In this document: piece by piece, positions 1-64,000 of the stretch
Position numbering within the stretch: the first letter of the stretch is position 1
Layout: every line of letters begins with the position of its first letter
DNA from: Kofleriaceae bacterium
GTDB lineage: Bacteria > Myxococcota_A > Polyangia > Haliangiales > Haliangiaceae
DNA: 64,000 nucleotides
Assembly (NCBI GenBank): GCA_965215005.1
Contig: CBDCCZ010000039.1
Location: 1 to 64,000, forward strand
Direction of reading: 5' to 3'
The notes under the pieces: generated by a model
What the model was told of the DNA's origin: nothing
Database searches by the model: none
The model's input: only the letters and a program-made list of their open reading frames with translations
Program-made: the position numbers and the translations under genes

Positions 1-520
1 ACAGAGGCCGTTGCCAAACTCGCGCCGCAAGCAGGCAGCAAGAGTCCATTGGGCAAAGCCGTCGTCTACTTTCAACGCCAGCTGCCAACACTCGAGGTCT
101 TTCTTACCGATGGCTCGCTGCCCATCTCCAACGCCCACGTCGAGCGCCGGCTGCGCACCGTCGGCATCTTCCGCAAAAACTGCCTCTTCGTCGGCAGCAT
201 CGAGGCAGGTCAGCGCTTCGCCATCCTCCTCTCGCTCGTTCTCCAGTGCGAGCTCGACGGCGTCAATCCCTACGACTACCTCGCCGACGTCATCGACAAA
301 GTCGCTAACGGCTGGAAGATGAGTCGCGCCCCTGAGCTCCTGCCACGCGCCTGGCTCGCCGCCCGCGAGCGCCCAGAGCAGCCCGCCGGCGATACTCTCT
401 CCTGACGTCAAAGCGTCGGCGAGTCCGTCCTCGGCGGCTCTTCCTGATTCACTCCGTTCCACCCCTACCTTTTGCCACAGCCGCACGGCCTTAGGCAGGT
501 GCGCGCTGTCGGGCGCTTAC
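1..520 (+). mobile_element. IS66-family element, right-hand part with terminal inverted repeat
   Basis: A transposase C-terminus is followed by ...GTCGGGCGCTTAC ending at 520. Its reverse complement, GTAAGCGCCCGAC, matches the GTAA(G)CG start typical of IS66 ends. Confidence 0.85.
49..405 (+). CDS. tnpC: IS66 transposase TnpC, C-terminal part (the gene starts before the window)
   Basis: Motifs PISNAHVERRLR, RKNCLFVGS and GVNPYDYLADV...ELLP are characteristic of the IS66 TnpC C-terminus. Confidence 0.9.
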   Translation: MGKAVVYFQRQLPTLEVFLTDGSLPISNAHVERRLRTVGIFRKNCLFVGSIEAGQRFAILLSLVLQCELDGVNPYDYLADVIDKVANGWKMSRAPELLPRAWLAARERPEQPAGDTLS

Positions 521-935
521 GCTGCTGCGACGAGAGGCATCTACAGCTCGTACCTATCACACCGCAGGCAACTTTTCAGCTCGCCAAGCCGGTGAAGCAA
601 TGAAGCAATCTGAGCTCGAGCCGCGCTCTTTACCCACGGCGGGCGCTTCCTGACGCCCGTTGACACACGGCAGCGTCGGCTGCTGGACAACCTGGACGTC
701 GCGCTGGAGGCGACGTCGGGAAAGCGGGCGCGCAAGGAGGTAACGCGTGAGCGCAAGCTGCAGCGGGAAGTCGCGGCGCTGGAGGCGCGAGCCCGCGGAG
801 AGAGCACGTCATCGCCGAGTGTGTCGCGTTAAAAAAGAGCTTGGGGAGTCCTGGCGGGCCAGTGGGTTCCTCATGATCTGCGTGACGAGGTCGTCAGCTT
901 CGTCGCGAGATGGTCTGAGCGCACTGCATATTTCC
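521..935 (+). pseudogene. Degenerate IS3-family orfA/orfB fragments
   Basis: Broken frames read LLRRE-IYSSYLSH and QRRLLDNLDVALE. An AAAAAAG slippery motif at 831-837 is followed by GQWVPHDLRDEVVSFVARWSERT, which resembles an IS3-family orfB start. Truncated. Confidence 0.65.
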
Positions 936-937
936 AT

Positions 938-2410
938 TCAGGGGACTAGTTCATGGACAGGTAATCCGTGAACAGTCGCCCATTCGTGAAGTGCCTCCCG
1001 CGCCTGACGAGCCGGACCTCGAACAACGATTACTGCATCCTCAATTTTCAACTCCCCTAGCGCCTCATTGACCTCCGCCGGCGACACACCATCCAAATTC
1101 TCAAGCCAACTGTAGGGCTCGAATCCTAGCCAGACGTCCTGAGCGCTCAGTGCAGTGCTCGCCATCCCCGCCGAAGTCTGCATAGACCACAGCAGAGGAA
1201 ATCGAGCTACGTGCTGCGCTCGTGCGAGTTCCCTCTCATCGATCGCCTGCCCCGCCGACATTACCTTCATTAATGCAGCTAAGCCCGGTGCCAACTGCTT
1301 CGGCGCTAGCGACACGTGAGCTGAAAACAACGCGCGTTCTTCGTTCAGTGTTGTCATTAGTGTATGGGCTGAATACGCGAGGTCATCGTCCACTGCCAGA
1401 GCCCGATTTAGCAGCGAGGCGTAGCCGGAGCCGAGCGTAGCATCCAACAACACCAGCCTCGCGAGCGCCGCAGAGTCAGCAACCTCCACCACATACCCAG
1501 CGGCCACCTCGAACTGTTCTGCATGCGGCACATCCAGCAGCAGCAGGTGGCCCGACACGCTGGCGCCGCGCTGCAGGGAGGTCTCTGGCACCGCTGGTGC
1601 ATCCATAGTCGGCGCGAACCGCGCTGCAGCACCGCTTATAGCCTCGGTGAGATCCCCCGGCCCAGCTACCGCGATCCATCGTTCAGCCGCAGCAATAAGA
1701 GCTCTCGCCTCACTTACCCGCATTCTCGCCAGAGATTTCCCTCTAGGCCATACGTCCTCACCGCGGGCCCAGAGGACCGCGTCTAGCGCGTTCGCCACCG
1801 CCCGTGGGGCATCCGCCTGCCGCTGCCGCCGCACCTCCCAAGCCTCGGCTACATCGCGGCCCTCGGCGGCCACAGCGCTCCCTCTTTGTGCGCAGCGTCT
1901 GGCGGTCTCATACAAAGTATCCGTAGCACTCGGCAACGAAGTCAACGTGGCTTGCACCAAGTTGCGCGTTCGCTCTACTTCCGCCTTCACGGGGACTCCC
2001 CGACCTTCTTTAGCAACGGCGCGAAGGCACTGCTGTAGCCGAACCGAAAGCATTTCAGCCGTCCAGCTGGCCAATCGGTGGCCACCGGGAAGTCGCCACG
2101 CCATACTCACGGAAGCCGTCGTTAGCCCCTTGCGCTGAAAGGCAACGATCCCCCCATGCGGGAGACGACGTACAACGGATTGCGGCTTCATGGGAGTGGC
2201 TGTGGTCCCATCCGGCGGCTTGGTCCGCCAATCCTGGAAGGCGAGTTCAGCGCGCCTCCCCCTCTTAGCTGAGATCTCACGCGCTGCCATGACGACAGTT
2301 GTCGGTGTCTCCACGTTATCACCGCCTCGAGTTCCTTCGCACGAGCTCACGCTAGCCAATAGCGCCAGAGCTTTCGCTATGGCGTTGTTTCGGATGACGG
2401 CAACGCCCAC
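938..2410 (-). CDS. M16 (insulinase-like) peptidase, non-catalytic partner subunit, probable lipoprotein
   Basis: M16 C-terminal-domain features (LGSGYASLLNRAL..DDLAYSA, ELARAQ), no HxxEH motif, N-terminal hydrophobic stretch ending LASVSSC. Overlaps the end of the upstream M16 gene. Confidence 0.75.
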   Translation of the reverse strand: MGVAVIRNNAIAKALALLASVSSCEGTRGGDNVETPTTVVMAAREISAKRGRRAELAFQDWRTKPPDGTTATPMKPQSVVRRLPHGGIVAFQRKGLTTASVSMAWRLPGGHRLASWTAEMLSVRLQQCLRAVAKEGRGVPVKAEVERTRNLVQATLTSLPSATDTLYETARRCAQRGSAVAAEGRDVAEAWEVRRQRQADAPRAVANALDAVLWARGEDVWPRGKSLARMRVSEARALIAAAERWIAVAGPGDLTEAISGAAARFAPTMDAPAVPETSLQRGASVSGHLLLLDVPHAEQFEVAAGYVVEVADSAALARLVLLDATLGSGYASLLNRALAVDDDLAYSAHTLMTTLNEERALFSAHVSLAPKQLAPGLAALMKVMSAGQAIDERELARAQHVARFPLLWSMQTSAGMASTALSAQDVWLGFEPYSWLENLDGVSPAEVNEALGELKIEDAVIVVRGPARQAREALHEWATVHGLPVHELVP

Positions 2411-3705
2411 ACTTTCACCGCTTTCGCATCTTCTAGCCAGTCGACCACCCGTGCCCGCGTCGATGCTTCGAGTAATGCAAGGCCACCATGTTCATCGGGA
2501 CCTGCCGTCGGAAATCGCCAGCCCCAGAACGTGCGTCGGACGACATCTTGAGCACGATCGATGACCAGCTCAAGCTTCTCCGCGCGCTCTAACGATACTC
2601 GAGCACTGGCTCCGCTATAGGTAGCGGGCTCATCTCGAAACCGAGCGAGTAATTCGGCGAAGGCTTGGACAAAAACTTTCTCCACCCTAACCTCAACCAC
2701 CTCGTCCGACGCGGCGACGTCGCACCGAAAAATACTGCCTAGGCGGCGGAGATAACTTACACATTCAACCCCCCGTGCCCATCCCTTGGGGAGTTTATCC
2801 GCAAGTGCCTCCTTCAGCCGCAAGTTGAGAAACTCTGCCAGCACCGCCAGCGCGAGTTCTTCTTCGAAGGAAGCGACCGGTTGAATCCAAGCAAACGTCA
2901 GTCGCGGCGCCGGAACATCGGCCGCCGAAACATGCGAGACTCCTGGCCTCCGTGCCGCAGAACGAGCACGTCCCTCCACATCTAAGGACCTTCGCTTTCC
3001 TGATGACGCGTCATGAAAGTACCGCGCAACTAGAGCACGGACCTCCGCAATGTCAACAGGACCCACGACGACTAGCAGCGCATTGCTTGGCGTATAGAAG
3101 CCTCTGTAAAAGCGACGCGCCTCTTGAACTGTAAAGCCTCGCAGCGTCTCTTCACGACCGATAATCCTCCCCGCATAAGGATGATCGGCGCCATAAAGCC
3201 TCTCCGCTAAGCGCCACTCCGCCGATGTGTACGGAACGCTGTCGACCGTTTGCGCCTTCTCGTGAAGTACAACCTCCAGTTGATGCGCCAACCTCGCTGC
3301 GACGAGTCCCGACTCGGCATACATCAACCTCTCTGACAACAACCAGAACGGAACGGCAAGTTGCCCAAGAGGCACCGCAAACTCGTACGACGTCCAATCA
3401 TACTTTGTAACCGCGCGCTGCCCGCCCCCAACATCCTCGATATGCCGCGTGTGCACCTGCCGATCCGCATGAAGCGTCCCCTCAAACAGAAGATGCTCAA
3501 AAAGGTGGCTAACTCCGGATTGCTGCGGCGTCTCGTGCGCTGGTCCTGCATTTACAGCTAACGTGACTGCAACCAGCGGTGCGCTGGGCTGCGGCACAAC
3601 AACGACTTGCAAGCCATTTGGCGTCGTCCACGTCTCGGCTACCTCTGCATGAACGTCGCTAGCTGACAGCATCATTATCCCGAAAACGAGCAGCACGCAT
3701 CTCAT
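2377..3705 (-). CDS. M16 (pitrilysin-family) zinc peptidase, catalytic subunit, with signal peptide
   Basis: PNGLQVVV, SGVSHLFEHLLFEGT (inverted zincin HxxEH), HPY..IIG and FYTPSNALLVVVG. Signal peptide MRCVLLVFGIMMLSASDVHA; SD-like GAGG upstream. Confidence 0.92.
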   Translation of the reverse strand: MRCVLLVFGIMMLSASDVHAEVAETWTTPNGLQVVVVPQPSAPLVAVTLAVNAGPAHETPQQSGVSHLFEHLLFEGTLHADRQVHTRHIEDVGGGQRAVTKYDWTSYEFAVPLGQLAVPFWLLSERLMYAESGLVAARLAHQLEVVLHEKAQTVDSVPYTSAEWRLAERLYGADHPYAGRIIGREETLRGFTVQEARRFYRGFYTPSNALLVVVGPVDIAEVRALVARYFHDASSGKRRSLDVEGRARSAARRPGVSHVSAADVPAPRLTFAWIQPVASFEEELALAVLAEFLNLRLKEALADKLPKGWARGVECVSYLRRLGSIFRCDVAASDEVVEVRVEKVFVQAFAELLARFRDEPATYSGASARVSLERAEKLELVIDRAQDVVRRTFWGWRFPTAGPDEHGGLALLEASTRARVVDWLEDAKAVKVWALPSSETTP

Positions 3706-3723
3706 ATCTACCTCTTCTGAGGA

Positions 3724-3927
3724 CTACTTCGGTTTCTTGTTGAAGGAGGTCATTCCTTGCCCATCATCCTCTCCGCCGCGCACCTCCTCCATAGCCGCCG
3801 TCGTTAACACGCGCACAGTGCTGACCTTCAAGGCAAGTCGTCCTTTTCCGCTAGCCAAGCCTGGCGTCGACCCAGCACCCAATCGACCCAATCCGTCCAT
3901 CGAGCGACTATTCCTGTTCCTCTTCAT
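3724..3927 (-). CDS. Small peptide with a double-glycine-type leader (putative precursor peptide)
   Basis: Strong SD TAAGGAG (3934-3940, minus strand) 6 nt before the ATG at 3927. Fills the gap between the kinase and peptidase genes. Sequence ...RLALKVSTVRVLTTAAMEEVRGG|EDDGQGMTSFNKKPK. Confidence 0.75.
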   Translation of the reverse strand: MKRNRNSRSMDGLGRLGAGSTPGLASGKGRLALKVSTVRVLTTAAMEEVRGGEDDGQGMTSFNKKPK

Positions 3928-3961
3928 CATCAACTCCTTATGTCTTGAAAGTTGCCGACCG

Positions 3962-6900
3962 TCAATGGCCGTTCACGAAGAACTTACCGAGCATATTTCG
4001 AGACCAAATTGAGAGCTCGCCTCCGACTCCAGCGCTCGCGAGCAGCTGCCCATCTGGAGAATACTCAAGTGCTCTTACCTCATCCGAGCCGGCAGGCAAG
4101 ATCGCACGTGCACCAAGGGAGGGACGGTAGAGAAAAATCTCGCCGGTGTCGAAAGCCACCGCGACCTCTTCGCCTCGCTGATCAGCAGCAAGCGATGTTG
4201 GCTTGCGCTGCCCAACCGAGACACACCGCTTAGAGAAGCGGCCTGAGAGAACACATAGAACTCCATCCTCCGCGACCCAGCTAATCAACCCGCTAACATA
4301 TACTAGCTCTCTCACTCGAGCCTCATGCCGTGCGATGACATAGCTTACCGAACGCTCAGGGTCACACAGCATTACCCGGCCGTCTGCAGTTGAGAATACC
4401 GAATAACGACTGGATAATACTGCCAACCCGAGAACACTGGTTCCATCCACGCGACATACTCCGAGTGGGGCCCCGTCGGGGCCCCATCGCTTTACGTAGC
4501 CATCAATCCCCGCTGTAAAAAGAACTGGCGATTGCTCATGACCAGCGCTCGCCACTCGGAAAATGTCGCCGTGATGGGCATTGATAGAAATCGGGACATT
4601 GGAATCATGGCCCGAAATTATGAGGTTTCCATCAGAGCCGACGCTGGCGACTACTCCGCGCGTTGTTATCAGAAAGTCCCAAATCACCCCGTTATGCTGG
4701 TGGAGTCCGACACTCGACCTGTCCGAATCCCATCTGCGCAGCGTCCCATCCCAACTCGCGGTGAAGACTTCATCCCGCCGCAATCCAAATTTCGCACCGT
4801 ACGTAAGCGCATCATGACCATCAAAGATTCTTAGCGCCTTAAGCGGCAGACCGGCAGTAGACCACAGCCGGACCGTCCGATCATATCCATCAGTCAGCAG
4901 AGAGCGCGAGTCATCGCTGAATTTCGTATTATAGACGATATTCTGCTGCGTATCTATCAGGAGCCTACGAGAATGCGGGATCTGCCAGACACGTACCTGC
5001 TGCCGACTGTCTGCTGATGCAAGCCACCTGCCGTCCGGCGAGAATGACAATTCCGCAAACATCGATCCTTCGTGCCCCCTGAGATACCAGTAGTCGTGTG
5101 TGCGCAGATCTGCCAGCCATATTAGCCCACGCTCGTCAGCGAATGCGACGAAGCGAGAGTCTGGAGAGAACGCCGCGTCCACGATCCGTGTCTCGAGAGA
5201 TCTGCGCAACTTGACTCGTTTCTCGGCAGAATCCCGGACCACCACCTTACCCAACTCGTCGCCATAAGCGACCAGTCTACCATCAGGCGCTGCAGCAACC
5301 GCGGTGACTTGGTTAGACGAGTCGTTCCAATCTTCTTTTAGGGAGCCTGATGATTCATACATTTTTACGGTCGACCCACTCGCCGCGATCACGCCCGTTC
5401 CCGTGGCAACGAGCCCCATTCCGCCCAAGTTATCACAATCTCCCAATCGCAACGATATCCGTGGAGGCAGAGGATGCGCATAGAGACCCAATTCGCTGCA
5501 CAGGTACACAGTGCCATCTTCGTCAACAGTAAGGTCTCGCGCTGATATACTAGAAATAACCTCGGCACGTAGCGCTACAGTGTCATACCGCATCACCCCG
5601 CCACCTTCGAGCTGAGCGACAGCATACCTTCCAGCAGTGCGAAGGACGCGCACAGGAGAGTAGATCGTTGATAAAACTTCATCTCTATCGCCTGGTTTAG
5701 AATAGATGCGAACGGCGCTGCGCGTCGCATAGACGAGTTGCTCTTCGGCGAACGCGGCTTGAGCGAATGGGCCCAACTGGTCTGTTACGGTGTCGAATTC
5801 GCCAGAATGGATATCCCAGAGTCGGAGTGTCCGATCGACTGAGGCAGTAGCAAGTCCGCGGGCAGAAAAACTCATGCTTAGGATTAGCGCATCGTGCCCT
5901 TCTAGGATCGTATAGGCCACTCCACGTGCATTCGCCGCGGCAGTCGTATTGAGTGCGCGCTCACGCGATGAGAGACGGGCCTCGTCCTCGAGCCATTGAA
6001 GCGCTTTCGTCGGGTCGCGCTCAAGGCTCTTCTCTGCGTGAACGAGGACGAGCTCATCGCGCTGAGCCTCAAGTTCCTGCGATGAAGCTACGGCGGCGGA
6101 GCGCTCTGCTCTGGCGAGATCCCTCTGGTCGAGCGCCGCAAACAGCCCGGCGGAGCTTGCAAGAGCGATTAGCGAGAGGCCGAGTAATCCTACCAGGGTC
6201 GTCAGCCGATTCCGCATCATCCAGCTGACGATCACCTCATTCCGGGAGTAGGAATGAACCGTTACCAATCTCCCTGAGAGAATCGCTCTGACATCCTCTG
6301 CCAAATCTTTGGCGGAGTCGTAGCGTGAGACCCTATCCTCGTTCGTCGCCTTCGAAATGATTGAATCCAAGGCGGGCGGGATCTTCTTACCATGCAAAAA
6401 GGAAGTCTTCGCCGCAGACGTTTTCTCTCGCCACTTCAGATAGTCTTCTCCGATCAAGATGTGAGCCAACGTGCAACCCAGGCCGAATACATCGGTCCGT
6501 TCGTCCGTTTCGACGCCGATAGCCTGTTCGGGCGCCATATAGGCTGGTGTTCCGATGACGGCCCCCTTGCCGGTCAGTTCTTCACTTCGACTAATCGGGC
6601 TTTTGTGCCGCCGATAGTCTCCAGTTTCGGCGGTGTGCCCCAGTTCTTTGGCCAATCCCCAATCAACAACGAATGTCTCGCCATAGTCGCCGACGACTAT
6701 GTTCCCGGGCTTGATGTCTCTGTGAATTATGCCTTCCGAGTGCGCGTATGCTATGGCGTCGGCGGCCGCTGCGATTATGGGAAGGAGCGCCATCCGGCTG
6801 GACAGGTCGGTTGAGCTTTGCAACAACTCCTTCAACGAGCGGCCTGAGATGAACTTCATCACGTAGTAGGGGATACCATCTCGCGTGCGGCCGATCTCGT

Positions 6901-7357
6901 GGATCGGAACTATCCCTCCGTGCTCAAGTCGGGCAGTTAGAGTTGCCTCGCGGAGAAATCGATGCTCGCCACGTTCACCTGGATCCAACAGTTCCTTGAT
7001 GGCGACGATTCGGTCCAAATGCTGGTCGTAGGCGCGCAGGATCCGTCCTAGGCCGCCTCTATCGTGCTCAGAGAGAATTACGTAGCGTTCAGGATAGCCG
7101 TAGACTTCCGACGGATTAGCGAGAGCCGGCCTCTCCGAGCGCTCCCGCCACCGGTGGTGAGCAGTAGAATCTCTGGTCAATGGAACAATAGACGAATCGC
7201 GCCCGAGGGAGCCCGGAATGAGAGCATTGTCCTCGGCAGTGTACGTACGGTCGACAGTAGAGCGGAGAATTGTTCCCTCAACTGCTCGGCTAGGCTTTCT
7301 CATCTCCTTATTGGGAAGGTAGTCGTCCACGGGCTCCTCGTTCGTCCGCGTCCGCAC
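3962..7357 (-). CDS. Membrane-anchored Ser/Thr protein kinase with C-terminal WD40 beta-propellers
   Basis: GGLGRI, VAIKE, HRDIKPGN, DWG, GTPAYMAPEQ; TM segment LTTLVGLLGLSLIALASSAGLFAAL; many GH...WD/W repeats (LEGHDALI...TLRLWD, LRGHEG...VRVW). Start codon uncertain. Confidence 0.93.
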   Translation of the reverse strand: MRTRTNEEPVDDYLPNKEMRKPSRAVEGTILRSTVDRTYTAEDNALIPGSLGRDSSIVPLTRDSTAHHRWRERSERPALANPSEVYGYPERYVILSEHDRGGLGRILRAYDQHLDRIVAIKELLDPGERGEHRFLREATLTARLEHGGIVPIHEIGRTRDGIPYYVMKFISGRSLKELLQSSTDLSSRMALLPIIAAAADAIAYAHSEGIIHRDIKPGNIVVGDYGETFVVDWGLAKELGHTAETGDYRRHKSPISRSEELTGKGAVIGTPAYMAPEQAIGVETDERTDVFGLGCTLAHILIGEDYLKWREKTSAAKTSFLHGKKIPPALDSIISKATNEDRVSRYDSAKDLAEDVRAILSGRLVTVHSYSRNEVIVSWMMRNRLTTLVGLLGLSLIALASSAGLFAALDQRDLARAERSAAVASSQELEAQRDELVLVHAEKSLERDPTKALQWLEDEARLSSRERALNTTAAANARGVAYTILEGHDALILSMSFSARGLATASVDRTLRLWDIHSGEFDTVTDQLGPFAQAAFAEEQLVYATRSAVRIYSKPGDRDEVLSTIYSPVRVLRTAGRYAVAQLEGGGVMRYDTVALRAEVISSISARDLTVDEDGTVYLCSELGLYAHPLPPRISLRLGDCDNLGGMGLVATGTGVIAASGSTVKMYESSGSLKEDWNDSSNQVTAVAAAPDGRLVAYGDELGKVVVRDSAEKRVKLRRSLETRIVDAAFSPDSRFVAFADERGLIWLADLRTHDYWYLRGHEGSMFAELSFSPDGRWLASADSRQQVRVWQIPHSRRLLIDTQQNIVYNTKFSDDSRSLLTDGYDRTVRLWSTAGLPLKALRIFDGHDALTYGAKFGLRRDEVFTASWDGTLRRWDSDRSSVGLHQHNGVIWDFLITTRGVVASVGSDGNLIISGHDSNVPISINAHHGDIFRVASAGHEQSPVLFTAGIDGYVKRWGPDGAPLGVCRVDGTSVLGLAVLSSRYSVFSTADGRVMLCDPERSVSYVIARHEARVRELVYVSGLISWVAEDGVLCVLSGRFSKRCVSVGQRKPTSLAADQRGEEVAVAFDTGEIFLYRPSLGARAILPAGSDEVRALEYSPDGQLLASAGVGGELSIWSRNMLGKFFVNGH

Positions 7358-7792
7358 CTAGCGGGTTCATGCGGCGAGTCCAACTTCGGCAGGGAGTACC
7401 ACAGAGAGGCGAAGATGTGTCGACTTTTCGCCGGCAACACCTGGCAAAGATTGGCAGTCTCGAAAGAACGAGTGCGTGTTGTCAAGATGGTGATATCGGT
7501 AACGAACTGCGAAAGTAGTGGAGACCACAGTCGCACGCTCGCCGCGCGCATTTGCCTCTGTTGCGCAGCAGCCTACCTGGCGGCGCATAGCGATTTCGAC
7601 GCGGGTTGAATGAGCAACTTCGAGCCGCGGCAAAAGCTGGCTGCGCTCGTCGTCGGTGCTTTTCTTGCGCCGCTGCGGGCGGCGTCGTCACGCGCTCGGT
7701 TCGAAGGCCGGGGCATCGTTTGGAGCCGGCTCGATCAAAAGGAGTGAGGGGCCGAGGTTCAGTCACACCTGGCCCTTCGTGTTTCAAGATTT

Positions 7793-8030
7793 GTTGTCAT
7801 CTCAGAGGCGAACCAGCGCAAGGCTCATCGAGTCGAGCATTCAGCTCAAGTCTTGGATGGAGACTCCGCTGGATGTGGCGGTGGTGCGTCCTGTTCGGTG
7901 CCCTAGCTGTGAGGCGGTGGGGGCGCTTTAGGAGGACGCGTGGGGCATGGTCTTCGCCGACGGCAGCAGCGCAGGCCACGGCTCCCGGGCAAGGAGCCGG
8001 TGGTCGTGGAGGACCTGGGCAGACCGCCCC
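7793..8030 (+). pseudogene. Transposon-associated Zn-ribbon ORF remnant (DUF6431-like), frameshifted
   Basis: Broken frames KSWMETPLDVAVVRPVRCPSCEA and GHGLRRRQQR.P..PGKEPVVVE resemble the CxxC...GHG.R.RQ ORFs of myxobacterial transposons. Recognised from memory only. Confidence 0.5.
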
Positions 8031-8841
8031 AACGAACCGAGTACCCAGCCATATCGCCAAGGGACGCTGAACTGTTGGCGTCGCCTCGGAGTGGCGTCAA
8101 AGGCGTGGAGCGGCACTTCTTGCCGAGTCGAACTGGGTCTGGGCCCACGGCTCCGCTTCGGCGCGTCGAGGACATGATCGACTTGGCCCAGATCCGCGCC
8201 ATGGGAAGAGCCGGCTGCCGCTACTGAGCGTGACTGAGCGCACTCAAGGGCTCGTCGGATCCGCGAGCTCGCGCGAGCCTGATGGATGGATCTCGGGACC
8301 GATCCGGATCTGAAGGAAGATGTCCAGGTGATGCTGCGCCGTCTGAAGCACCGGCGGCGCTAACTCATCCTCTTAAGTGCCATAGCTCAGCTAATCTAAT
8401 GTACGACGCGCACTGGTCACGGGTTGTGGGGTCCGACCGCGTCGCGCTCGCCGTTCTCCAGTGTGAGACAGCGACTCGCGAGGCGTTGCGTCAGTGGCGG
8501 CACGCTTTAGATCTTTCGATGCGCAACCATCGGATTCTCGCGCCCGCCGCGCTCGTCACTCGTAATCTCGCTGCGCTTGCGTGCCTGCGGCGCCTCCGAC
8601 ATCGACCGGAGCTGGTCCGGGATTCGCCGCTGACTCGCAAGCGACTGTTAGAGCTCAGTGTCTCGCGTCGGTCTTGACTGGTAGGTGAATCCTCGGCTCG
8701 CAAATGGGGGGCTGGCTGCGGCGGAGACATGAACAGGCGTGCGGGGGCGGCGGCGTGGACGCGGTGGGGCTGCGCGGCGGCGTTCGCTTGGGTTGCTCGG
8801 CGGGGTTGCGCGGCGGGCCGCGAGAGGCTACCAGATGCATC

Positions 8842-9732
8842 GTGTCTGATGCATCCAGCGCTCCGCGCACGACCTCCGGGGGCTCGGCGCAGCCCGCGAG
8901 CGGCTTTCGGGCCAAAAATCTCATCATCATTGGCTTGGTCACCGCCGTGGTGTGGGCTGTCGCGATCGCCAGCGAGAGTTTGATCGCGCTCATCGTGGTG
9001 GGCGTGCTGACGGTGCTGCTGGCGGCGCTGTTGTTCTGGGCGTGGCGGATGTTTAGCAAGCAGAAGAGCCTGGCGAATCTGTTGCAGGGAGCGACGGCGT
9101 CGCCGGAGGCGCGGCGTGAGGCGTTGGCTGCGCTGGATGCGCAGAAGGATTCCAAGGAGCTCACGCACGTGTTTGCGCGGGCGCAGTTGGTGGCGGCCGA
9201 CGATCCAGCGGCGGCGCTGGCGATGCTGGAGCCGATTGACCTCAAGAAGGTTCCGCCGGCGATGCAAGACGACTTTGCGCTGCTGCGCGCGCAGCTGTTG
9301 CTGAACTTCGGCAGGGCGAAGGCGGCACGGCCGCTGGTGGATCGGATCAACGTGGACAATCCGCAGCGCAAGGAGGCGCGGGGCATGATGGTTGCGGTGG
9401 TGGCCGAGACGTGGGCGCGGACGGGGCAACCGAAGGAGGCGCTCGAGCTTCTCGATAGCGAGGACGCGTCGTCGCAGGAGAACGATCAGGTGCGCGCGCA
9501 GCTGCTGATGGCGCGCGCGTTCGCGCGGTTCGCTACAGGCAAGAAGGGGGCGGCGCGCGAAGCGCTGCGCACGCTTAGCAGCATCGACGTGAATCTGCTG
9601 GGACGATTTCTGATGCCGCAGTTTCGCGTTCATCCGGGACTGCAGCGACTGGCGCGGGAAATCGCGCAGAAGCATCCCGATGCGCGACGCCAATCGGCGG
9701 CGGCGGCGCCTCGTCGCGGGCGCCCGCGCTAG
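8842..9732 (+). CDS. Membrane protein with two N-terminal TM helices and a TPR-like helical domain
   Basis: Hydrophobic hairpin (LIIIGLVTAVVWAVAIA / LIALIVVGVLTVLLAALLFWAW), Ala/Leu-rich helical repeats, host-like codon usage. The GTG start at 8842 is inferred. Confidence 0.8.
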   Translation: MSDASSAPRTTSGGSAQPASGFRAKNLIIIGLVTAVVWAVAIASESLIALIVVGVLTVLLAALLFWAWRMFSKQKSLANLLQGATASPEARREALAALDAQKDSKELTHVFARAQLVAADDPAAALAMLEPIDLKKVPPAMQDDFALLRAQLLLNFGRAKAARPLVDRINVDNPQRKEARGMMVAVVAETWARTGQPKEALELLDSEDASSQENDQVRAQLLMARAFARFATGKKGAAREALRTLSSIDVNLLGRFLMPQFRVHPGLQRLAREIAQKHPDARRQSAAAAPRRGRPR

Positions 9733-9797
9733 TCGCTAATCGTCCTCGTCCGCGGTCGCGGCCATTTCGCCCTTCGCTCGCCGGGTTACGTCGCCCT

Positions 9798-10112
9798 GGA
9801 GCGCCGGTCGCGCTGGCTTGATCGAGCGAGGCGGCCTCTTCTTCGCTCTGGCCTCCGTCGCCCGGAGCGCTGGTCACGCTGGATCGGGCGAGGCGGTCCG
9901 TCGCTCTCGCTCGCGGCCTGCGTCGCCTCGTCGCCATGGAGCGCTGGTCGCGCTGGCTTGAGCGACGTGAGCTGTCGCCCTTCGCCCACGGCGTAAGCGG
10001 CGCCGGAGCGCCGGTCGCGCTGGCTCGAGCGAGGTGGTCCCTCGCGCTTCGTCCGCGGCCTGATTCGCTCCTGAGCGCCAGAGAGGGCCGGTCGCGCTGG
10101 CTGAGCGTCGCG
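9798..10112. repeat. Five degenerate ~70-bp-period repeats with a palindromic core, between convergent genes
   Basis: Core GGAGCGC(C/T)GGTCGCGCTGGCT..GAGCG starts at about 9798, 9864, 9938, 10005 and 10083. Confidence 0.8.
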
Positions 10113-10173
10113 GCCGCGGTGGGGCGCCCTCGCCTCTTCCTCTCCGACGGCGCGGGCGCGGTTGCGGCGGCGG

Positions 10174-11031
10174 TTAGCTCATCGCGGCTAGTCGCTGCAT
10201 GTCGGCTTCCGACAAGCTTACGTCCAGGGCGCCGAGGTTCTCTTCGAGGTGCTCGATGGATGAGGTGCCGGGGATTGGCAGCATGACGGGCGAGCGATGG
10301 AGGAGCCACGCCAGGGCGATCTGGCCCGGCTTCGCGCCCTTGTCGCGCGCGAGGTCGGCGACGGCGCTGCCTTCACCGGAGAGCTCGCCGGTGGCCAAGG
10401 GAAACCATGGGATGAAGCCGATGCCATGATTTTCGCATGCCTCGAGCACTGGCTCGTGCTTGCGGTCGGTGAGGTTGAAGCGATTCTGCACCGTCGCCAC
10501 GGTTGCGATCTTACGCGCCGCCTCGAGCTGATCGGTGTCGACGTTGCTCAAGCCGATGTGGGCGATTTTGCCCTGCTTCTGCATGTCGACGAGCGTTCCG
10601 ACCTGGTCTTCCAGCGGCACATCGTCGTCGATGGCGTGCAGCTGATAGAGCGGAATCTGCTCGAGTCGCAGGCGCCGCAAGCTGCCTTCGAGGGCCTTGC
10701 GCAGATGCTCGGGGCGGCCGCAGCGCTTCCAATCGTCGGGCCCGGGCCGCGTGAGGCCGCCCTTGGTCGCGATGATAACAGTCTCGGGGTATGGCGCGAG
10801 CGCCTCGCCGATGAGGCGCTCAGAAACGTCGGGGCCGTAGGAGTCGGCGGTGTCGATGAGGTTGACGCCCAGCTCGACCACTCGCTGAAGGAGCCGCTTG
10901 GCCGCCGCGGGGTCCTGCGGCTCACCCCAGATCCCGTCGCCGGTGATACGCATGGCGCCAAATCCGAGGCGGCGAACTTCGAGCTCGCCGCCGATGCGAA
11001 AGGTACGAGATATCTTCGTGTTGCTTGCCAT
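10174..11031 (-). CDS. Aldo/keto reductase
   Basis: RLGFGAMR, IDTADSYG, IATKGG, SLRRL..EQIPLYQLH, GKIAHIGLSN, QIALAWLL, PIPGTSSIEHLEEN. Confidence 0.95.
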   Translation of the reverse strand: MASNTKISRTFRIGGELEVRRLGFGAMRITGDGIWGEPQDPAAAKRLLQRVVELGVNLIDTADSYGPDVSERLIGEALAPYPETVIIATKGGLTRPGPDDWKRCGRPEHLRKALEGSLRRLRLEQIPLYQLHAIDDDVPLEDQVGTLVDMQKQGKIAHIGLSNVDTDQLEAARKIATVATVQNRFNLTDRKHEPVLEACENHGIGFIPWFPLATGELSGEGSAVADLARDKGAKPGQIALAWLLHRSPVMLPIPGTSSIEHLEENLGALDVSLSEADMQRLAAMS

Positions 11032-11250
11032 GGACGTCCTCCGGGGTGTGAGTACGAACGCATGGTACGAGGCCGTGCCCGTTGGTGCACGCCTCCGCGC
11101 ACCGAGAGTGCGAAGCCGCGTGTTATGAGGCAGCGAATATCGCGCAATGCGGGGCAAAGGCCGCAGCTGACCGCGCGACTTCGGCGTCTGTCGCGAGCTC
11201 GCTACGTATCTCGTGATTCACGACTCGCGCCGAGAACCACGAAAACAGCT

Positions 11251-12861
11251 TCATGCCGCGCGCCCCGCTTCTAGCCGCGCCGCGCGCTCTTCGATATATG
11301 CCGCGTAGTCGATAGGCCGGTCGATCAGCTCCTTGCCGCGCAGCTCGATGACTCTCTCGGCCAGGCTCTGAATGAATTCGACGTCGTGCGAGGCGAACAA
11401 GAGCGCGCCGGGGTACTTGATGAGCGAGTTGTTGAGCGCGGTGATCGACTCGAGATCGAGGTGATTGGTGGGACCATCGAGAACCAGCGCGTGCGGGTTC
11501 TCGAGCATGAGCTTGGACAGCATGCAGCGAACCCGCTCGCCACCAGACAACACCGAGACCGGTTTCTTCGCCTCGTCGCCGCTAAACAACATGCGACCGA
11601 GGAACGTGCGCACGAACGACTCCGACTGATCTTCCGAGAACTGCCGCAGCCAGTCGACGATATCGAGCTCGGTCGCGAAGTAGCTCTCGTGATCCTTGGG
11701 GAAATAACTGTAATTGACCGAGTTGCCCCAGGTGACGGTGCCGCTGTCGGGTTGCTGCCGGCCCGCCAAGATGTCTAGGAGCAAGGTCGTGCGCACGCTG
11801 TCGTCGGCGACGAACACGACCTTCTCACCGGGCTTCATCGTGAACGACACGTTGGCGAACACTGGCTCGCCATCGACACTCTTGCTCACATTCTTGACGG
11901 TGAGGAGCTCGCGGCTGAGGAGCTTCTCCGGGTCCCATACGATATGGGGATACTTTCGCGAGCTCGGCCGGATCGACTCGATGTCGAGCTTGTCGAGCAG
12001 CTTCTTTCGGGCCGTGGCTTGCCGAGACTTCGAGGCATTGGCGCTGAAACGAGCAATGAATGCCTTGAGCTCTTTGGCCTTGTCCTCTGACTTCTTGTTC
12101 TGATCGCGCTTTTGCCGTAGCGCCAGCTCGCTGGCTTCGCGCCAGAACTCATAGTTACCGGTGTAAAGCGAGAGCTTGCCGAAATCGATGTCGGCGATAT
12201 GCGTGCACACGCGGTTGAGGAAGTGTCGATCGTGGGAGACCACCACGACGGTGTTCTTGAAGCCGAGCAGGAATTCCTCGAGCCAGAGGATCGAGTCGAC
12301 GTCGAGATGGTTGGTAGGCTCGTCCAAGAGCAGGACGTCGGGATCGCCAAACAGCGCCTGCGCCAGCAGGACCCGGACCTTTTCGCCGTCGTCGAGATCC
12401 TTCATGCGCTTGGTATGCTTCTCGACGTCGATGTTGAGGCCACACAACAAGCTCGCCGCCTGCGCCTCCGCCTCCCAACCATTGAGATCGGCAAACTCCT
12501 GCTCGAGCTGTCCGGCGCGAATGCCGTCCTCTTCGCTGAAGTCGCTCTTGGAGTAGAGCGCTTCCTTCTCCTGCATGATCTCGTAAAGGCGCGTAAAGCC
12601 CATCAAGACGGTGGTGAGAGCATCGACGTCGTCGTAGCCGAAGTGATCCTGCTCGAGGACGCTGAGCCGGAAGCCGCCTGGCATCGTCACCGAGCCCGCA
12701 GTGGGCTGGATCTCGCCGGCGAGAATGCGCAGGAAGGTGGACTTCCCCGCGCCGTTGGCGCCAATCAAGCCATAGCAATTGCCCGGCGTGAACTTGACGT
12801 TCACTTGCTCAAAGAGAATGCGCTGGCCAAAGGAGAGAGTTAAGTCTTGCGTAGCGATCAT
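11251..12861 (-). CDS. ABC-F family ribosome-associated ATPase (YbiT/YkpA-like)
   Basis: Two ABC domains and no TM segment: GANGAGKST, LLLDEPTNHLD, VVSHDRHFLN, YTGNY linker, LSGGE. Confidence 0.93.
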   Translation of the reverse strand: MIATQDLTLSFGQRILFEQVNVKFTPGNCYGLIGANGAGKSTFLRILAGEIQPTAGSVTMPGGFRLSVLEQDHFGYDDVDALTTVLMGFTRLYEIMQEKEALYSKSDFSEEDGIRAGQLEQEFADLNGWEAEAQAASLLCGLNIDVEKHTKRMKDLDDGEKVRVLLAQALFGDPDVLLLDEPTNHLDVDSILWLEEFLLGFKNTVVVVSHDRHFLNRVCTHIADIDFGKLSLYTGNYEFWREASELALRQKRDQNKKSEDKAKELKAFIARFSANASKSRQATARKKLLDKLDIESIRPSSRKYPHIVWDPEKLLSRELLTVKNVSKSVDGEPVFANVSFTMKPGEKVVFVADDSVRTTLLLDILAGRQQPDSGTVTWGNSVNYSYFPKDHESYFATELDIVDWLRQFSEDQSESFVRTFLGRMLFSGDEAKKPVSVLSGGERVRCMLSKLMLENPHALVLDGPTNHLDLESITALNNSLIKYPGALLFASHDVEFIQSLAERVIELRGKELIDRPIDYAAYIEERAARLEAGRAA

Positions 12862-12942
12862 AGGTACGTGCGGCGAGGGCAGCCGCGACATTTGCTGCCA
12901 TGAATCGCGGCACAAGACAAGAGGCTCCAACTCCAATCATAA

Positions 12943-15900
12943 TCATTCCGGCCATTTACAGTTCGTGGCACCCAACTGCTCAGCCTTCGCGGTGGCGCCC
13001 ATACAGCGGTACGCGCGCCGCGCATCGTCCCAGGCTGCAGTCGCCTGCTCGCCCAGACGCTCGCGCACGCGCGCCAGTTGCTCGCTGGCCAGCGCCTCCC
13101 AACGCGGCAGCTGATACATCCGTGCCGTGGCTACAGCCGCAGCCGCGCGTCGCGCCGCGAGCCGCGGCCGCCCGTAGATTCGCGCTCGCTCGCCGCGAAG
13201 CATTAGCGCGCAGGCTGAAAAATTGGCTGGACTGCTTCGCGCGATGCTGTCGACATAGCGACAGGCCCCATTGACCACCGCCGTGAGCCGACGACGGCGC
13301 CAAAACGACGCCTCGGCGAACAGCGCCGCCGCGATGAGCCCGCGAAACACGAAATGCTCCGCGAGCGATGGATTGGAGAAGAACAGCCGACGGCGCTGAT
13401 GGGCGTGTTGGCTCCAGTGCCAGGCTGTCGTGTAGTCGCCCGTCAAGAAGCGTTCCGCCGCGATCAGCACGGCGCTGTAGGCATCGCAAATCGGCGCCTG
13501 CGCCGCGGTCACAGAAGCACGCAAGTCCTCGATGGTGGCCGGCACCGCCGCCCCACGCACCACCGGTAATGCAGTGCCGCGGAGGGTGCTGCAAAGCCAT
13601 AGCTGCGCTAGCAAGCATGCCAGTAGATCGTGCTCGGGCCGGCGCAGCACCATGGAAAGTCGCCGCAGCGCATCGTCTTGCACCATCGCTAGATCGCTGC
13701 CACGAAACAGCTGCAAAGCGATATCGCACGCTGCCGTGTAACAGACATACATGAAGTCGCCAACCCGCAGCGCGCGTTGGTAACCCGCATCGACCAACGC
13801 CTCGGCATCCTCGTACGTACCTACCCAGGGAGCGATGTAGTAGCCCATCGCGAACTCGAGGCGCGCGCGCAGCGCTTCGTCATCAACCCGCTCGCATAGG
13901 CGGAACGCCAGCTCTCCGTATCGGGCAGCGGTGCGATAGGCCCTCATGGCACCTGAAAGCACCACGCCGATGCCGACAAATCCCCAGGGGGTCTCGCTGC
14001 ACGCACCGTGCTCGAGTCCGATGTTGGCGATGCGCAGGAGAATCACCGACATCAGCTCTGGGTCCACCTGGTGGGCGGCTACCGTCATTGCCATGAGAAT
14101 GCTCGAGGCGGCCCGTTTTTGCGCATTGACGCAAGTCGGCATTGCGACCAGCTCGCCGTCGGTAAGCCGCCGCCTGCGCCAGCGAAACCGCGCCAACTCG
14201 CGCAGCACCGCCGCCGAGCTGCCGCGCTGCGGAATGCGTTCGCCGAGCAGCGCCAGCGCTTCCCGGCCCACCGCGAGGGCTTGCGCGTTTTGCGTCCAGT
14301 TGGTGTCGAGCACGACCCGCCGCTCGTATAGATCCGCTTTGGTGAGCACATCGCGGCTGCGCTCGAGACCAAGCTCGAAGAGCGCGCGTGAAGCCTCGGT
14401 ATCGCCACGGAAGTGCTCGATTTCCATCCGCGTGGCCAAGATCGCTAGTGACAGGCCGGGCACGCTTTCCCAGCTATCACCAGGCAAGAGCTCTTCGGCG
14501 ATTGCCAGATGCATTGCCGCGGTGTCGTAAGCGGTGGAGCGCTTGGCGGCGCGAGCGGCACGCCAGTTGAGATCGGCGGCGCGCAGCCGTTCGCGCCCGG
14601 CAAGGGCATCGCGGGCCAGGTTCCAGTGTCGACAGATGCTGAACGCATGGACATCGAGCTCGGTGGCGTGGCGCTCGTAGAGCAGTCGCCCCAGGGTCAG
14701 ATGCATAGCCGGCCGCTGTCTGGCCGCCATGCGCGCACTGCCACCGGCGATGGCGTGCTCGACCGTCTCGCGAACCCGATCGTGATAGGCCTCGGCCAGC
14801 ACGCCCGTGGGGCTTGCCTCCAGCGACACCAGCCGGGCCACGCGCAGTAGATCGAGCCAACGCAGGCATTCCGCCGGGGTCTGCTCGGCGGCCGCCGCCA
14901 CGATGTCGGCAACCACCGGAACTCCGGCCAGCGCGACGATCTCCAGAACCCGCTGCGCTGGCAACTCGAGCGATGCGATGCGCCGACCGAGTACCTCTTC
15001 GAGGCTCAGCGGTGAGCCAACGCCGCCGCGAACGTAGAACTGCAGTAGCTCGTGCAGGAACAGCGGATGCCCTTCGGCCTCGCGGGGCAGCGCGCGCAGG
15101 ACCGCCTGTGCAGCCCCACCCGGATGCAGCGCTTCTAGGAGCTCGCGCGACTGCCGTTCGCTGAGACCACCAAGAACGAGGTGGCGTGTGCGTGCGCGCG
15201 TACGTGAAAAGCGGTCACTACTGCTCGAGGTCACCGAGGAATCGAGCGGTCGTGCCGTCGCGATGAGCAGCACGGGCACCGGCTCATCGCTACACCACAG
15301 TTCCTCGAGCAGCGCCAAGCTATCGTCGTCTGCCCATTGCAGATCATCGATACCAACTAGGACCTGCCGCTCACCGGCGAGCGTGCGCAAAAGGCTCTTG
15401 AGGGCTCCAAACGCGCGAATTCGTAGCTCGGAATAATTGGCCAATGCTGACAACTCAGAAACATCCGGGGGACTCGGCGAGACGTTTCGCAGCACCGGGA
15501 ATGCAGTGAGAAGGGCCTCGAGATCGGGCGGCAACACCGCGGCCAGCTCGATGGCATCGAGCGCGCCGAGCCATTGGCTCAAATCGTCGATGGCGCCGTC
15601 GAATGCTTTGAACGGCAAGGCCTCTTGCTCGTAGCAACGACCTCGCAGTACCAACGCGCCGACCCCCGCATGCTGTTCGAGAAACTGCTCCATAAGAGCG
15701 GTCTTGCCCAATCCGGCGGCGCCTTCGATCAAGAACGCCGCGGTGCGGCCACTGGCGATCTCCGCAAGGCCGCTAGCCAGCGCCGCGAGCTCGGGTTCGC
15801 GACCGACGAACGGCTGACTGCCTCGCTCTGGCGGTCGCACTTCATGCGCGGAAGCCGTGGGTCCCGCGGCTTCGCCTAGCCGCGCAAGAATGGCCTCGGC

Positions 15901-16893
15901 ATCGAGTCGCTGCGCAGGGTCGCGACGCAACAGCTGGACGCATAGCGAGCTGAGATCAGCTGGCGCATCGGGCGCATAGAACACCGGCGGCAACGGCTCA
16001 CTTTGTTGCTTGGCGCGCAACACGCTCGCGGAGTGGCCGCGATGGGGGCGAAAGCCGACCAGTGCTTCGAACAACATCACGCCGAGCGCATAGAAATCGC
16101 TGGCGGGACCGAGCGCGGCCCCGGCGGCCTGCTCCGGCGCCATGTAAGCAACCGTCCCCTGCACCGCGTCACTAGTGCGGATAGCGGCACTGCCGAGGTC
16201 GGCAACGAGACCGAAGTCCAGCAGCACGGCGCGGCCTGTCGCATTGATCAAGACGTTGGAGGGTTTGACGTCGCAGTGGACACGGCCGGTTTCATGCACC
16301 GCGACGAGCCCGCGCACCAGCTGCGGCAGAACCGCGCGCAATCGAGACTCATCGAGAGTGCCGAGCGGCTGGCGAGGCGCTCCCGCCGGACTCTCCAGCT
16401 TGCTGGTCTCGAGGGTCTCTTCGCCGCTGGCGTCAACGAGGGCGGTGGCCTCACCATGCTCGTAGCTCGACGCGACAGCTTGCACGCCCGAGCGCACGTA
16501 GCGGAGGAAGCTCACGCCCTCCAAGAGCTCCATAGTGAAGAAGACTTCTTCTCCGTAGCGATGAAGCTCGTGTAGACGCACGAGGTTTTCGTGCCGCAGG
16601 TCCGTCAATGCGCGAAACTCCCGCTTGAGAGCTAACAGGCGCTCACCGGTGAACTTGCGCAGGGTCTTGAGTGCCACCAACGACTGGAGGCGGCGGTCGA
16701 AGGCCTCGTAGACCAGACCGAAGCCGCCGCGGCCGAGCACGCGGCGCACGACGAAGCGCTCGCCTAGAACGGGCAAATCGGGCGAAATGGAAGTTTCGAG
16801 GCTGCTCTTGCTGGTGGGAATCGCGCGCCTCCCGGTCGTCTTGACGAGCGGGTTGGGAGTACTGCAAGTGCACTGGCAGTGCACGTTCCTCAC
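12943..16893 (-). CDS. Ser/Thr kinase fused to an AAA/STAND-like ATPase and helical repeats
   Basis: LGRGGFGLVY, VALKTL, HCDVKPSN, DFG, YMAPEQ; FVGREPEL, GAAGLGKT, IDDLQWAD. The true start is probably somewhat downstream of 16893. Confidence 0.92.
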   Translation of the reverse strand: MRNVHCQCTCSTPNPLVKTTGRRAIPTSKSSLETSISPDLPVLGERFVVRRVLGRGGFGLVYEAFDRRLQSLVALKTLRKFTGERLLALKREFRALTDLRHENLVRLHELHRYGEEVFFTMELLEGVSFLRYVRSGVQAVASSYEHGEATALVDASGEETLETSKLESPAGAPRQPLGTLDESRLRAVLPQLVRGLVAVHETGRVHCDVKPSNVLINATGRAVLLDFGLVADLGSAAIRTSDAVQGTVAYMAPEQAAGAALGPASDFYALGVMLFEALVGFRPHRGHSASVLRAKQQSEPLPPVFYAPDAPADLSSLCVQLLRRDPAQRLDAEAILARLGEAAGPTASAHEVRPPERGSQPFVGREPELAALASGLAEIASGRTAAFLIEGAAGLGKTALMEQFLEQHAGVGALVLRGRCYEQEALPFKAFDGAIDDLSQWLGALDAIELAAVLPPDLEALLTAFPVLRNVSPSPPDVSELSALANYSELRIRAFGALKSLLRTLAGERQVLVGIDDLQWADDDSLALLEELWCSDEPVPVLLIATARPLDSSVTSSSSDRFSRTRARTRHLVLGGLSERQSRELLEALHPGGAAQAVLRALPREAEGHPLFLHELLQFYVRGGVGSPLSLEEVLGRRIASLELPAQRVLEIVALAGVPVVADIVAAAAEQTPAECLRWLDLLRVARLVSLEASPTGVLAEAYHDRVRETVEHAIAGGSARMAARQRPAMHLTLGRLLYERHATELDVHAFSICRHWNLARDALAGRERLRAADLNWRAARAAKRSTAYDTAAMHLAIAEELLPGDSWESVPGLSLAILATRMEIEHFRGDTEASRALFELGLERSRDVLTKADLYERRVVLDTNWTQNAQALAVGREALALLGERIPQRGSSAAVLRELARFRWRRRRLTDGELVAMPTCVNAQKRAASSILMAMTVAAHQVDPELMSVILLRIANIGLEHGACSETPWGFVGIGVVLSGAMRAYRTAARYGELAFRLCERVDDEALRARLEFAMGYYIAPWVGTYEDAEALVDAGYQRALRVGDFMYVCYTAACDIALQLFRGSDLAMVQDDALRRLSMVLRRPEHDLLACLLAQLWLCSTLRGTALPVVRGAAVPATIEDLRASVTAAQAPICDAYSAVLIAAERFLTGDYTTAWHWSQHAHQRRRLFFSNPSLAEHFVFRGLIAAALFAEASFWRRRRLTAVVNGACRYVDSIARSSPANFSACALMLRGERARIYGRPRLAARRAAAAVATARMYQLPRWEALASEQLARVRERLGEQATAAWDDARRAYRCMGATAKAEQLGATNCKWPE

Positions 16894-16955
16894 GCAGAAA
16901 TCGACACTCAGGACGCGCCTGCGCCGTGGCGGAGTGTCGAGCGCGGCGCTGGCGC

Positions 16956-17183
16956 TTACGCGCTCAGCTGTAACGCTTGCCGAACCTCGATGGGCCGCAG
17001 AATCGAATCATGGCGCTGCCGATCGATCCAATCCTCTAGATCGACCGCGTTGAGACGAACGATGCCGCCGACTTTGAACACCGGGAGCGGGTCGCCCGAG
17101 CGTCGCGCCATGTACCGACACCAACGCTCCGAGCGGCCGATGGCGTAAGCAATTCCCTTCCAAGTCTCGACGTAGTTGTTCAT
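16956..17183 (-). CDS. Small excisionase/AlpA-like helix-turn-helix protein
   Basis: 75 aa: WKGIAYAIGRSERWCRY (HTH) followed by PLPVFKVGGIVRL..DLEDW (wing), the typical Xis/HTH_17 layout. Confidence 0.75.
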   Translation of the reverse strand: MNNYVETWKGIAYAIGRSERWCRYMARRSGDPLPVFKVGGIVRLNAVDLEDWIDRQRHDSILRPIEVRQALQLSA

Positions 17184-17449
17184 CGCCGAGCCCGGTTGCA
17201 CGGCGAGTGCCAGGAACTATCGACGCAGCGACCATCCTAAGCTATTGAAAAGACTAGCGGATAAGCCGCCAGCGGCACGCGGTGGAACATCGGGTTACGG
17301 GGTCACCGGTTCGGTGTCACTGTGTCACCACACCGGCGCGGGTCGCTCCACAAGCGGCCCACGCGTGGTCCACGAACGGAGGGAGTCGAGCGTCGGTCGA
17401 TCCGCGTCGAGCTCCCTCGCGTGAGGCGCTGCAGTTTGCAGAGCCCGCT

Positions 17450-17899
17450 TTAAGCCTTGGTCCAGCGCGCACTTCCCGGGAACATGCCCTTCTTCCACCG
17501 GCCGCCGTCTTGCGCCACTTTCTTGAGCTTCTTTGACTGCAGGAGTTTCTGGCGAACCTGGCGCAAGAAGGTTTCCGGGCCGCCTTCAGCCGTCACGAGA
17601 CTTTCGAGCTCTTTGCCAGTGTAGAGGGCACCGGGTTCCATTGAATCAAGGAGCTCTTTCCGCTTGTTCTCCCAGTACTCACGACCGCCGAAGAACTTGG
17701 TGCCCTTAGAGCGCGACTTTGCCGCGACGGGTGCTTGGCTGGATTTGGGAGGACGACCACGTCGCGGCCGTGGCGGTTCGGTCGGAGCCCCTCCGAGCTG
17801 GCTAACGAGCTGAGCCTTGAGCTCGTCGAGACGAGCCTGTGCTTCCTGCAGCTCGATCTGCTTTGCCTCGTATTCTTGCACTAGATCAGTGAGGTTCAT
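17450..17899 (-). CDS. Basic putative DNA-binding protein: coiled coil, AT-hook, and C-terminal helical/winged domain
   Basis: 149 aa from MNLTDLV. Heptad-rich N-terminus, PRRGRPPK AT-hook, Lys-rich C-terminus. Confidence 0.75.
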   Translation of the reverse strand: MNLTDLVQEYEAKQIELQEAQARLDELKAQLVSQLGGAPTEPPRPRRGRPPKSSQAPVAAKSRSKGTKFFGGREYWENKRKELLDSMEPGALYTGKELESLVTAEGGPETFLRQVRQKLLQSKKLKKVAQDGGRWKKGMFPGSARWTKA

Positions 17900-17961
17900 T
17901 AGCGTTGGCTTAACACGTGATGGTCTAGATTGGCCACAGCGGCGACGACCCGAAGTTGCCG

Positions 17962-17975
17962 TTTTTTGCAAAAAA
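17962..17975. promoter_or_regulatory. Perfect AT-rich palindrome TTTTTTGCAAAAAA upstream of the AT-hook gene
   Basis: A 14-bp perfect inverted repeat in otherwise GC-rich DNA, about 60 bp upstream of the ATG at 17899. Function is inferred. Confidence 0.4.
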
Positions 17976-18332
17976 GTGCGGAATTGGCAAGTAGCGACCC
18001 AATACCGCAAACTGCAACGTAGGTGGTTCACGGCTCGGCAAGTGCGCCAGAGCAGCCACTAGCTCGCGCCGGGTGAGCCTTGAGGCACGATTTAGCCGCG
18101 CGATCGGGGTAAGGACGGCCGAGAAGCCCTCATCGAGGTCGATTCGGAGTCTCCCCCCATCCTTTGTTGCTTGTCTGGTCCGCCGCCACGGGATTGATGA
18201 CGCTGAAATCCGCCGCCCCGAGGCGGGGCAAGGGCGGCAGATCTCCGCTGCTCACGTGCCTCCTTCGGCGTCTCCCCAAGCGATCGTTGCTTTGCTTAGC
18301 GGTTTGAGATTGCGCCGTAAACCACTAATCGT

Positions 18333-19082
18333 TCAAGACTGGGCAGCTTTTCCGCTGGGGTTCAGCACTAGACACGAAAATGCGGCGTCCACACTTAGAC
18401 CTGCGGCGGTACAGAACGGCGACGAGATCTCGAGCGCTACGTCCCGGTAGCACGGCAGCGCGAACTTCACTGCGTCGGTTACGCAGCAGAAAGTTGCGCC
18501 GCCGCTGTGCTCAATTGCCAGCTCCGACCCGAACGGGGCGAGCGGCAGCGCCAGTAGCTGCGCTATTGGCCCGCGGCGAGATCGCGTAGCGCCTCGAGAG
18601 CGAGCGGATCGTCGTGATCTCCCAGTCGCCATGAATGCTGAACATGCCGAAGAACAGCATATTGTGCAGTCCGTGCTCACGCCCGTGGTAACTGCGTCAC
18701 GAAGCTATTGCGCACGGGCCTCCTTACCCGGCAGCCCCTTTCCAATAGCCATTGCCGGTATACCAGTTTTGATCGGCGCCGCACTCGCTGCAGGTGATCT
18801 GCTTAGCATCTCCATACTCGGCCATGTAGCTCTTAAGCTTGCCTATGGAGCCCTCGATGACTTGGCCGCCATAGAGGTGGGTGCCGATGATGTCTGCGTA
18901 GTTGCCAAGCCTTCTGCCAGGAGCTGGCGCTTGTACTCCGTCCACGGCGAGTTCGCCGGGGTCGATTCGACGAGAATGCCCGCATCCACCGCCTTGATCG
19001 CTTCGTAGCAGACTTTCTGCATACGCACGGCTTGCGCTGTCGGCTGCGCGTTGCGCTGCCCGTCTCCCAAGCCTGTCGACTT
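18333..19082 (-). pseudogene. Clan GH-A glycoside hydrolase pseudogene, C-terminal portion
   Basis: Joining two frames gives CYEAIKAVDAGILV...LLAEGL/GNYADIIGTHLY...YMAEYGDAKQITCSECG, the pattern of strands 5-7 of GH5/GH39-like barrels, including the nucleophile Glu. Several frameshifts. Confidence 0.65.
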
Positions 19083-19165
19083 AGCGAAATTCGGGAGCGA
19101 TATTGCTCCGTTGAGCGTCAAGGGACCGGTTGCGTGGGCGTCGCGAGTGTGATCCGCTTGGGTCG

Positions 19166-19426
19166 ATGGGGCCGAAGGACGTCCAGAAGCTATTCGAGAC
19201 GATCTTGCACGATGATGCGATCCGGCACTTGGCCAGCGACACCAAATGGCAGGAACGGCAGCGAAAGCTCGACGCGGTCGCTTTTGTTCGGGCGATGGTG
19301 ATAGCGGCGTCGACCGGGTACGGGGGTCGGCAAGCGGACGTGATGCGGCTCGACTTCGAGGCCGGTGGTGAGCGTGTGGTCAGGGGCGGCTTCATCGTTG
19401 GCTTGGTCCCGAACTGGAGCGCGTGA
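19166..19426 (+). pseudogene. IS4-family transposase N-terminal fragment
   Basis: FETIL.DDAIRHLA...QERQRKLDAVAFVRAMVIAASTGYGGRQADVMR...GGF resembles IS4-type transposase N-termini. No DDE domain follows. Confidence 0.65.
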
Positions 19427-20298
19427 TGAACGCGGTACGTGATCACTGGCGGCGCAGCCCCTCGATTTTGGATCAGCTGCGAGGCTGGAAAATCTCACCA
19501 GGAAGACCGAAGAAAGCCAGGGCGGCATCGGTGCGTAGGACCGCTAACTGATCAGGCACGTGGCAAGGACTCTACTGGTACAACGGTACAACGCCATCCC
19601 GCTTCAACGGGAGGAGTGGATCGCGGCGCTATCAGAGCAATTCGAACAGGTCCTTCAGGAGCATGAAGCCATCCGCGATCTGCTGGGCACAATTTAAAGG
19701 ATGTTTCAGGAACTCCGCCGATCACCAAGAGCCTAGTAATCACTAGGTCGCCCTTCTGAGCCGATCCGTTCGATCAACTACGAGGTCTGCAACGCCTACA
19801 GCGCCGTGCGTGCGTGAAGTGTGCGATCACTGCACGTTTCTTCTAACGGCAATGAGGTAGCCAGCAGGAGCCGGCTCGCCGGCGATTCGACCGCCGCGCA
19901 GCGGCTTCGTTCAATAAACATTAGGGTTTACGGAGCCGCGTAGGCTGCACTCGTTCGGCGAGCGCCTGAATCCGAGCCGCCTGTGCGGTGTCATGTAGCG
20001 CGAAGGTGGGGCGTCACGTGTGAAGTAGGCCGGGCCGAACGTTCGCAAGGGCGGGCCATCGACGCCTGCGGCTCGCTGCGACCGCTCACAAACGGGCCAT
20101 TCACACTCAAAAGGCATCGACCCTCGCGGTTCCCGCGGCGGGGCGGCGGCCCACGAGGTCTCGAATGGTTGATACCGAGCGCAAGGATTGAGCCTGGGGA
20201 AGATGTTGGCGGTGAGGCGCTGCTGCGTCTCATGGCGCCCAAAGTAGTCGAGGTGGCACCGTAGCGGCAGTGTTTCGAACCCACGTGGCCGCCGCCCG

Positions 20299-21453
20299 CT
20301 ACGCTTGACTTAGGAGCCGGGCAGAAGCCTTGACCAGGAAGTACACCCAGAGAGCGAGGAGGACCACCAGAAGCGGGCGCGAAGGAATTCCCAGAAGGTG
20401 TCTCGGCTTGCGCCACAACTTGTCCACGCCTTCACCCAGGAGAAGCGCAACCATAAGGTAGGCGACATACATGATGCGCGGCCGAACATACATGTACCCC
20501 AAGAGAGCATTCAGGGGCACCAAGAGCAGGAGCTCCGCCTTGCCCCGGGCCACCCCGGGCTGGAAGAGATACCAGCCGACCACGAGAGCAGTGCCGAAGG
20601 TCAAGACGACCATCGGTGCCCGAGCTAGCGGAAGGTCGAGCTGACCTTCGTGGGGTACCCAGAAGACGACGGAAAGGAAATTCGCTGCCACGTTATAGGC
20701 GTAAATGGATAGAGGGTTCGCACCGAATCTCGCCTGGAGCTCGCTGGGGCTGTACATGGCGTCCATGTAGCCGGTGGAGAACGCGAACGCTTGGGACTCC
20801 ACGAAGGCGGCTCTGATGGCAAGGTAACTCACGGCAAGAACGGCCATCCCTCCCGCGAGCAGGAAGTGCCGGCGCCGGGCTGCGGCGAAGAATCCGTAGG
20901 CGGCTACTAGCAGGCCGCTCTCCTTGCTCAGTACGGCGAAAGCGGCTAGACCCATGAGCTTGGCTCCGCCTTGCCACGTGAGCCGCTCATCCTCGCCTAC
21001 CACGCGGACCGCGAGGAGGAGGCACAACCCCACCATCAGGTCGGCGATGCCCACGGCGAACGTGGTAACCCCAATGAAGAGGAAGGGAGATGCCAATAGA
21101 CAGAGCGTAGCCGCCCAAGTCCCCAGTTCGCTGACACGGGGGCGGAGAAGACGTCCGGCGTAGGCGACGGTCGCAGCGACGAGCACGCCCTGGAGAACTC
21201 GTAAGGGAAGAGCGACCTGCCCAAACAGGTCCTGCGACGCCTTGACCAGAGTCACGACCACGGGGCGATAGAAGAGCCCCATGAACGGGGAGGTCCAGAG
21301 CTCACTGTACCCCATGGCGGAAGCCCCCTCGATGATGCCGATATCGTCCGTGTGCAGGCCCATGGGCAGGAGAAGTGCGATGAAGACGAACACCACAGCG
21401 ACTTTGCCTGCTCTGCTCCAGGCGCCATGCCTGGCGAGCGCATCGGTTTTCAT
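20299..21453 (-). CDS. Polytopic membrane protein, probable GT-C-fold glycosyltransferase
   Basis: About 10 TM segments, acidic DD after TM1 (HTDDIG), FYRP and LSKE motifs typical of PMT/TMTC-like GT-C proteins. Confidence 0.65.
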   Translation of the reverse strand: MKTDALARHGAWSRAGKVAVVFVFIALLLPMGLHTDDIGIIEGASAMGYSELWTSPFMGLFYRPVVVTLVKASQDLFGQVALPLRVLQGVLVAATVAYAGRLLRPRVSELGTWAATLCLLASPFLFIGVTTFAVGIADLMVGLCLLLAVRVVGEDERLTWQGGAKLMGLAAFAVLSKESGLLVAAYGFFAAARRRHFLLAGGMAVLAVSYLAIRAAFVESQAFAFSTGYMDAMYSPSELQARFGANPLSIYAYNVAANFLSVVFWVPHEGQLDLPLARAPMVVLTFGTALVVGWYLFQPGVARGKAELLLLVPLNALLGYMYVRPRIMYVAYLMVALLLGEGVDKLWRKPRHLLGIPSRPLLVVLLALWVYFLVKASARLLSQA

Positions 21454-21514
21454 GTCGGGACCTTTGCACGAAGCGCTGCAAGGCGACAAACCTCGCAGAG
21501 AAGCACAAAGCAGT

Positions 21515-23161
21515 CTATCTCACGCAATACATGAGGCCGCGCACTTCGCAGTCGCCGCCGGTCGAGTCTTTCTCCCGACAGCTCGAGTCCACAGTCCCCG
21601 ACGAGGGGACGGACACGCTCGCCGTGCCCTCTCGGATAGAGACGCCAGCGACCTGGCACAGGCCGTCCGAAACCCGGTCCGATGGACGCACCACGCGCAC
21701 GGTTCCGCCACGAACCCCGTCCAGCTGCGCATCGGAAATGCGGCCGAGCTCGAGATTACAGGCCGCTTTCAGGCCGATCAGGCGGGAATCAGACGGGCAA
21801 GATGCCACGTCCGAGCATCCGTTAGCCGAGAGGCTGCGATGGCATCCGAAGGGCGTTTCCAGAACCTGGCAGGCATCCGACTGGGCTCGGTTGGCGAGCT
21901 CGCCATCACGACAGATGTACCCGACGTCGTTGCAAGACGGCTCGTCGAACGCGTCGCGAAACAAGTGGACGAATTCATTGTGTCGCAGGAACTGAGTCGA
22001 GTATGCCTCTTCTACGTAGCAGCCGCTTTCCCGAGAGACCGGTGACGTGACCGTCTGGTTGGCGACGATGATGTTGGGATGATTCCGCGCATCCTTGTTC
22101 TTGATCATGTCGGAGACGCTGCGCTTTACGATTTGGTTCTGGGCGATCACGTTGTAACGGGCGAAGTCTCGATTGTCAGCGCTGCTTCCATAAGGATAGC
22201 CATTGTCTTCCGGGCATCGGTGGTGAGAACCGTTGCGCGAGTTTAGAAGAACCGCCGGGTCCGACCCCGAGTAGCTGTTGTAGTAAAAGACATTGTTGAT
22301 GATTTCGTTGTACTGCGGGGTGGCGTGTCGGATCGTCCCTCCTTCTCCGCAGTTTCGGTAAATGAAAATTCCGCCTCGGTGGAGAGCCGAAAACCGATTT
22401 CGCAGCAAGCGGTTGTGCGCCGAGCCATCGATGGCAATGAGCTCGCGGTCCACTGTGCGATCTGCGTGGATTGTGTTTCCCTTGAAGGTGCCGTAGGCGG
22501 ACTCCGCGTCGAGGTACATGGCGACGCCGTCGGCCACTCCATCGATTTCGGAGTCTTCCAGAAGGGTGTGAGTGGACCCGGGGCCGATGTAGAGGGGCGT
22601 TCTGCCGAATGCGGTAATTCGTAGCCGGCGCAGCTTGGTGCCCGTGGGAGCTGCGGCTCGGGTCCTGGCTGTGTGGCCAGCGCGGAGTGATGACGCTTTC
22701 AAGTCGGCGCCCTGACCGTTCTTCGCCATGCCCCAGATCCGCACGGCCCCTTTGATGTGACAGTCTTCGATGGTGACGTTCTCAGGCCGGACCCATTGCG
22801 TGGTGTCGATTTTTTTCGACCGCACCTCGATCATGTCTGGGATGTAGTCGGTGCCGTGGCGGACGGTCCCATCGATCACGGCGTCTGGGGCGCAGGCGAA
22901 CAGCACGTTCGACGCCGCCGTGCCCTCGAAGTAGAGGCGCTTCGAGATCACCGCGCCGCTGGGTACGCGCATGCTGCAGTCGATGATCACCGATTCGGCC
23001 CCATCCCGGGCCGGGGACACGACTTCTTGGATCTTAGACTGCGAGCACTCGGGGGCGGCTAAGAACGAAGGGCGGTCGGTCGCGCCGATGGCGTCCGGGT
23101 CCATCGGCGTGCATGCGAACGAACAGGCTACAAAGCATACCGCAAGTAGTGATTTGTCCAT
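21515..23161 (-). CDS. Right-handed parallel beta-helix (pectin-lyase-like) lipoprotein with a Cys-rich C-terminus
   Basis: Lipobox-like ACSFAC; beta-helix coils ENVTIEDCHI, TLLEDSEI, TFKGNTI, NRLLRNRF, NEIINNVF, NVIAQNQI. Confidence 0.8.
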   Translation of the reverse strand: MDKSLLAVCFVACSFACTPMDPDAIGATDRPSFLAAPECSQSKIQEVVSPARDGAESVIIDCSMRVPSGAVISKRLYFEGTAASNVLFACAPDAVIDGTVRHGTDYIPDMIEVRSKKIDTTQWVRPENVTIEDCHIKGAVRIWGMAKNGQGADLKASSLRAGHTARTRAAAPTGTKLRRLRITAFGRTPLYIGPGSTHTLLEDSEIDGVADGVAMYLDAESAYGTFKGNTIHADRTVDRELIAIDGSAHNRLLRNRFSALHRGGIFIYRNCGEGGTIRHATPQYNEIINNVFYYNSYSGSDPAVLLNSRNGSHHRCPEDNGYPYGSSADNRDFARYNVIAQNQIVKRSVSDMIKNKDARNHPNIIVANQTVTSPVSRESGCYVEEAYSTQFLRHNEFVHLFRDAFDEPSCNDVGYICRDGELANRAQSDACQVLETPFGCHRSLSANGCSDVASCPSDSRLIGLKAACNLELGRISDAQLDGVRGGTVRVVRPSDRVSDGLCQVAGVSIREGTASVSVPSSGTVDSSCREKDSTGGDCEVRGLMYCVR

Positions 23162-23281
23162 GAGCTGCGTCTCGGGATGACCGCGTTCGTTTACATCGCT
23201 CTACGGTGCCGCTGCAATGGGTTTTCTGCGGCGTCACGCGGTCTGGCCATACATCCTGGTGGCCCCTCTCCAAAGAGACGA

Positions 23282-23700
23282 TCGACTTCGTTGTCGATCA
23301 TGTAGTAGCGGATGTCGTCGCGATAGTGGCTAGCAATTTGCCCGCACTTCCAGCCGAAGTTGGCCACCCACTCATCTTCATTGGCCCCCATGTCGAGCTC
23401 ACTGCGGAAGCGATCGCATGTGAGAGTCGGGCCCTGTTGCGGTGTTCGGCAACGGCGACATCGCGGCGGCTAAAGTTGCACGCTATGCCCTTGCGCTCAC
23501 ATCCGACGTAATTTGCACCCATGGTGTGGCGCGTAGGCCGAGGTCCGCCACCACCGGCGATACACGATTGTTGAACTCATAGCTGTCGTCATAGCCGCTG
23601 CCGTCGTTGACTCCGACGAACAGCTCCGAGCCCGCCGGAGGTGGCTCCGAGCTGTCATCGCCGCCGAAGTCCCGACGCTGCGCATCGCTGCGGTTGCAGC
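23282..23700 (-). pseudogene. Clan GH-A glycoside hydrolase pseudogene, N-terminal portion
   Basis: Broken frames ELFVGVNDGSG...VADLGLR and EWVANFGWKCGQIASHYRDDIRYYMIDNEVD. The NE motif fits the acid/base Glu at the end of strand 4. Confidence 0.6.
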
Positions 23701-23810
23701 TGTACAGCCTGGCGATGTTGCCGCTGATCGAGTCGCTGTGACGAAGGCCGCGACCCTTGCCACCGGGACGGCGAGGTTGCGCGCGCGAGCCGGAGCACGC
23801 GCGCGGGCGC

Positions 23811-25709
23811 TCAGCCCCCGCAGGATGTAAGCAGCCAAAGTAAGGCGATCAGACCAGTGGCGCCGAGAAGGAACCGAGACCATCGCCAGCGTATGGTCGG
23901 CTGCGCGTTCAGCGCCCATGCATCGAGCTCTTCGCCCTGCCGAAACCAGTGCAGAGTGTGGTCGCGAAAGCCGGCGGCGCGCGCGGCCTCACCGGTGGGG
24001 TCGATGCGACCGAGCAAGACCGGCTCGAGGTGGCCAGCGAGGTCCATGAGCGGAAGCTCGCGAACCGTAAGCTCACCACGGCGATCCACGGCGTCGGAGC
24101 GCCGCGTCACCGGCGCGCGCGGGGTGCCCGCAGCCGCCGACGATGCGGGATCGTCGGCCGAGACGGCAGGTCCAATCGGCGCAGCGTGGCGCGAATCAGA
24201 GGAGCTCAGCGGGCCGCTGCGATGGCCAGCATCGTCGCGACGCGGTGCCGGGGCTGCGGGCGCCTGCAGTGGGGGCGGAGTGGGTCGCAAGGCTGCTCCG
24301 CGAGTGATCGATACGGTCGGCGTGGAACCTGGCGGAGCCGTGGGCCGTGCTGGCGCCGCGATGGGAGACGCTGCGTTGCGGCTCGGAGACGCTGCGTTGC
24401 GGCTCGGAGACGCTGCGTTGCGGCTCGGAGACGCTGCGTTGCGGCTCGGAGACGCTGCGTTGCGGCTCGGAGACGCTGATGGAGGCGCCGGAAGTTTCGA
24501 GGAGCGGGATGCTGCGAGCTCGGACGCAGCGGCCGGCTTGAGAGTGGCGGTCTTGCCCGAGGCGTCTCGTGCGCCGTTCGCGGCCGCGGAAGGCGACGCC
24601 ACCGAGCGCGGCTGCCTCGAGGGCTGCACCAGCGACGGCAACACGGCGGCGGGTCCCGGTGGGCGCCCGGTCGCTGCGCCGCCTCGTGGCGCGCGGGCCA
24701 CCCGCGACGTGTGTCCCACCGCGGTGGGAAGAGGAGGCAAAGCGGTGCGCTGGGATGTCGTTGGTCGAGCGGCGGTCTCACGCGTGGTGCCGGAAACAAG
24801 TTGTCGCGCAGGCTCGGAACCCGATCCAACCGAGGGGCGAGATGGCGACGTTGCGGCTGGCAGACGCGTCTGTGTCGACGTCTCCTGCGACGGCGCGTAG
24901 GGCGACAACGACAAGATGCCCCTCGCCGGGGACGCCGCGCTCTTCGCCGAGGAGACGCTGCCTGCCACCGACGCAATGTCGCTCGCGGGCGGCGAGACGC
25001 TGCTTGCCGGCGACGCAATTCTGCTCGTGGGCGACGCCACGCTGCTTGCCGCCGGCGTAGCGCTCTTCGCCGGCGTAGCGCTCTTCGCCGGCGTCACGCG
25101 TTTCGCCGGCGACGCAATTGCACTCGTGGGCGACGCCACGCTGCTTGCCGGCGGCGTTGCGCGCTTCGCCGACGTCGCGCTCTTCGCCGACGTCGCGCGT
25201 TTCGCGGGGGACACAATTCCACTCGTAGGCGACGCCACGTTCTTCACTAACGACTCGTTCGAGCCGGTCGGTCGTTCCGCACGTGCCGATGACGCCGCAG
25301 CTTCCTTGGGATCGCGCGTCGCGGTTCGCGCGGGGCTTGCCTGCGGCGGCGGTCCCGGCAGCGCCGCGCGGGGAGCGCGAGCGGTTGTCGACGCGGCTGT
25401 CGCAGCCGAAGGGTCACTGGCGCGGTCGCGCAGGTCAATATCGGGCCGGGAGCCGGCCGCGAGACGCACGGACGGCGCAGACTCCGCCGCGGGTAGCGCA
25501 GACTCCGCCGCGGGTAGTGCAGACTCCGCCGCGGGTAGTGCAGACTCCGCCGCGGACGGCGCTGACTCGCGCGCGGACGGCGTTGCGATCGGCGCGCCGC
25601 CGGTAACCACTCCCCCGCCCAAGGCGCTGGGCAACCGGAATCGCCGCGCCGCGCGAGGCTCATCGGACGCTGTAGCAGGAACAGGCTCTGACGTCCGATT
25701 GCGGTTCAC
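23811..25709 (-). CDS. Low-complexity Ala/Ser/Pro-rich protein with tandem repeats and a C-terminal membrane anchor
   Basis: Long ORF with (AESALPA)n, (ASPxS)n and (SPSRNAA)5 repeats, then a complex tail (FRDHTLHWFRQGEELD) and TM segment FLLGATGLIALLWLL. Confidence 0.6.
   Translation of the reverse strand: MNRNRTSEPVPATASDEPRAARRFRLPSALGGGVVTGGAPIATPSARESAPSAAESALPAAESALPAAESALPAAESAPSVRLAAGSRPDIDLRDRASDPSAATAASTTARAPRAALPGPPPQASPARTATRDPKEAAASSARAERPTGSNESLVKNVASPTSGIVSPAKRATSAKSATSAKRATPPASSVASPTSAIASPAKRVTPAKSATPAKSATPAASSVASPTSRIASPASSVSPPASDIASVAGSVSSAKSAASPARGILSLSPYAPSQETSTQTRLPAATSPSRPSVGSGSEPARQLVSGTTRETAARPTTSQRTALPPLPTAVGHTSRVARAPRGGAATGRPPGPAAVLPSLVQPSRQPRSVASPSAAANGARDASGKTATLKPAAASELAASRSSKLPAPPSASPSRNAASPSRNAASPSRNAASPSRNAASPSRNAASPIAAPARPTAPPGSTPTVSITRGAALRPTPPPLQAPAAPAPRRDDAGHRSGPLSSSDSRHAAPIGPAVSADDPASSAAAGTPRAPVTRRSDAVDRRGELTVRELPLMDLAGHLEPVLLGRIDPTGEAARAAGFRDHTLHWFRQGEELDAWALNAQPTIRWRWSRFLLGATGLIALLWLLTSCGG
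24364..24478. repeat. 21-bp perfect tandem repeat x5.5
   Basis: GGAGACGCTGCGTTGCGGCTC repeated. Confidence 0.95.
25477..25560. repeat. 21-bp tandem repeat x4
   Basis: GCAGACTCCGCCGCGGGTAG(C/T) repeated; the fourth copy diverges at its end. Confidence 0.9.
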
Positions 25710-26161
25710 TCGTCAAGGGTGAGCAATGGCCGTACCGGTCATGGCCCCCGCAACCTCCCGACATTGCGTGTCCCATTCCCGCGAGCTCACCGGAATTCGG
25801 AATCACACTCACCGAAAATCCGACAGCGCCCCAATCGCAACGCTCCTCGCGGCAGAAGCAACGAAACGCGAGGAGCACCGGCATAGCTGCCATCGCTGCA
25901 CGATGCGCGGCTCAGCGCTTCTGCACTGCGCAGCTTCGATGCCGCCGCGAAATGAGCCGCGCCCCGCGCAGCCCAAGCAACTACTGACGCCACTCGGAGC
26001 CGCTTTGCGAATGACAATCGCGCTTTCAATGGTTCGCGCTCGCGCTGTAGCGCCGCTCAAGGCCAGACGGCCACGCTCGCGCCCTCGACCGAATGCATAG
26101 CGGCGGCGCGGCGGCGCAAATTCACGCCCCGGAGTGCGGTCGTGCCTTACTATCAGAGGGG

Positions 26162-28165
26162 ATGTCGAGGCCAGCAGAAACGGCGGGGACGGTGCCAGCG
26201 GCGACCACAGAGCGGCACGAGCTCGCGCGCCTCGAGCAAGCGCTCGAAGATCTGGCCGCGAGCGGCGCGACCAGCGTGTCGCTCGTGCATTGCGCCAGCA
26301 GCGCCTCGGAGGCGAGTCTGGTCGTGGCGCTCACCGAGCACGCGCGAGCCCTTGGCTTCGTCACCGCGAAGGTGCCGCTGCGCAAGCAGGGGCTCGAGTC
26401 GCCCGACGCGCTGGTGCGCGCGATTCTGGCCGCACTCCGCGGTCCCGCAGAAACCACCGGCCTGCTGGCGCTGCTCGAGCTTTACTATGATGAGTACGGC
26501 ACCGACAGCGCAGCGCGATTCGCCGAAGCGGCCCGTGCTCGCGGCGCCAATGGCGATCTCACTGCCCTATGCCATGCCTACTTGAGCAGCGATGAGCCCG
26601 ATGCGGTTGCCGAGAAACGCGCCTACAAAGCCTGGTGCGAGGGCGTCGAGCCGCCGCGCAAGTACCGCAACCAGGCCGTGCGGCGCGCGCTGTCGGAGCG
26701 CACTGCGCAGCGGGCGCTGAGCGAGCTCACCCGCATTGTTTGCGCCCTCGAGCATCGCGGCACCTTCGTCATGCTCAGCGAGGGCGATGCGCTCGCCCGC
26801 CGCACCCAACGGCAGCGCGAGAAAGGCTACACGGTGCTGCGCGAGCTCGTGGACAACTTCGATGGCGCCGGCGGTGCCATCGCCACGCGGGTGGTGCTCA
26901 GCGGTCGCGATGCGCTGTTTCACGGCCCCCACTCGCTGCGGGAGCTCGCGCCGCTGCGGATGCGTCTTGAGATTCCTTCCGCCGCTGCGCCACCGCCGCC
27001 GCATCGCTCGTGGACCACGCTGGTGGATGACGTCGAGCCAATGCGCCATCGGCCGGTTACCGCGCCGGTCGCCAAACAGCTCACCGCGCTGCGCGACTTG
27101 ATTCGCATCTCTGAGGGACTGCCGCCCTTAAAGAGCGTCACCGGCATGACCGTTGGCCAAGAGCGCCTCGATCGCACGGTGAAGCGCTTGTTCGAGCTCG
27201 TGAGCCGCGCCGGTCGCTTTTTCTCCGTGCTCGTCGGCGACTATGGCAGCGGCAAGACCCACCTGATGATGCACCTTGCCGAGCGCGCCCTCGAAGACAG
27301 CAGGCCAGTTTTCTGGCTCAATCTCGAGCGCACGAATCTCGACCTCGGCAACCCTGCTCGGCATCTGTCGCGCTTCCTCGACCACTCCCAACTGCCGCTC
27401 CCCGGCCGCCCCACCGCGCTGTCGCTGGTGAGCCGCTGGACGCGCTCCACCGGCATCGCCACCCTGCGGAGCTCAATGGTCGAGCTCGCTGCCGGCGCGG
27501 GCGAGGCCGCCATCGCGGCACGCAAAGCGCTGCGTATCGCCGACCGAGCACGCGATCCCGGCTTCGCCCTCGAAGGCTATCTCAGCGGCTTTGATCTCGA
27601 TCAGCGGCCCGGCGACGCCACCTATCGCCGCGACGCCTACCGCCGCATCTTTCTCTGGTTCGAGCTGCTCGCGCGCCTCGAAGGCATCCGTGGGCCGCTC
27701 ATCCTCATCGACGAAGCCGAGAACCTCTACACCAGCGGCAGGCCACCCGCCTCGCGCCGCACCTCCCTCCGGTCGCTCGCATTCTACTGCGGCGGCGCGC
27801 TGCCCAGTACCTGCGTGATCCTGGCGATGACGCCGCCCGCCTTCGAAGAGCTCAAAGGCGAAGCGCGCGATTTACTCGCTGAGGCCAAGGAGATGGAAAG
27901 TACTCTAGCCCTCGAAGACGTCGACCGCTTCCGCCGCTCGCTGTGGGGTCTCAAGCCAGATCCCGTCAAGCCGCTGAGCAAGGTCGAACGCGAAGAGCTG
28001 TGTGAACGCGTGCGTAAGCTGCATCGCGGCGCGCGCGGCATGATCGCGTTTGCGGGTTGGAACGAGCACGTGCGTCATGCCGCCGCCGCCAGCGTCGCGC
28101 CGCGGGTGTTGATTCGCTCGGTGATCGATGAGCTCGAGTCTGCGTGGTGGGCAGCCCACCCTTGA
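26162..28165 (+). CDS. BrxD/DUF2791-like P-loop ATPase with two tandem domains
   Basis: C-terminal domain: VLVGDYGSGKTHL and ILIDEAENLY. The N-terminal domain keeps ARALGFVT and QREKGYTVLRELVDN but its Walker motifs are degenerate. Confidence 0.8.
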   Translation: MSRPAETAGTVPAATTERHELARLEQALEDLAASGATSVSLVHCASSASEASLVVALTEHARALGFVTAKVPLRKQGLESPDALVRAILAALRGPAETTGLLALLELYYDEYGTDSAARFAEAARARGANGDLTALCHAYLSSDEPDAVAEKRAYKAWCEGVEPPRKYRNQAVRRALSERTAQRALSELTRIVCALEHRGTFVMLSEGDALARRTQRQREKGYTVLRELVDNFDGAGGAIATRVVLSGRDALFHGPHSLRELAPLRMRLEIPSAAAPPPPHRSWTTLVDDVEPMRHRPVTAPVAKQLTALRDLIRISEGLPPLKSVTGMTVGQERLDRTVKRLFELVSRAGRFFSVLVGDYGSGKTHLMMHLAERALEDSRPVFWLNLERTNLDLGNPARHLSRFLDHSQLPLPGRPTALSLVSRWTRSTGIATLRSSMVELAAGAGEAAIAARKALRIADRARDPGFALEGYLSGFDLDQRPGDATYRRDAYRRIFLWFELLARLEGIRGPLILIDEAENLYTSGRPPASRRTSLRSLAFYCGGALPSTCVILAMTPPAFEELKGEARDLLAEAKEMESTLALEDVDRFRRSLWGLKPDPVKPLSKVEREELCERVRKLHRGARGMIAFAGWNEHVRHAAAASVAPRVLIRSVIDELESAWWAAHP

Positions 28166-28897
28166 CACTCAGCGCCGCGGCCGCGTTGCCGCGTCCTCCC
28201 ATTCATCGCCGCTTCGGCGGGAGATGCGCCTCTCCCGTTGCACCGCACCGGGCAACGCTCCTTCGGAGCCGAAGTAGACAGTGGTCTGCGCGGAGTCGAA
28301 GGGCTCGGCGCTATCGGAGCCTCGCGGTCCAGCGTGGGTCAGCAGCCGCGCCGTCGGTGCGCGCGGCTCGATGAGCGCGATTTCGACGTAGCCGAGACAC
28401 CATAAGAGACGCTCGGTCCCGCGCCGCAGACGACCCACGGCCGCATCGGCGGCCGCCACCACGACCGCCGCGATTCCCGCAAGAAGCCCTAGCACCCGCC
28501 GCAGTAGCCGTTGGAGCACGGCCGCAGCGAGGTGATGGCGCGGCGCAAGGGCGACGCCACCGCCGCGGCGGTGTGTCCGCTGCACCCGCGCGGCGGGAAT
28601 GAGCGGCGCTTGCTGAGCTCGCAGCGCGCGCGACGGAGGCGCTAAGACCGGACGCATCCACGCCCGAGGTTGCAAAGGTCAAACCAAGCAAGAGTCGACA
28701 GCGACAGTGCGGGGTTTCGCCACCTTGGAGCCCGCTGCCCCCCCGAGATCGAGGATTTCAGTCTCCGGAGCGGTGTCGCGCCCGCCCTCGCCGGTAGACG
28801 TTCGAAATGAACGGTTCGCGTCGTTGAGAGCACGTCTCGCGACGCCATCTGCGGCCGCGGCTCGTTTGTATAGCGGCCTGCGCTACACTCGCCCGCT

Positions 28898-31126
28898 GTG
28901 AGCTACGGTCTCAAATTCGCTTTCATTTTCTCCTTCGTCACCGCCTGCAACTCGCCCAGCTCGAGCCCGCAGGCGCCGGCACAACGCGCTAGCGCCCAAG
29001 ATCCCGTCACCGCCGCCCCCACGCTCCCCGAGGTGGCGGCAGATTCGCGCGAGGCGCTGCTCGCCAAGGGCGTTGCTCACATGCTCGAGAACGAGCATCT
29101 CCGCCACAAAAGAATCGATGACGAGGTCTCGCGCGAGGCCTTCAGCGAATACTTGAAGATGCTCGACCCCGGCAAGATGTTCTTGCTGAAAGATGACGTG
29201 GCGAGCCTTCGCGCCTACGAGACGCAAATGGACGATCAGGTGCGTGCCGCCAACTTAACGCTGGCTCGCGCGGGCACTGCCATGGTGCGCAAGCGGCAAC
29301 AGGCCATCGCCGCGCGGATCGCTAGCCTCCTTCAGACCCCCTTCGACTTCACCGTAGCCGAGGAGATGGAGACCGATCCCGACAAGCTCGATTGGTCGCC
29401 GAGCGAGAACGACTTGCTCGAGCGTTGGCGAAAAATCCTCAAGCTTCAGGTTCTCGAGCGCATCACCACCATGGAAGAAATGGCCAAGGCGGTCGACAAA
29501 GCCAAGAAAGACTCACCTGAGGCCAAAAAGGCACTTGCTGCTTTGAAGGACGTGCCCGCGACGTTCGAGGGTAAAGAGAAGAAGGCGCGCGAGGAGTTGG
29601 CGGAGAGCTTCGCGGCGCGGTTCATCCGTCTCGAGGCAACCGAGCCGCTCGAGCCGGCGGAGATGTTTCTCAATGCGCTGGCCACCGTGTATGACCCGCA
29701 CACGGTCTATCTCGCTCCAGCCGACAAAGAGAACTTCGACATCCAGATGACCGGCTCGCTCGAAGGCATCGGCGCGCTGCTGGGCGAGAAGGATCACTAT
29801 ATTTCGGTCACGGAGCTGGTGCCCGGTGGTGCGAGCTGGCGCCAAGGAGACCTCGAGGCCGGCGACATCATCCTGGCGGTGGCGCAAGCCGGCAAGGAGC
29901 CCGTCGAGGTCATCGACATGCGCATCGACAAAGTCGTGCAGATGATTCGAGGGCCCAAGGGTTCGCTGGTGACGCTAACGGTGAAGAAGCCCGATGGCCG
30001 CATCGTGGTGGTGCCCATCACCCGCGATGTGGTCGAGATCGAAGCCGCGTATGCCCGCGGCGCGGTTCTCGATCTCGGTCCCAAGCACCCCGCGATGGGC
30101 TACATCTATTTGCCGAGCTTCTATGGCAACACGCGACATGACGGCAGCGGCACCGATCGCAGTGCTACGCAAGACGTCAAGAAGCTGCTCGGCGAGCTCA
30201 GCAAGCGCAACGTCAACGGCGTGGTGCTCGATCTGCGCGGCAACGGCGGCGGCCTTCTCGAGCACGCTCGCGACATCGCCGGCTTGTTCATAAAGCAGGG
30301 CCCCATCGTGCAAACTCGCTACTCCACCGGTGAAGCGCAGGTGCTCGAAGACGACGATCCGAGCATTGCTTTCGGTGGCGAGGTGGTGGTGCTCGTCGAC
30401 CGCTTCAGCGCGTCGGCCTCCGAGATCGTCGCCGCAGCGCTACAAGACTACCGCCGCGCGGTAATCGTAGGAACGGCGCCAACCCACGGCAAAGGCACCG
30501 TGCAGGTGCTGCTCGACCTCGACAAGCTACGACCGGGGCTGAGCAAACCGCTTGGAGTGCTCAAGCTAACGGTGCAGCAATTCTTCCGCGTCGATGGCGA
30601 CTCGACGCAATGGCGGGGCGTGGTTCCAGACGTGCTCTTGCCCGATCCGGTCGCCCACATCGAGAGCGGCGAGCGCTACCTCGACCACTCGATTCCATGG
30701 AGCGAGGTCGAGGCACTGCCGTATGAGGTATGGCCGAGCAGCCCCTGGGATGTCGATACGCTGATCGCCCAGAGCATGGTGCGACGCACCAAGCAGCCGT
30801 CATTCGCCAAGATCGAAGCCCGCGGTGCGCTGTTCAAGAGCCGGCAAGCCGACACCATGGTGCCACTGGAGCGAGAGGCGTGGATGGCGCGGCGTAAGCG
30901 CGATGAGCAGGCGCTAGAGGCTGTCGATCCGGAGCTCGACAAGAGCAAGGATCGCTTCTCGGTCAACGTCATCGAGTACGACGGCAGGAAGGCCATCAAA
31001 GACAAAGATGGCTCCGATGCCGTTGCCGAGTGGAAGCAGAACCTCGCCCATGACCCATGGGTGCAAGAAGCGCTGTACGTGTTAGCGGACATGCATAGCG
31101 CAGGCGTCAAGACCACCAAGAAATGA
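28898..31126 (+). CDS. prc: Carboxy-terminal processing protease (S41, Prc/Tsp type), lipoprotein
   Basis: DPHTVY, SLEGIGA, PDZ segment IRGPKGS, LDLRGNGGG, SASASEI, GKGTVQ; lipobox FVTAC. Confidence 0.93.
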   Translation: MSYGLKFAFIFSFVTACNSPSSSPQAPAQRASAQDPVTAAPTLPEVAADSREALLAKGVAHMLENEHLRHKRIDDEVSREAFSEYLKMLDPGKMFLLKDDVASLRAYETQMDDQVRAANLTLARAGTAMVRKRQQAIAARIASLLQTPFDFTVAEEMETDPDKLDWSPSENDLLERWRKILKLQVLERITTMEEMAKAVDKAKKDSPEAKKALAALKDVPATFEGKEKKAREELAESFAARFIRLEATEPLEPAEMFLNALATVYDPHTVYLAPADKENFDIQMTGSLEGIGALLGEKDHYISVTELVPGGASWRQGDLEAGDIILAVAQAGKEPVEVIDMRIDKVVQMIRGPKGSLVTLTVKKPDGRIVVVPITRDVVEIEAAYARGAVLDLGPKHPAMGYIYLPSFYGNTRHDGSGTDRSATQDVKKLLGELSKRNVNGVVLDLRGNGGGLLEHARDIAGLFIKQGPIVQTRYSTGEAQVLEDDDPSIAFGGEVVVLVDRFSASASEIVAAALQDYRRAVIVGTAPTHGKGTVQVLLDLDKLRPGLSKPLGVLKLTVQQFFRVDGDSTQWRGVVPDVLLPDPVAHIESGERYLDHSIPWSEVEALPYEVWPSSPWDVDTLIAQSMVRRTKQPSFAKIEARGALFKSRQADTMVPLEREAWMARRKRDEQALEAVDPELDKSKDRFSVNVIEYDGRKAIKDKDGSDAVAEWKQNLAHDPWVQEALYVLADMHSAGVKTTKK

Positions 31127-31244
31127 GCTCGTTGCGGCACCTGCTGGGGCGCTATGGGCCATTGCTCATCGGCAGCGCCCCGCCGTGCGGCTCACTGTGC
31201 TCATCCAGCCGGTAGCGGCTCTCGATCGGCTATAACCCCGCCCC

Positions 31245-32561
31245 GTGTCCCAATCTCAGGACCCAGAGCGCGTCATCGCAGCGGTGGCGACGCGCGGCCT
31301 CTGCCTCGAGCTCAACACCACCGACTTGTGCTTCGTGATCGCGCTGTATGCGCGCGCTCGCGCCGCGCAACTGGCCTCGTTTCACCCGGAGCAGCTCGAG
31401 GACGTATTCGCCGAGGTCTGTACCCTCACCTCCGACTCGACCCAGCTACGCAAGCGCGCCACCCATGCGATCGGCCGCCTGCGCGATCAACGGGTGCTGG
31501 CCCGAATCGACGGACTGGGGGTCGTGCGGGCGCCCGAATATGCGCTCACGCGCTTGGGCTCGAGCATCGCCGAGACGCTACTCGAAGAAGACGTGCTCAC
31601 GCGAGCGAGCCTGGATGTGTTGACCCGCACGCTGCGCGACGCCCTCGAGCGCATTGCCGACGCAGCGCGACGCGCCAGTGAGCCGACCGCGTGGCGCGAC
31701 GGCGTTGTAGACCCACTCGCGGTCGCCGTCGCGGATTTAATTGCCGGCATCGAGCGGCGTCAACGCGGACTCGATCAACAACAAGAACAACTGCAAGAGC
31801 AGATTCGCGAGCTCCTCGAGGCCGATTGGTTTGGCGCCGTCGAACGCTGCCAAACCATCCTGGCGACCACCAGCGCCACGCTGCGCAAGCTGGCCGAGCT
31901 GCTGCTGCGCGATACCCACGAGCTCGGAGCGGTGCTGCATGACATCTACGAGCTCGCGACCACGTCCGGCTCCGAGGAGGCCGAGCACGCAACGGTCCGC
32001 GTCATCGAACAGCTCGACCGCATTGCTGCTTGGGGCAGCGCGCGGCAAGCGGCGTGGTCGGATTACTTCGAATACGTGCATCGGTTCCTGCGCGATGTGG
32101 TGCGTCTGGACCCGGCGCGAGCGCTCAGCCAGCGGTTGCGCGAGCAGCTCGCCGGCAGCACCGCGCGACCGTTCGCCCTCGCGATCGCCGCTGCCCCGCG
32201 CCTGCGACTACTCCGCGACGTCGAGCTGCCGAGCGATGAGCGAGCGCCGGTGTCGCGACCGCGGTCCAAACGCGAGCGCGAGCCAGCGGCGGTGGCAACC
32301 GAGGATGCACGTGCGCAGCTCGCCAGTCGCGTGCGCGCATCTCTGGCCGAGGGAGCGCGCTCTCTGTCGGCGGTGACCGCGGACGTCACCGCCGACTTGC
32401 CGACCGAGGCGCATTACGGCGCTGCGGGTCGAGTCGCCGAAGCAGTGGCTGAGCTGCGACGGCCAAGCCCCGGGCGCGAGCGCGAGTGGACCGCGGCCAC
32501 GGAGGAGTTGCTAATCGAAGAGTGGCCGCTGCCCGGCGGCGAAGCGGGAGACCCACAATGA
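31245..32561 (+). CDS. mukF: Chromosome partition kleisin MukF
   Basis: 438 aa. RATHAIGRLRDQRVL, YALTRLG, LLEADWFGAVERC, LDRIAAWG and VHRFLRDVVRLD..RALSQRLR parallel E. coli MukF. First gene of a mukFEB operon. Confidence 0.9.
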   Translation: MSQSQDPERVIAAVATRGLCLELNTTDLCFVIALYARARAAQLASFHPEQLEDVFAEVCTLTSDSTQLRKRATHAIGRLRDQRVLARIDGLGVVRAPEYALTRLGSSIAETLLEEDVLTRASLDVLTRTLRDALERIADAARRASEPTAWRDGVVDPLAVAVADLIAGIERRQRGLDQQQEQLQEQIRELLEADWFGAVERCQTILATTSATLRKLAELLLRDTHELGAVLHDIYELATTSGSEEAEHATVRVIEQLDRIAAWGSARQAAWSDYFEYVHRFLRDVVRLDPARALSQRLREQLAGSTARPFALAIAAAPRLRLLRDVELPSDERAPVSRPRSKREREPAAVATEDARAQLASRVRASLAEGARSLSAVTADVTADLPTEAHYGAAGRVAEAVAELRRPSPGREREWTAATEELLIEEWPLPGGEAGDPQ

Positions 32562-33280
32562 GCAGTCACGCCGAGTTTGCCGAGCTCGCGGAGGTGCTCG
32601 CCACCGAGGTCTTTCCCGACGTCGATCTCGCGCTGCGAGCTGGCCGTCACATCGATCGCGACGACGAGCAGTGGTACGAGTTTCTGTGCGCGGGACAAGA
32701 GCACCTCGAGACGTTCTATCGCCGCTATGGCTGCGAGCTCATCCATCCGCCCGATGGCTACTTTTACCTCTTGCCGAGCGGCGATAAGTTGCCGCGACGC
32801 CACCTCAGCAGCGGCGATATGCTGGTCGGCCAAGCGCTGGCGCTGCTATATCTCGATCCCGCCACTGTCGAGCACGGCGGCAGCGTCCATCGCGATCAGG
32901 TGCTCGCGCAGCTCGACGGGGTGGTCGGCACCGACGCCCTAATCCGAGCGTTTCACCCGCAGCGCCGCCGCTACGACGAGCGCGTGGCGCAACAGGCGGT
33001 GCGCAAGAAAGTCGGCGAGTCGATTCGACGGCTGGCGGCGCTCGGGTTCCTTCGCCTCGCTGGCGAAGAGCATCTGCAACTCGGCACCGCGCTGCTCCGC
33101 TTCGCCGAGCCAGCACGCGCCAGTAGCGAGCCGGCAGCGGCTCTGCAGCGACTCATCGCTCGCGGTGAGGTGGCGCTCATCGAGGACCGCGCCAGCGAAG
33201 GCAGCGGCGGGGCATCCGGTGAGGTGGACGCGGGCTCCGGTGAGGTGGACGCGGGCTCCGGTGAGGTGGACGCGGAATGA
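32558..33280 (+). CDS. mukE: Chromosome partition protein MukE
   Basis: FPDVDLALRAGRHI...LETFYRRYGCELI..PDGYFYLLP and MLVGQALALLYLDP match MukE. ATGA overlaps with both mukF and mukB. Confidence 0.93.
   Translation: MSSHAEFAELAEVLATEVFPDVDLALRAGRHIDRDDEQWYEFLCAGQEHLETFYRRYGCELIHPPDGYFYLLPSGDKLPRRHLSSGDMLVGQALALLYLDPATVEHGGSVHRDQVLAQLDGVVGTDALIRAFHPQRRRYDERVAQQAVRKKVGESIRRLAALGFLRLAGEEHLQLGTALLRFAEPARASSEPAAALQRLIARGEVALIEDRASEGSGGASGEVDAGSGEVDAGSGEVDAE
33215..33275. repeat. 21-bp tandem repeat x3 in the mukE 3' end
   Basis: TCCGGTGAGGTGGACGCGGGC, encoding SGEVDAG. Confidence 0.9.
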
Positions 33281-36200
33281 GGACGCGCGCCACGGCGCTG
33301 GCGCTGGTGAACTGGCGTGGCGTCTTTTATGAGCGCTACCTGTTAGATCCACACGTCACTGCGCTCGAGGGCGCCAATGGCGCCGGCAAAACCACCGTGA
33401 TGATCGCCGCGTACGTGGTGCTGCTGCCCGATCTATCGCGGCTGCGCTTCACCAACCTCGGCGAGAGCGGCGCCAGCGGCGGCGACCGCGGAATCTGGGG
33501 GCGGCTCGGCGAAACCGGTCGCCCGTCCTACGCGGCCTTCGATCTCACGCTTGGCGATGGGTCGCGAATGGTCGTCGGAGTGCGGCTACGACGCAAAGCC
33601 GAACCAACCGTCGAGGCCACTCCGTTCATCGTCACCGGTCTGGGAGAGGCTGCGCTGCAAGATTTGCTGCTCGTCCGCCAGCTCGACGAGGACCACGTGC
33701 CGGAGCTCGACGAGGTGCGCGGCAACTGCCGGCGCCTGGGCGCCACGTTAGAGGTATTTCGCAGCAGCAAAGACTATTTCGCGGCGCTGTTCGAGCGCGG
33801 CGTGTCGCCCCTGCGGCTCGCCAGCGACGAAGACAAAAACAAGCTCAACGAGATGCTGCGCACGAGCATGACCGGCGGCATCTCCCGCGCGCTCACCAGC
33901 GAGCTGCGCTCGTTCTTGCTCAAAGAAGAAACCGGCCTTTCCGACACCCTCAGCCGCATGCGCTCTAACCTCGAGACCGCTCGCCGCAGCCGCTCCGAGG
34001 TCGCTGAGGCGCGCGTGCTCGAGCGCGAAATCACCGGTGTCTACGAGGCCGGCGCGGCCATGTTCGCCGCGAGCTGGCGCCTGCTTCGCAGCCAAGCCGA
34101 AGCGGCACGTGCCGCAAGCCTGGCCGCCGAGCAGGCGCTCCGCGCTGGCGAAGACGCGCGGGTGGCGCTCGCGACCACCGTTGCCGGGCATGCGGGAACC
34201 GTGGCCGAGACCCAGCGCCGCCTCGATGCCGCGCGCAAGGCAGTGCAAACCGCGGTTGCCGCGCGCCAACGACAGCAGCGCGCTGCGGCGCTCGCCGCAG
34301 CGCTAGCTAGTATCGATGCGGAGCTGGGCGAGCGGCATCGAGCAGCCATTGCCGCGCAAGCTGGGCTCGCGGCGATCGACTCCGAACGCGCCGAGCAGCG
34401 CGTGGCTCACGAAGCCGCGCGCGATGCCTACGACCGCGCCGCCCGCGGGCTTGCGCACCTGCAAGAGGGCCTGGACGAGCTGCATCGGCGCGCCAACACC
34501 TACCGCCGTGCCCAGCAGCGACTCGAAGCGGCGCGTAACCTGCTAGAGCAGCCGAGCTTGACCGCGGACGACGCCGTCGCCACTCTCGCCCGCCTCACCG
34601 AGCGCTGCGCCCGCATCGACCAGCAGCGCGCCCGCATCGACAGTGAGCTTGCGACCGCCAGCGCCCGCCACAGCGACTACGACGCCGCTAGCGCCGCCTT
34701 CGCCCGCATCGAGACGCGTCTGCGCGCGGTTCCTCTCGGAGACTCTGCACAAATTAGCGCTCATTCGAACGAGCAGCTCGCTGCGACGTCACAAGGGTCA
34801 CCCGCTCCGACGCCGCAACCATCCGAGCATGGCGAGAGCGCGCTGCACACGCGGGCTCGCGGCCAGCTCGCAACGCTCGCAGCTCATGAAGCCGCAGTCG
34901 CTCGCAGTAAACCGCTCGAAGCCGAGCTGCGCGAGGCAAGGGCTCTGTTCGATCGGCAGCGGCACGTGCGACAACACGCTGCGACGCTCGGGCTCGCGGT
35001 CGGTCGAGCCGGAAGTGCCGAGGCGCTCACGCAGCGCCTGAGCGAGCTGGAAGCTGCGTGGATTGCCGCGACCGAAGAGGCTCACGCGCATGCGCGACGC
35101 GCCGATGATCATGAACGCGCGGCCGTCGCGGCCGACATCGAGCGCCGCACGTTGGAAGACCGCAGTGCCCGCTGGAAAAGCGCCGTCCAGGCCACCGAGC
35201 GGCTCGCCGAGGCGCTCGGGACGGCCATCGCCGAGCTCGAGCATGGCGAGATCACAAAACGGCTCGCGCGCGAGCACGCCGCGGCGGTCGCGCGGCATGC
35301 AGCGCTCATTGACGAGCGAGAGGATGCGCTGCGCCGCGCCGCCGCCCTCGATGGCAGCGGCGGCGACCTCCCAAGTGAGCTCCTGCGGCTCCGCGATGAG
35401 CTCGGCGGCGAGCTCTTAGCAGCGCGATTCGAAGAGCTCGATCTCGCGACTGCAGCGCAGCTCGAGGCACGTCTTGGGCCATTGGCGGCAGCGATTGTCG
35501 TCGAGGACCCCGAGGCCGCCGCCCGCGAGCTCGCACTCCGCGGAATCGAGCCGACAAGTGTGTGGCTCATCGCTGCGGGCGCCAGCGTCACGGCGCTCGA
35601 CGAGCATAGCGAGCCAACCAGCGGCACCGTCATCGTGCGCGAGAGCGAGAGCTTGCGCGTCACCACCGTGCCGAGCACGCCGACTCTTGGGCGCCGCGCG
35701 CGGCAAGAGCGAGCCGCCGCGCTGCGCGCCCACGCCAAAGCGCTCGCGACCGAGCTCGATGAAGCGCTTGGCCAGATGCACGAGCTCGCCAGCTTGCGTC
35801 GCGACCTCGCCGACATCGGCGACGACGCATTGCTCGGCAGTGAAGATCCCAACGTCGCGCTCGCCACCTGCCTCCAGCTTCTTGACGAGGCGCGGCAGTC
35901 GGCGGGCGGTTGCCGCCGCGACGCCGAGCTGCAGCGCGCACGCAGCGCCACGCTGCGCGGCGAGCTCGATGCGCTGCGCCAGCTGCACGCCGACGCGCTG
36001 CTGCTCGATCCTCCCGACTATTCCGAGCGCGCCGAAAGGCTGGCAGCCGAGCTCCTTGTGGCGCGCCAGAGCCGCGCGCTCCTGGCCGACGTCGCGACCG
36101 ACCGCCAGCTCCTCTCCGAGCGCATCGACGCGCTGCGGGCCCCACCGCCGAGCACCACCACCCTGGCGGCCGAGCGCGCGTCGCTGGCCGCCGAGCGCGA

Positions 36201-37977
36201 TCGCGTGTTTGCTGCCCGCGAAGCGCTCGAGGAGCTGCTCGCGCACCGTCACGCGCTGACCTGGAGCGATGCGCAGCGGGCGGTCGATGAGCGCGCCAAC
36301 GTGGTTCCTGCGCTCGAAGAGCAGCACGCCGCGGCGCGCAGCGCTGTCGACTTGGCGGTTCAAGCACTCGCCGTGAGCGATCAAACGTGGCAGGCCGCGG
36401 CGCTCGCGCTGCAAAGCTGCGAGGCCGAGCGAGCTAGTGCGGTTGCCGCGCGCGAGCGTCTCGCCGCCGAGCTCGCCGCGCTCGGCGAGATGCACTCTGA
36501 CGCCGCCGACGTCGAGGCTGCCGAGGCCAAGGCTCGTCAGCTCGAGGCTGAAATTCTGGCCGTGGCTGAAGCCGGCGCACGCGACCGCCAGCGACTCGAG
36601 CACGCAGAAGCGCGCGTTCGCGAGCTACACGAGGACGCCGCCGCTGCCAACCGAGCCGCCACACCGGCGAAATTCGCGTGGAATGCGTTGCGGGATGCGT
36701 GCACCGCGCACCAGCTGGTGCCGCCCGCGAGCCAGGATCTCGGGCGACCCGCCGAGCTCGCGGCGGAGGCCACTACCCAGCGAGAGCTGCTCCTCGAGCG
36801 TCTGGCGCGCGCGCGCGGAGGCAGCGAGCTCGCCGCGCAGCTCACGCAACTCGCCGCTGGCAATCCAAAGGTCGGTGCTCCAGCGCGGACAAGCAGCAGC
36901 GACGACTCCACCCTCACGCTCATCGCAACCGCCGATGCGTTGCCAACCGGCGGCGACGCGCCGCCGAGCGGCAACGATGAAACTCCTCCCAACGCCGTCG
37001 ACGCGGTCATAGAAGCATGGCTGCTGGTGCGCGATTGGTTGCGACGGCGCGTGCCTGCCGCCGTCGCCGACACCGGCGATGCGCTGTTGGCGCTCGAGCG
37101 GCTGCGCGAGCACTTGGCGGTGCTCGAGTCGCGCCTTGGCCGTCAAGAGGCCGATCTGCGCGCCGCCGCCACCGATATTACGCGCGGCATCGAAGTCCAG
37201 CTGCGCCGCGCTAGCTGGCAAGTGCGCCGACTGAGCGAGCACCTCGAAGGAATCTCGTTCGGCAGCATCGGCGCCATCCGGGTGCAAATGCAGCGCGTCG
37301 AGCGAATGGATCAAATTCTCGCGGCACTGCGCGAAGGCGATGCCCAGGAGCTTTTGTTCCAGTCCTCGCTGCCCATCGAAGAAGCCTTGGAAGAGATCTT
37401 TCGCCGCTATGGCGGTGGCCGCAGCGGTGGCCAACGGCTCCTCGATTATCGCGAGTATCTGCACCTCACCGTTGAGATTCGCCGGCGGTCGGCGGAGTCG
37501 TGGGAGCCGGCGAACGCGACTCGACTGTCCACCGGCGAAGCCATCGGCGTCGGCGCCGCATTGATGATGGTCGTGCTGACCGAATGGGAGCGCGATGCCA
37601 ATCTACTGCGCGCGCGTCGCACCGGTGGCAGCCTGCGTTTTCTGTTCCTCGACGAAGCCAATCGCCTCTCACGCGATAACCTCGCGGTGCTGTTCGAGCT
37701 GTGCCGCCATCTCGATTTGCAGCTCCTGATTGCCGCACCCGAAGTTGCGCAGGCCGAAGGCAACACCACGTATCGACTGGTGCGACGCCTGCGCGACGAT
37801 GGTGGTGAAGAAGTTTGGGTGACCGGTCGTCGCGCTCGCGATCGAAGGCACTCGGAAGAGGATTCACCAGCAGAACCACTCTCGCCTGCAAAATCGGATG
37901 AGCCAATCGCGGCATTCGATAGCGAAATCGATCACGCTGCAGAGCGGCAGCTCGACGAGCCATCCCAACCGCGGTAG
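33277..37977 (+). CDS. mukB: Chromosome partition SMC ATPase MukB
   Basis: LALVNWRG...GANGAGKTT...LLPDL..LRFTN, GGISRALTSELRSFLL, hinge LGPLAAAIVVED, LLDYREYL, LSTGEAIG, FLFLDEANRL; long coiled coils. Confidence 0.95.
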   Translation: MRTRATALALVNWRGVFYERYLLDPHVTALEGANGAGKTTVMIAAYVVLLPDLSRLRFTNLGESGASGGDRGIWGRLGETGRPSYAAFDLTLGDGSRMVVGVRLRRKAEPTVEATPFIVTGLGEAALQDLLLVRQLDEDHVPELDEVRGNCRRLGATLEVFRSSKDYFAALFERGVSPLRLASDEDKNKLNEMLRTSMTGGISRALTSELRSFLLKEETGLSDTLSRMRSNLETARRSRSEVAEARVLEREITGVYEAGAAMFAASWRLLRSQAEAARAASLAAEQALRAGEDARVALATTVAGHAGTVAETQRRLDAARKAVQTAVAARQRQQRAAALAAALASIDAELGERHRAAIAAQAGLAAIDSERAEQRVAHEAARDAYDRAARGLAHLQEGLDELHRRANTYRRAQQRLEAARNLLEQPSLTADDAVATLARLTERCARIDQQRARIDSELATASARHSDYDAASAAFARIETRLRAVPLGDSAQISAHSNEQLAATSQGSPAPTPQPSEHGESALHTRARGQLATLAAHEAAVARSKPLEAELREARALFDRQRHVRQHAATLGLAVGRAGSAEALTQRLSELEAAWIAATEEAHAHARRADDHERAAVAADIERRTLEDRSARWKSAVQATERLAEALGTAIAELEHGEITKRLAREHAAAVARHAALIDEREDALRRAAALDGSGGDLPSELLRLRDELGGELLAARFEELDLATAAQLEARLGPLAAAIVVEDPEAAARELALRGIEPTSVWLIAAGASVTALDEHSEPTSGTVIVRESESLRVTTVPSTPTLGRRARQERAAALRAHAKALATELDEALGQMHELASLRRDLADIGDDALLGSEDPNVALATCLQLLDEARQSAGGCRRDAELQRARSATLRGELDALRQLHADALLLDPPDYSERAERLAAELLVARQSRALLADVATDRQLLSERIDALRAPPPSTTTLAAERASLAAERDRVFAAREALEELLAHRHALTWSDAQRAVDERANVVPALEEQHAAARSAVDLAVQALAVSDQTWQAAALALQSCEAERASAVAARERLAAELAALGEMHSDAADVEAAEAKARQLEAEILAVAEAGARDRQRLEHAEARVRELHEDAAAANRAATPAKFAWNALRDACTAHQLVPPASQDLGRPAELAAEATTQRELLLERLARARGGSELAAQLTQLAAGNPKVGAPARTSSSDDSTLTLIATADALPTGGDAPPSGNDETPPNAVDAVIEAWLLVRDWLRRRVPAAVADTGDALLALERLREHLAVLESRLGRQEADLRAAATDITRGIEVQLRRASWQVRRLSEHLEGISFGSIGAIRVQMQRVERMDQILAALREGDAQELLFQSSLPIEEALEEIFRRYGGGRSGGQRLLDYREYLHLTVEIRRRSAESWEPANATRLSTGEAIGVGAALMMVVLTEWERDANLLRARRTGGSLRFLFLDEANRLSRDNLAVLFELCRHLDLQLLIAAPEVAQAEGNTTYRLVRRLRDDGGEEVWVTGRRARDRRHSEEDSPAEPLSPAKSDEPIAAFDSEIDHAAERQLDEPSQPR

Positions 37978-38119
37978 CCGGATGCCGCGGTTGCGAACGC
38001 GTCGCCTGCGCTCGAATAACTCGCGCAAAGCGAGGCGCCGCGCGAACACTGTATTCGGCACAAGCCGTGCTACCGCCGCCTCCGTCCGCCTCATTCACAC
38101 GGCGGCCCAGGAGGACGTG

Positions 38120-41100
38120 TTGGCTACCCGATCGAGAAACTCACTTTTAGCGCTCGTTATTCCCGCAACGCTCGCTGCCGCCTGCGGCGGCGGCTCTGAT
38201 TCGCTCAACCTCGAGGTTACCTACGATGACGGCACCGGCCATCTGCAAGCGGCGATGAATCGCGAGCTCGCAGAGGGGGCCACGTTGCATATGCGCGTGC
38301 GCCGCGGCGCCGTCGGTGCCCTCGACTGCGCTACCGCAGCGGCCGAGATTCCGCGCATTGACCAAGAGCGTCTTTCTGGCACCAAGCGACCTACGTTCAA
38401 GGGCCGCAGGTCGACTCGAGCATCTTCGAGAGCCAGTACACCACCGATTGGCTGAGTCATAACGAGCCCACCGCGGAGATGCTCGAAGCCATCGCCGGCG
38501 GCGAATACCTCGTCGACGTCTGCCTGATGAACGGCAGCGACGTCACCGCGCAGCTCGAGATCGATGTCCGTCGCGCGCTCGACCGCGCTGGCGGCAAGAA
38601 TGGCAAGTACGACGAAAGCGACGAGACGCGCATCGCGAGCACCGTGGCGTACGGCGAGTACTGCGTCGATGAGCTCGGCGAGATTCCATTCTTCGAACAG
38701 GTCGGCGAGAACGACTGGGACACGTTCAACTGCCTCGACGCCACGCCCATCCCGATGACCGTGACGCTGGCCGATGGCACCGTCGAGCGGCCGACCGAAG
38801 AGCGTGAGCAATGCGACAACCCGCAGTACATCTACGATAGCTGCGAGCCCAACGCCGTCGATGGCCGTTCTAACGGCCCGCGCGTCACCAGCGCCTCCAA
38901 CGACCAAGGCACTCACTGGGTGCTCTTGTGCCGCAAGGCCAAGGAGCAGGAGGGCAGCTACAACGACATCGCGATGATCGGTCACAACCCGTACAGCGGC
39001 AAGACGTGCTTCTTTCAGAACGCGCTCTATCGCCGCACCGATGGCCTCAAGGTGCCCCACCCGTCAGATACCGTTGAGTCGGAGCAGTCGCCAGCACAGT
39101 CGCTCAATCTGTGGGAAGGAATTCACGGCGGTCTGGGCAGCGGCATCGAGTGCGCCGAGTGCCATGACGCCGACGCCTTCGTTCACACCCCTTGGATCGA
39201 CGGCGCCCTAAACGGCGAAGGCGACCCAATCGTGCCCAAGATGGGCATCAACGACGACTTCGTGCTCGGCTTCAACGATGCTCCCTACAGCATCCTCAAT
39301 GCTGCCGGCCAGGGCTGGAGCATGCCCAAGCAGCTCGTTAGTGAAGAAGCTAGCGCCTGCACCAGCTGCCACCGTATGGGCAGCGGCCGCTGGACCAGCA
39401 GCTGGATCGACCGTCTCGTCGGGCAAGACCAAGCATGGACGGCAATCACCAGCGAGAGTCATCGCAGCTTCGAAAACGTCTTCTGGATGCCGCCCGAGGT
39501 CGACGGCCTCGACGCCGAAACCTGGCCCACCTCGACCTTTGGCCGCGCCGTCGCATTCATTCAAGAGTGCGGGCGCAATCCCGAGAGCTGCCAATGGGAA
39601 GAGCTGCCGCGTGAGCCCATCGCCGACGACGGCGGCTTGCCCACCATCGAGCTCGAAGGTCGCGCGCTCGCGGTCAGTGCGCTCACCGCGCTCGGCGCGG
39701 ATATCGAAGACCCCAGCTGCCCGGACGGCAACTGCGGCACACGCCGCTGCGCCGAGTGTCACTCGGTATCGCGCGGTGGCCTGGGTCGCTGGCTCGACGA
39801 CACCCAGCGCGCTTGGGACGATTGCGGCCTATCGCGTGACGCTGACGAGATGAGCCCGGAAGAAGCGCTGACCGCAGTCAATTGTCTGCGCGTCGACCCA
39901 ACCGACGCCGACTCGGTGTTCGCCGCCGCCAACCTCGGCATCTTGACCACGGGCGTCCAGTACAGCCCATTCCGCAAGCTCTTCCGCCGCGCCTTTGGCG
40001 ACCGCTGGCTCGCGCCGTACACGCAGTTCAAGGCACGCGTGGGAATGCCCAAGGGCAGCCATCCCAAGTTCAGCCAGCGCGAGTTTGCCACGGTCGTGAA
40101 GTGGTTCCAGAACGACTTGGTCGCCATCGACGAAGTCATGCAAGAAGCACCACCGCCGGCGGTCTGCACCCCGCGCATCGACACGCCAGCCATGACGGCG
40201 CACGTGCAGGACATGCAGTTTGATGGCTGGGGCGCGGTCAACGCAGACAACGGCATCCGCATGTTCGGCTGCTCGGCCAGTGGCCAAGACTGCTTCACCA
40301 ACGGCTCCTTTCCCAACCGCAGCAGCGACTGGGGCAACGGCATCGGCGCGATTCGCCAGCTCACCAAGCTCGGCTTCCGCACCAGCTTCTGGACCCGTAC
40401 GTCCGCAGATGGTCGCTTCGTTGGCAACGGTGGCGGCAGCGCAGGGTCGACTATCACCGACTTGGCGCGCGGTATCGATATCGGCGTGAAGGCCTCTTAC
40501 GACCCCGGCTTCTTCCCGGACAACTCGGGCTTCATCTTCCAAGGCTCGGTTGGCGGCGCTGGCATCTGTACTCAGAGCGTGCTCGAGAACGATGACCTCA
40601 TCGACTTCGAAGAAGCGCAATGCATCAAAGCGCGCGGCATCAACCTCTATCAGCACGTTGCTCGTGGCGTGAATGGCGGCGACTACTTCGTCATCAACAG
40701 CCAGTTCACCAGCGATGCCGGTGGCGGCAACACCGACCCGGCGGCATTCTTCAACGCGACCTCGACGATGAAATTTACCCCGATGCTCTTCAACGGCACC
40801 ACGTATGAGCCGCTGAGCCCGGTGGTGGTCGAGTCTCCGTACGAGGGAGACTCGGTGCTTTCGCCCTCGAGCCGCCTGGTCGGCAGCCGGCTTTCTGGCC
40901 CCGATGGCAAATCGCTCGGCTACGTCATTCGGCGCGTCAACGCCAGTCGCTTTGGCGACAGCTACCGCATCGACATCGACCGCACGTTGGCGACGCTCTG
41001 CATGCCGGGCGCGAAGCTCAACTTCTCGTTCGACGAGCGCTTCATCGTTACCCACCACTACGAGAACCAGACCGCCAATATCTATCTGGCAGATCTGCTC

Positions 41101-41256
41101 ACCGGTGAGCGCTACCAGATCACCAACATGCCGGAGGGCAGCAGAGCGCTGTTCCCGCACTTCCGGTCGGACGGCTGGTTTTACTTCCTGGTCAACACCG
41201 CTGATGGCGAGCAATACGTCGTCGCCAGCGATGCAGCCGTCACCCTCGCCCGCTGA
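38120..41256 (+). CDS. Multiheme c-type cytochrome lipoprotein with a C-terminal beta-rich (TolB-like) region; one frameshift near 38403
   Basis: SD GGAGGA followed by signal/lipobox LAAAC (frame of ORF 37898-38455). Continues in the frame of ORF 38479-41256, which has CAECH, CTSCH and CAECH. Confidence 0.75.
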
Positions 41257-41262
41257 GACCTC

Positions 41263-43071
41263 ATGAGCCAGAAGCGCATCATCGCTCTGGCGCTTGCCGC
41301 GGTCGCCGCCTGCCATGCGCAGGACGGCGACCGCGGCCCCCGCGACTTTCCAGGCTCGGGCGGAGGCAAAGAAGATGCCTTTGGCCGCAGCCTGGTTGGC
41401 GTGGCGGCGCCGTACGAGCCAAATCCTGAGTTACTCAATCCAGCCGCCGAAGAGCGCCTGCGCTCCGACATGCAGTGGCGGCGTACCATCGCCTGGCAAA
41501 CCGCCTATCAGGCGCTCGACCAAGTGCCCCTCTATGGTCTTGCCGAGGCCATCGAACAAAACGACGAGCTAGTGTGGCCCGAGGGCGAGATTCCTCGAAT
41601 ACCGCGATTTCAAACATGGTATGGAGTGGACGAGATCAAGCAGATGTTCCAGCATCTCTATGAGCAGCTGGGTGCATCTGGGCGCGCTATTCGCGCCGAC
41701 TTCGATGCGGCCGCCGTCGACGAAGCGTTCGAATGGAACGCGCGCTCGATCGACCGTTCCAGCCGCTGGCCGCTCGAGCGCTATTTGCGTTACGTCGGGC
41801 AGCTGGGGGAGTGCCCCGAAGGACTCGACCCAATCGCCTGCGCCACCCACATACAAAGCGGCAGCGCCGGCGCCGCCGGCGGCATCAGCCGCATCACCTA
41901 TAGTCCGGCAACCGTTCGTCACCTACTCAATAGCTATCAGCGCATCTACGATTGCTTGGCGGAGCTAGATAGCCTCGGTTTCGGTCGCGAGCCGACGTCG
42001 GAGACAAACTTTACCGCCTGCCTCGAGTCCGAAATGCCGGCCGATGCGGTGCTGGTCAAGGCGCAGTGGGTGCGCGCCGACTTCGGCCAGACCCTGCCCA
42101 CGTACGACACTGACGCCGATGCGATGAAGGTGCTCCTTGGCGAAGGCTCGACCTCGCACTGGGGAGAGACTGGCGACCGCCAGACCAGCCCCGACGCGTC
42201 GCAGATTTACACGGTGCGGTTGCAAAACGGCAGCGTGTTTCGTCTCGCGGGGCTGCACCTGATGACCAAAGAGCTGCGCCACTGGCAGTGGCTGAGCTTG
42301 TGGTGGAGTGACCGCCCAGACGAAGACTTTGGCGCGGATCGGCCGGAGCCTGGTGCGCGATCGATCGACCCGGTCTGGAACAACTACAAGATGTGCGCCG
42401 CGAGTTGGTACGACGAGCTCGATCCGGCCCCAGAGAGTGGCTTCGAGAGTGAGCCGTCGCTGGCTCAGGCGCTCGCTGCCGTGAGCGCTGCCGCCGAAGG
42501 TTCGAGCTGGTGCAGCAACCCGTATATCGAGCGTGGCCGACACAACGCGCGCACCAACTGCATTGGCTGTCATCAGCACGGCGGCAGCAGCGTTGGCCCG
42601 GATGTCGATGGTGACGGGACCCTCGATCCGTTCGACCTCGAGGCCGTCATCAGCGATGAGCGCAGCTTCCCGCGTACCTCGCGCGCGCAGATTCGCGAGA
42701 TCTTTCCCGCCGACTACTTATGGTCATTTAATCGCGTCGACGATGTAAGCGGCGTGCTCGCCCACGAGATCGAGTTCTTCGATCGCGCCGACACCGACTC
42801 GGTGACGCCACGCATCACCGCCATCCTCGCTCGCACCGGTGATGAGGGCGCCGGCGGCGCCACGTTCGCCGAGCGCTGCGCGCCGTGCCACGGCGCCGAC
42901 GGCAGCGGCTCAGGCTGGGCTCCCTCGCTCATCGAACGGCTGCCAAGCCGCCCCGACGATAGCGTGCTGCGCACCCTCATCCAAGGACGCGGCGGAATGC
43001 CTGCCTGGGGCGAGGTGCTCGACGATCGAGCGCTCGCCGACCTGCTCGCCTACCTGCGCGCTACGTTCTGA
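41263..43071 (+). CDS. Di-heme c-type cytochrome lipoprotein with a C-terminal class I cytochrome c domain
   Basis: Lipobox AVAAC, GGKED motif, CIGCH, and CAPCHGADG...GMPAW. Starts 6 bp after the upstream gene. Confidence 0.85.
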   Translation: MSQKRIIALALAAVAACHAQDGDRGPRDFPGSGGGKEDAFGRSLVGVAAPYEPNPELLNPAAEERLRSDMQWRRTIAWQTAYQALDQVPLYGLAEAIEQNDELVWPEGEIPRIPRFQTWYGVDEIKQMFQHLYEQLGASGRAIRADFDAAAVDEAFEWNARSIDRSSRWPLERYLRYVGQLGECPEGLDPIACATHIQSGSAGAAGGISRITYSPATVRHLLNSYQRIYDCLAELDSLGFGREPTSETNFTACLESEMPADAVLVKAQWVRADFGQTLPTYDTDADAMKVLLGEGSTSHWGETGDRQTSPDASQIYTVRLQNGSVFRLAGLHLMTKELRHWQWLSLWWSDRPDEDFGADRPEPGARSIDPVWNNYKMCAASWYDELDPAPESGFESEPSLAQALAAVSAAAEGSSWCSNPYIERGRHNARTNCIGCHQHGGSSVGPDVDGDGTLDPFDLEAVISDERSFPRTSRAQIREIFPADYLWSFNRVDDVSGVLAHEIEFFDRADTDSVTPRITAILARTGDEGAGGATFAERCAPCHGADGSGSGWAPSLIERLPSRPDDSVLRTLIQGRGGMPAWGEVLDDRALADLLAYLRATF

Positions 43072-43143
43072 GCCGCTCTTGATACAAGCGTCGACTCGTC
43101 GCGCGAGCTTGCGCGATGAGTCGATGCTTTGCAGTCGTGATGC

Positions 43144-46100
43144 TCATGGCGGGCCAACGGCTGCCGCAGGGAGTGCGATGGCCTGCAGCGCCGCGTCATC
43201 AGGTGCTTGAGTGCGCGCCGCGCGCAACAGCTGCGACGCGCGAGCCGCACCGCCGCTGGCTGCCAAACTCGGCAGGCCGACAGCAAGCACCGCGGGATTG
43301 TGCGGCGCACTCTGCAGTAGCGGCTCGATCACCGAGGCGGCAAGCGAGCTCTGCCCGTGCTGCGCAAGCCACCGACTCCAGGCAAGCCGAGCGGTGGCCG
43401 CGCGCGGATAACGAACCGTTGCGAGCCCGAAGTCCGCGTCGCTGGCCTCGAGGCCGAGCCAACGCGCCTCTTCGGGATCGAGAGCCTTGCTGGCCAGATC
43501 CGCCTCGAGCAGGGCGAGGTGGCCGCGGCGCAGCGATACCAGCGCAGCCGCGCGCCGAGAACTGCTACCGCGGATGCTAGCGGCGTCGAGATAGGCACGC
43601 GCGGCGTTCACCTCGCCAGTGCGCAACGCCAGCCATCCAAGACGCGAGTAGACCTCCGCGCGCTCCGCTGCTACGTCGCCTTGCAGCCGTCGCCAGCGGG
43701 TGAGCAGCGGCATATGTGGCAACAGCGGCTCGACGTCGGCGCCGTTGTCCATCGCCTCCGGCACCAGTCCCCGCGCCCAGGCCTCGGAGATCGCTGAGGC
43801 GGCAAGCTCGAGGCGATTGCGATCCCACCAGAAGCTAGCGACGTTCACCAACCAGCCAGTTTCCTGGCCGTCTGTCGGCATTCGCTCGGCGACCTGTGCA
43901 GCTACCTCATCGAGCGCGCCCGCCAACGTCGCGATGAAACCCGGCTGGTTGAGCAGGAGCCAGGTCATAGCCACTCCGAGATCTTCATCGGCATAGCCCG
44001 CCCGCCAAGCCGCCACGCATGCTGGCGCCGCGGCCATGGGCTCGTCGAGGTCAATGAAGATCCGACACGCGGCGCGATGGGTGCCGGCGGTATCGAGGGT
44101 GAAAAGGCTCGCAGCGGCGGCGTAAGCCTGTTGACGCACTTCCGCGTAGGTCTCGTGCTGCTCGAGCTTCCACAGCTTCCACGCGAATTCATCGTCGAGC
44201 ACGCCGGCTTCGCGCTCCGCTGCGAGCACCTCGATCTGAGTTCCGAGAGCCGTGGGTCGCTGCTGCCGCTCATCGCTCGGCACCAGCGCCATCCGCACCG
44301 CGTCGACGCCATCACCCGCGAGAAACCGCAGCGCAGCCAGCGGCCACTGCCCCGTCCATGAGCTGCGCCCAAGCCGCGTTACCGCCTCGCGTGCGAGCGC
44401 GACCGCTTCTGCGCCGCTGGTAGCGCTACTGATCGCCTCGCGCAGCTCTTCGTACGCACTCCAGGCGACCTCGTCGACCTTGGCCACCGGCACGGCCGCG
44501 GCACGCTCGGCATCACCGGCTGCGTTGATGTGCACGGCGACCTCAGCGCCGGTCCCCAATGAGCCATCGCGCAGCGCCGGCAACAGCCAAGGCGGCGCAA
44601 CGTTAACGAGCTTTGGCAGCCGGCGAGCCAGAAATTGGGCTCCATCGCTTCCAGGCGCGTTGTGCGCGACCGCCACAGCCCATTCTTGCGAGACGCCGGA
44701 ACCGTATCGCCAGAGCAGGTCTGCGAAGTGCGTCTTTGCCACTGCCCAGTCACCAGCGCTCGCTGCAGTGCGCGCCGCATCGAGCTTCTGCCAATGGCTC
44801 GACGCGGGCAGCCATCGAGCCAGCTCACGCGCCTGCGCTCGATCGCCGCTGCGACGCGCGGCTTGCGCCGCCATTGCCATAATCAGTGGTTCGTCGTGCT
44901 GCTCGAGCAGCGGCGCCAGCGCCTCGAGCACCTCTCTACTATTGCCACTGGACCACGTCTTCATCGCCCGCGACAGCTGCGCCACGCGACCGCTGATTGC
45001 TGATGCTGGGAGCGTCTCCCGCGACGATGAGCTCGACAGCCGCGGCAACGGCTCGATCGGCCAATCCGCAAACCAGAGGTCGGCCAACAGCTGCGCACCA
45101 TCGACGCCATCTTCGAGATCCGCGGCCGCCTCGCGGTACACCGTGCGGTGCCACGACGCAATCAAGCCGCCGCGCTCTCGCAAATGGCGCCGCATCGCCA
45201 CCGCATCGCCACGAACCAGCGCCAGGTGCAGGAGCCCATAGACCACCTCTTCGGTGAGCCCGAGTCGACCGCGCGCGAGCGATTCGGTGACATCGGCTAG
45301 CGAGCGCACCACGTCGGGCTCGCGTGAAGCCAAGACTCGCAGCGCCGAGCTGGGCAGTGCGGGCCAGTCGGTAATCACGCGCAACGCCCGCGCCTCGGTA
45401 GCGCCGTCGTTTTCACTATCGAGCGCATCGAGCGCCTGTAGCCGTCGACGACAGCTCGAGGTGGTCGCTTTGCGTTGTTTGCAGTCTGCCAGCAATGCGG
45501 CCGCATCACGGCTCATCCAATGCAATCGCTGCAGCGCGAGCTCACGCAGCGCCGCCGGCGCCTCGGCATCGCTGGCAACCTGGCGCAACCGATGCCATTC
45601 GACCGGGTTGTCGTAGACCGGCCAGTCGCGCGCGACCAGCCTTTGAATGGCGACCTCGGCCAGCGTCCGCTGCGCGAGCACCTCGCTCTGCCAATAGCTC
45701 GCCTCGACATGCGCGAGATAGACAGAATCGCGGCCACGATTGGCGCGGCGCCACAACCGATACGCGTCGAGATCGCCAAGCTGCAGGGCGGCGAGAGCAC
45801 GTGCTTGTTGCCGCAGCGCCGGCTCCCGCACCTTGGGTAGCATCTCGACGGCATCGCCAGATACACCTGCTTGAATCGCTGCGAATGCCAGCGCAGCGGG
45901 CGCGGCCTGCGATGTGGGAGCCGCGGCGACCAGCCGCTCGAGCCGAACCAGGTTGCCCGGCGCCTCGCTCGCCAGCGCAAGGTCTGCCAGTACCCCCGCA
46001 TCCAGCTCGAGCACGCCGCGCTGCGCCTCTGCCAGCGCCGTTCGCACCAGGCTCGCGCGCACGTCGAGCGGATCGACGGCGAGCAACGCAGCGGCAAGTG

Positions 46101-46776
46101 CATCGAGGTAGCCAGGGTCGAGCGAGTCGGAGGCAAGCGCTGCATGAAGCCGCATCCAAAGAAGCCCGGCAGCCCGCGGGCCTAGCTTGCGCAAGCTCGT
46201 CACCGGCAGCGACGACTCGCTGAAGAAGGCACGCGCGGTTTCGAGCCGCAGCTGGATTTCGGGCTTCTTTTCCGCGAGCCGCCACGCGGTCTCGTAAAGC
46301 GTGGAATCGGTGATGTTGCGAACCCGCCGCGCCGCTTCGAGATACCGCGCCGCCTGCGGATCCCCTTGCTCGATCGGCGACAGCGCTGCGATCACCAAGT
46401 GAACGTTGCCCATGGCGCCAGCAAGCTCGGCAATGCGTACCCGTTGCTGTTTACTCGCGACGCTCGCGCGCGGCAGCCGCTCGGTTGCCGCCAACCCGCC
46501 AAGCACCTCCAGATATCGCCACGCTGCCCACTGTGCCTCGACGGCATTGCCGAGCTCGTACTCCAGCTCGAACAGCCGCCGCAGGCGCTCGAGCTCATCG
46601 CTAGCGGTGGTGCCAAGCGGCTCCCCCAGCGCTCCCAAGGAAAGCCGCGCCGCCACCTGCTCATCGGCGACCGGCGCGCTCGGCCCGACGGCTGCATGGC
46701 CACATCCCATGAAAACTATAACGAGAACCGCCGCGGCTCGTCCCGCCGACCTCCGCATATCTGCTCCTAGATTCAT
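43144..46776 (-). CDS. Large alpha-helical/TPR-like lipoprotein
   Basis: About 1200 aa, Ala/Leu/Arg-rich helical repeats, signal AAAVLVIVFMGC. Start uncertain (46758-46863). Confidence 0.75.
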   Translation of the reverse strand: MNLGADMRRSAGRAAAVLVIVFMGCGHAAVGPSAPVADEQVAARLSLGALGEPLGTTASDELERLRRLFELEYELGNAVEAQWAAWRYLEVLGGLAATERLPRASVASKQQRVRIAELAGAMGNVHLVIAALSPIEQGDPQAARYLEAARRVRNITDSTLYETAWRLAEKKPEIQLRLETARAFFSESSLPVTSLRKLGPRAAGLLWMRLHAALASDSLDPGYLDALAAALLAVDPLDVRASLVRTALAEAQRGVLELDAGVLADLALASEAPGNLVRLERLVAAAPTSQAAPAALAFAAIQAGVSGDAVEMLPKVREPALRQQARALAALQLGDLDAYRLWRRANRGRDSVYLAHVEASYWQSEVLAQRTLAEVAIQRLVARDWPVYDNPVEWHRLRQVASDAEAPAALRELALQRLHWMSRDAAALLADCKQRKATTSSCRRRLQALDALDSENDGATEARALRVITDWPALPSSALRVLASREPDVVRSLADVTESLARGRLGLTEEVVYGLLHLALVRGDAVAMRRHLRERGGLIASWHRTVYREAAADLEDGVDGAQLLADLWFADWPIEPLPRLSSSSSRETLPASAISGRVAQLSRAMKTWSSGNSREVLEALAPLLEQHDEPLIMAMAAQAARRSGDRAQARELARWLPASSHWQKLDAARTAASAGDWAVAKTHFADLLWRYGSGVSQEWAVAVAHNAPGSDGAQFLARRLPKLVNVAPPWLLPALRDGSLGTGAEVAVHINAAGDAERAAAVPVAKVDEVAWSAYEELREAISSATSGAEAVALAREAVTRLGRSSWTGQWPLAALRFLAGDGVDAVRMALVPSDERQQRPTALGTQIEVLAAEREAGVLDDEFAWKLWKLEQHETYAEVRQQAYAAAASLFTLDTAGTHRAACRIFIDLDEPMAAAPACVAAWRAGYADEDLGVAMTWLLLNQPGFIATLAGALDEVAAQVAERMPTDGQETGWLVNVASFWWDRNRLELAASAISEAWARGLVPEAMDNGADVEPLLPHMPLLTRWRRLQGDVAAERAEVYSRLGWLALRTGEVNAARAYLDAASIRGSSSRRAAALVSLRRGHLALLEADLASKALDPEEARWLGLEASDADFGLATVRYPRAATARLAWSRWLAQHGQSSLAASVIEPLLQSAPHNPAVLAVGLPSLAASGGAARASQLLRAARTQAPDDAALQAIALPAAAVGPP

Positions 46777-46989
46777 CACGCCATCACCCTGTTCATCTTC
46801 GTCAACGCTGGCCTCGACCGCTGAAACCACTCCGCAGGAGGAGTATCGGGAATCAAGCGTCATCGTTGCGCACTCTACGCATCGAGCCGCGACTGCCGCA
46901 GCGGGTCAACCACCCGCGCAACCAATTCAATCGCCCGCCGATGCTCTGATCTTGCTCGGGCTCACGAGCTGACAACGCGCGCCCGCGGG

Positions 46990-49900
46990 TTAGGCCGCGA
47001 CGGCTCGCGCGCGCTCGCTGCGGACGGCGAAGTAGTCGTCACTGATGGCGTAGGAGAGCAGGTCGCGCGCTGGATGATTTTGCGCCAGCCGCGTCGCATC
47101 GAGGACGGCACGACCTAAGAGCACGCGTAGCGCGGCATGGAGGTCCTCGCACACTACGAAGGCAGCGCGGGTCACGGTGGCGTCGACGGCGCGCGACCAC
47201 GAGGCAACATCGGCGACCTCGGCGCGCAACAGCTCGCGCACCGCAAACTGCAAGTGACGGCGCTCATCGCCACGCAGGCCGCTGGCGAACGCTTGCGCAT
47301 AGGGCGCGGCGAGCGCGTGCTCGCGCTTGGGGATCGGCACGTCGGGGCACGCCGTCGCGATGGCGGCAACCACGGCGGCGCGCAGCTCGGCAACACCGGG
47401 AATCGCCACGGTGGCGAGGTACTCGGGACGAGCGCGGGCGAGCTCGCGAGCGAAGGCGAACGTGAGCCAGGCGGGCGACTCACCGCGACCGGCATCGGGG
47501 GCGGCGATGAGCGCCGGCGTCGGACCGCTGCGACTGGTCGCGTAGGTCAAGAACACCGGGTCGCGAAAGCCGCCATCGAGCAACACCGGCGGTGCCGCCA
47601 CGCCCACCGCGCGAGCAACCTCCCGCAGCACTCGATGCAGCGGCGAAAGCGGCGTCGCGTCGCTCGTAGAGGGCGCCCGCGCCAGCGCTCGATCAGCCAC
47701 CACCGCCGCCGCTCGCCACACTGCCGCCATCACCGCGCCCAGATGCGGATCTTCGTCCTGATGACGGATATGCGCCCAGTACTGCGGCAGAAGCTCGCTC
47801 GGGCCGTTGTGGCCAAACCGGGCCTGGCGACGCTCGACGAAGCTCTTCTCGACGGCCGCCGCTCGACCAGTGGCCACCAGCGCGCGAAAGACGCACCAGG
47901 CCTGTTCTTCGCCACCAGCATCGAGATAAATGCGCCCCAGGTCGCGATAGCTCTGCGCGTGCAGCGGGTCGTCCCGGAGCAGATCGCGGTGCTGCGCCAC
48001 CGCTTTATCGACTTGGTCAGCACCGGCGATGACGTAGAGCTCGGCGAGAATCTCGCGCCGCTCGCTGCCTTTGGGATCGAGATGCTGGGCGACCTCGAAG
48101 GCGTCGATCGCATCGCTCAGCCGCGCCAAGCGCGTCCGGTAGATCTCGCCGAGAGAATCCCACAGCGATGCCAGCGCCGGATGACCTTTGGGCAGTCGCT
48201 GAATCATCGCGCGATACGCCCGCTCTTGCCCACTCCAGTCGCGCGCCTCCGTGAGCAGCGCATCGATGTCGACGAAGGCCTGCATCGCGCGCGTGACCAT
48301 GGCGTCGGTGAGCTTGCCGGGATCGGCAAAGAAGCTCGCAAGCGCGCACTCGAATCGCTCTGTAGCGGCTTTGGGCTCGCCCAGCTCGTCACGCAAGATG
48401 GCCGCCGCGGCCTGATGATACGAGCCACAGCGCACCGCGTCCGGCTCGCAGGCGACGAACCGGTCGATGACATCGATTGCCATCTCCCACTCCCCGAGCT
48501 CGGCGCATAGCTCGAGCGCGCGCTGCAAGCGGCGGTGATTGCCAGGAGTGAGCTCGAGCGCCTGAAAGTATGCATCGAGCGCCTCGCGCGAGTCGCCCAA
48601 CACGTCGGCAGCCAACTGCCCAATGTCCTCGAAAACCTGCGCTGCGACCGCTCCCTCACTGAGCTGCGCCAGGCTGCGCTTGGCCTCGATCGCGGCTGCC
48701 GCATCGCCGGCCGCCGCGCACAGCTCCGAGGTTGCAACCAGTGCTTCGTAGTGGTTGGGCTCGAGAGCAAGCGCCTGCGCGAGCACCTCGATTCCGCGGT
48801 CACGCTCACCGGTGTTGGCCAGTGCCACTCCGAGACGACAATAGAGGTCGGCACTGGCGGTCGAGCTCGCGCCGAGATAGGCGCGGTAGCCCGCGACCGC
48901 GGCGTGAAATTCGCCAGTGGCGAAGTTTGCCTCCGCCAACCCCAACAACACGGCCGGCGAAGCAGCGATTTCACGCGCTTCTAGAAAGAAGCGCTTGGCG
49001 GAGGCGTGCTCACCACGCGCCGCCGCGCAGCGCCCGGCTCGCTCGCACTGCACCGCGCGCTTCGCGGCATCCGGCGCCGCGTGTCGCAGGTGGCGAATCA
49101 CCACCTCCATCACCGGCGCGAGCTCGTCCCAGCGCGAGGCTTCATCGTAGAGCTCGGCGAGCGACTGCGCGGCATCGATCATGCTTGGTTCTAAAGCAAA
49201 CGCGCTCGCCATGCACCGGGTGCCATCGTCGGTGCGGCCCAAGCGATCGAGGTGAATGCGGCCGGCTCGATGCCAGAGCCCCGGCGCTTCGATCGCGCTG
49301 TGCGTGCGCTCCGCGGCTTGCTCGAGCCACATCGCGGTCTGCGCCCACATGCCGCGGCCTTCGTAGAGCGCCGCTAGCTCCAGGCGCGGCTCGGCAGTGT
49401 CCAGCAAGCGAGCCGCGCACAATAGGTGCGATTCGGCGTCGCGATCATGGCCGCCGCGAATGATCACTCGACCGAGCGCGAAGTGCAGCGGCCCGCGTTC
49501 GGCCTCCGCGGTGAACTCTAGAGCGTGCTCGAGCGCGCTGGCCGCGCGACTCCAGCGCTCGGCGCGTTCACAGGCGCGCCCAAGCGCCGCCCACGCCGCG
49601 CCACTGCTGGGCGCAAACGCCAGTGCCTCTTCGTAGCTCGCAACGGCAGCGTCGACATCGCCGGCACCGCGCTCGAGCACCTCGCCAAGCTCGATCAAGC
49701 GGGCGATGCGCACCTCTTCGTCGTCGTCATTCGCGAGCTGGCGGCGATATACCCGTGCAAGCTCGTCCCACCGCTCGAGCCGACGATAGAGCCGCACCAG
49801 CTCGGGATAGAGCTCGTAGCGCTCCGGGGCAAGCTCGAGGAGTCGCTCCCACGCAGCCGCTGCCTCCGCGATCGCGCCGGCTCTCTCGCTCACCCGCGCG

Positions 49901-52900
49901 AGCCGCTCGCAGAGCGAGATGCGCGCGCCGTCATCGTTGGCGGCGGCGAGCTGCAGCGACAGCGACTGAGCGACCGCAGCGAGATCGCCCACCCGCTGCC
50001 CGAGTCGCTCGGCTGCAACTTGAGCGACTGTCGAGTGTGGAGCGATCGCCAACACCTGACGATAGGCGGCGAGCGCCTCGGTGGGCGAGCCGAGGTGGTC
50101 TTCGCTAACGGTTGCCAGCTCGAGCAACCACGCACTCGCATGGTCGTCAGTGCCGTTCTCGATGAGGCGACGCAGCACCGACTCGAGCTCGCGCCACGCC
50201 TCGGCGGCGCGACACACAGGCTGTAGCGCCAGCAGCGAGGGCAGATGGTGAGGATCGAGGGTGAGAGCGCGCTCATGGGCCCAGCGATGCAGCTCGTCGT
50301 CGCTAAGGTGCTCGCGGGACAGCGCGCCCAGCTGGGTGTAGAGCGATACCTGGCGCGCTTCATCGTTGGCGACCTCGATGGCGTCGACCAAGGTCTCGGC
50401 GAGCGTTCCCCACGCCTGCGCACGCCGGTGCGCTGCAATCGAGAGGTCCCAGGCAGCGTGCTCGTAGGGCTGCGACGCCAAGGCGTGCGCGGCCGCGGTA
50501 CGCGCCGACTCGGCATCGTCGAGCTCGACCAGATACCAGCGCCCGAGCAACGTCCAAAGCGCAGCGGCTTGCTCGTGCGCATCGCTAGCAGTGAGCTCTT
50601 GCACGTGCTCGAGCAGCTCCTCCAAGAGCCGGTGCCAAGCGCCAAGTACGTGAGCCAACTGCGCCAGCTGCGCCGCCGCCTCCTGCTGGCGAGCATCCGC
50701 GCGCACCACGTCGAGCCAGATTTCCAGCGCCAGGAGCGGCTCTCCCAGCTCGGCCTGCGCCAGCGCCGCCGCCTGCGAAAGCAGCGCGACACGGTCCTGC
50801 GGGCGTTTTGCGGCACGAGCGCGCAACAGCTGGAGCAGGTCTCGCCAGCGCTCGGCGGCGCGATAAATCCGCTCGAGCTCATCGAGCGCATCGTCGCCGC
50901 TGAGGGACTTGCACAATAGCGCTGCGCGGTCGAGCTGCCCGAGCTCACTGCGATACACCACCGCGAGCTCGAGCTGCAGCTGGTGCCGCAACGCCGGCTC
51001 CTGGGTCCAAGAAGCATGGTCTTCGAGCAACGCGGCGCATTCCGGCCAGCGCCGCGCCGCGGCCAGAAGCCGAGCCAGCTCTTGAGCGGCGGCGTCATCG
51101 CGGTCGAGCTCATAGCGGCGCTGGCAGGCAGCGACGGCGCGATCCAGTCGACCGCAGCGCTCCTCGAGCTCGGCGAGCTCACGAAAGCGCTCGCCGGCGC
51201 GCGCGATGGGCTCGTCGGGCAGCCGCAACAGTCGCCAAAGCGTCTCAGCGTGGGCCGAACCATCGGCTTCGCTGCGATAGTGATCGAGGAGCGCTTCGAG
51301 AGCGCCACGGTCCTCCTGATGCTCGAGGCTGCGCTCGAGCGCATCGGCAGCGGCAAGCGCATCACCACAGCCGCGCACCTGAGCGGCGGCGATCTGCCGC
51401 AACAGCCGCGCCTTCGCCCCAGGTCCATCGGTGGCTGCACAAAGCGCTTCGAGCGCCAGCACCAAGTCGGTTACTCGGCCCGCGCGCCACGCGAGCATGC
51501 AGCGCAGCTCGAGCGCACGACAATCGCGCGGCCGGGCCGCGAGCGCCTGCTTGCAATGATCGAGCGCAAGACTCTCGTCGAGGACCGCTTGACCATAGAC
51601 CTCGGCGGCGCGGAGATGCAGCTCGGCGCGCTCCTCGGCGTCTTCCGTGCTGCGCAGACGTTGCTCGTAGAGCGCGACCAACGCGCGCCAGTCTTCACTG
51701 CGCAGATGCAGCCGTTCCAAGGCCTCTAGCGCTTCGAGGTTGCGCCCGTCTTTGTCCAGCACCGCCTCATAAGAGCTTCTTGCTTTGTCGCGGTCTCCCA
51801 GCCAGCGCTCGTAGAGACGGCCCCGACGCAGCTCGCACACCGCTACCTCGGCATCGCTCTTGGCGCGGGGGAGGAGCTCACTGAGCACGTCGAGCAGCTC
51901 GAGTGCATCTTCATCGCTGCCGCACAGGCGCTCGAGCGCAGTGACGCTTTCGGATTGGTTGCCTCCGCACAGGATGACCTGCCGATAGGCCGCTGCCGCC
52001 GCTGCGAGCTCCCCGCGCCGCTCGCACACCAGCGCGATCTTGCGCAAGATCATCGGCTCATCGGGATCGCCGGCGAGCTGCTCGCGATACAGCGCCTCGA
52101 GCAGCTCCCAGCGTTGCGTCTCCGTGTACGCGGCCTCGAGCGCATCGGCGACCTCACGACGCCGGCAGCCGCGCTGCCAGAGATCCTCGAACATGGCGAG
52201 CACGTGGCCTTCGGCGCGCTCATCCGCGAGCAGGCGCGTGAGACACGCCAAACCGTCATCGACCTCTTCGAGGTGCTCGACGAGCACTTCCGCGAGCCGC
52301 AGCTCGAGCTCTCGACGCTCCATCGGCTCCTGTGCGGCTTCGAGCCGGCGCTCGAGAAGCGTCGCCAGGTCTGCCCACTGCTGTTCCTGCTCGTAGAGCC
52401 GCGCCAATGACCACATGGCGTCGCGGTCTTGAGGAACCGCGGCAAGGGCGTTGCGATAAGCGGTCATCGCGCGGCGAGGAGCTCGCGCTTCTTCCTCGAA
52501 CAGCTGGCCGGCGCTCAAGAGCAGTAGCCGACGACGCTCGGGGCTCGAGCACTGCTCTGCGACCCAGGCCTCGAGCTCGGCGAGCTCACGCCAAGCACCG
52601 AGCTCGGCACCGAGTCGCTGCAGGTGAGTGAGCAGCGGCTCATCATCGGCATCCTCTGCGAGTGCCCGCGACAACGCATCGAATGCCTGCCGCGCACAGC
52701 GCAGCCGCCGGTCATAGAGTTGGCCCGCGTGACGCAACAGGGCAGCGCGAACCGCGACGTCGAGACAATCTTCGGCGGCTTGTTCGAGCGCTGCAGCGAT
52801 GCGCCACGCGTCGTCGTCAGCGTCGCACGCCGCTTCCAGCACCGCAGCAACCTCGAGCGCGATGTGCGGAGCTTCGCCAATGAGTGAGCACGCGGCCTCG

Positions 52901-53550
52901 AATGCGTCGCGATTGCCGGGCATGCGCGCCAATGCCTCGCCAAACTCGGTCAGCGCGCGTGCCGGCTCGAGAAGCTCGCGACGATACAGCTCTCCGAGCC
53001 GCAGGTGGATCGCGACGCGCCGCTCGCCGTCGCACTCGCTCAGCTCTTCGCGCCACAGTGCGATTGCATCCTCCCAGCGCCGCGCCCGCTCGTACACTTG
53101 ACGGAGTGCCTCGCGGTCGCCACCGTTCCAAGAGCCGTCGCGACGCAGCTCGAGATGCATGGCTATCGCGCGCTCGAGATCGCCAAGCTCCTGGGCGCAC
53201 AGGCGCGCGGCATCGCGACGCATCGCGCTGGCCTCGGTAGGCTCGGCCCGCGCCGCCCGCCGCTCCAGGTGCGCGATCAACTCAGAGAAGCGCCCGAGGT
53301 CGCGACATAGGCGACGATATCGCGGATCGAGCTCGGCATCGTTTGGATCGTCGGCAAGCAAGGCACCGAGGATCTCGAGCACACCACCTTGATCTTCGAG
53401 CGACTCGAGCACCGAAGCTGCCTGAAGCAGCAGGCTGCGCCGGCGCCGATCGCTGCGCGTCGCTTCGGCTTTGGACAGCAGCGCATCGACCTCGGCGGCT
53501 CCCGATACTCGTCCTCCCGCCACGCGTCGTATGAGCTCGGCCAACGCCAT
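46990..53550 (-). CDS. Giant tetratricopeptide-repeat protein (2186 aa) of the myxobacterial AgmK-like type
   Basis: Dozens of repeats such as ALEALERL...W..LV.LYE and A..AY..AL...P. Confidence 0.88.
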   Translation of the reverse strand: MALAELIRRVAGGRVSGAAEVDALLSKAEATRSDRRRRSLLLQAASVLESLEDQGGVLEILGALLADDPNDAELDPRYRRLCRDLGRFSELIAHLERRAARAEPTEASAMRRDAARLCAQELGDLERAIAMHLELRRDGSWNGGDREALRQVYERARRWEDAIALWREELSECDGERRVAIHLRLGELYRRELLEPARALTEFGEALARMPGNRDAFEAACSLIGEAPHIALEVAAVLEAACDADDDAWRIAAALEQAAEDCLDVAVRAALLRHAGQLYDRRLRCARQAFDALSRALAEDADDEPLLTHLQRLGAELGAWRELAELEAWVAEQCSSPERRRLLLLSAGQLFEEEARAPRRAMTAYRNALAAVPQDRDAMWSLARLYEQEQQWADLATLLERRLEAAQEPMERRELELRLAEVLVEHLEEVDDGLACLTRLLADERAEGHVLAMFEDLWQRGCRRREVADALEAAYTETQRWELLEALYREQLAGDPDEPMILRKIALVCERRGELAAAAAAYRQVILCGGNQSESVTALERLCGSDEDALELLDVLSELLPRAKSDAEVAVCELRRGRLYERWLGDRDKARSSYEAVLDKDGRNLEALEALERLHLRSEDWRALVALYEQRLRSTEDAEERAELHLRAAEVYGQAVLDESLALDHCKQALAARPRDCRALELRCMLAWRAGRVTDLVLALEALCAATDGPGAKARLLRQIAAAQVRGCGDALAAADALERSLEHQEDRGALEALLDHYRSEADGSAHAETLWRLLRLPDEPIARAGERFRELAELEERCGRLDRAVAACQRRYELDRDDAAAQELARLLAAARRWPECAALLEDHASWTQEPALRHQLQLELAVVYRSELGQLDRAALLCKSLSGDDALDELERIYRAAERWRDLLQLLRARAAKRPQDRVALLSQAAALAQAELGEPLLALEIWLDVVRADARQQEAAAQLAQLAHVLGAWHRLLEELLEHVQELTASDAHEQAAALWTLLGRWYLVELDDAESARTAAAHALASQPYEHAAWDLSIAAHRRAQAWGTLAETLVDAIEVANDEARQVSLYTQLGALSREHLSDDELHRWAHERALTLDPHHLPSLLALQPVCRAAEAWRELESVLRRLIENGTDDHASAWLLELATVSEDHLGSPTEALAAYRQVLAIAPHSTVAQVAAERLGQRVGDLAAVAQSLSLQLAAANDDGARISLCERLARVSERAGAIAEAAAAWERLLELAPERYELYPELVRLYRRLERWDELARVYRRQLANDDDEEVRIARLIELGEVLERGAGDVDAAVASYEEALAFAPSSGAAWAALGRACERAERWSRAASALEHALEFTAEAERGPLHFALGRVIIRGGHDRDAESHLLCAARLLDTAEPRLELAALYEGRGMWAQTAMWLEQAAERTHSAIEAPGLWHRAGRIHLDRLGRTDDGTRCMASAFALEPSMIDAAQSLAELYDEASRWDELAPVMEVVIRHLRHAAPDAAKRAVQCERAGRCAAARGEHASAKRFFLEAREIAASPAVLLGLAEANFATGEFHAAVAGYRAYLGASSTASADLYCRLGVALANTGERDRGIEVLAQALALEPNHYEALVATSELCAAAGDAAAAIEAKRSLAQLSEGAVAAQVFEDIGQLAADVLGDSREALDAYFQALELTPGNHRRLQRALELCAELGEWEMAIDVIDRFVACEPDAVRCGSYHQAAAAILRDELGEPKAATERFECALASFFADPGKLTDAMVTRAMQAFVDIDALLTEARDWSGQERAYRAMIQRLPKGHPALASLWDSLGEIYRTRLARLSDAIDAFEVAQHLDPKGSERREILAELYVIAGADQVDKAVAQHRDLLRDDPLHAQSYRDLGRIYLDAGGEEQAWCVFRALVATGRAAAVEKSFVERRQARFGHNGPSELLPQYWAHIRHQDEDPHLGAVMAAVWRAAAVVADRALARAPSTSDATPLSPLHRVLREVARAVGVAAPPVLLDGGFRDPVFLTYATSRSGPTPALIAAPDAGRGESPAWLTFAFARELARARPEYLATVAIPGVAELRAAVVAAIATACPDVPIPKREHALAAPYAQAFASGLRGDERRHLQFAVRELLRAEVADVASWSRAVDATVTRAAFVVCEDLHAALRVLLGRAVLDATRLAQNHPARDLLSYAISDDYFAVRSERARAVAA

Positions 53551-53844
53551 CGGATTCGCTACTGAAAAGCAAGCCGTACGCCATCACGCTAGCGCAGACG
53601 TCTCGCTGAGTTACAGGTGAATGCGGCGCCACCGATGCGATGGATTCTCGCCGCCGTGGGGGTGTAGGCATCAGCAAGCGGGGCCCCGCGGTGACGCTTC
53701 GGTGCGATCGGTTCCGGTGTCAACTCTACGGTAAAGATCCGTCGTCGCTGACCGATAGCGTCCTAAACGCCTCGCGCCGGCGGAACCACCCATGCAGACC
53801 GTTTCAGCAAAAACTCCAGTCGCCCTCGTTAGAGATGCGGTAGC

Positions 53845-56800
53845 ATGACTGTTTGGGGGGAATCGAGGCGCTCGTTGCAGTACGAAGGCGGCTTTGAAGA
53901 GCTCGAATCGCGACGATTCGACGTCTTGCGCCAGCTCGGCGACGGCGGGATGGGCGTGGTTTACGAGGTGCTGGATCGCACCACGTCCACGCGTGTCGCG
54001 CTCAAGACCCTCAAGGTGCGCGACCCGAACCTACTCTACTACCTCAAGCGCGAGTTTCGCGCCCTGCAAGATATCGATCATCCCAACCTGGTTCGCCTCG
54101 GAGAGCTCATCGAGGAAGATGGTCGCTGGTATCTCACGATGGAGTTGGTCGAGGGCCAAGCGTTCCTCGACTACGTGCGCGTCGGTGCACTGCGCGCCGC
54201 CGGCTCGCTTGCCACCGCCGCCACCGGCCGCTTTGATGAACCCGGCGACTTTGCCTTGGTGCGCCCCAGCAGCCCGTTGCCAAGCATGGTCAACACGCGC
54301 TGCGATCACGCGCGGCTGCGTAGCGCGGTAGGCCAGCTGGCCGCCGGTCTTGCGGCGCTCCACGACGGCGGGCGGGTGCACCGCGACGTCAAACCCTCCA
54401 ACGTCCTCGTCACCGCCGAGGGTCGCACCGTGCTCGTTGATTTTGGCTTGGTGTTCGACGAATCGCGCGGGCTTTCATCGGCCACTAGCGTGGTCGGCAC
54501 CGCTGCGTACATGGCTCCCGAACAAGCCGCCGGAGGCCAGATTACTGGCTCGGCAGATTGGTACGCGGTGGGGGTGATGACGTATGAGGCGCTCACCGGC
54601 CGTTTACCATTCGAGGGCGCGCCGCTCGAAATTCTCATGGCCAAGCAGCGCAGCGAGCCACCGCTGGCGAGCAGCTTCGCCGATGACGTGCCTGGCGATC
54701 TCGACGCGCTGTGCGCTGAGCTGCTCCGCTTCGATCCCAACAGTCGCGCGAACGCCAAGCAGATCCTCGCCGCGCTCGGAATTACACCGACGGTGACGCG
54801 AGTCTCAACCTCTACGGGGACCGAGACCAAGCGCTTCGTCGGCCGCGGCGCCGAGCTCGCGACGCTGGACGCGGCCTATCGCGAATTAGCACGAGGAACG
54901 CCAACGGTCGTGGCGTTGCGCGGCGACTCCGGCGTCGGTAAGTCAGCGCTGGTGAGCCGCTTCACCAACGGACTTCGTGGCGAAGAGTCGGCACCGCTGG
55001 TTCTCGAGGGTCGCTGCTACGAGCGCGAGATCGTGCCCTACAAAGGCTTTGACGGCGTGGTCGACTCCCTCGCCGGTCACCTACGGCGCACATTGCCACC
55101 AGAGGCCGATCTGATCGGTCCCGACGCCGCGCTTGTCCGGCGTCTGTTTCCCACCCTCGGCCGCGTCGAGGCGATCGCCCGAGCCAGCGGTGCTCAGGAG
55201 CATCGCACCCTCGGCGCCCACGAGATACGCCACCGCGCGTTCGCTGCGCTCCGCGGGCTACTCGCCCACGTTGCAACCAAACAGCCCCTGATCATCGCGA
55301 TCGATGACATCCAGTGGGCCGGCGCCGACAGCCTGCGGCTGCTTGCGGAGCTGACCCGAGCGCGCAACGCGCCGCGCATCCTTTGGCTGCTAACCTCGCG
55401 CGTCCCTATCGAGGCGCTTTGGGAGCGAGCCGACGCCGCGGCGGATTTCGACGGAACGATTGCCGTTCGCGAGCTCGAGGTCGGGGCGCTCGATGAACAT
55501 ACGGCAACTGAGCTAGCGGAATGGCTGCTCGCGCGCGCTGGAGTTTCCGGCAGCGGACGCGCGCAGAGCATTGCTGCCGAGGCCGGCGGTCACCCTCTCT
55601 ATGTCGATGAGCTGGTGCGACACGTGGCAATGTGGCGCCAGCTCGATGGCTCGGTTCGGCTCGACGATGCGATGTGGGCGCGTATCAACACGCTCGATGA
55701 AGAAGCCGTTCACGTGCTCGAAATCGTCTGCATCGCCGGCACGCCGCTAGCCCGCGAGCCGCTGCAGCGAGCTGCCGACTTGCAGCCCGAGCGCTTCGCA
55801 CGGCTGCTCGCGATGTTGCGCGTGAGTAACCTCGTGCGCTCCTCGAGCCATCGCGGCGCCGATCATCTCGAGCCGTATCACGACCGAGTGCGCGACACGA
55901 TGCTCGCGCAGATCGACGAAGATACCCGCTCGCGGCATCACGAACGGCTCGCGCTGGCGCTCGAAGCCTCGGGCGCGTCCACCAGCGAGCCGTATGTGGT
56001 GGTCGCGCACTGGGAAGCGGCTGGGCAACCGGAACGCGCGGCGGTGTATGCCGAACGTGCCGCCGATGCCGCGCTCGAGGCGCTGGCGTTTGGTCACGCA
56101 GCCGAGCTCTATGCCACGGCGCTGCGCCTCGGCAAAGCCGATGAGGCCACCCGCAGTCATCTGCTCGCGCGTCGCGCCGATGCGCTCGGCCATGGTGGCA
56201 AGTCGGCCGAGGCCGCCGAGGTCTATCTCGAGGCCGCGAGCAGTCGCGACCCGGCAGTGCGCCTCGAGTGCCGCGCATTGGCCGCCGAGAGTTTGCTGGT
56301 GAGCGGACGCATCGAACGAGGGCTCGCTGCTCTGAGCGACATCCTCGCCGAGGTCGGCATACCAATTCCAACCTCGCGCGCCGGCATTTTGTCTTCGCTC
56401 CTCTGGCAGCGGTGCAAGCTCGCGGTTCGCGGAACTCGTTGGAAGCCGCGCCACGAGTCAGAGCTGTCGTCACAACAACATCTATGGCTGCAGGCGTTCC
56501 GCACCGGAACGCTACTGGGCACCGTCGACTTTCTGTGGGGCGCGGAGTTTCAAGCGCGAGGTTTATTGTTTGCGCTCCGAGCCGGCGAAGAAAAGCAGCT
56601 GGCGTATTTTCTCGCCTACGAAGGCACCTTTCGCGCCACGCAAGGGCAGCGCGGAAGGCGCTCCGCCGCGCGCTGGGTAGCCGCTGCACGCCGCGCCAAC
56701 GCGGCTCACGCCGATCCGGTCGCAACGGTGTTCATTTTGGGAGCAGAGGGCGCTACGTCTTATTACGACGGCGCGTTTGCGCAGGCTGCGGAGCGTCTCG

Positions 56801-57660
56801 GCGAGGCCGCCCACCACGCCAGCGCGATTCCCGGCGCCAACTGGCACGCAAGCACGTTACGCATTCATCACGTGTGGGCCGTGCTTCGCACCGGCGCGCT
56901 GCGCAAGCTCCGCCGCTACGTCGATGAGTACGTAGGCGATGCGGTGCGCCGCGGCGATCGCTATCTCGAAACCACGGTGCGGCGCTCGTGCAACATGCTC
57001 CTGTTGGCGACCGAAGGCGTGGAGGCAGCACGTCGTGACCTCGACCGCGCCACCTGGTCGCCGGCCGGGCAAGGGTTTCACATCCAGCACTGGCACGCGC
57101 TGCGCGCCCGCGCCGAGGTCGCGCTTTTCGAGGGCGAGGCCAACGCCGCTCGCGAAGCAACGGAAGACAGCTTTGCCGCGTTGCAGGCATCGCTGCTCAC
57201 CCGCGTCGAGATGGTGCGCGCAGAAGCGCGTTTTCTCAAGGCGCGGCTTGCGCTCGCCAGCTTCGGCGAGACCGGCGACCGCAAGCAGCTCGCCATCGCG
57301 GGCAAGCTCGTCGGCAAGCTAGCCCGCGAGCGCGTCGCCTACGTCCGCACCTGGGAGCTATTGCTGCGCGCCGGCCTCGCCACTGCCGATGCCCGAGCCG
57401 ACCGCGCCTTGCAGCACCTGCGCGCTGCCATCGCTGCCGCCGATGCTCAAGGCACGCAGCTTCTCGCCGCTATCGCTCGACTCCGCGCCGCCGAGCTCGG
57501 CCCCGCCGATCGCGACGAGCTTGCCCACGCAGCGAATCGCTATTGCGAGCGCGAAGGCATTCTGCACCCGGACCGTGTTGCCGACGTGCTGGCGCCGTTC
57601 CCAAACCGCGCGATGCCGCAGCTAGCCGCGGGCAGCGGCGCCGGGAATGCGCGGCCCTAG
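53845..57660 (+). CDS. Ser/Thr kinase fused to an AAA/STAND-like ATPase and helical repeats
   Basis: LGDGGMGVVY, HRDVKPSN, DFG, YMAPEQ; FVGRGAEL, GDSGVGKS, IDDIQWAG. Confidence 0.93.
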   Translation: MTVWGESRRSLQYEGGFEELESRRFDVLRQLGDGGMGVVYEVLDRTTSTRVALKTLKVRDPNLLYYLKREFRALQDIDHPNLVRLGELIEEDGRWYLTMELVEGQAFLDYVRVGALRAAGSLATAATGRFDEPGDFALVRPSSPLPSMVNTRCDHARLRSAVGQLAAGLAALHDGGRVHRDVKPSNVLVTAEGRTVLVDFGLVFDESRGLSSATSVVGTAAYMAPEQAAGGQITGSADWYAVGVMTYEALTGRLPFEGAPLEILMAKQRSEPPLASSFADDVPGDLDALCAELLRFDPNSRANAKQILAALGITPTVTRVSTSTGTETKRFVGRGAELATLDAAYRELARGTPTVVALRGDSGVGKSALVSRFTNGLRGEESAPLVLEGRCYEREIVPYKGFDGVVDSLAGHLRRTLPPEADLIGPDAALVRRLFPTLGRVEAIARASGAQEHRTLGAHEIRHRAFAALRGLLAHVATKQPLIIAIDDIQWAGADSLRLLAELTRARNAPRILWLLTSRVPIEALWERADAAADFDGTIAVRELEVGALDEHTATELAEWLLARAGVSGSGRAQSIAAEAGGHPLYVDELVRHVAMWRQLDGSVRLDDAMWARINTLDEEAVHVLEIVCIAGTPLAREPLQRAADLQPERFARLLAMLRVSNLVRSSSHRGADHLEPYHDRVRDTMLAQIDEDTRSRHHERLALALEASGASTSEPYVVVAHWEAAGQPERAAVYAERAADAALEALAFGHAAELYATALRLGKADEATRSHLLARRADALGHGGKSAEAAEVYLEAASSRDPAVRLECRALAAESLLVSGRIERGLAALSDILAEVGIPIPTSRAGILSSLLWQRCKLAVRGTRWKPRHESELSSQQHLWLQAFRTGTLLGTVDFLWGAEFQARGLLFALRAGEEKQLAYFLAYEGTFRATQGQRGRRSAARWVAAARRANAAHADPVATVFILGAEGATSYYDGAFAQAAERLGEAAHHASAIPGANWHASTLRIHHVWAVLRTGALRKLRRYVDEYVGDAVRRGDRYLETTVRRSCNMLLLATEGVEAARRDLDRATWSPAGQGFHIQHWHALRARAEVALFEGEANAAREATEDSFAALQASLLTRVEMVRAEARFLKARLALASFGETGDRKQLAIAGKLVGKLARERVAYVRTWELLLRAGLATADARADRALQHLRAAIAAADAQGTQLLAAIARLRAAELGPADRDELAHAANRYCEREGILHPDRVADVLAPFPNRAMPQLAAGSGAGNARP

Positions 57661-57774
57661 CGTCGATCGTTGGCGCTGATCGCAGCATCGCCGGCGGTGC
57701 GCTACTCGTTGCCCGATTCGTCGGCCGTGAGCGCTAACGGCCTCGAGCAGTCAGGCGCCGTGGCGCGTCGAGGG

Positions 57775-58752
57775 CTACTCCTGAGCAGCGGGCTCGTCGA
57801 AGAGATCGGCGGCGACCTCCGCCTCGAGCGCGCGATCGAACCAGCGGTCGAGCCTTGTGCGATCGCGACACGCCAAGATGGTCGCGCGCAGCTCGTCTGG
57901 GAGACGCACCTGTCGCGCATCGAGAATACGCAGGACCAGCTCGGCTCGCGCCGTGGTCTGTCCTAGCGCTTGACCTTCGGCGCGGAGTTTATCGGCGGTG
58001 GTTTCGATGAGTGCGGGCATGATCGGGTGAATCTGGCGGGTCGCTTCTTGGAGTATTTCTACTCCGATACCTGCGGTCTGCAACACGTATTCCACCAGCC
58101 GATGCAGGGCGCGCAGGCCGGTGCGGGAGTCCAGGGCGACGGCGCGGAGCAGCTCGGTCCATGCAACCAGACGTTCCGGCAGCTCGTCGGAGCGAATGTA
58201 CTTGAAGAGTAGACACACCACTGCTTCGAAGGTTCCTCGCCATAGCCGTTCGTCGGGCACTGCCGAGAGGTCGGTGAGGAGAAATCGAAAGTGCGGCACG
58301 TACGAAGACAGCACAGTGCACGCCGCGGGCGGCATGAGGAGAAGCTCGTCGAGCGACACGGGCGCGCGCCAGCCGAGCTCACTGTGGTGCAAGACCATGG
58401 GCAGCACTGGCGGCAGCTTGCGGCGACTGGTGTCTTCTTCTAGAAAGCGCTCCCAGATGCGAACCATGTAGCGCAACATCCGAAGCGGCATCAACGGATC
58501 CACCGAGCTCTGGTGCTCAAATAGGATGTATAGAAACGCGCTGCCGTCACCGTGGCGAAACGTCGTGGTGAAGAGCAGATCCGTCTGTCGCTCTTGCAGG
58601 TTCTCGTCTACGAACGAACCGGGTCGCGCTACCAGCGAGCTTAAGTCGAGTTGCTCGGCGACCTCTTGCGGGAGAAACGCGAGGAAGTGCGCCGCTGCAT
58701 GAACAGGATCACCGAAGACACTGCGAAACAGCTTGTCGTGGGGGTTCGGCAT
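57775..58752 (-). CDS. Rpn/YhgA-like PD-(D/E)XK nuclease
   Basis: PHDKLFRSVF, GSFVDENL...TDLLF, YILFEHQS, MPLRMLRYM, LPPVLPMVLHH. Confidence 0.92.
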   Translation of the reverse strand: MPNPHDKLFRSVFGDPVHAAAHFLAFLPQEVAEQLDLSSLVARPGSFVDENLQERQTDLLFTTTFRHGDGSAFLYILFEHQSSVDPLMPLRMLRYMVRIWERFLEEDTSRRKLPPVLPMVLHHSELGWRAPVSLDELLLMPPAACTVLSSYVPHFRFLLTDLSAVPDERLWRGTFEAVVCLLFKYIRSDELPERLVAWTELLRAVALDSRTGLRALHRLVEYVLQTAGIGVEILQEATRQIHPIMPALIETTADKLRAEGQALGQTTARAELVLRILDARQVRLPDELRATILACRDRTRLDRWFDRALEAEVAADLFDEPAAQE

Positions 58753-58876
58753 GACGGGGCGCGGGACGAGTCGTCGACGCCAGCCCGATGGTGGCTGGTC
58801 ACTCGCGCGACCCAAACCGCATCGCAAGACCGATGCCACGCGAAACTACGCCGATCCTCGCGTCCCCGGTCCGGCT

Positions 58877-58932
58877 TCCCGGACGCCGCGGACGGCATCC
58901 CGGACGCCGCGGACGGCCCCCGGACGCCGCGG
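58877..58932. repeat. ~21-bp intergenic tandem repeat x2.7
   Basis: TCCCGGACGCCGCGGACGGC(A/C) repeated upstream of rpn. Confidence 0.8.
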
Positions 58933-59064
58933 CCCCCCAGAGCCCGCAGGCGCGCCCTCAGACACACGCGAACGCCCTACCCCACCGCTGTTGGTGAACG
59001 CTTGCGTTCGCCCAATGCGGCGCCTTCGCTGGTGAAGGCGCCGCTTTCCACCCGCCGAGACGCG

Positions 59065-61824
59065 CTAAGGGCGCTCGATGCGGAACGGCACGTTGGGAAC
59101 GGTGATCCCGGGCGCGGTGATGGTGAGGGTGCCTTCGGCAACGATGGGACCGCCATCGGTGCGCAGCGTGGCGGTGATCGAGCGGGCATCGGCGAGAGCG
59201 CGGGGTCCCAGCGGCATCGCGAAGGACGACATGGTGAAGGATGAAGCATCGATGCGCACCCAGCCGTCTTGCTGCTGCGTAGGCACCGCAGCAGGACGAA
59301 TTTCGATGGGCACAGCGCCACCGTTGCCGTCACCAGGCGAGACCTGCAGGCGCATCTCGACGTCGGTCGGTGGGCCGCCAAAGGCCACTGTCACGAGCAT
59401 GCGCAAGCTGTCACTCGGCAGTGGCTGGGGCGCCGCGGCGACCTCGAAGTCGATAGTGCGGTCCGCGTTGAGACTGCCTCCCGTGAGGAACGGCAGCCCT
59501 TCGCCCACGACGTAGCGATACCGGCCGGCGGCCAGCGGCTCGGCCGGCACGAAGCCGATGCGCTGGCCCTCGAGCACCACCGCGCCTGCCACCGGCTGGT
59601 CGTCTTCATCAATGAGCTTCACGTGCTGCGCAGCAAGCTCCTCGGCGCTGCTCGACTGCGAGCTATCCACCGGCTCAGAGAAGGCAAGCCACGGGCGGGC
59701 ATCGGGATACACCGCGGTGGCGTCTTTCTCCGGCCACTGCCCCAGCGGCGCTGCTCCTTTGGCCGTGAGCTGGCTGACGAAGGCAAGCAGGTCAGCCTGC
59801 TCCTGATCATCGAGCTCTGCCTCGGTGTAATCGATGGCGACCGCGAGGGCCTCGGGAATCCCCTTGGCTTGGCCGTGAACGAAGTAGATGCCGTGGCGAT
59901 AGACGCCGAGCAGCGACGGCACATCGGCGGGCACGCCGGACTTGCCTACCTCGATCATTTGACGGCTCGTGTACAGCGGCGGCGTGTGGCAGAGCGAGCA
60001 CTTCGCTTTGCCCTCGAACAGCGCCTCGCCGCGCAACGCGGCTTCCGTGTAGCTACCGTCGAGGCGGGTGTGTTGGTTGGCGGCCGGGGCGCCGATGAGC
60101 GATCCTAGAAACGCTTCGAGTGCGGCTGCCTCCTCCGCCGCCACGGGTCGCGCGACAATCGAGGCCGGCCCTTGGTAAGCGAAGTTCTCATAGCGCGATA
60201 CGTACCCGGCCCAGCCGATGGGCTCAGTGGCCGCCAGCAGCTGAATCGGCCGCACGTTGGCCCAGTCACGCGGGCCAAAGCGCCACCGCATCCCCTCGTT
60301 CTGTGCCTCGACGTGGCAGCTCGAGCACGAGTGTTGGCTGGCGTAATCGCCGCCAGGACGGGTAAAGATTTGCTCCCCCGCCGCCACGTCTGCAGGGCGG
60401 GCATCGTCGGCGAGCCTCACCGAGGTAACGCCGCTCGAGCCGATGATCCAGAGCTCGAGACTCATGTAGCAGTGCACCGCCACCGCTCCGTCGCCCAAGT
60501 CGATGAGTTGGCGCGGCCCGGCACCAACTTCAAAGCGCGCCCGCTCCTCCAAGGTCTGCCGATCGAGCTGCACTACAATGCCCGACGATTCGGCAGCAAC
60601 CCATATCGAGTCGCCAGCGAGCAACACGCCGGAAGGATTGACCACCACGGCTGCGGCGCTCGGCTGCCGCGACAGATCGGCGCGACGCAGCGTCTGGGCG
60701 AGATTTTCGGCCTCACCGACCAGCACTTGATGTACGAACGAGCTGCCGTCGGCCTGCGAGGGAATGGGGTCTCCTGCGGTGCCGACCACCGCCAGCTCGT
60801 CACCATCGACATCGATGGCGCGGAGCTCCGCCGATAAGCCGCTCACCCGATCGATCACCTCGGCGGTGGCGGTGTCGACGATCCACAGATCTTCATCATC
60901 GCCTGGGCCATAGTCGCGCATGGTGTCGACGTCTCGGTCGCCGGAGCGATACGAAGCCACAAACAACCGGCTGCCATCTTCGGAGAGAGCCATCGCGCGC
61001 GGATCGAAACCCACCTCGATGCGCTCGCTCACGACCCGCGCCTCCACATCGACCACCGCGACCTCGCCCATCGTCGGCAGGCTCACATACGCCCGCGCGC
61101 CATCCGGCGACAGCAACACCGCGGTCGGCTCGTCGCCGACCCACAGCGCATCCTCCAACACACCGCGGTCGCGATCGATGAAGCCCAACGTATCGCTGCC
61201 GCGCTGCGCGACCAGGACATAGGGCAATCCGTCATCGCCGGCGACCGAGCTCGGCCACGCGCCCACGGTCACTTCGTCGGCAACGCGCCAGCCGTTGTCA
61301 TTTACCAGCCTAGTGACTGAGTAGGTCGCGCCGTTGGCGACCCAGATCTCGTCGCCGACCCGCGTCGCGCCGTAGAGCGGCGTTAGATAATGGTTGCGGA
61401 ACCGCTCCGCCAGGGACCGCGCCACCACCGTGAGCTCGAGCTCCTCGGCCAACCCGGTGACCGCAAACCGATATTGCCCGGCGACATCGGGCGTGAAGCG
61501 CGGCGACGAAGTGCCTTCGCTGTACACGCGGTTTTCGCTGCCGGCCGGCGCCTCGGTGACGGTCCAGCTGGCGCCGTCTGGGCAGCTGGAGGCCAGCGAG
61601 GGCAGATAGAAAGTTTCGCCGAGCGTATGACTGCGGGGGTTCTGCAGCGGCAAGAGCTCGCCAACACACGCTGGCGTGGCCCCTGGATCGGTGGGCTCTG
61701 TTGGATCCGTGGGGTCGGTCGGGTCCGTCCCAGAGCCATCGCTGCCGTCTCCGCAGCCAGCCGCCAAGCTCAGGGTGGCGAGCGCGGCAAGCGCGCACAA
61801 TGTGAAGGTGCTACGGGTGTGCAT
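59065..61824 (-). CDS. Lipoprotein: YVTN/YncE beta-propeller, di-heme cytochrome c (peroxidase/MauG-like) and Ig-like domain
   Basis: Lipobox LAAGC; repeats VGAWP, VGDEP, VGFDP, VGAGP; CSSCH and RGEALFEGKAKCSLCH; VPSLLGVY...YFVHG; FSEPVD Ig-like segment. Confidence 0.85.
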   Translation of the reverse strand: MHTRSTFTLCALAALATLSLAAGCGDGSDGSGTDPTDPTDPTEPTDPGATPACVGELLPLQNPRSHTLGETFYLPSLASSCPDGASWTVTEAPAGSENRVYSEGTSSPRFTPDVAGQYRFAVTGLAEELELTVVARSLAERFRNHYLTPLYGATRVGDEIWVANGATYSVTRLVNDNGWRVADEVTVGAWPSSVAGDDGLPYVLVAQRGSDTLGFIDRDRGVLEDALWVGDEPTAVLLSPDGARAYVSLPTMGEVAVVDVEARVVSERIEVGFDPRAMALSEDGSRLFVASYRSGDRDVDTMRDYGPGDDEDLWIVDTATAEVIDRVSGLSAELRAIDVDGDELAVVGTAGDPIPSQADGSSFVHQVLVGEAENLAQTLRRADLSRQPSAAAVVVNPSGVLLAGDSIWVAAESSGIVVQLDRQTLEERARFEVGAGPRQLIDLGDGAVAVHCYMSLELWIIGSSGVTSVRLADDARPADVAAGEQIFTRPGGDYASQHSCSSCHVEAQNEGMRWRFGPRDWANVRPIQLLAATEPIGWAGYVSRYENFAYQGPASIVARPVAAEEAAALEAFLGSLIGAPAANQHTRLDGSYTEAALRGEALFEGKAKCSLCHTPPLYTSRQMIEVGKSGVPADVPSLLGVYRHGIYFVHGQAKGIPEALAVAIDYTEAELDDQEQADLLAFVSQLTAKGAAPLGQWPEKDATAVYPDARPWLAFSEPVDSSQSSSAEELAAQHVKLIDEDDQPVAGAVVLEGQRIGFVPAEPLAAGRYRYVVGEGLPFLTGGSLNADRTIDFEVAAAPQPLPSDSLRMLVTVAFGGPPTDVEMRLQVSPGDGNGGAVPIEIRPAAVPTQQQDGWVRIDASSFTMSSFAMPLGPRALADARSITATLRTDGGPIVAEGTLTITAPGITVPNVPFRIERP

Positions 61825-61955
61825 TGCCGCGTAACCTGCCGCCACTCCTACGAGAGTTCGGTGTTGATTTGGCTGCAATTATGTCGGCTTTTGTCCCGCC
61901 AATCAGGCAAGTAAGCTACATCACCCAAATCGCCCTACCACCGCTCTGCCCGGGC

Positions 61956-63074
61956 TCAGCCCCCGCGATGCTCTCGCACGATGCCGAGCATCCGCCGCAG
62001 CGGCTCGGCGGCTCCCCACAGCAGCTGATCGCCCACCGAAAACGCAGTCAGATACTCGGGTCCCATCCGCATCTTGCGCAGCCGCCCCACCGGCACCTCC
62101 AGCGTTCCCGTCACCGCCGCCGGCGTGAGCTGCGCCAAGGTGGCCTCCTTGGTGTTTTCCACCACCTTCGTCCACGGATGCGCCTCGGAGATGATCGCCT
62201 CCAATTCATCGAGCGGCACGTCTTTGCGCAGCTTGATCGTGAAGCCTTGAGCGTGACACCGCATGGCTCCGATCCGAACGCACTGGCCATCCACCGGGAT
62301 GGGCGTTTTCGTGGCCAAGATCTTGTTGCTCTCGGCAAAGCCTTTCCATTCTTCCCGCGTCTGTCCGCCTTCCACGGCCCGGTCGATCCACGGCAACAAG
62401 TTGCCAGCGAGTGGATAGCCGAAGTTGCCGATGGGAAAGTCCGCGTGCCGCAACCGCTCGGTGATGAGCCGATCGAACTCCACCGCGCCGACCGCCGGAT
62501 CCGCCAGAGCGGTAGCGGCGGCCTGCGACAGCGCGGCCATCTGCGCAATGAGCTCGCGCATATGCGCCGCACCAGCGCCCGAAGCAGCCTGGTACGTCAT
62601 CGTGCTCACCCACTCGACCAGCCCTGCATCGTAGAGACCAGCAAGCCCCATGAGCATCAGGCTCGTGGTGCAGTTAGGCCCTACGAAGGTCTTGCGGCCC
62701 TCGCGAAGGCCGCTGTCGATCACCCGCCGGTTCACCGGATCGAGGATGAGCACCGCCTCGTCTTGCATGCGCAGCGCCGACGCCGCATCGATCCAATAGC
62801 CCTGCCACCCGGCCGCGCGCAGCTTCGGATAGACCTCCTGGGTGTAGTCGCCGCCCTGACACGACACCAGGACGTCAAATTTCGCCAGCGTGTCGATGGC
62901 GCCAGCGTCGAGCAGCGGTCGCGCTTCGCCAGCCACATTTGGCCCCGGCTTGCCCGGGCTAGAGGTCGAGAAGAAGCTCGCGTCGAGCCCATCGAAATCG
63001 CCTTCCGCGCGCATGCGGTCCAGGAGAACCGAGCCAACCATGCCGCGCCAGCCGATGAAACCGGTCTTCATCAT
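61956..63074 (-). CDS. asd: Aspartate-semialdehyde dehydrogenase (E. coli/gamma type)
   Basis: GFIGWRGMVGSVL, CQGGDYT, GYWIDAAS.LRM, NCTTSLML, YQAASGAGA, VGDQLLWGAAEPL. Confidence 0.97.
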   Translation of the reverse strand: MMKTGFIGWRGMVGSVLLDRMRAEGDFDGLDASFFSTSSPGKPGPNVAGEARPLLDAGAIDTLAKFDVLVSCQGGDYTQEVYPKLRAAGWQGYWIDAASALRMQDEAVLILDPVNRRVIDSGLREGRKTFVGPNCTTSLMLMGLAGLYDAGLVEWVSTMTYQAASGAGAAHMRELIAQMAALSQAAATALADPAVGAVEFDRLITERLRHADFPIGNFGYPLAGNLLPWIDRAVEGGQTREEWKGFAESNKILATKTPIPVDGQCVRIGAMRCHAQGFTIKLRKDVPLDELEAIISEAHPWTKVVENTKEATLAQLTPAAVTGTLEVPVGRLRKMRMGPEYLTAFSVGDQLLWGAAEPLRRMLGIVREHRGG

Positions 63075-63241
63075 GCCCCGTTCCTTACCACAGTCGCTGC
63101 GTCTCGCCGGCAACTCCTCGAGCTTGCTCTGCGCCCTCGGCCTACATCGCCGCTCATCAACGCGCGACGCAGTCGCCTACTTGGCTCGGGTGTCGCTTTT
63201 GTCTCCAGAACCGCCGCGCATCGCCGATGCTAAAGCTACTG

Positions 63242-64000
63242 ATGCGTAGCTCCCGGACAGAAGCTCTCGGCGGTGGCCGATTCGAGCTCCGCCGCATGCT
63301 GGGCGAAGGCGGCATGGGCGTCGTGTATGAGGCCTACGACCGCGAGCGCCGGTCCCTGGTGGCGCTCAAGACCCTGCGCAGCCTTGAGCCAGATGCCCTG
63401 CTGCGCTTCAAGTCCGAGTTCCGCCGCCTCAGTAACCTCGTGCATCCCAACCTGGTGGCGTTTGGCGAGCTCGTCGATCACGACGGACAGCCGTTCTTCA
63501 CCATGGAGCTGATCCGCGGCACCGAATTTCTCCGCTACGTGCGGCCGGGCCCCGCCGATGCCCCAGCGGCCGAGGGCACCGCCGCCGTCGAGCTCCCCGA
63601 AGATCTACAAAGCACACAAAGCTCGCTGTTCGCGGTCATGGGCGATGGCGACCATTCCGCCAGCGCCCCGCTGCCCTGCCGGCCGCTGCGCGCCGCACGA
63701 TTCGACGAGCTGCGCCTGCGCAACAGTCTCACCCAGCTCGCCTCTGGGCTCGAAGCGCTCCATCAGAGCGGGATGGTCCATCGCGATATCAAGCCGTCGA
63801 ATCTGCTCATCACCGACAGCGGCCGGCTCGTGATCCTCGATTTTGGCCTGGTGACCGATGCCGGCACCGATCGCATCACCGATCAGGACCAGGTGGTTGG
63901 CACCGTCACGTATATGGCGCCAGAGCAGATGCGCTCGGCGGCGGTCGACGCGGCTGCCGACTGCTATTCGCTCGGGGTCATCTTGTACATCGCCCTCACC
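63242..64000 (+). CDS. Ser/Thr kinase (same family as the kinase-ATPases), partial, runs off the window
   Basis: My translation gives MRSSRTEALGGGRFELRRMLGEGGMGVVYEAYD...VALKTL...HRDIKPSN...DFG...YMAPEQ. Not in the supplied ORF track because it has no stop in the window. Confidence 0.93.
   Translation, partial: MRSSRTEALGGGRFELRRMLGEGGMGVVYEAYDRERRSLVALKTLRSLEPDALLRFKSEFRRLSNLVHPNLVAFGELVDHDGQPFFTMELIRGTEFLRYVRPGPADAPAAEGTAAVELPEDLQSTQSSLFAVMGDGDHSASAPLPCRPLRAARFDELRLRNSLTQLASGLEALHQSGMVHRDIKPSNLLITDSGRLVILDFGLVTDAGTDRITDQDQVVGTVTYMAPEQMRSAAVDAAADCYSLGVILYIALT

Follow-up and report, generated by a model that had tools for sequence, protein, structure and literature searches.

A low-GC cassette with a WD40 receptor-like kinase, a Gly-Gly leader peptide and an M16 peptidase pair in a Kofleriaceae bacterium: a candidate peptide signalling channel

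Gene content of the cassette

The window analysed here is a stretch of 64,000 nucleotides from a Kofleriaceae bacterium. ORF calls place four closely packed genes in it, all on the minus strand, encoding a receptor-like kinase, a small Gly-Gly leader peptide and two M16-type proteins (M16a and M16b). The kinase and peptide genes are separated by 28–34 bp, depending on the start codon, the peptide gene and M16a by 18 bp, and the two M16 genes overlap by 34 bp, which bears out the tight, co-oriented packing described in an earlier note on this DNA. Its AT-richness was also correctly noted: the GC content of the cassette is 0.577 vs 0.650 for the genome, a value as low is found in 4 of 936 equal-sized genome windows, and the 1-kb bins 3001–7000 have the lowest GC in the window. 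The IS debris reported on both sides is clear on one. Downstream lies an IS66 end (1..522, plus strand) with the 3' part of the transposase (49–405; PF03050, PF13817), which recurs nearly complete at 10 further genomic sites (95–98%), but upstream of the kinase we found just three degenerate repeated pieces (7558..8363), with matches of 143–190 bp elsewhere in the genome at 78–86%.

The kinase (3962..7357, minus strand; 1131 aa, 1122 aa in the database call) is a Hanks-type Ser/Thr receptor-like kinase. It contains a kinase domain (aa 100–341, 6335..7060; PF00069, E 5e-31), one predicted transmembrane (TM) helix (aa 388–406, 6140..6196), a coiled stalk and an ectodomain of about 15 WD40 blades (aa ~483–1129, 3971..5911; Pfam). 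The helix, placed between kinase and WD40 domains in the earlier note too, is the sole hydropathy peak (Kyte-Doolittle 2.1). The kinase motifs are intact: VAIK, alphaC Glu, HRD, DxG and APE are present, and K121, E137, H212-R213-D214, K216, N219, D232 and P276-E277 are conserved in a 70-row alignment. In the AlphaFold2 model (mean pLDDT 80.8, pTM 0.60), the ectodomain has about 60 strands, from which two propellers are predicted. A search with the ectodomain retrieved 2821 matches; identities among the matches listed were 23–39%, with no close orthologue. Class III/IV lanthipeptide synthetases and TOMM kinases were rejected as identities, as matches to them covered the kinase domain alone, far below the cut-offs, and the C-terminus is WD40. 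Neither HisKA nor a response regulator was detected in the cassette by Pfam or ORF calls, which sets it apart from the ComC/ComD type.

The peptide gene (3724..3927, 3930 or 3933, minus strand) encodes 67 aa from its second ATG, which has an AGGAG ribosome-binding site (RBS) 6 nt upstream, or 68–69 aa from earlier starts. Leaders of C39/PCAT substrates end in GG and carry hydrophobic residues at −4, −7, −12 and −15. The window leader, aligned as LxLxVx5L ... M-7, V-4, GG (3772..3837), has V-4, M-7, L-12 and V-15 ahead of GG, and together with the RBS this upholds the earlier assignment of a GG-type leader to the small ORF. Cleavage after GG is predicted to give a 15-aa mature core, EDDGQGMTSFNKKPK (3727..3771), without Cys. 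G-G is invariant in the leader alignments, the leader type is common to hundreds of family peptides, and leaders are conserved whereas cores are hypervariable. No Pfam or NCBIfam family scored above cut-off for the window peptide, and its two direct matches are repeat-protein noise. Atlas leads were all under 0.9, one being a class I lanthipeptide leader cluster (0.80). NF038153 did not match it, although 1 of 10 related peptides scored above the cut-off. We rejected a class I lanthipeptide, because the core lacks Cys, LanB and LanC are absent from the cassette and the leader gives no NF038153 match. The leader profile had no match outside the own genome in 200 genomes across the phylum (E ≤ 1e-5), and a DNA pattern scan detected leaders of this type in records from Acidobacteriota and Actinomycetota.

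M16a (2377..3705, minus strand; 442 aa) is an M16B-type catalytic subunit with M16 and M16_C domains (Pfam) and an intact zinc motif (HLFEH 67–71, with E149). Its best solved relatives are 4nnz and 3amj, PqqF is a further solved relative, and its best identities in 41 related genomes are 30–38%, all generic matches. M16b (938..2410, minus strand; 490 aa, 32 aa shorter in the database call) is a divergent partner with M16_C alone (PF05193, E 1.6e-5) and no HxxEH. None of 8000 scored candidates was a homologue at E ≤ 1e-10, no solved relative was found, and Atlas features linked it to M16 clusters at 0.94, a lead. As in the two-subunit M16B peptidases (PDB 3amj active subunit, PqqF, mitochondrial processing peptidase (MPP)), a subunit with HxxEH and a distal Glu adjoins a motif-less partner in adjacent genes. 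Unlike in those enzymes, both subunits look exported and the partner is very divergent. The export signals claimed earlier for both peptidases are plausible for M16a, which has a signal-like N-terminus; M16b has a lipobox-like stretch by eye but no hydropathy peak above 1.6. M16B partner subunits carry an Arg/Tyr pair; by eye, M16b has a Tyr in the expected stretch and no Arg in the usual place. Identity with PqqF/PqqG was rejected (56.7 bits vs a TIGR02110 cut-off of 320).

Paralogous cassettes and recurrence of the kinase–peptide pair

The own genome holds four low-GC cassettes, each with a kinase gene or its remnant, an export-tagged peptide and a hydrolase gene. Of 10 WD40 ORFs, 4 have a leader peptide no more than 2 kb beyond their 3' end, vs 0 of 122 non-WD40 kinase ORFs, and this position accounts for 4 of the 5 leader peptides detected in this genome.

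The pair recurs in other genomes. Six of 60 related kinase loci have a peptide at the kinase 3' end (four same-strand, two convergent), against 0.02 expected from the family-wide peptide density. The other 54 kinases lack it; 45 of the 60 form one conserved peptide-free clade, so that the peptide occurs at 6 of the 15 remaining. Conversely, among 60 loci chosen by the leader, 16 adjoin a WD40-ended gene (in 15 cases at its 3' end and no more than 510 bp away), another 6 adjoin other kinases, of which three were shown to be double-kinase-TM-TPR, and 38 adjoin no kinase. Because kinase-linked peptides served to train the leader profile, this second test favours them. Pattern scans blind to kinases retrieved the pair at 5 of 70 loci from GTDB and at 6 of 68 short loci from metagenomes. 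The partners include plain kinase-WD40 and kinase-nSTAND1-WD40 proteins and a subfamily at 20% identity, and in all 21 checked a hydrophobic segment (Kyte-Doolittle 1.7–2.8) lies 733–807 aa from the C-terminus. Peptide-linked kinases occupy long branches in a quick tree, with which a single origin of the link may be compatible. The available text of PMC2875238 and PMC5587647 holds nothing on such a pairing.

This recurrence strongly supports the kinase–peptide link. The conserved unit is a kinase-TM-WD40 gene with a Gly-Gly leader peptide gene at its 3' end. Recurrence in many genomes, with the RBS, the conserved leader and the 4/10 vs 0/122 contrast, also makes it very unlikely that island genes were assembled by chance and the small ORF is no gene, and we give this almost no weight even though the window peptide has no direct homologue apart from two spurious repeat proteins.

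The hydrolase is exchanged between cassettes. Behind the peptide stand the M16 pair in the window, a PF05139 erythromycin-esterase-like gene in C48 and C24, and S41 in C4, three unrelated families, and in 4 of 4 cassettes the hydrolase has a signal-like N-terminal stretch. The M16 pair is thus not a fixed part, and the interpretation in the earlier note is borne out in part. A GG-ORF between homologous kinases and M16 pairs had been expected; the peptide does recur behind kinases, but the M16 pair is absent there, and no second kinase–peptide–M16-pair locus was found in 60 kinase, 60 peptide, 80 GTDB pattern and 68 metagenome loci. The M16 genes could therefore be passengers of the low-GC island that do not act on the peptide, the kinase–peptide pair being real. 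Consistent with this, another low-GC M16 pair, at C61, has neither kinase nor leader peptide upstream, and outside the own genome the slot is filled at just 2 of 22 kinase–peptide loci (two M1 at L077, erythromycin-esterase-like at L184). Nevertheless, the 18-bp gap and the M16 overlap suggest one operon, all four own-genome cassettes have a hydrolase in the slot, and at L170, L140 and L179 the gene next after a leader peptide is M16, M36 or erythromycin-esterase-like, respectively. We consider passenger genes unlikely.

The earlier note offered two readings, in which the peptide is a ligand or the kinase phosphorylates its core. In the second, phosphorylation in the cytoplasm would give a modified RiPP whose leader the M16 pair removes. 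The kinase is intact, Thr-Ser lies within the core, and M16 enzymes such as PqqF/PqqG and MPP process peptide precursors, PqqF being among the solved relatives of M16a. However, no single dedicated kinase type accompanies the peptides. Partners of unlike subfamily and architecture have just a membrane segment and a C-terminal repeat domain in common, which disfavours this reading, as do the low synthetase and TOMM kinase scores, the M16 pair not being conserved next to the peptide and the C39 cutter already implied by the GG leader. Core phosphorylation is quite improbable, and the ligand–receptor reading is the better of the two.

Export and output partners

The cassette contains no C39 transporter. 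Two strong PF03412 (C39) genes, one apparently frameshifted, lie elsewhere in the own genome. A C39 transporter was detected in 16 of the 18 genomes that have pairs, compared with 9 of 18 genomes in which the leader had no match (p 0.027); the two genomes with pairs but no C39 match are 87% and 99% complete.

Divergent FHA-sigma54 activator genes flank the C48 and C24 cassettes, and such a gene is found at 3 of 6 peptide-bearing kinase loci and at 1 of the 54 that lack a peptide (Fisher p 0.002; the loci are kin and not independent). No such activator is among the ORFs of the window, and a strict sigma54 promoter pattern has no site in its first 9 kb or at the C48 and C24 loci. Paralogous cassettes carry the activator where the window has its degenerate repeats. 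The earlier reading overlooked this activator, and also that a C39 exporter has to be supplied in trans.

Alternatively, the peptide could be the output. In that case, the kinase would sense prey, a competitor or an envelope cue, the FHA-sigma54 activator would switch on a bacteriocin-like or RiPP peptide, and the hydrolase would mature it or protect the producer. LanB lies near 13 of 60 leader loci, which makes the leader a general tag for RiPP export. At two kinase–peptide loci a kinase gene stands ahead of lanthipeptide genes, with LanC and LanB at L151 and LanC and a flavoprotein at L147, an arrangement that suits a kinase regulating a peptide product no less than one acting as the peptide's receptor. 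Most kinase-linked cores contain 2 Cys plus Ser/Thr, and they are not separated from LanB-linked cores by Cys count (p 0.19) or Ser/Thr fraction (p 0.56). The own genome has a single LanB (C4) and a single LanC (C12), unlinked and on contigs other than that of the window, and RiPP loci with an erythromycin-esterase homologue, a possible modifier or resistance factor, are described in the available text of PMC8939145. On the other hand, the peptide gene lies next to the 3' end that encodes the sensor, whichever way it is oriented and even convergently (L099, L104, L165 and L180), a placement that regulation does not need and that keeps sensor and peptide together in transfer. Kinase-linked cores are also shorter than LanB-linked ones (median 25 aa, n = 16, vs 34.5 aa, n = 12), and the window and C48 cores have 15 aa and no Cys; the window core is therefore not a lanthipeptide. 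Considering these points, we find it rather unlikely that the peptide is the output.

A proposed peptide signalling channel

On balance, we favour the reading in which the receptor kinase encoded alongside senses the exported peptide and the hydrolase removes it. The four genes would be read on one transcript. A C39 transporter encoded elsewhere would cut the peptide at Gly-Gly and export the core. With the WD40 domain predicted to be periplasmic, the 15-residue core could bind it and activate the adjoining kinase; a core secreted past the outer membrane would need to come back in to reach this sensor. The FHA-sigma54 activator, in trans for the window cassette, would dock in a phosphorylation-dependent manner, and the probably exported M16 pair would destroy the core and so clear the signal. 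It is likely that the cassettes form an undescribed set of signal, receptor and eraser. The window cassette represents one instance of a kinase–peptide unit that recurs, and it probably serves as a private channel for peptide signalling.

In the Gly-Gly pheromone circuits ComC/ComAB/ComD-ComE and BlpC/BlpH, a peptide is sensed by a histidine kinase that acts through a response regulator. As there, a GG-leader peptide gene with conserved leader and variable core stands beside a membrane sensor kinase gene, and export would rely on a C39 transporter. Unlike ComD and BlpH, the sensor belongs to the Hanks-type Ser/Thr kinases, its ectodomain being WD40 (or TPR), and the output is likely an FHA-sigma54 activator instead of a ComE-like regulator. 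The host is a diderm with many paralogous channels per genome, and the transporter is unlinked, which also differs from those circuits. In lantibiotic autoinduction by nisin (NisK/NisR), a membrane kinase is likewise encoded next to a peptide precursor, and LanC- or LanB-type genes occur at the related L151 and L147. However, the window core has no Cys, no modifying enzyme is encoded in cis and the kinase class is another.

Class I lanthipeptide precursors with an LxLxKx5L and GG leader are described in the available text of PMC7268733. The window leader shares their spacing and GG end, and related peptides score on NF038153, whereas the window peptide adjoins a receptor kinase and a hydrolase instead of LanB/LanC. 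Pkinase-TM-WD40 proteins of the same architecture as the window kinase, with the kinase predicted inside and WD40 predicted periplasmic, occur in Planctomycetota and myxobacteria (PMC11032199); the available text describes them without a ligand or adjoining peptide gene, and here a candidate ligand gene is attached. PrgY/TraB, a pheromone shutdown peptidase of enterococcal plasmids, is believed to break down the peptide signal of the cell that makes it (PMC7117660, in its available text). Its likeness to the cassette hydrolase is an analogy: the window has M16, and the slot at C48, C24, L184 and L179 holds the erythromycin esterase family, for which a mechanism in common with Tiki-type enzymes has been proposed (PMC6254334, available text).

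According to the available text of PMC11032199, the receptor-like Ser/Thr kinases of myxobacteria and planctomycetes number from tens to hundreds, and for most of them no signal has been named. In the present genome, several WD40 kinases each come with a proposed ligand, a synthesisable peptide of 15–40 residues, and the non-cognate peptides of paralogous cassettes offer built-in controls. To our knowledge, this receptor kinase class is not known to sense ribosomal peptides. If the proposal is true, a diderm lineage of multicellular type would use a peptide as its quorum or kin signal, and erythromycin-esterase-like proteins could be suggested to have peptidase roles. More tentatively, Kofleriaceae-like myxobacteria might possess polymorphic, mobile peptide hormone channels comparable to plant peptide/receptor-kinase pairs. 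Each channel would be a cassette that encodes a hypervariable Gly-Gly peptide together with a dedicated WD40 receptor Ser/Thr kinase and an exported eraser protease that can be exchanged, in many cases along with an FHA-sigma54 output. Bacterial WD40 receptor kinases would then have peptide ligands assigned to them genetically for the first time.

The cassette and its paralogues in the host genome

The four-gene cassette (938-7357, - strand) is a real feature. A kinase-WD40 gene (3962-7357; Pfam Pkinase and WD40) is followed by the Gly-Gly (GG) leader peptide gene (3724-3927, 3724-3930 or 3724-3933, by start codon; without a Pfam family) and two M16 genes (2377-3705, Pfam M16 and M16_C; 938-2410, M16_C alone). 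The earlier note had described these genes as co-oriented, tightly packed and AT-rich, as borne out by a kinase/peptide gap of 28-34 bp, a peptide/M16 gap of 18 bp, an overlap of 34 bp between the M16 genes and a GC content of 0.577 versus 0.650, equally low in 4 of 936 same-sized genome windows. Of the bracketing IS debris that it described, the 3' flank is an IS66 end and the 5' flank has only three short degenerate repeats.

The kinase retains every catalytic motif in alignment and has a single hydrophobic segment (residues 388-406). Its structure model (pLDDT 80.8, pTM 0.60) comprises the kinase domain, a long helix (372-447) and ~60 strands, which may be read as two propellers; the TM stretch is modelled with low confidence. 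A kinase-TM-WD40 architecture in which WD40 is predicted to be periplasmic is described in PMC11032199.

The kinase/peptide/hydrolase unit occurs four times in the host genome (G000), in the window and on contigs C48, C24 and C4, always at low GC (0.56-0.60). On C48, the gene for a 52-aa GG peptide overlaps the kinase-WD40 gene and precedes one for an erythromycin-esterase-like (Ere-like) protein, and an FHA-sigma54 activator gene lies divergently upstream of the kinase-WD40 gene. C24 has the same order, with an IS interrupting the beginning of the peptide gene and the activator in two pieces, while C4 carries a WD40 remnant beside IS66 and, behind it, genes for a GG peptide and for an S41 peptidase. 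In a genome-wide control, 4/10 WD40 ORFs had a leader peptide no more than 2 kb beyond their 3' end versus 0/122 non-WD40 kinase ORFs; peptides so placed account for four of the five leader peptides found in G000, although three of the four had been seeds of the leader profile.

Elsewhere in G000, a low-GC kinase-WD40 gene broken by IS66 precedes a gene for a weakly metzincin-like exported protein (C19:93898-101528, L013), with no clear GG peptide between them. A solitary leader peptide occupies a small patch of low GC and has no kinase in its vicinity (C23:76215-76451, L322). A 40-aa GG peptide of a different type, with a 6-residue core, is convergent with a 1574-aa kinase-AAA-TPR gene (C23:32952-33089, L323), a similar kinase/GG-peptide theme.

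Linkage of kinase and peptide in other genomes

Kinases of this type are widespread in the order (120/147 genomes at E<=1e-75, including the unpublished G067 and G068). Among 60 of the top-listed matches having full-length frames, a leader peptide lay at the kinase 3' end in six (same strand in L054, L061, L077 and L089; convergent in L099 and L104) against 0.02 expected from family-wide density, and none was found elsewhere in these regions. The earlier note had proposed to look for a small GG-ORF between homologous kinase and M16 genes; such an ORF recurs beside the kinase. In a quick tree, 45 of the 60 kinases formed one starred, conserved, peptide-free clade and the peptide occurred in 6 of the remaining 15; the peptide label needed 6 changes versus a shuffled mean of 13.8. 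A single origin of the link is compatible with this tree.

The leader profile gave 443 matches in 63/138 family genomes, including the unpublished G067. For the reverse test, 60 regions were taken among 150 listed matches, leaving out seeds and preferring longer contigs. Sixteen touch a WD40-ended gene, 15 of them no more than 510 bp from its 3' end; two of the 16 sit on contigs already listed for the kinase (known beforehand for L184), and without them the count is 14/58. This gene is truncated by the region or contig end in L139, L147 and L164, and kinase and WD40 lie in separate frames in L151, L169 and L188. Of the other regions, 6 adjoin other kinases, 13 have LanB (a lanthipeptide enzyme, as is LanC) close by and the remainder are mixed. 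Partner architectures include kinase-nSTAND1-WD40 and double-kinase-TPR proteins, and the hydrophobic segment lies 733-807 aa from the end in all 21 WD40-type peptide-linked partners checked.

Two DNA pattern scans using no kinase information agree with the reverse test on the WD40 link. Among 80 long-flank GTDB loci, a short leader peptide was present in 70 and a WD40-ended gene within 450 bp in five (L201, L227, L230, L254 and one repeating an earlier locus), titled Kofleriaceae, Polyangia and Thermoanaerobaculia; 2 loci of this set were near a kinase-TPR gene and 14 near LanB. Further GTDB loci with 300-bp flanks touched a WD40-ended gene in 1/39 cases. In 68 metagenome contigs, mostly short, a WD40 3' end lay upstream of the peptide in five, and activator, peptide and kinase-WD40 stood in a row in one. 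Acidobacteriota peptides were mostly Cys-rich and unlinked, so the link centres on Kofleriaceae-like myxobacteria. No leader profile match was found at E<=1e-5 in a 200-genome sample across the phylum. These relatives are also the basis on which the host is placed.

Many Cys-rich leader peptides occur in Thermoanaerobaculia (L203-L278), with no modifying enzyme within 3.5 kb by a small query set. Cys-free cores with Ser/Gly/Thr/Ile repeats follow the same leader in L140, L155, L157, L183, L190 and L195, and one locus of this subfamily adjoins an ATP-grasp gene. An uncharacterised protein of ~290-310 aa recurs beside leader peptides and LanB genes (L089:7756-8625, L163:3382-4305, L185, L191, L197); the two tested had no Pfam match at E<=1e-6.

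The hydrolase slot, predicted leader processing and lanthipeptide genes

The first M16 protein retains HLFEH and E149, and its nearest relatives are two-subunit M16B enzymes; the second lacks both HxxEH and a close relative. Export signals were assessed by eye and hydropathy only. The four-gene cassette of the earlier note is not a fixed system, no second kinase/peptide/M16-pair locus being found in the kinase, leader, GTDB or metagenome sets. M16 occurs once in a kinase locus without a peptide (L097) and a second time at L170, straight after a peptide that has no kinase beside it. A hydrolase follows the peptide in 4/4 own-genome cassettes versus 2/22 kinase-peptide loci of other genomes (L077, two M1; L184, Ere-like), and also in three kinase-less loci (M16, M36, Ere-like). 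The slot is therefore real but accessory. At C61:5199-8020, G000 has another M16 pair, likewise low in GC (0.559) and with N-termini that look like signals; neither kinase nor leader peptide lies upstream.

The window leader shows LxLxKx5L-like spacing and a GG end, features that PMC7268733 ties to processing by the C39 transporter peptidase. C39 genes are present in G000, and in 16/18 genomes with kinase-peptide pairs versus 9/18 without leader matches (p 0.027; kinship and size are confounders). Most outside cores contain two Cys. The window core has none, so its peptide cannot be a lanthipeptide, and the cassette also differs from lanthipeptide clusters in having no LanB/C in cis.

On C4 of G000 (23731-32074), LanB, HlyD and C39 transporter genes were seen with no adjoining LanC or precursor; the sole LanC lies at C12:28847-30157, and the two are possibly trans-acting machinery. 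An FHA/sigma54-like gene, a C39 transporter, a 1234-aa kinase, a 71-aa GG peptide with a Pro-rich core and a JmjC/cupin gene at C18:238433-251080 (L324) form a possible RiPP cluster. At L147:3076-5967, three Cys-ending peptides, possibly of an AviCys-type RiPP, follow a WD40 gene and precede a flavoprotein, with LanC near.

The activator and the proposed role of the peptide

A divergent FHA-sigma54 gene flanks 3/6 peptide-bearing kinase loci versus 1/54 others. FHA domains bind phospho-Thr, which can couple an FHA-sigma54 protein to a kinase. Of six GTTAC/GTAAC word clusters in G000, four flank the two activator genes and none is in the window. Together with GTTAC-N-GTAAC palindromes, these four stand to either side of each FHA-sigma54 gene (C48:9310, 11065; C24:8253, 10077) and are candidate activator sites; the absence of such clusters from the window hints that this copy has lost its activator.

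The core is likely a ligand of the neighbouring receptor kinase, with the FHA-sigma54 protein as its likely output and the hydrolase as a likely eraser of the peptide, by analogy with PrgY (PMC7117660). This reading is suggested by the peptide keeping to the sensor-coding end in either orientation, by unlike partner kinases sharing only the TM-repeat part, and by cores that vary while leaders are conserved. In the main rival reading, the peptide is a product under regulation: at L151 and L147 a set of lanthipeptide genes begins with the kinase, an arrangement that fits product and ligand alike. As a ligand system, the cassette would work like Gly-Gly pheromone signalling, but it does not belong there, having no histidine kinase. 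In the titles and abstracts of the openly available literature searched, no publication on the kinase-WD40/GG-peptide pairing was found, although a published mention may exist. The window cassette thus represents a receptor-kinase/GG-peptide unit that recurs across genomes and carries an exchangeable hydrolase.
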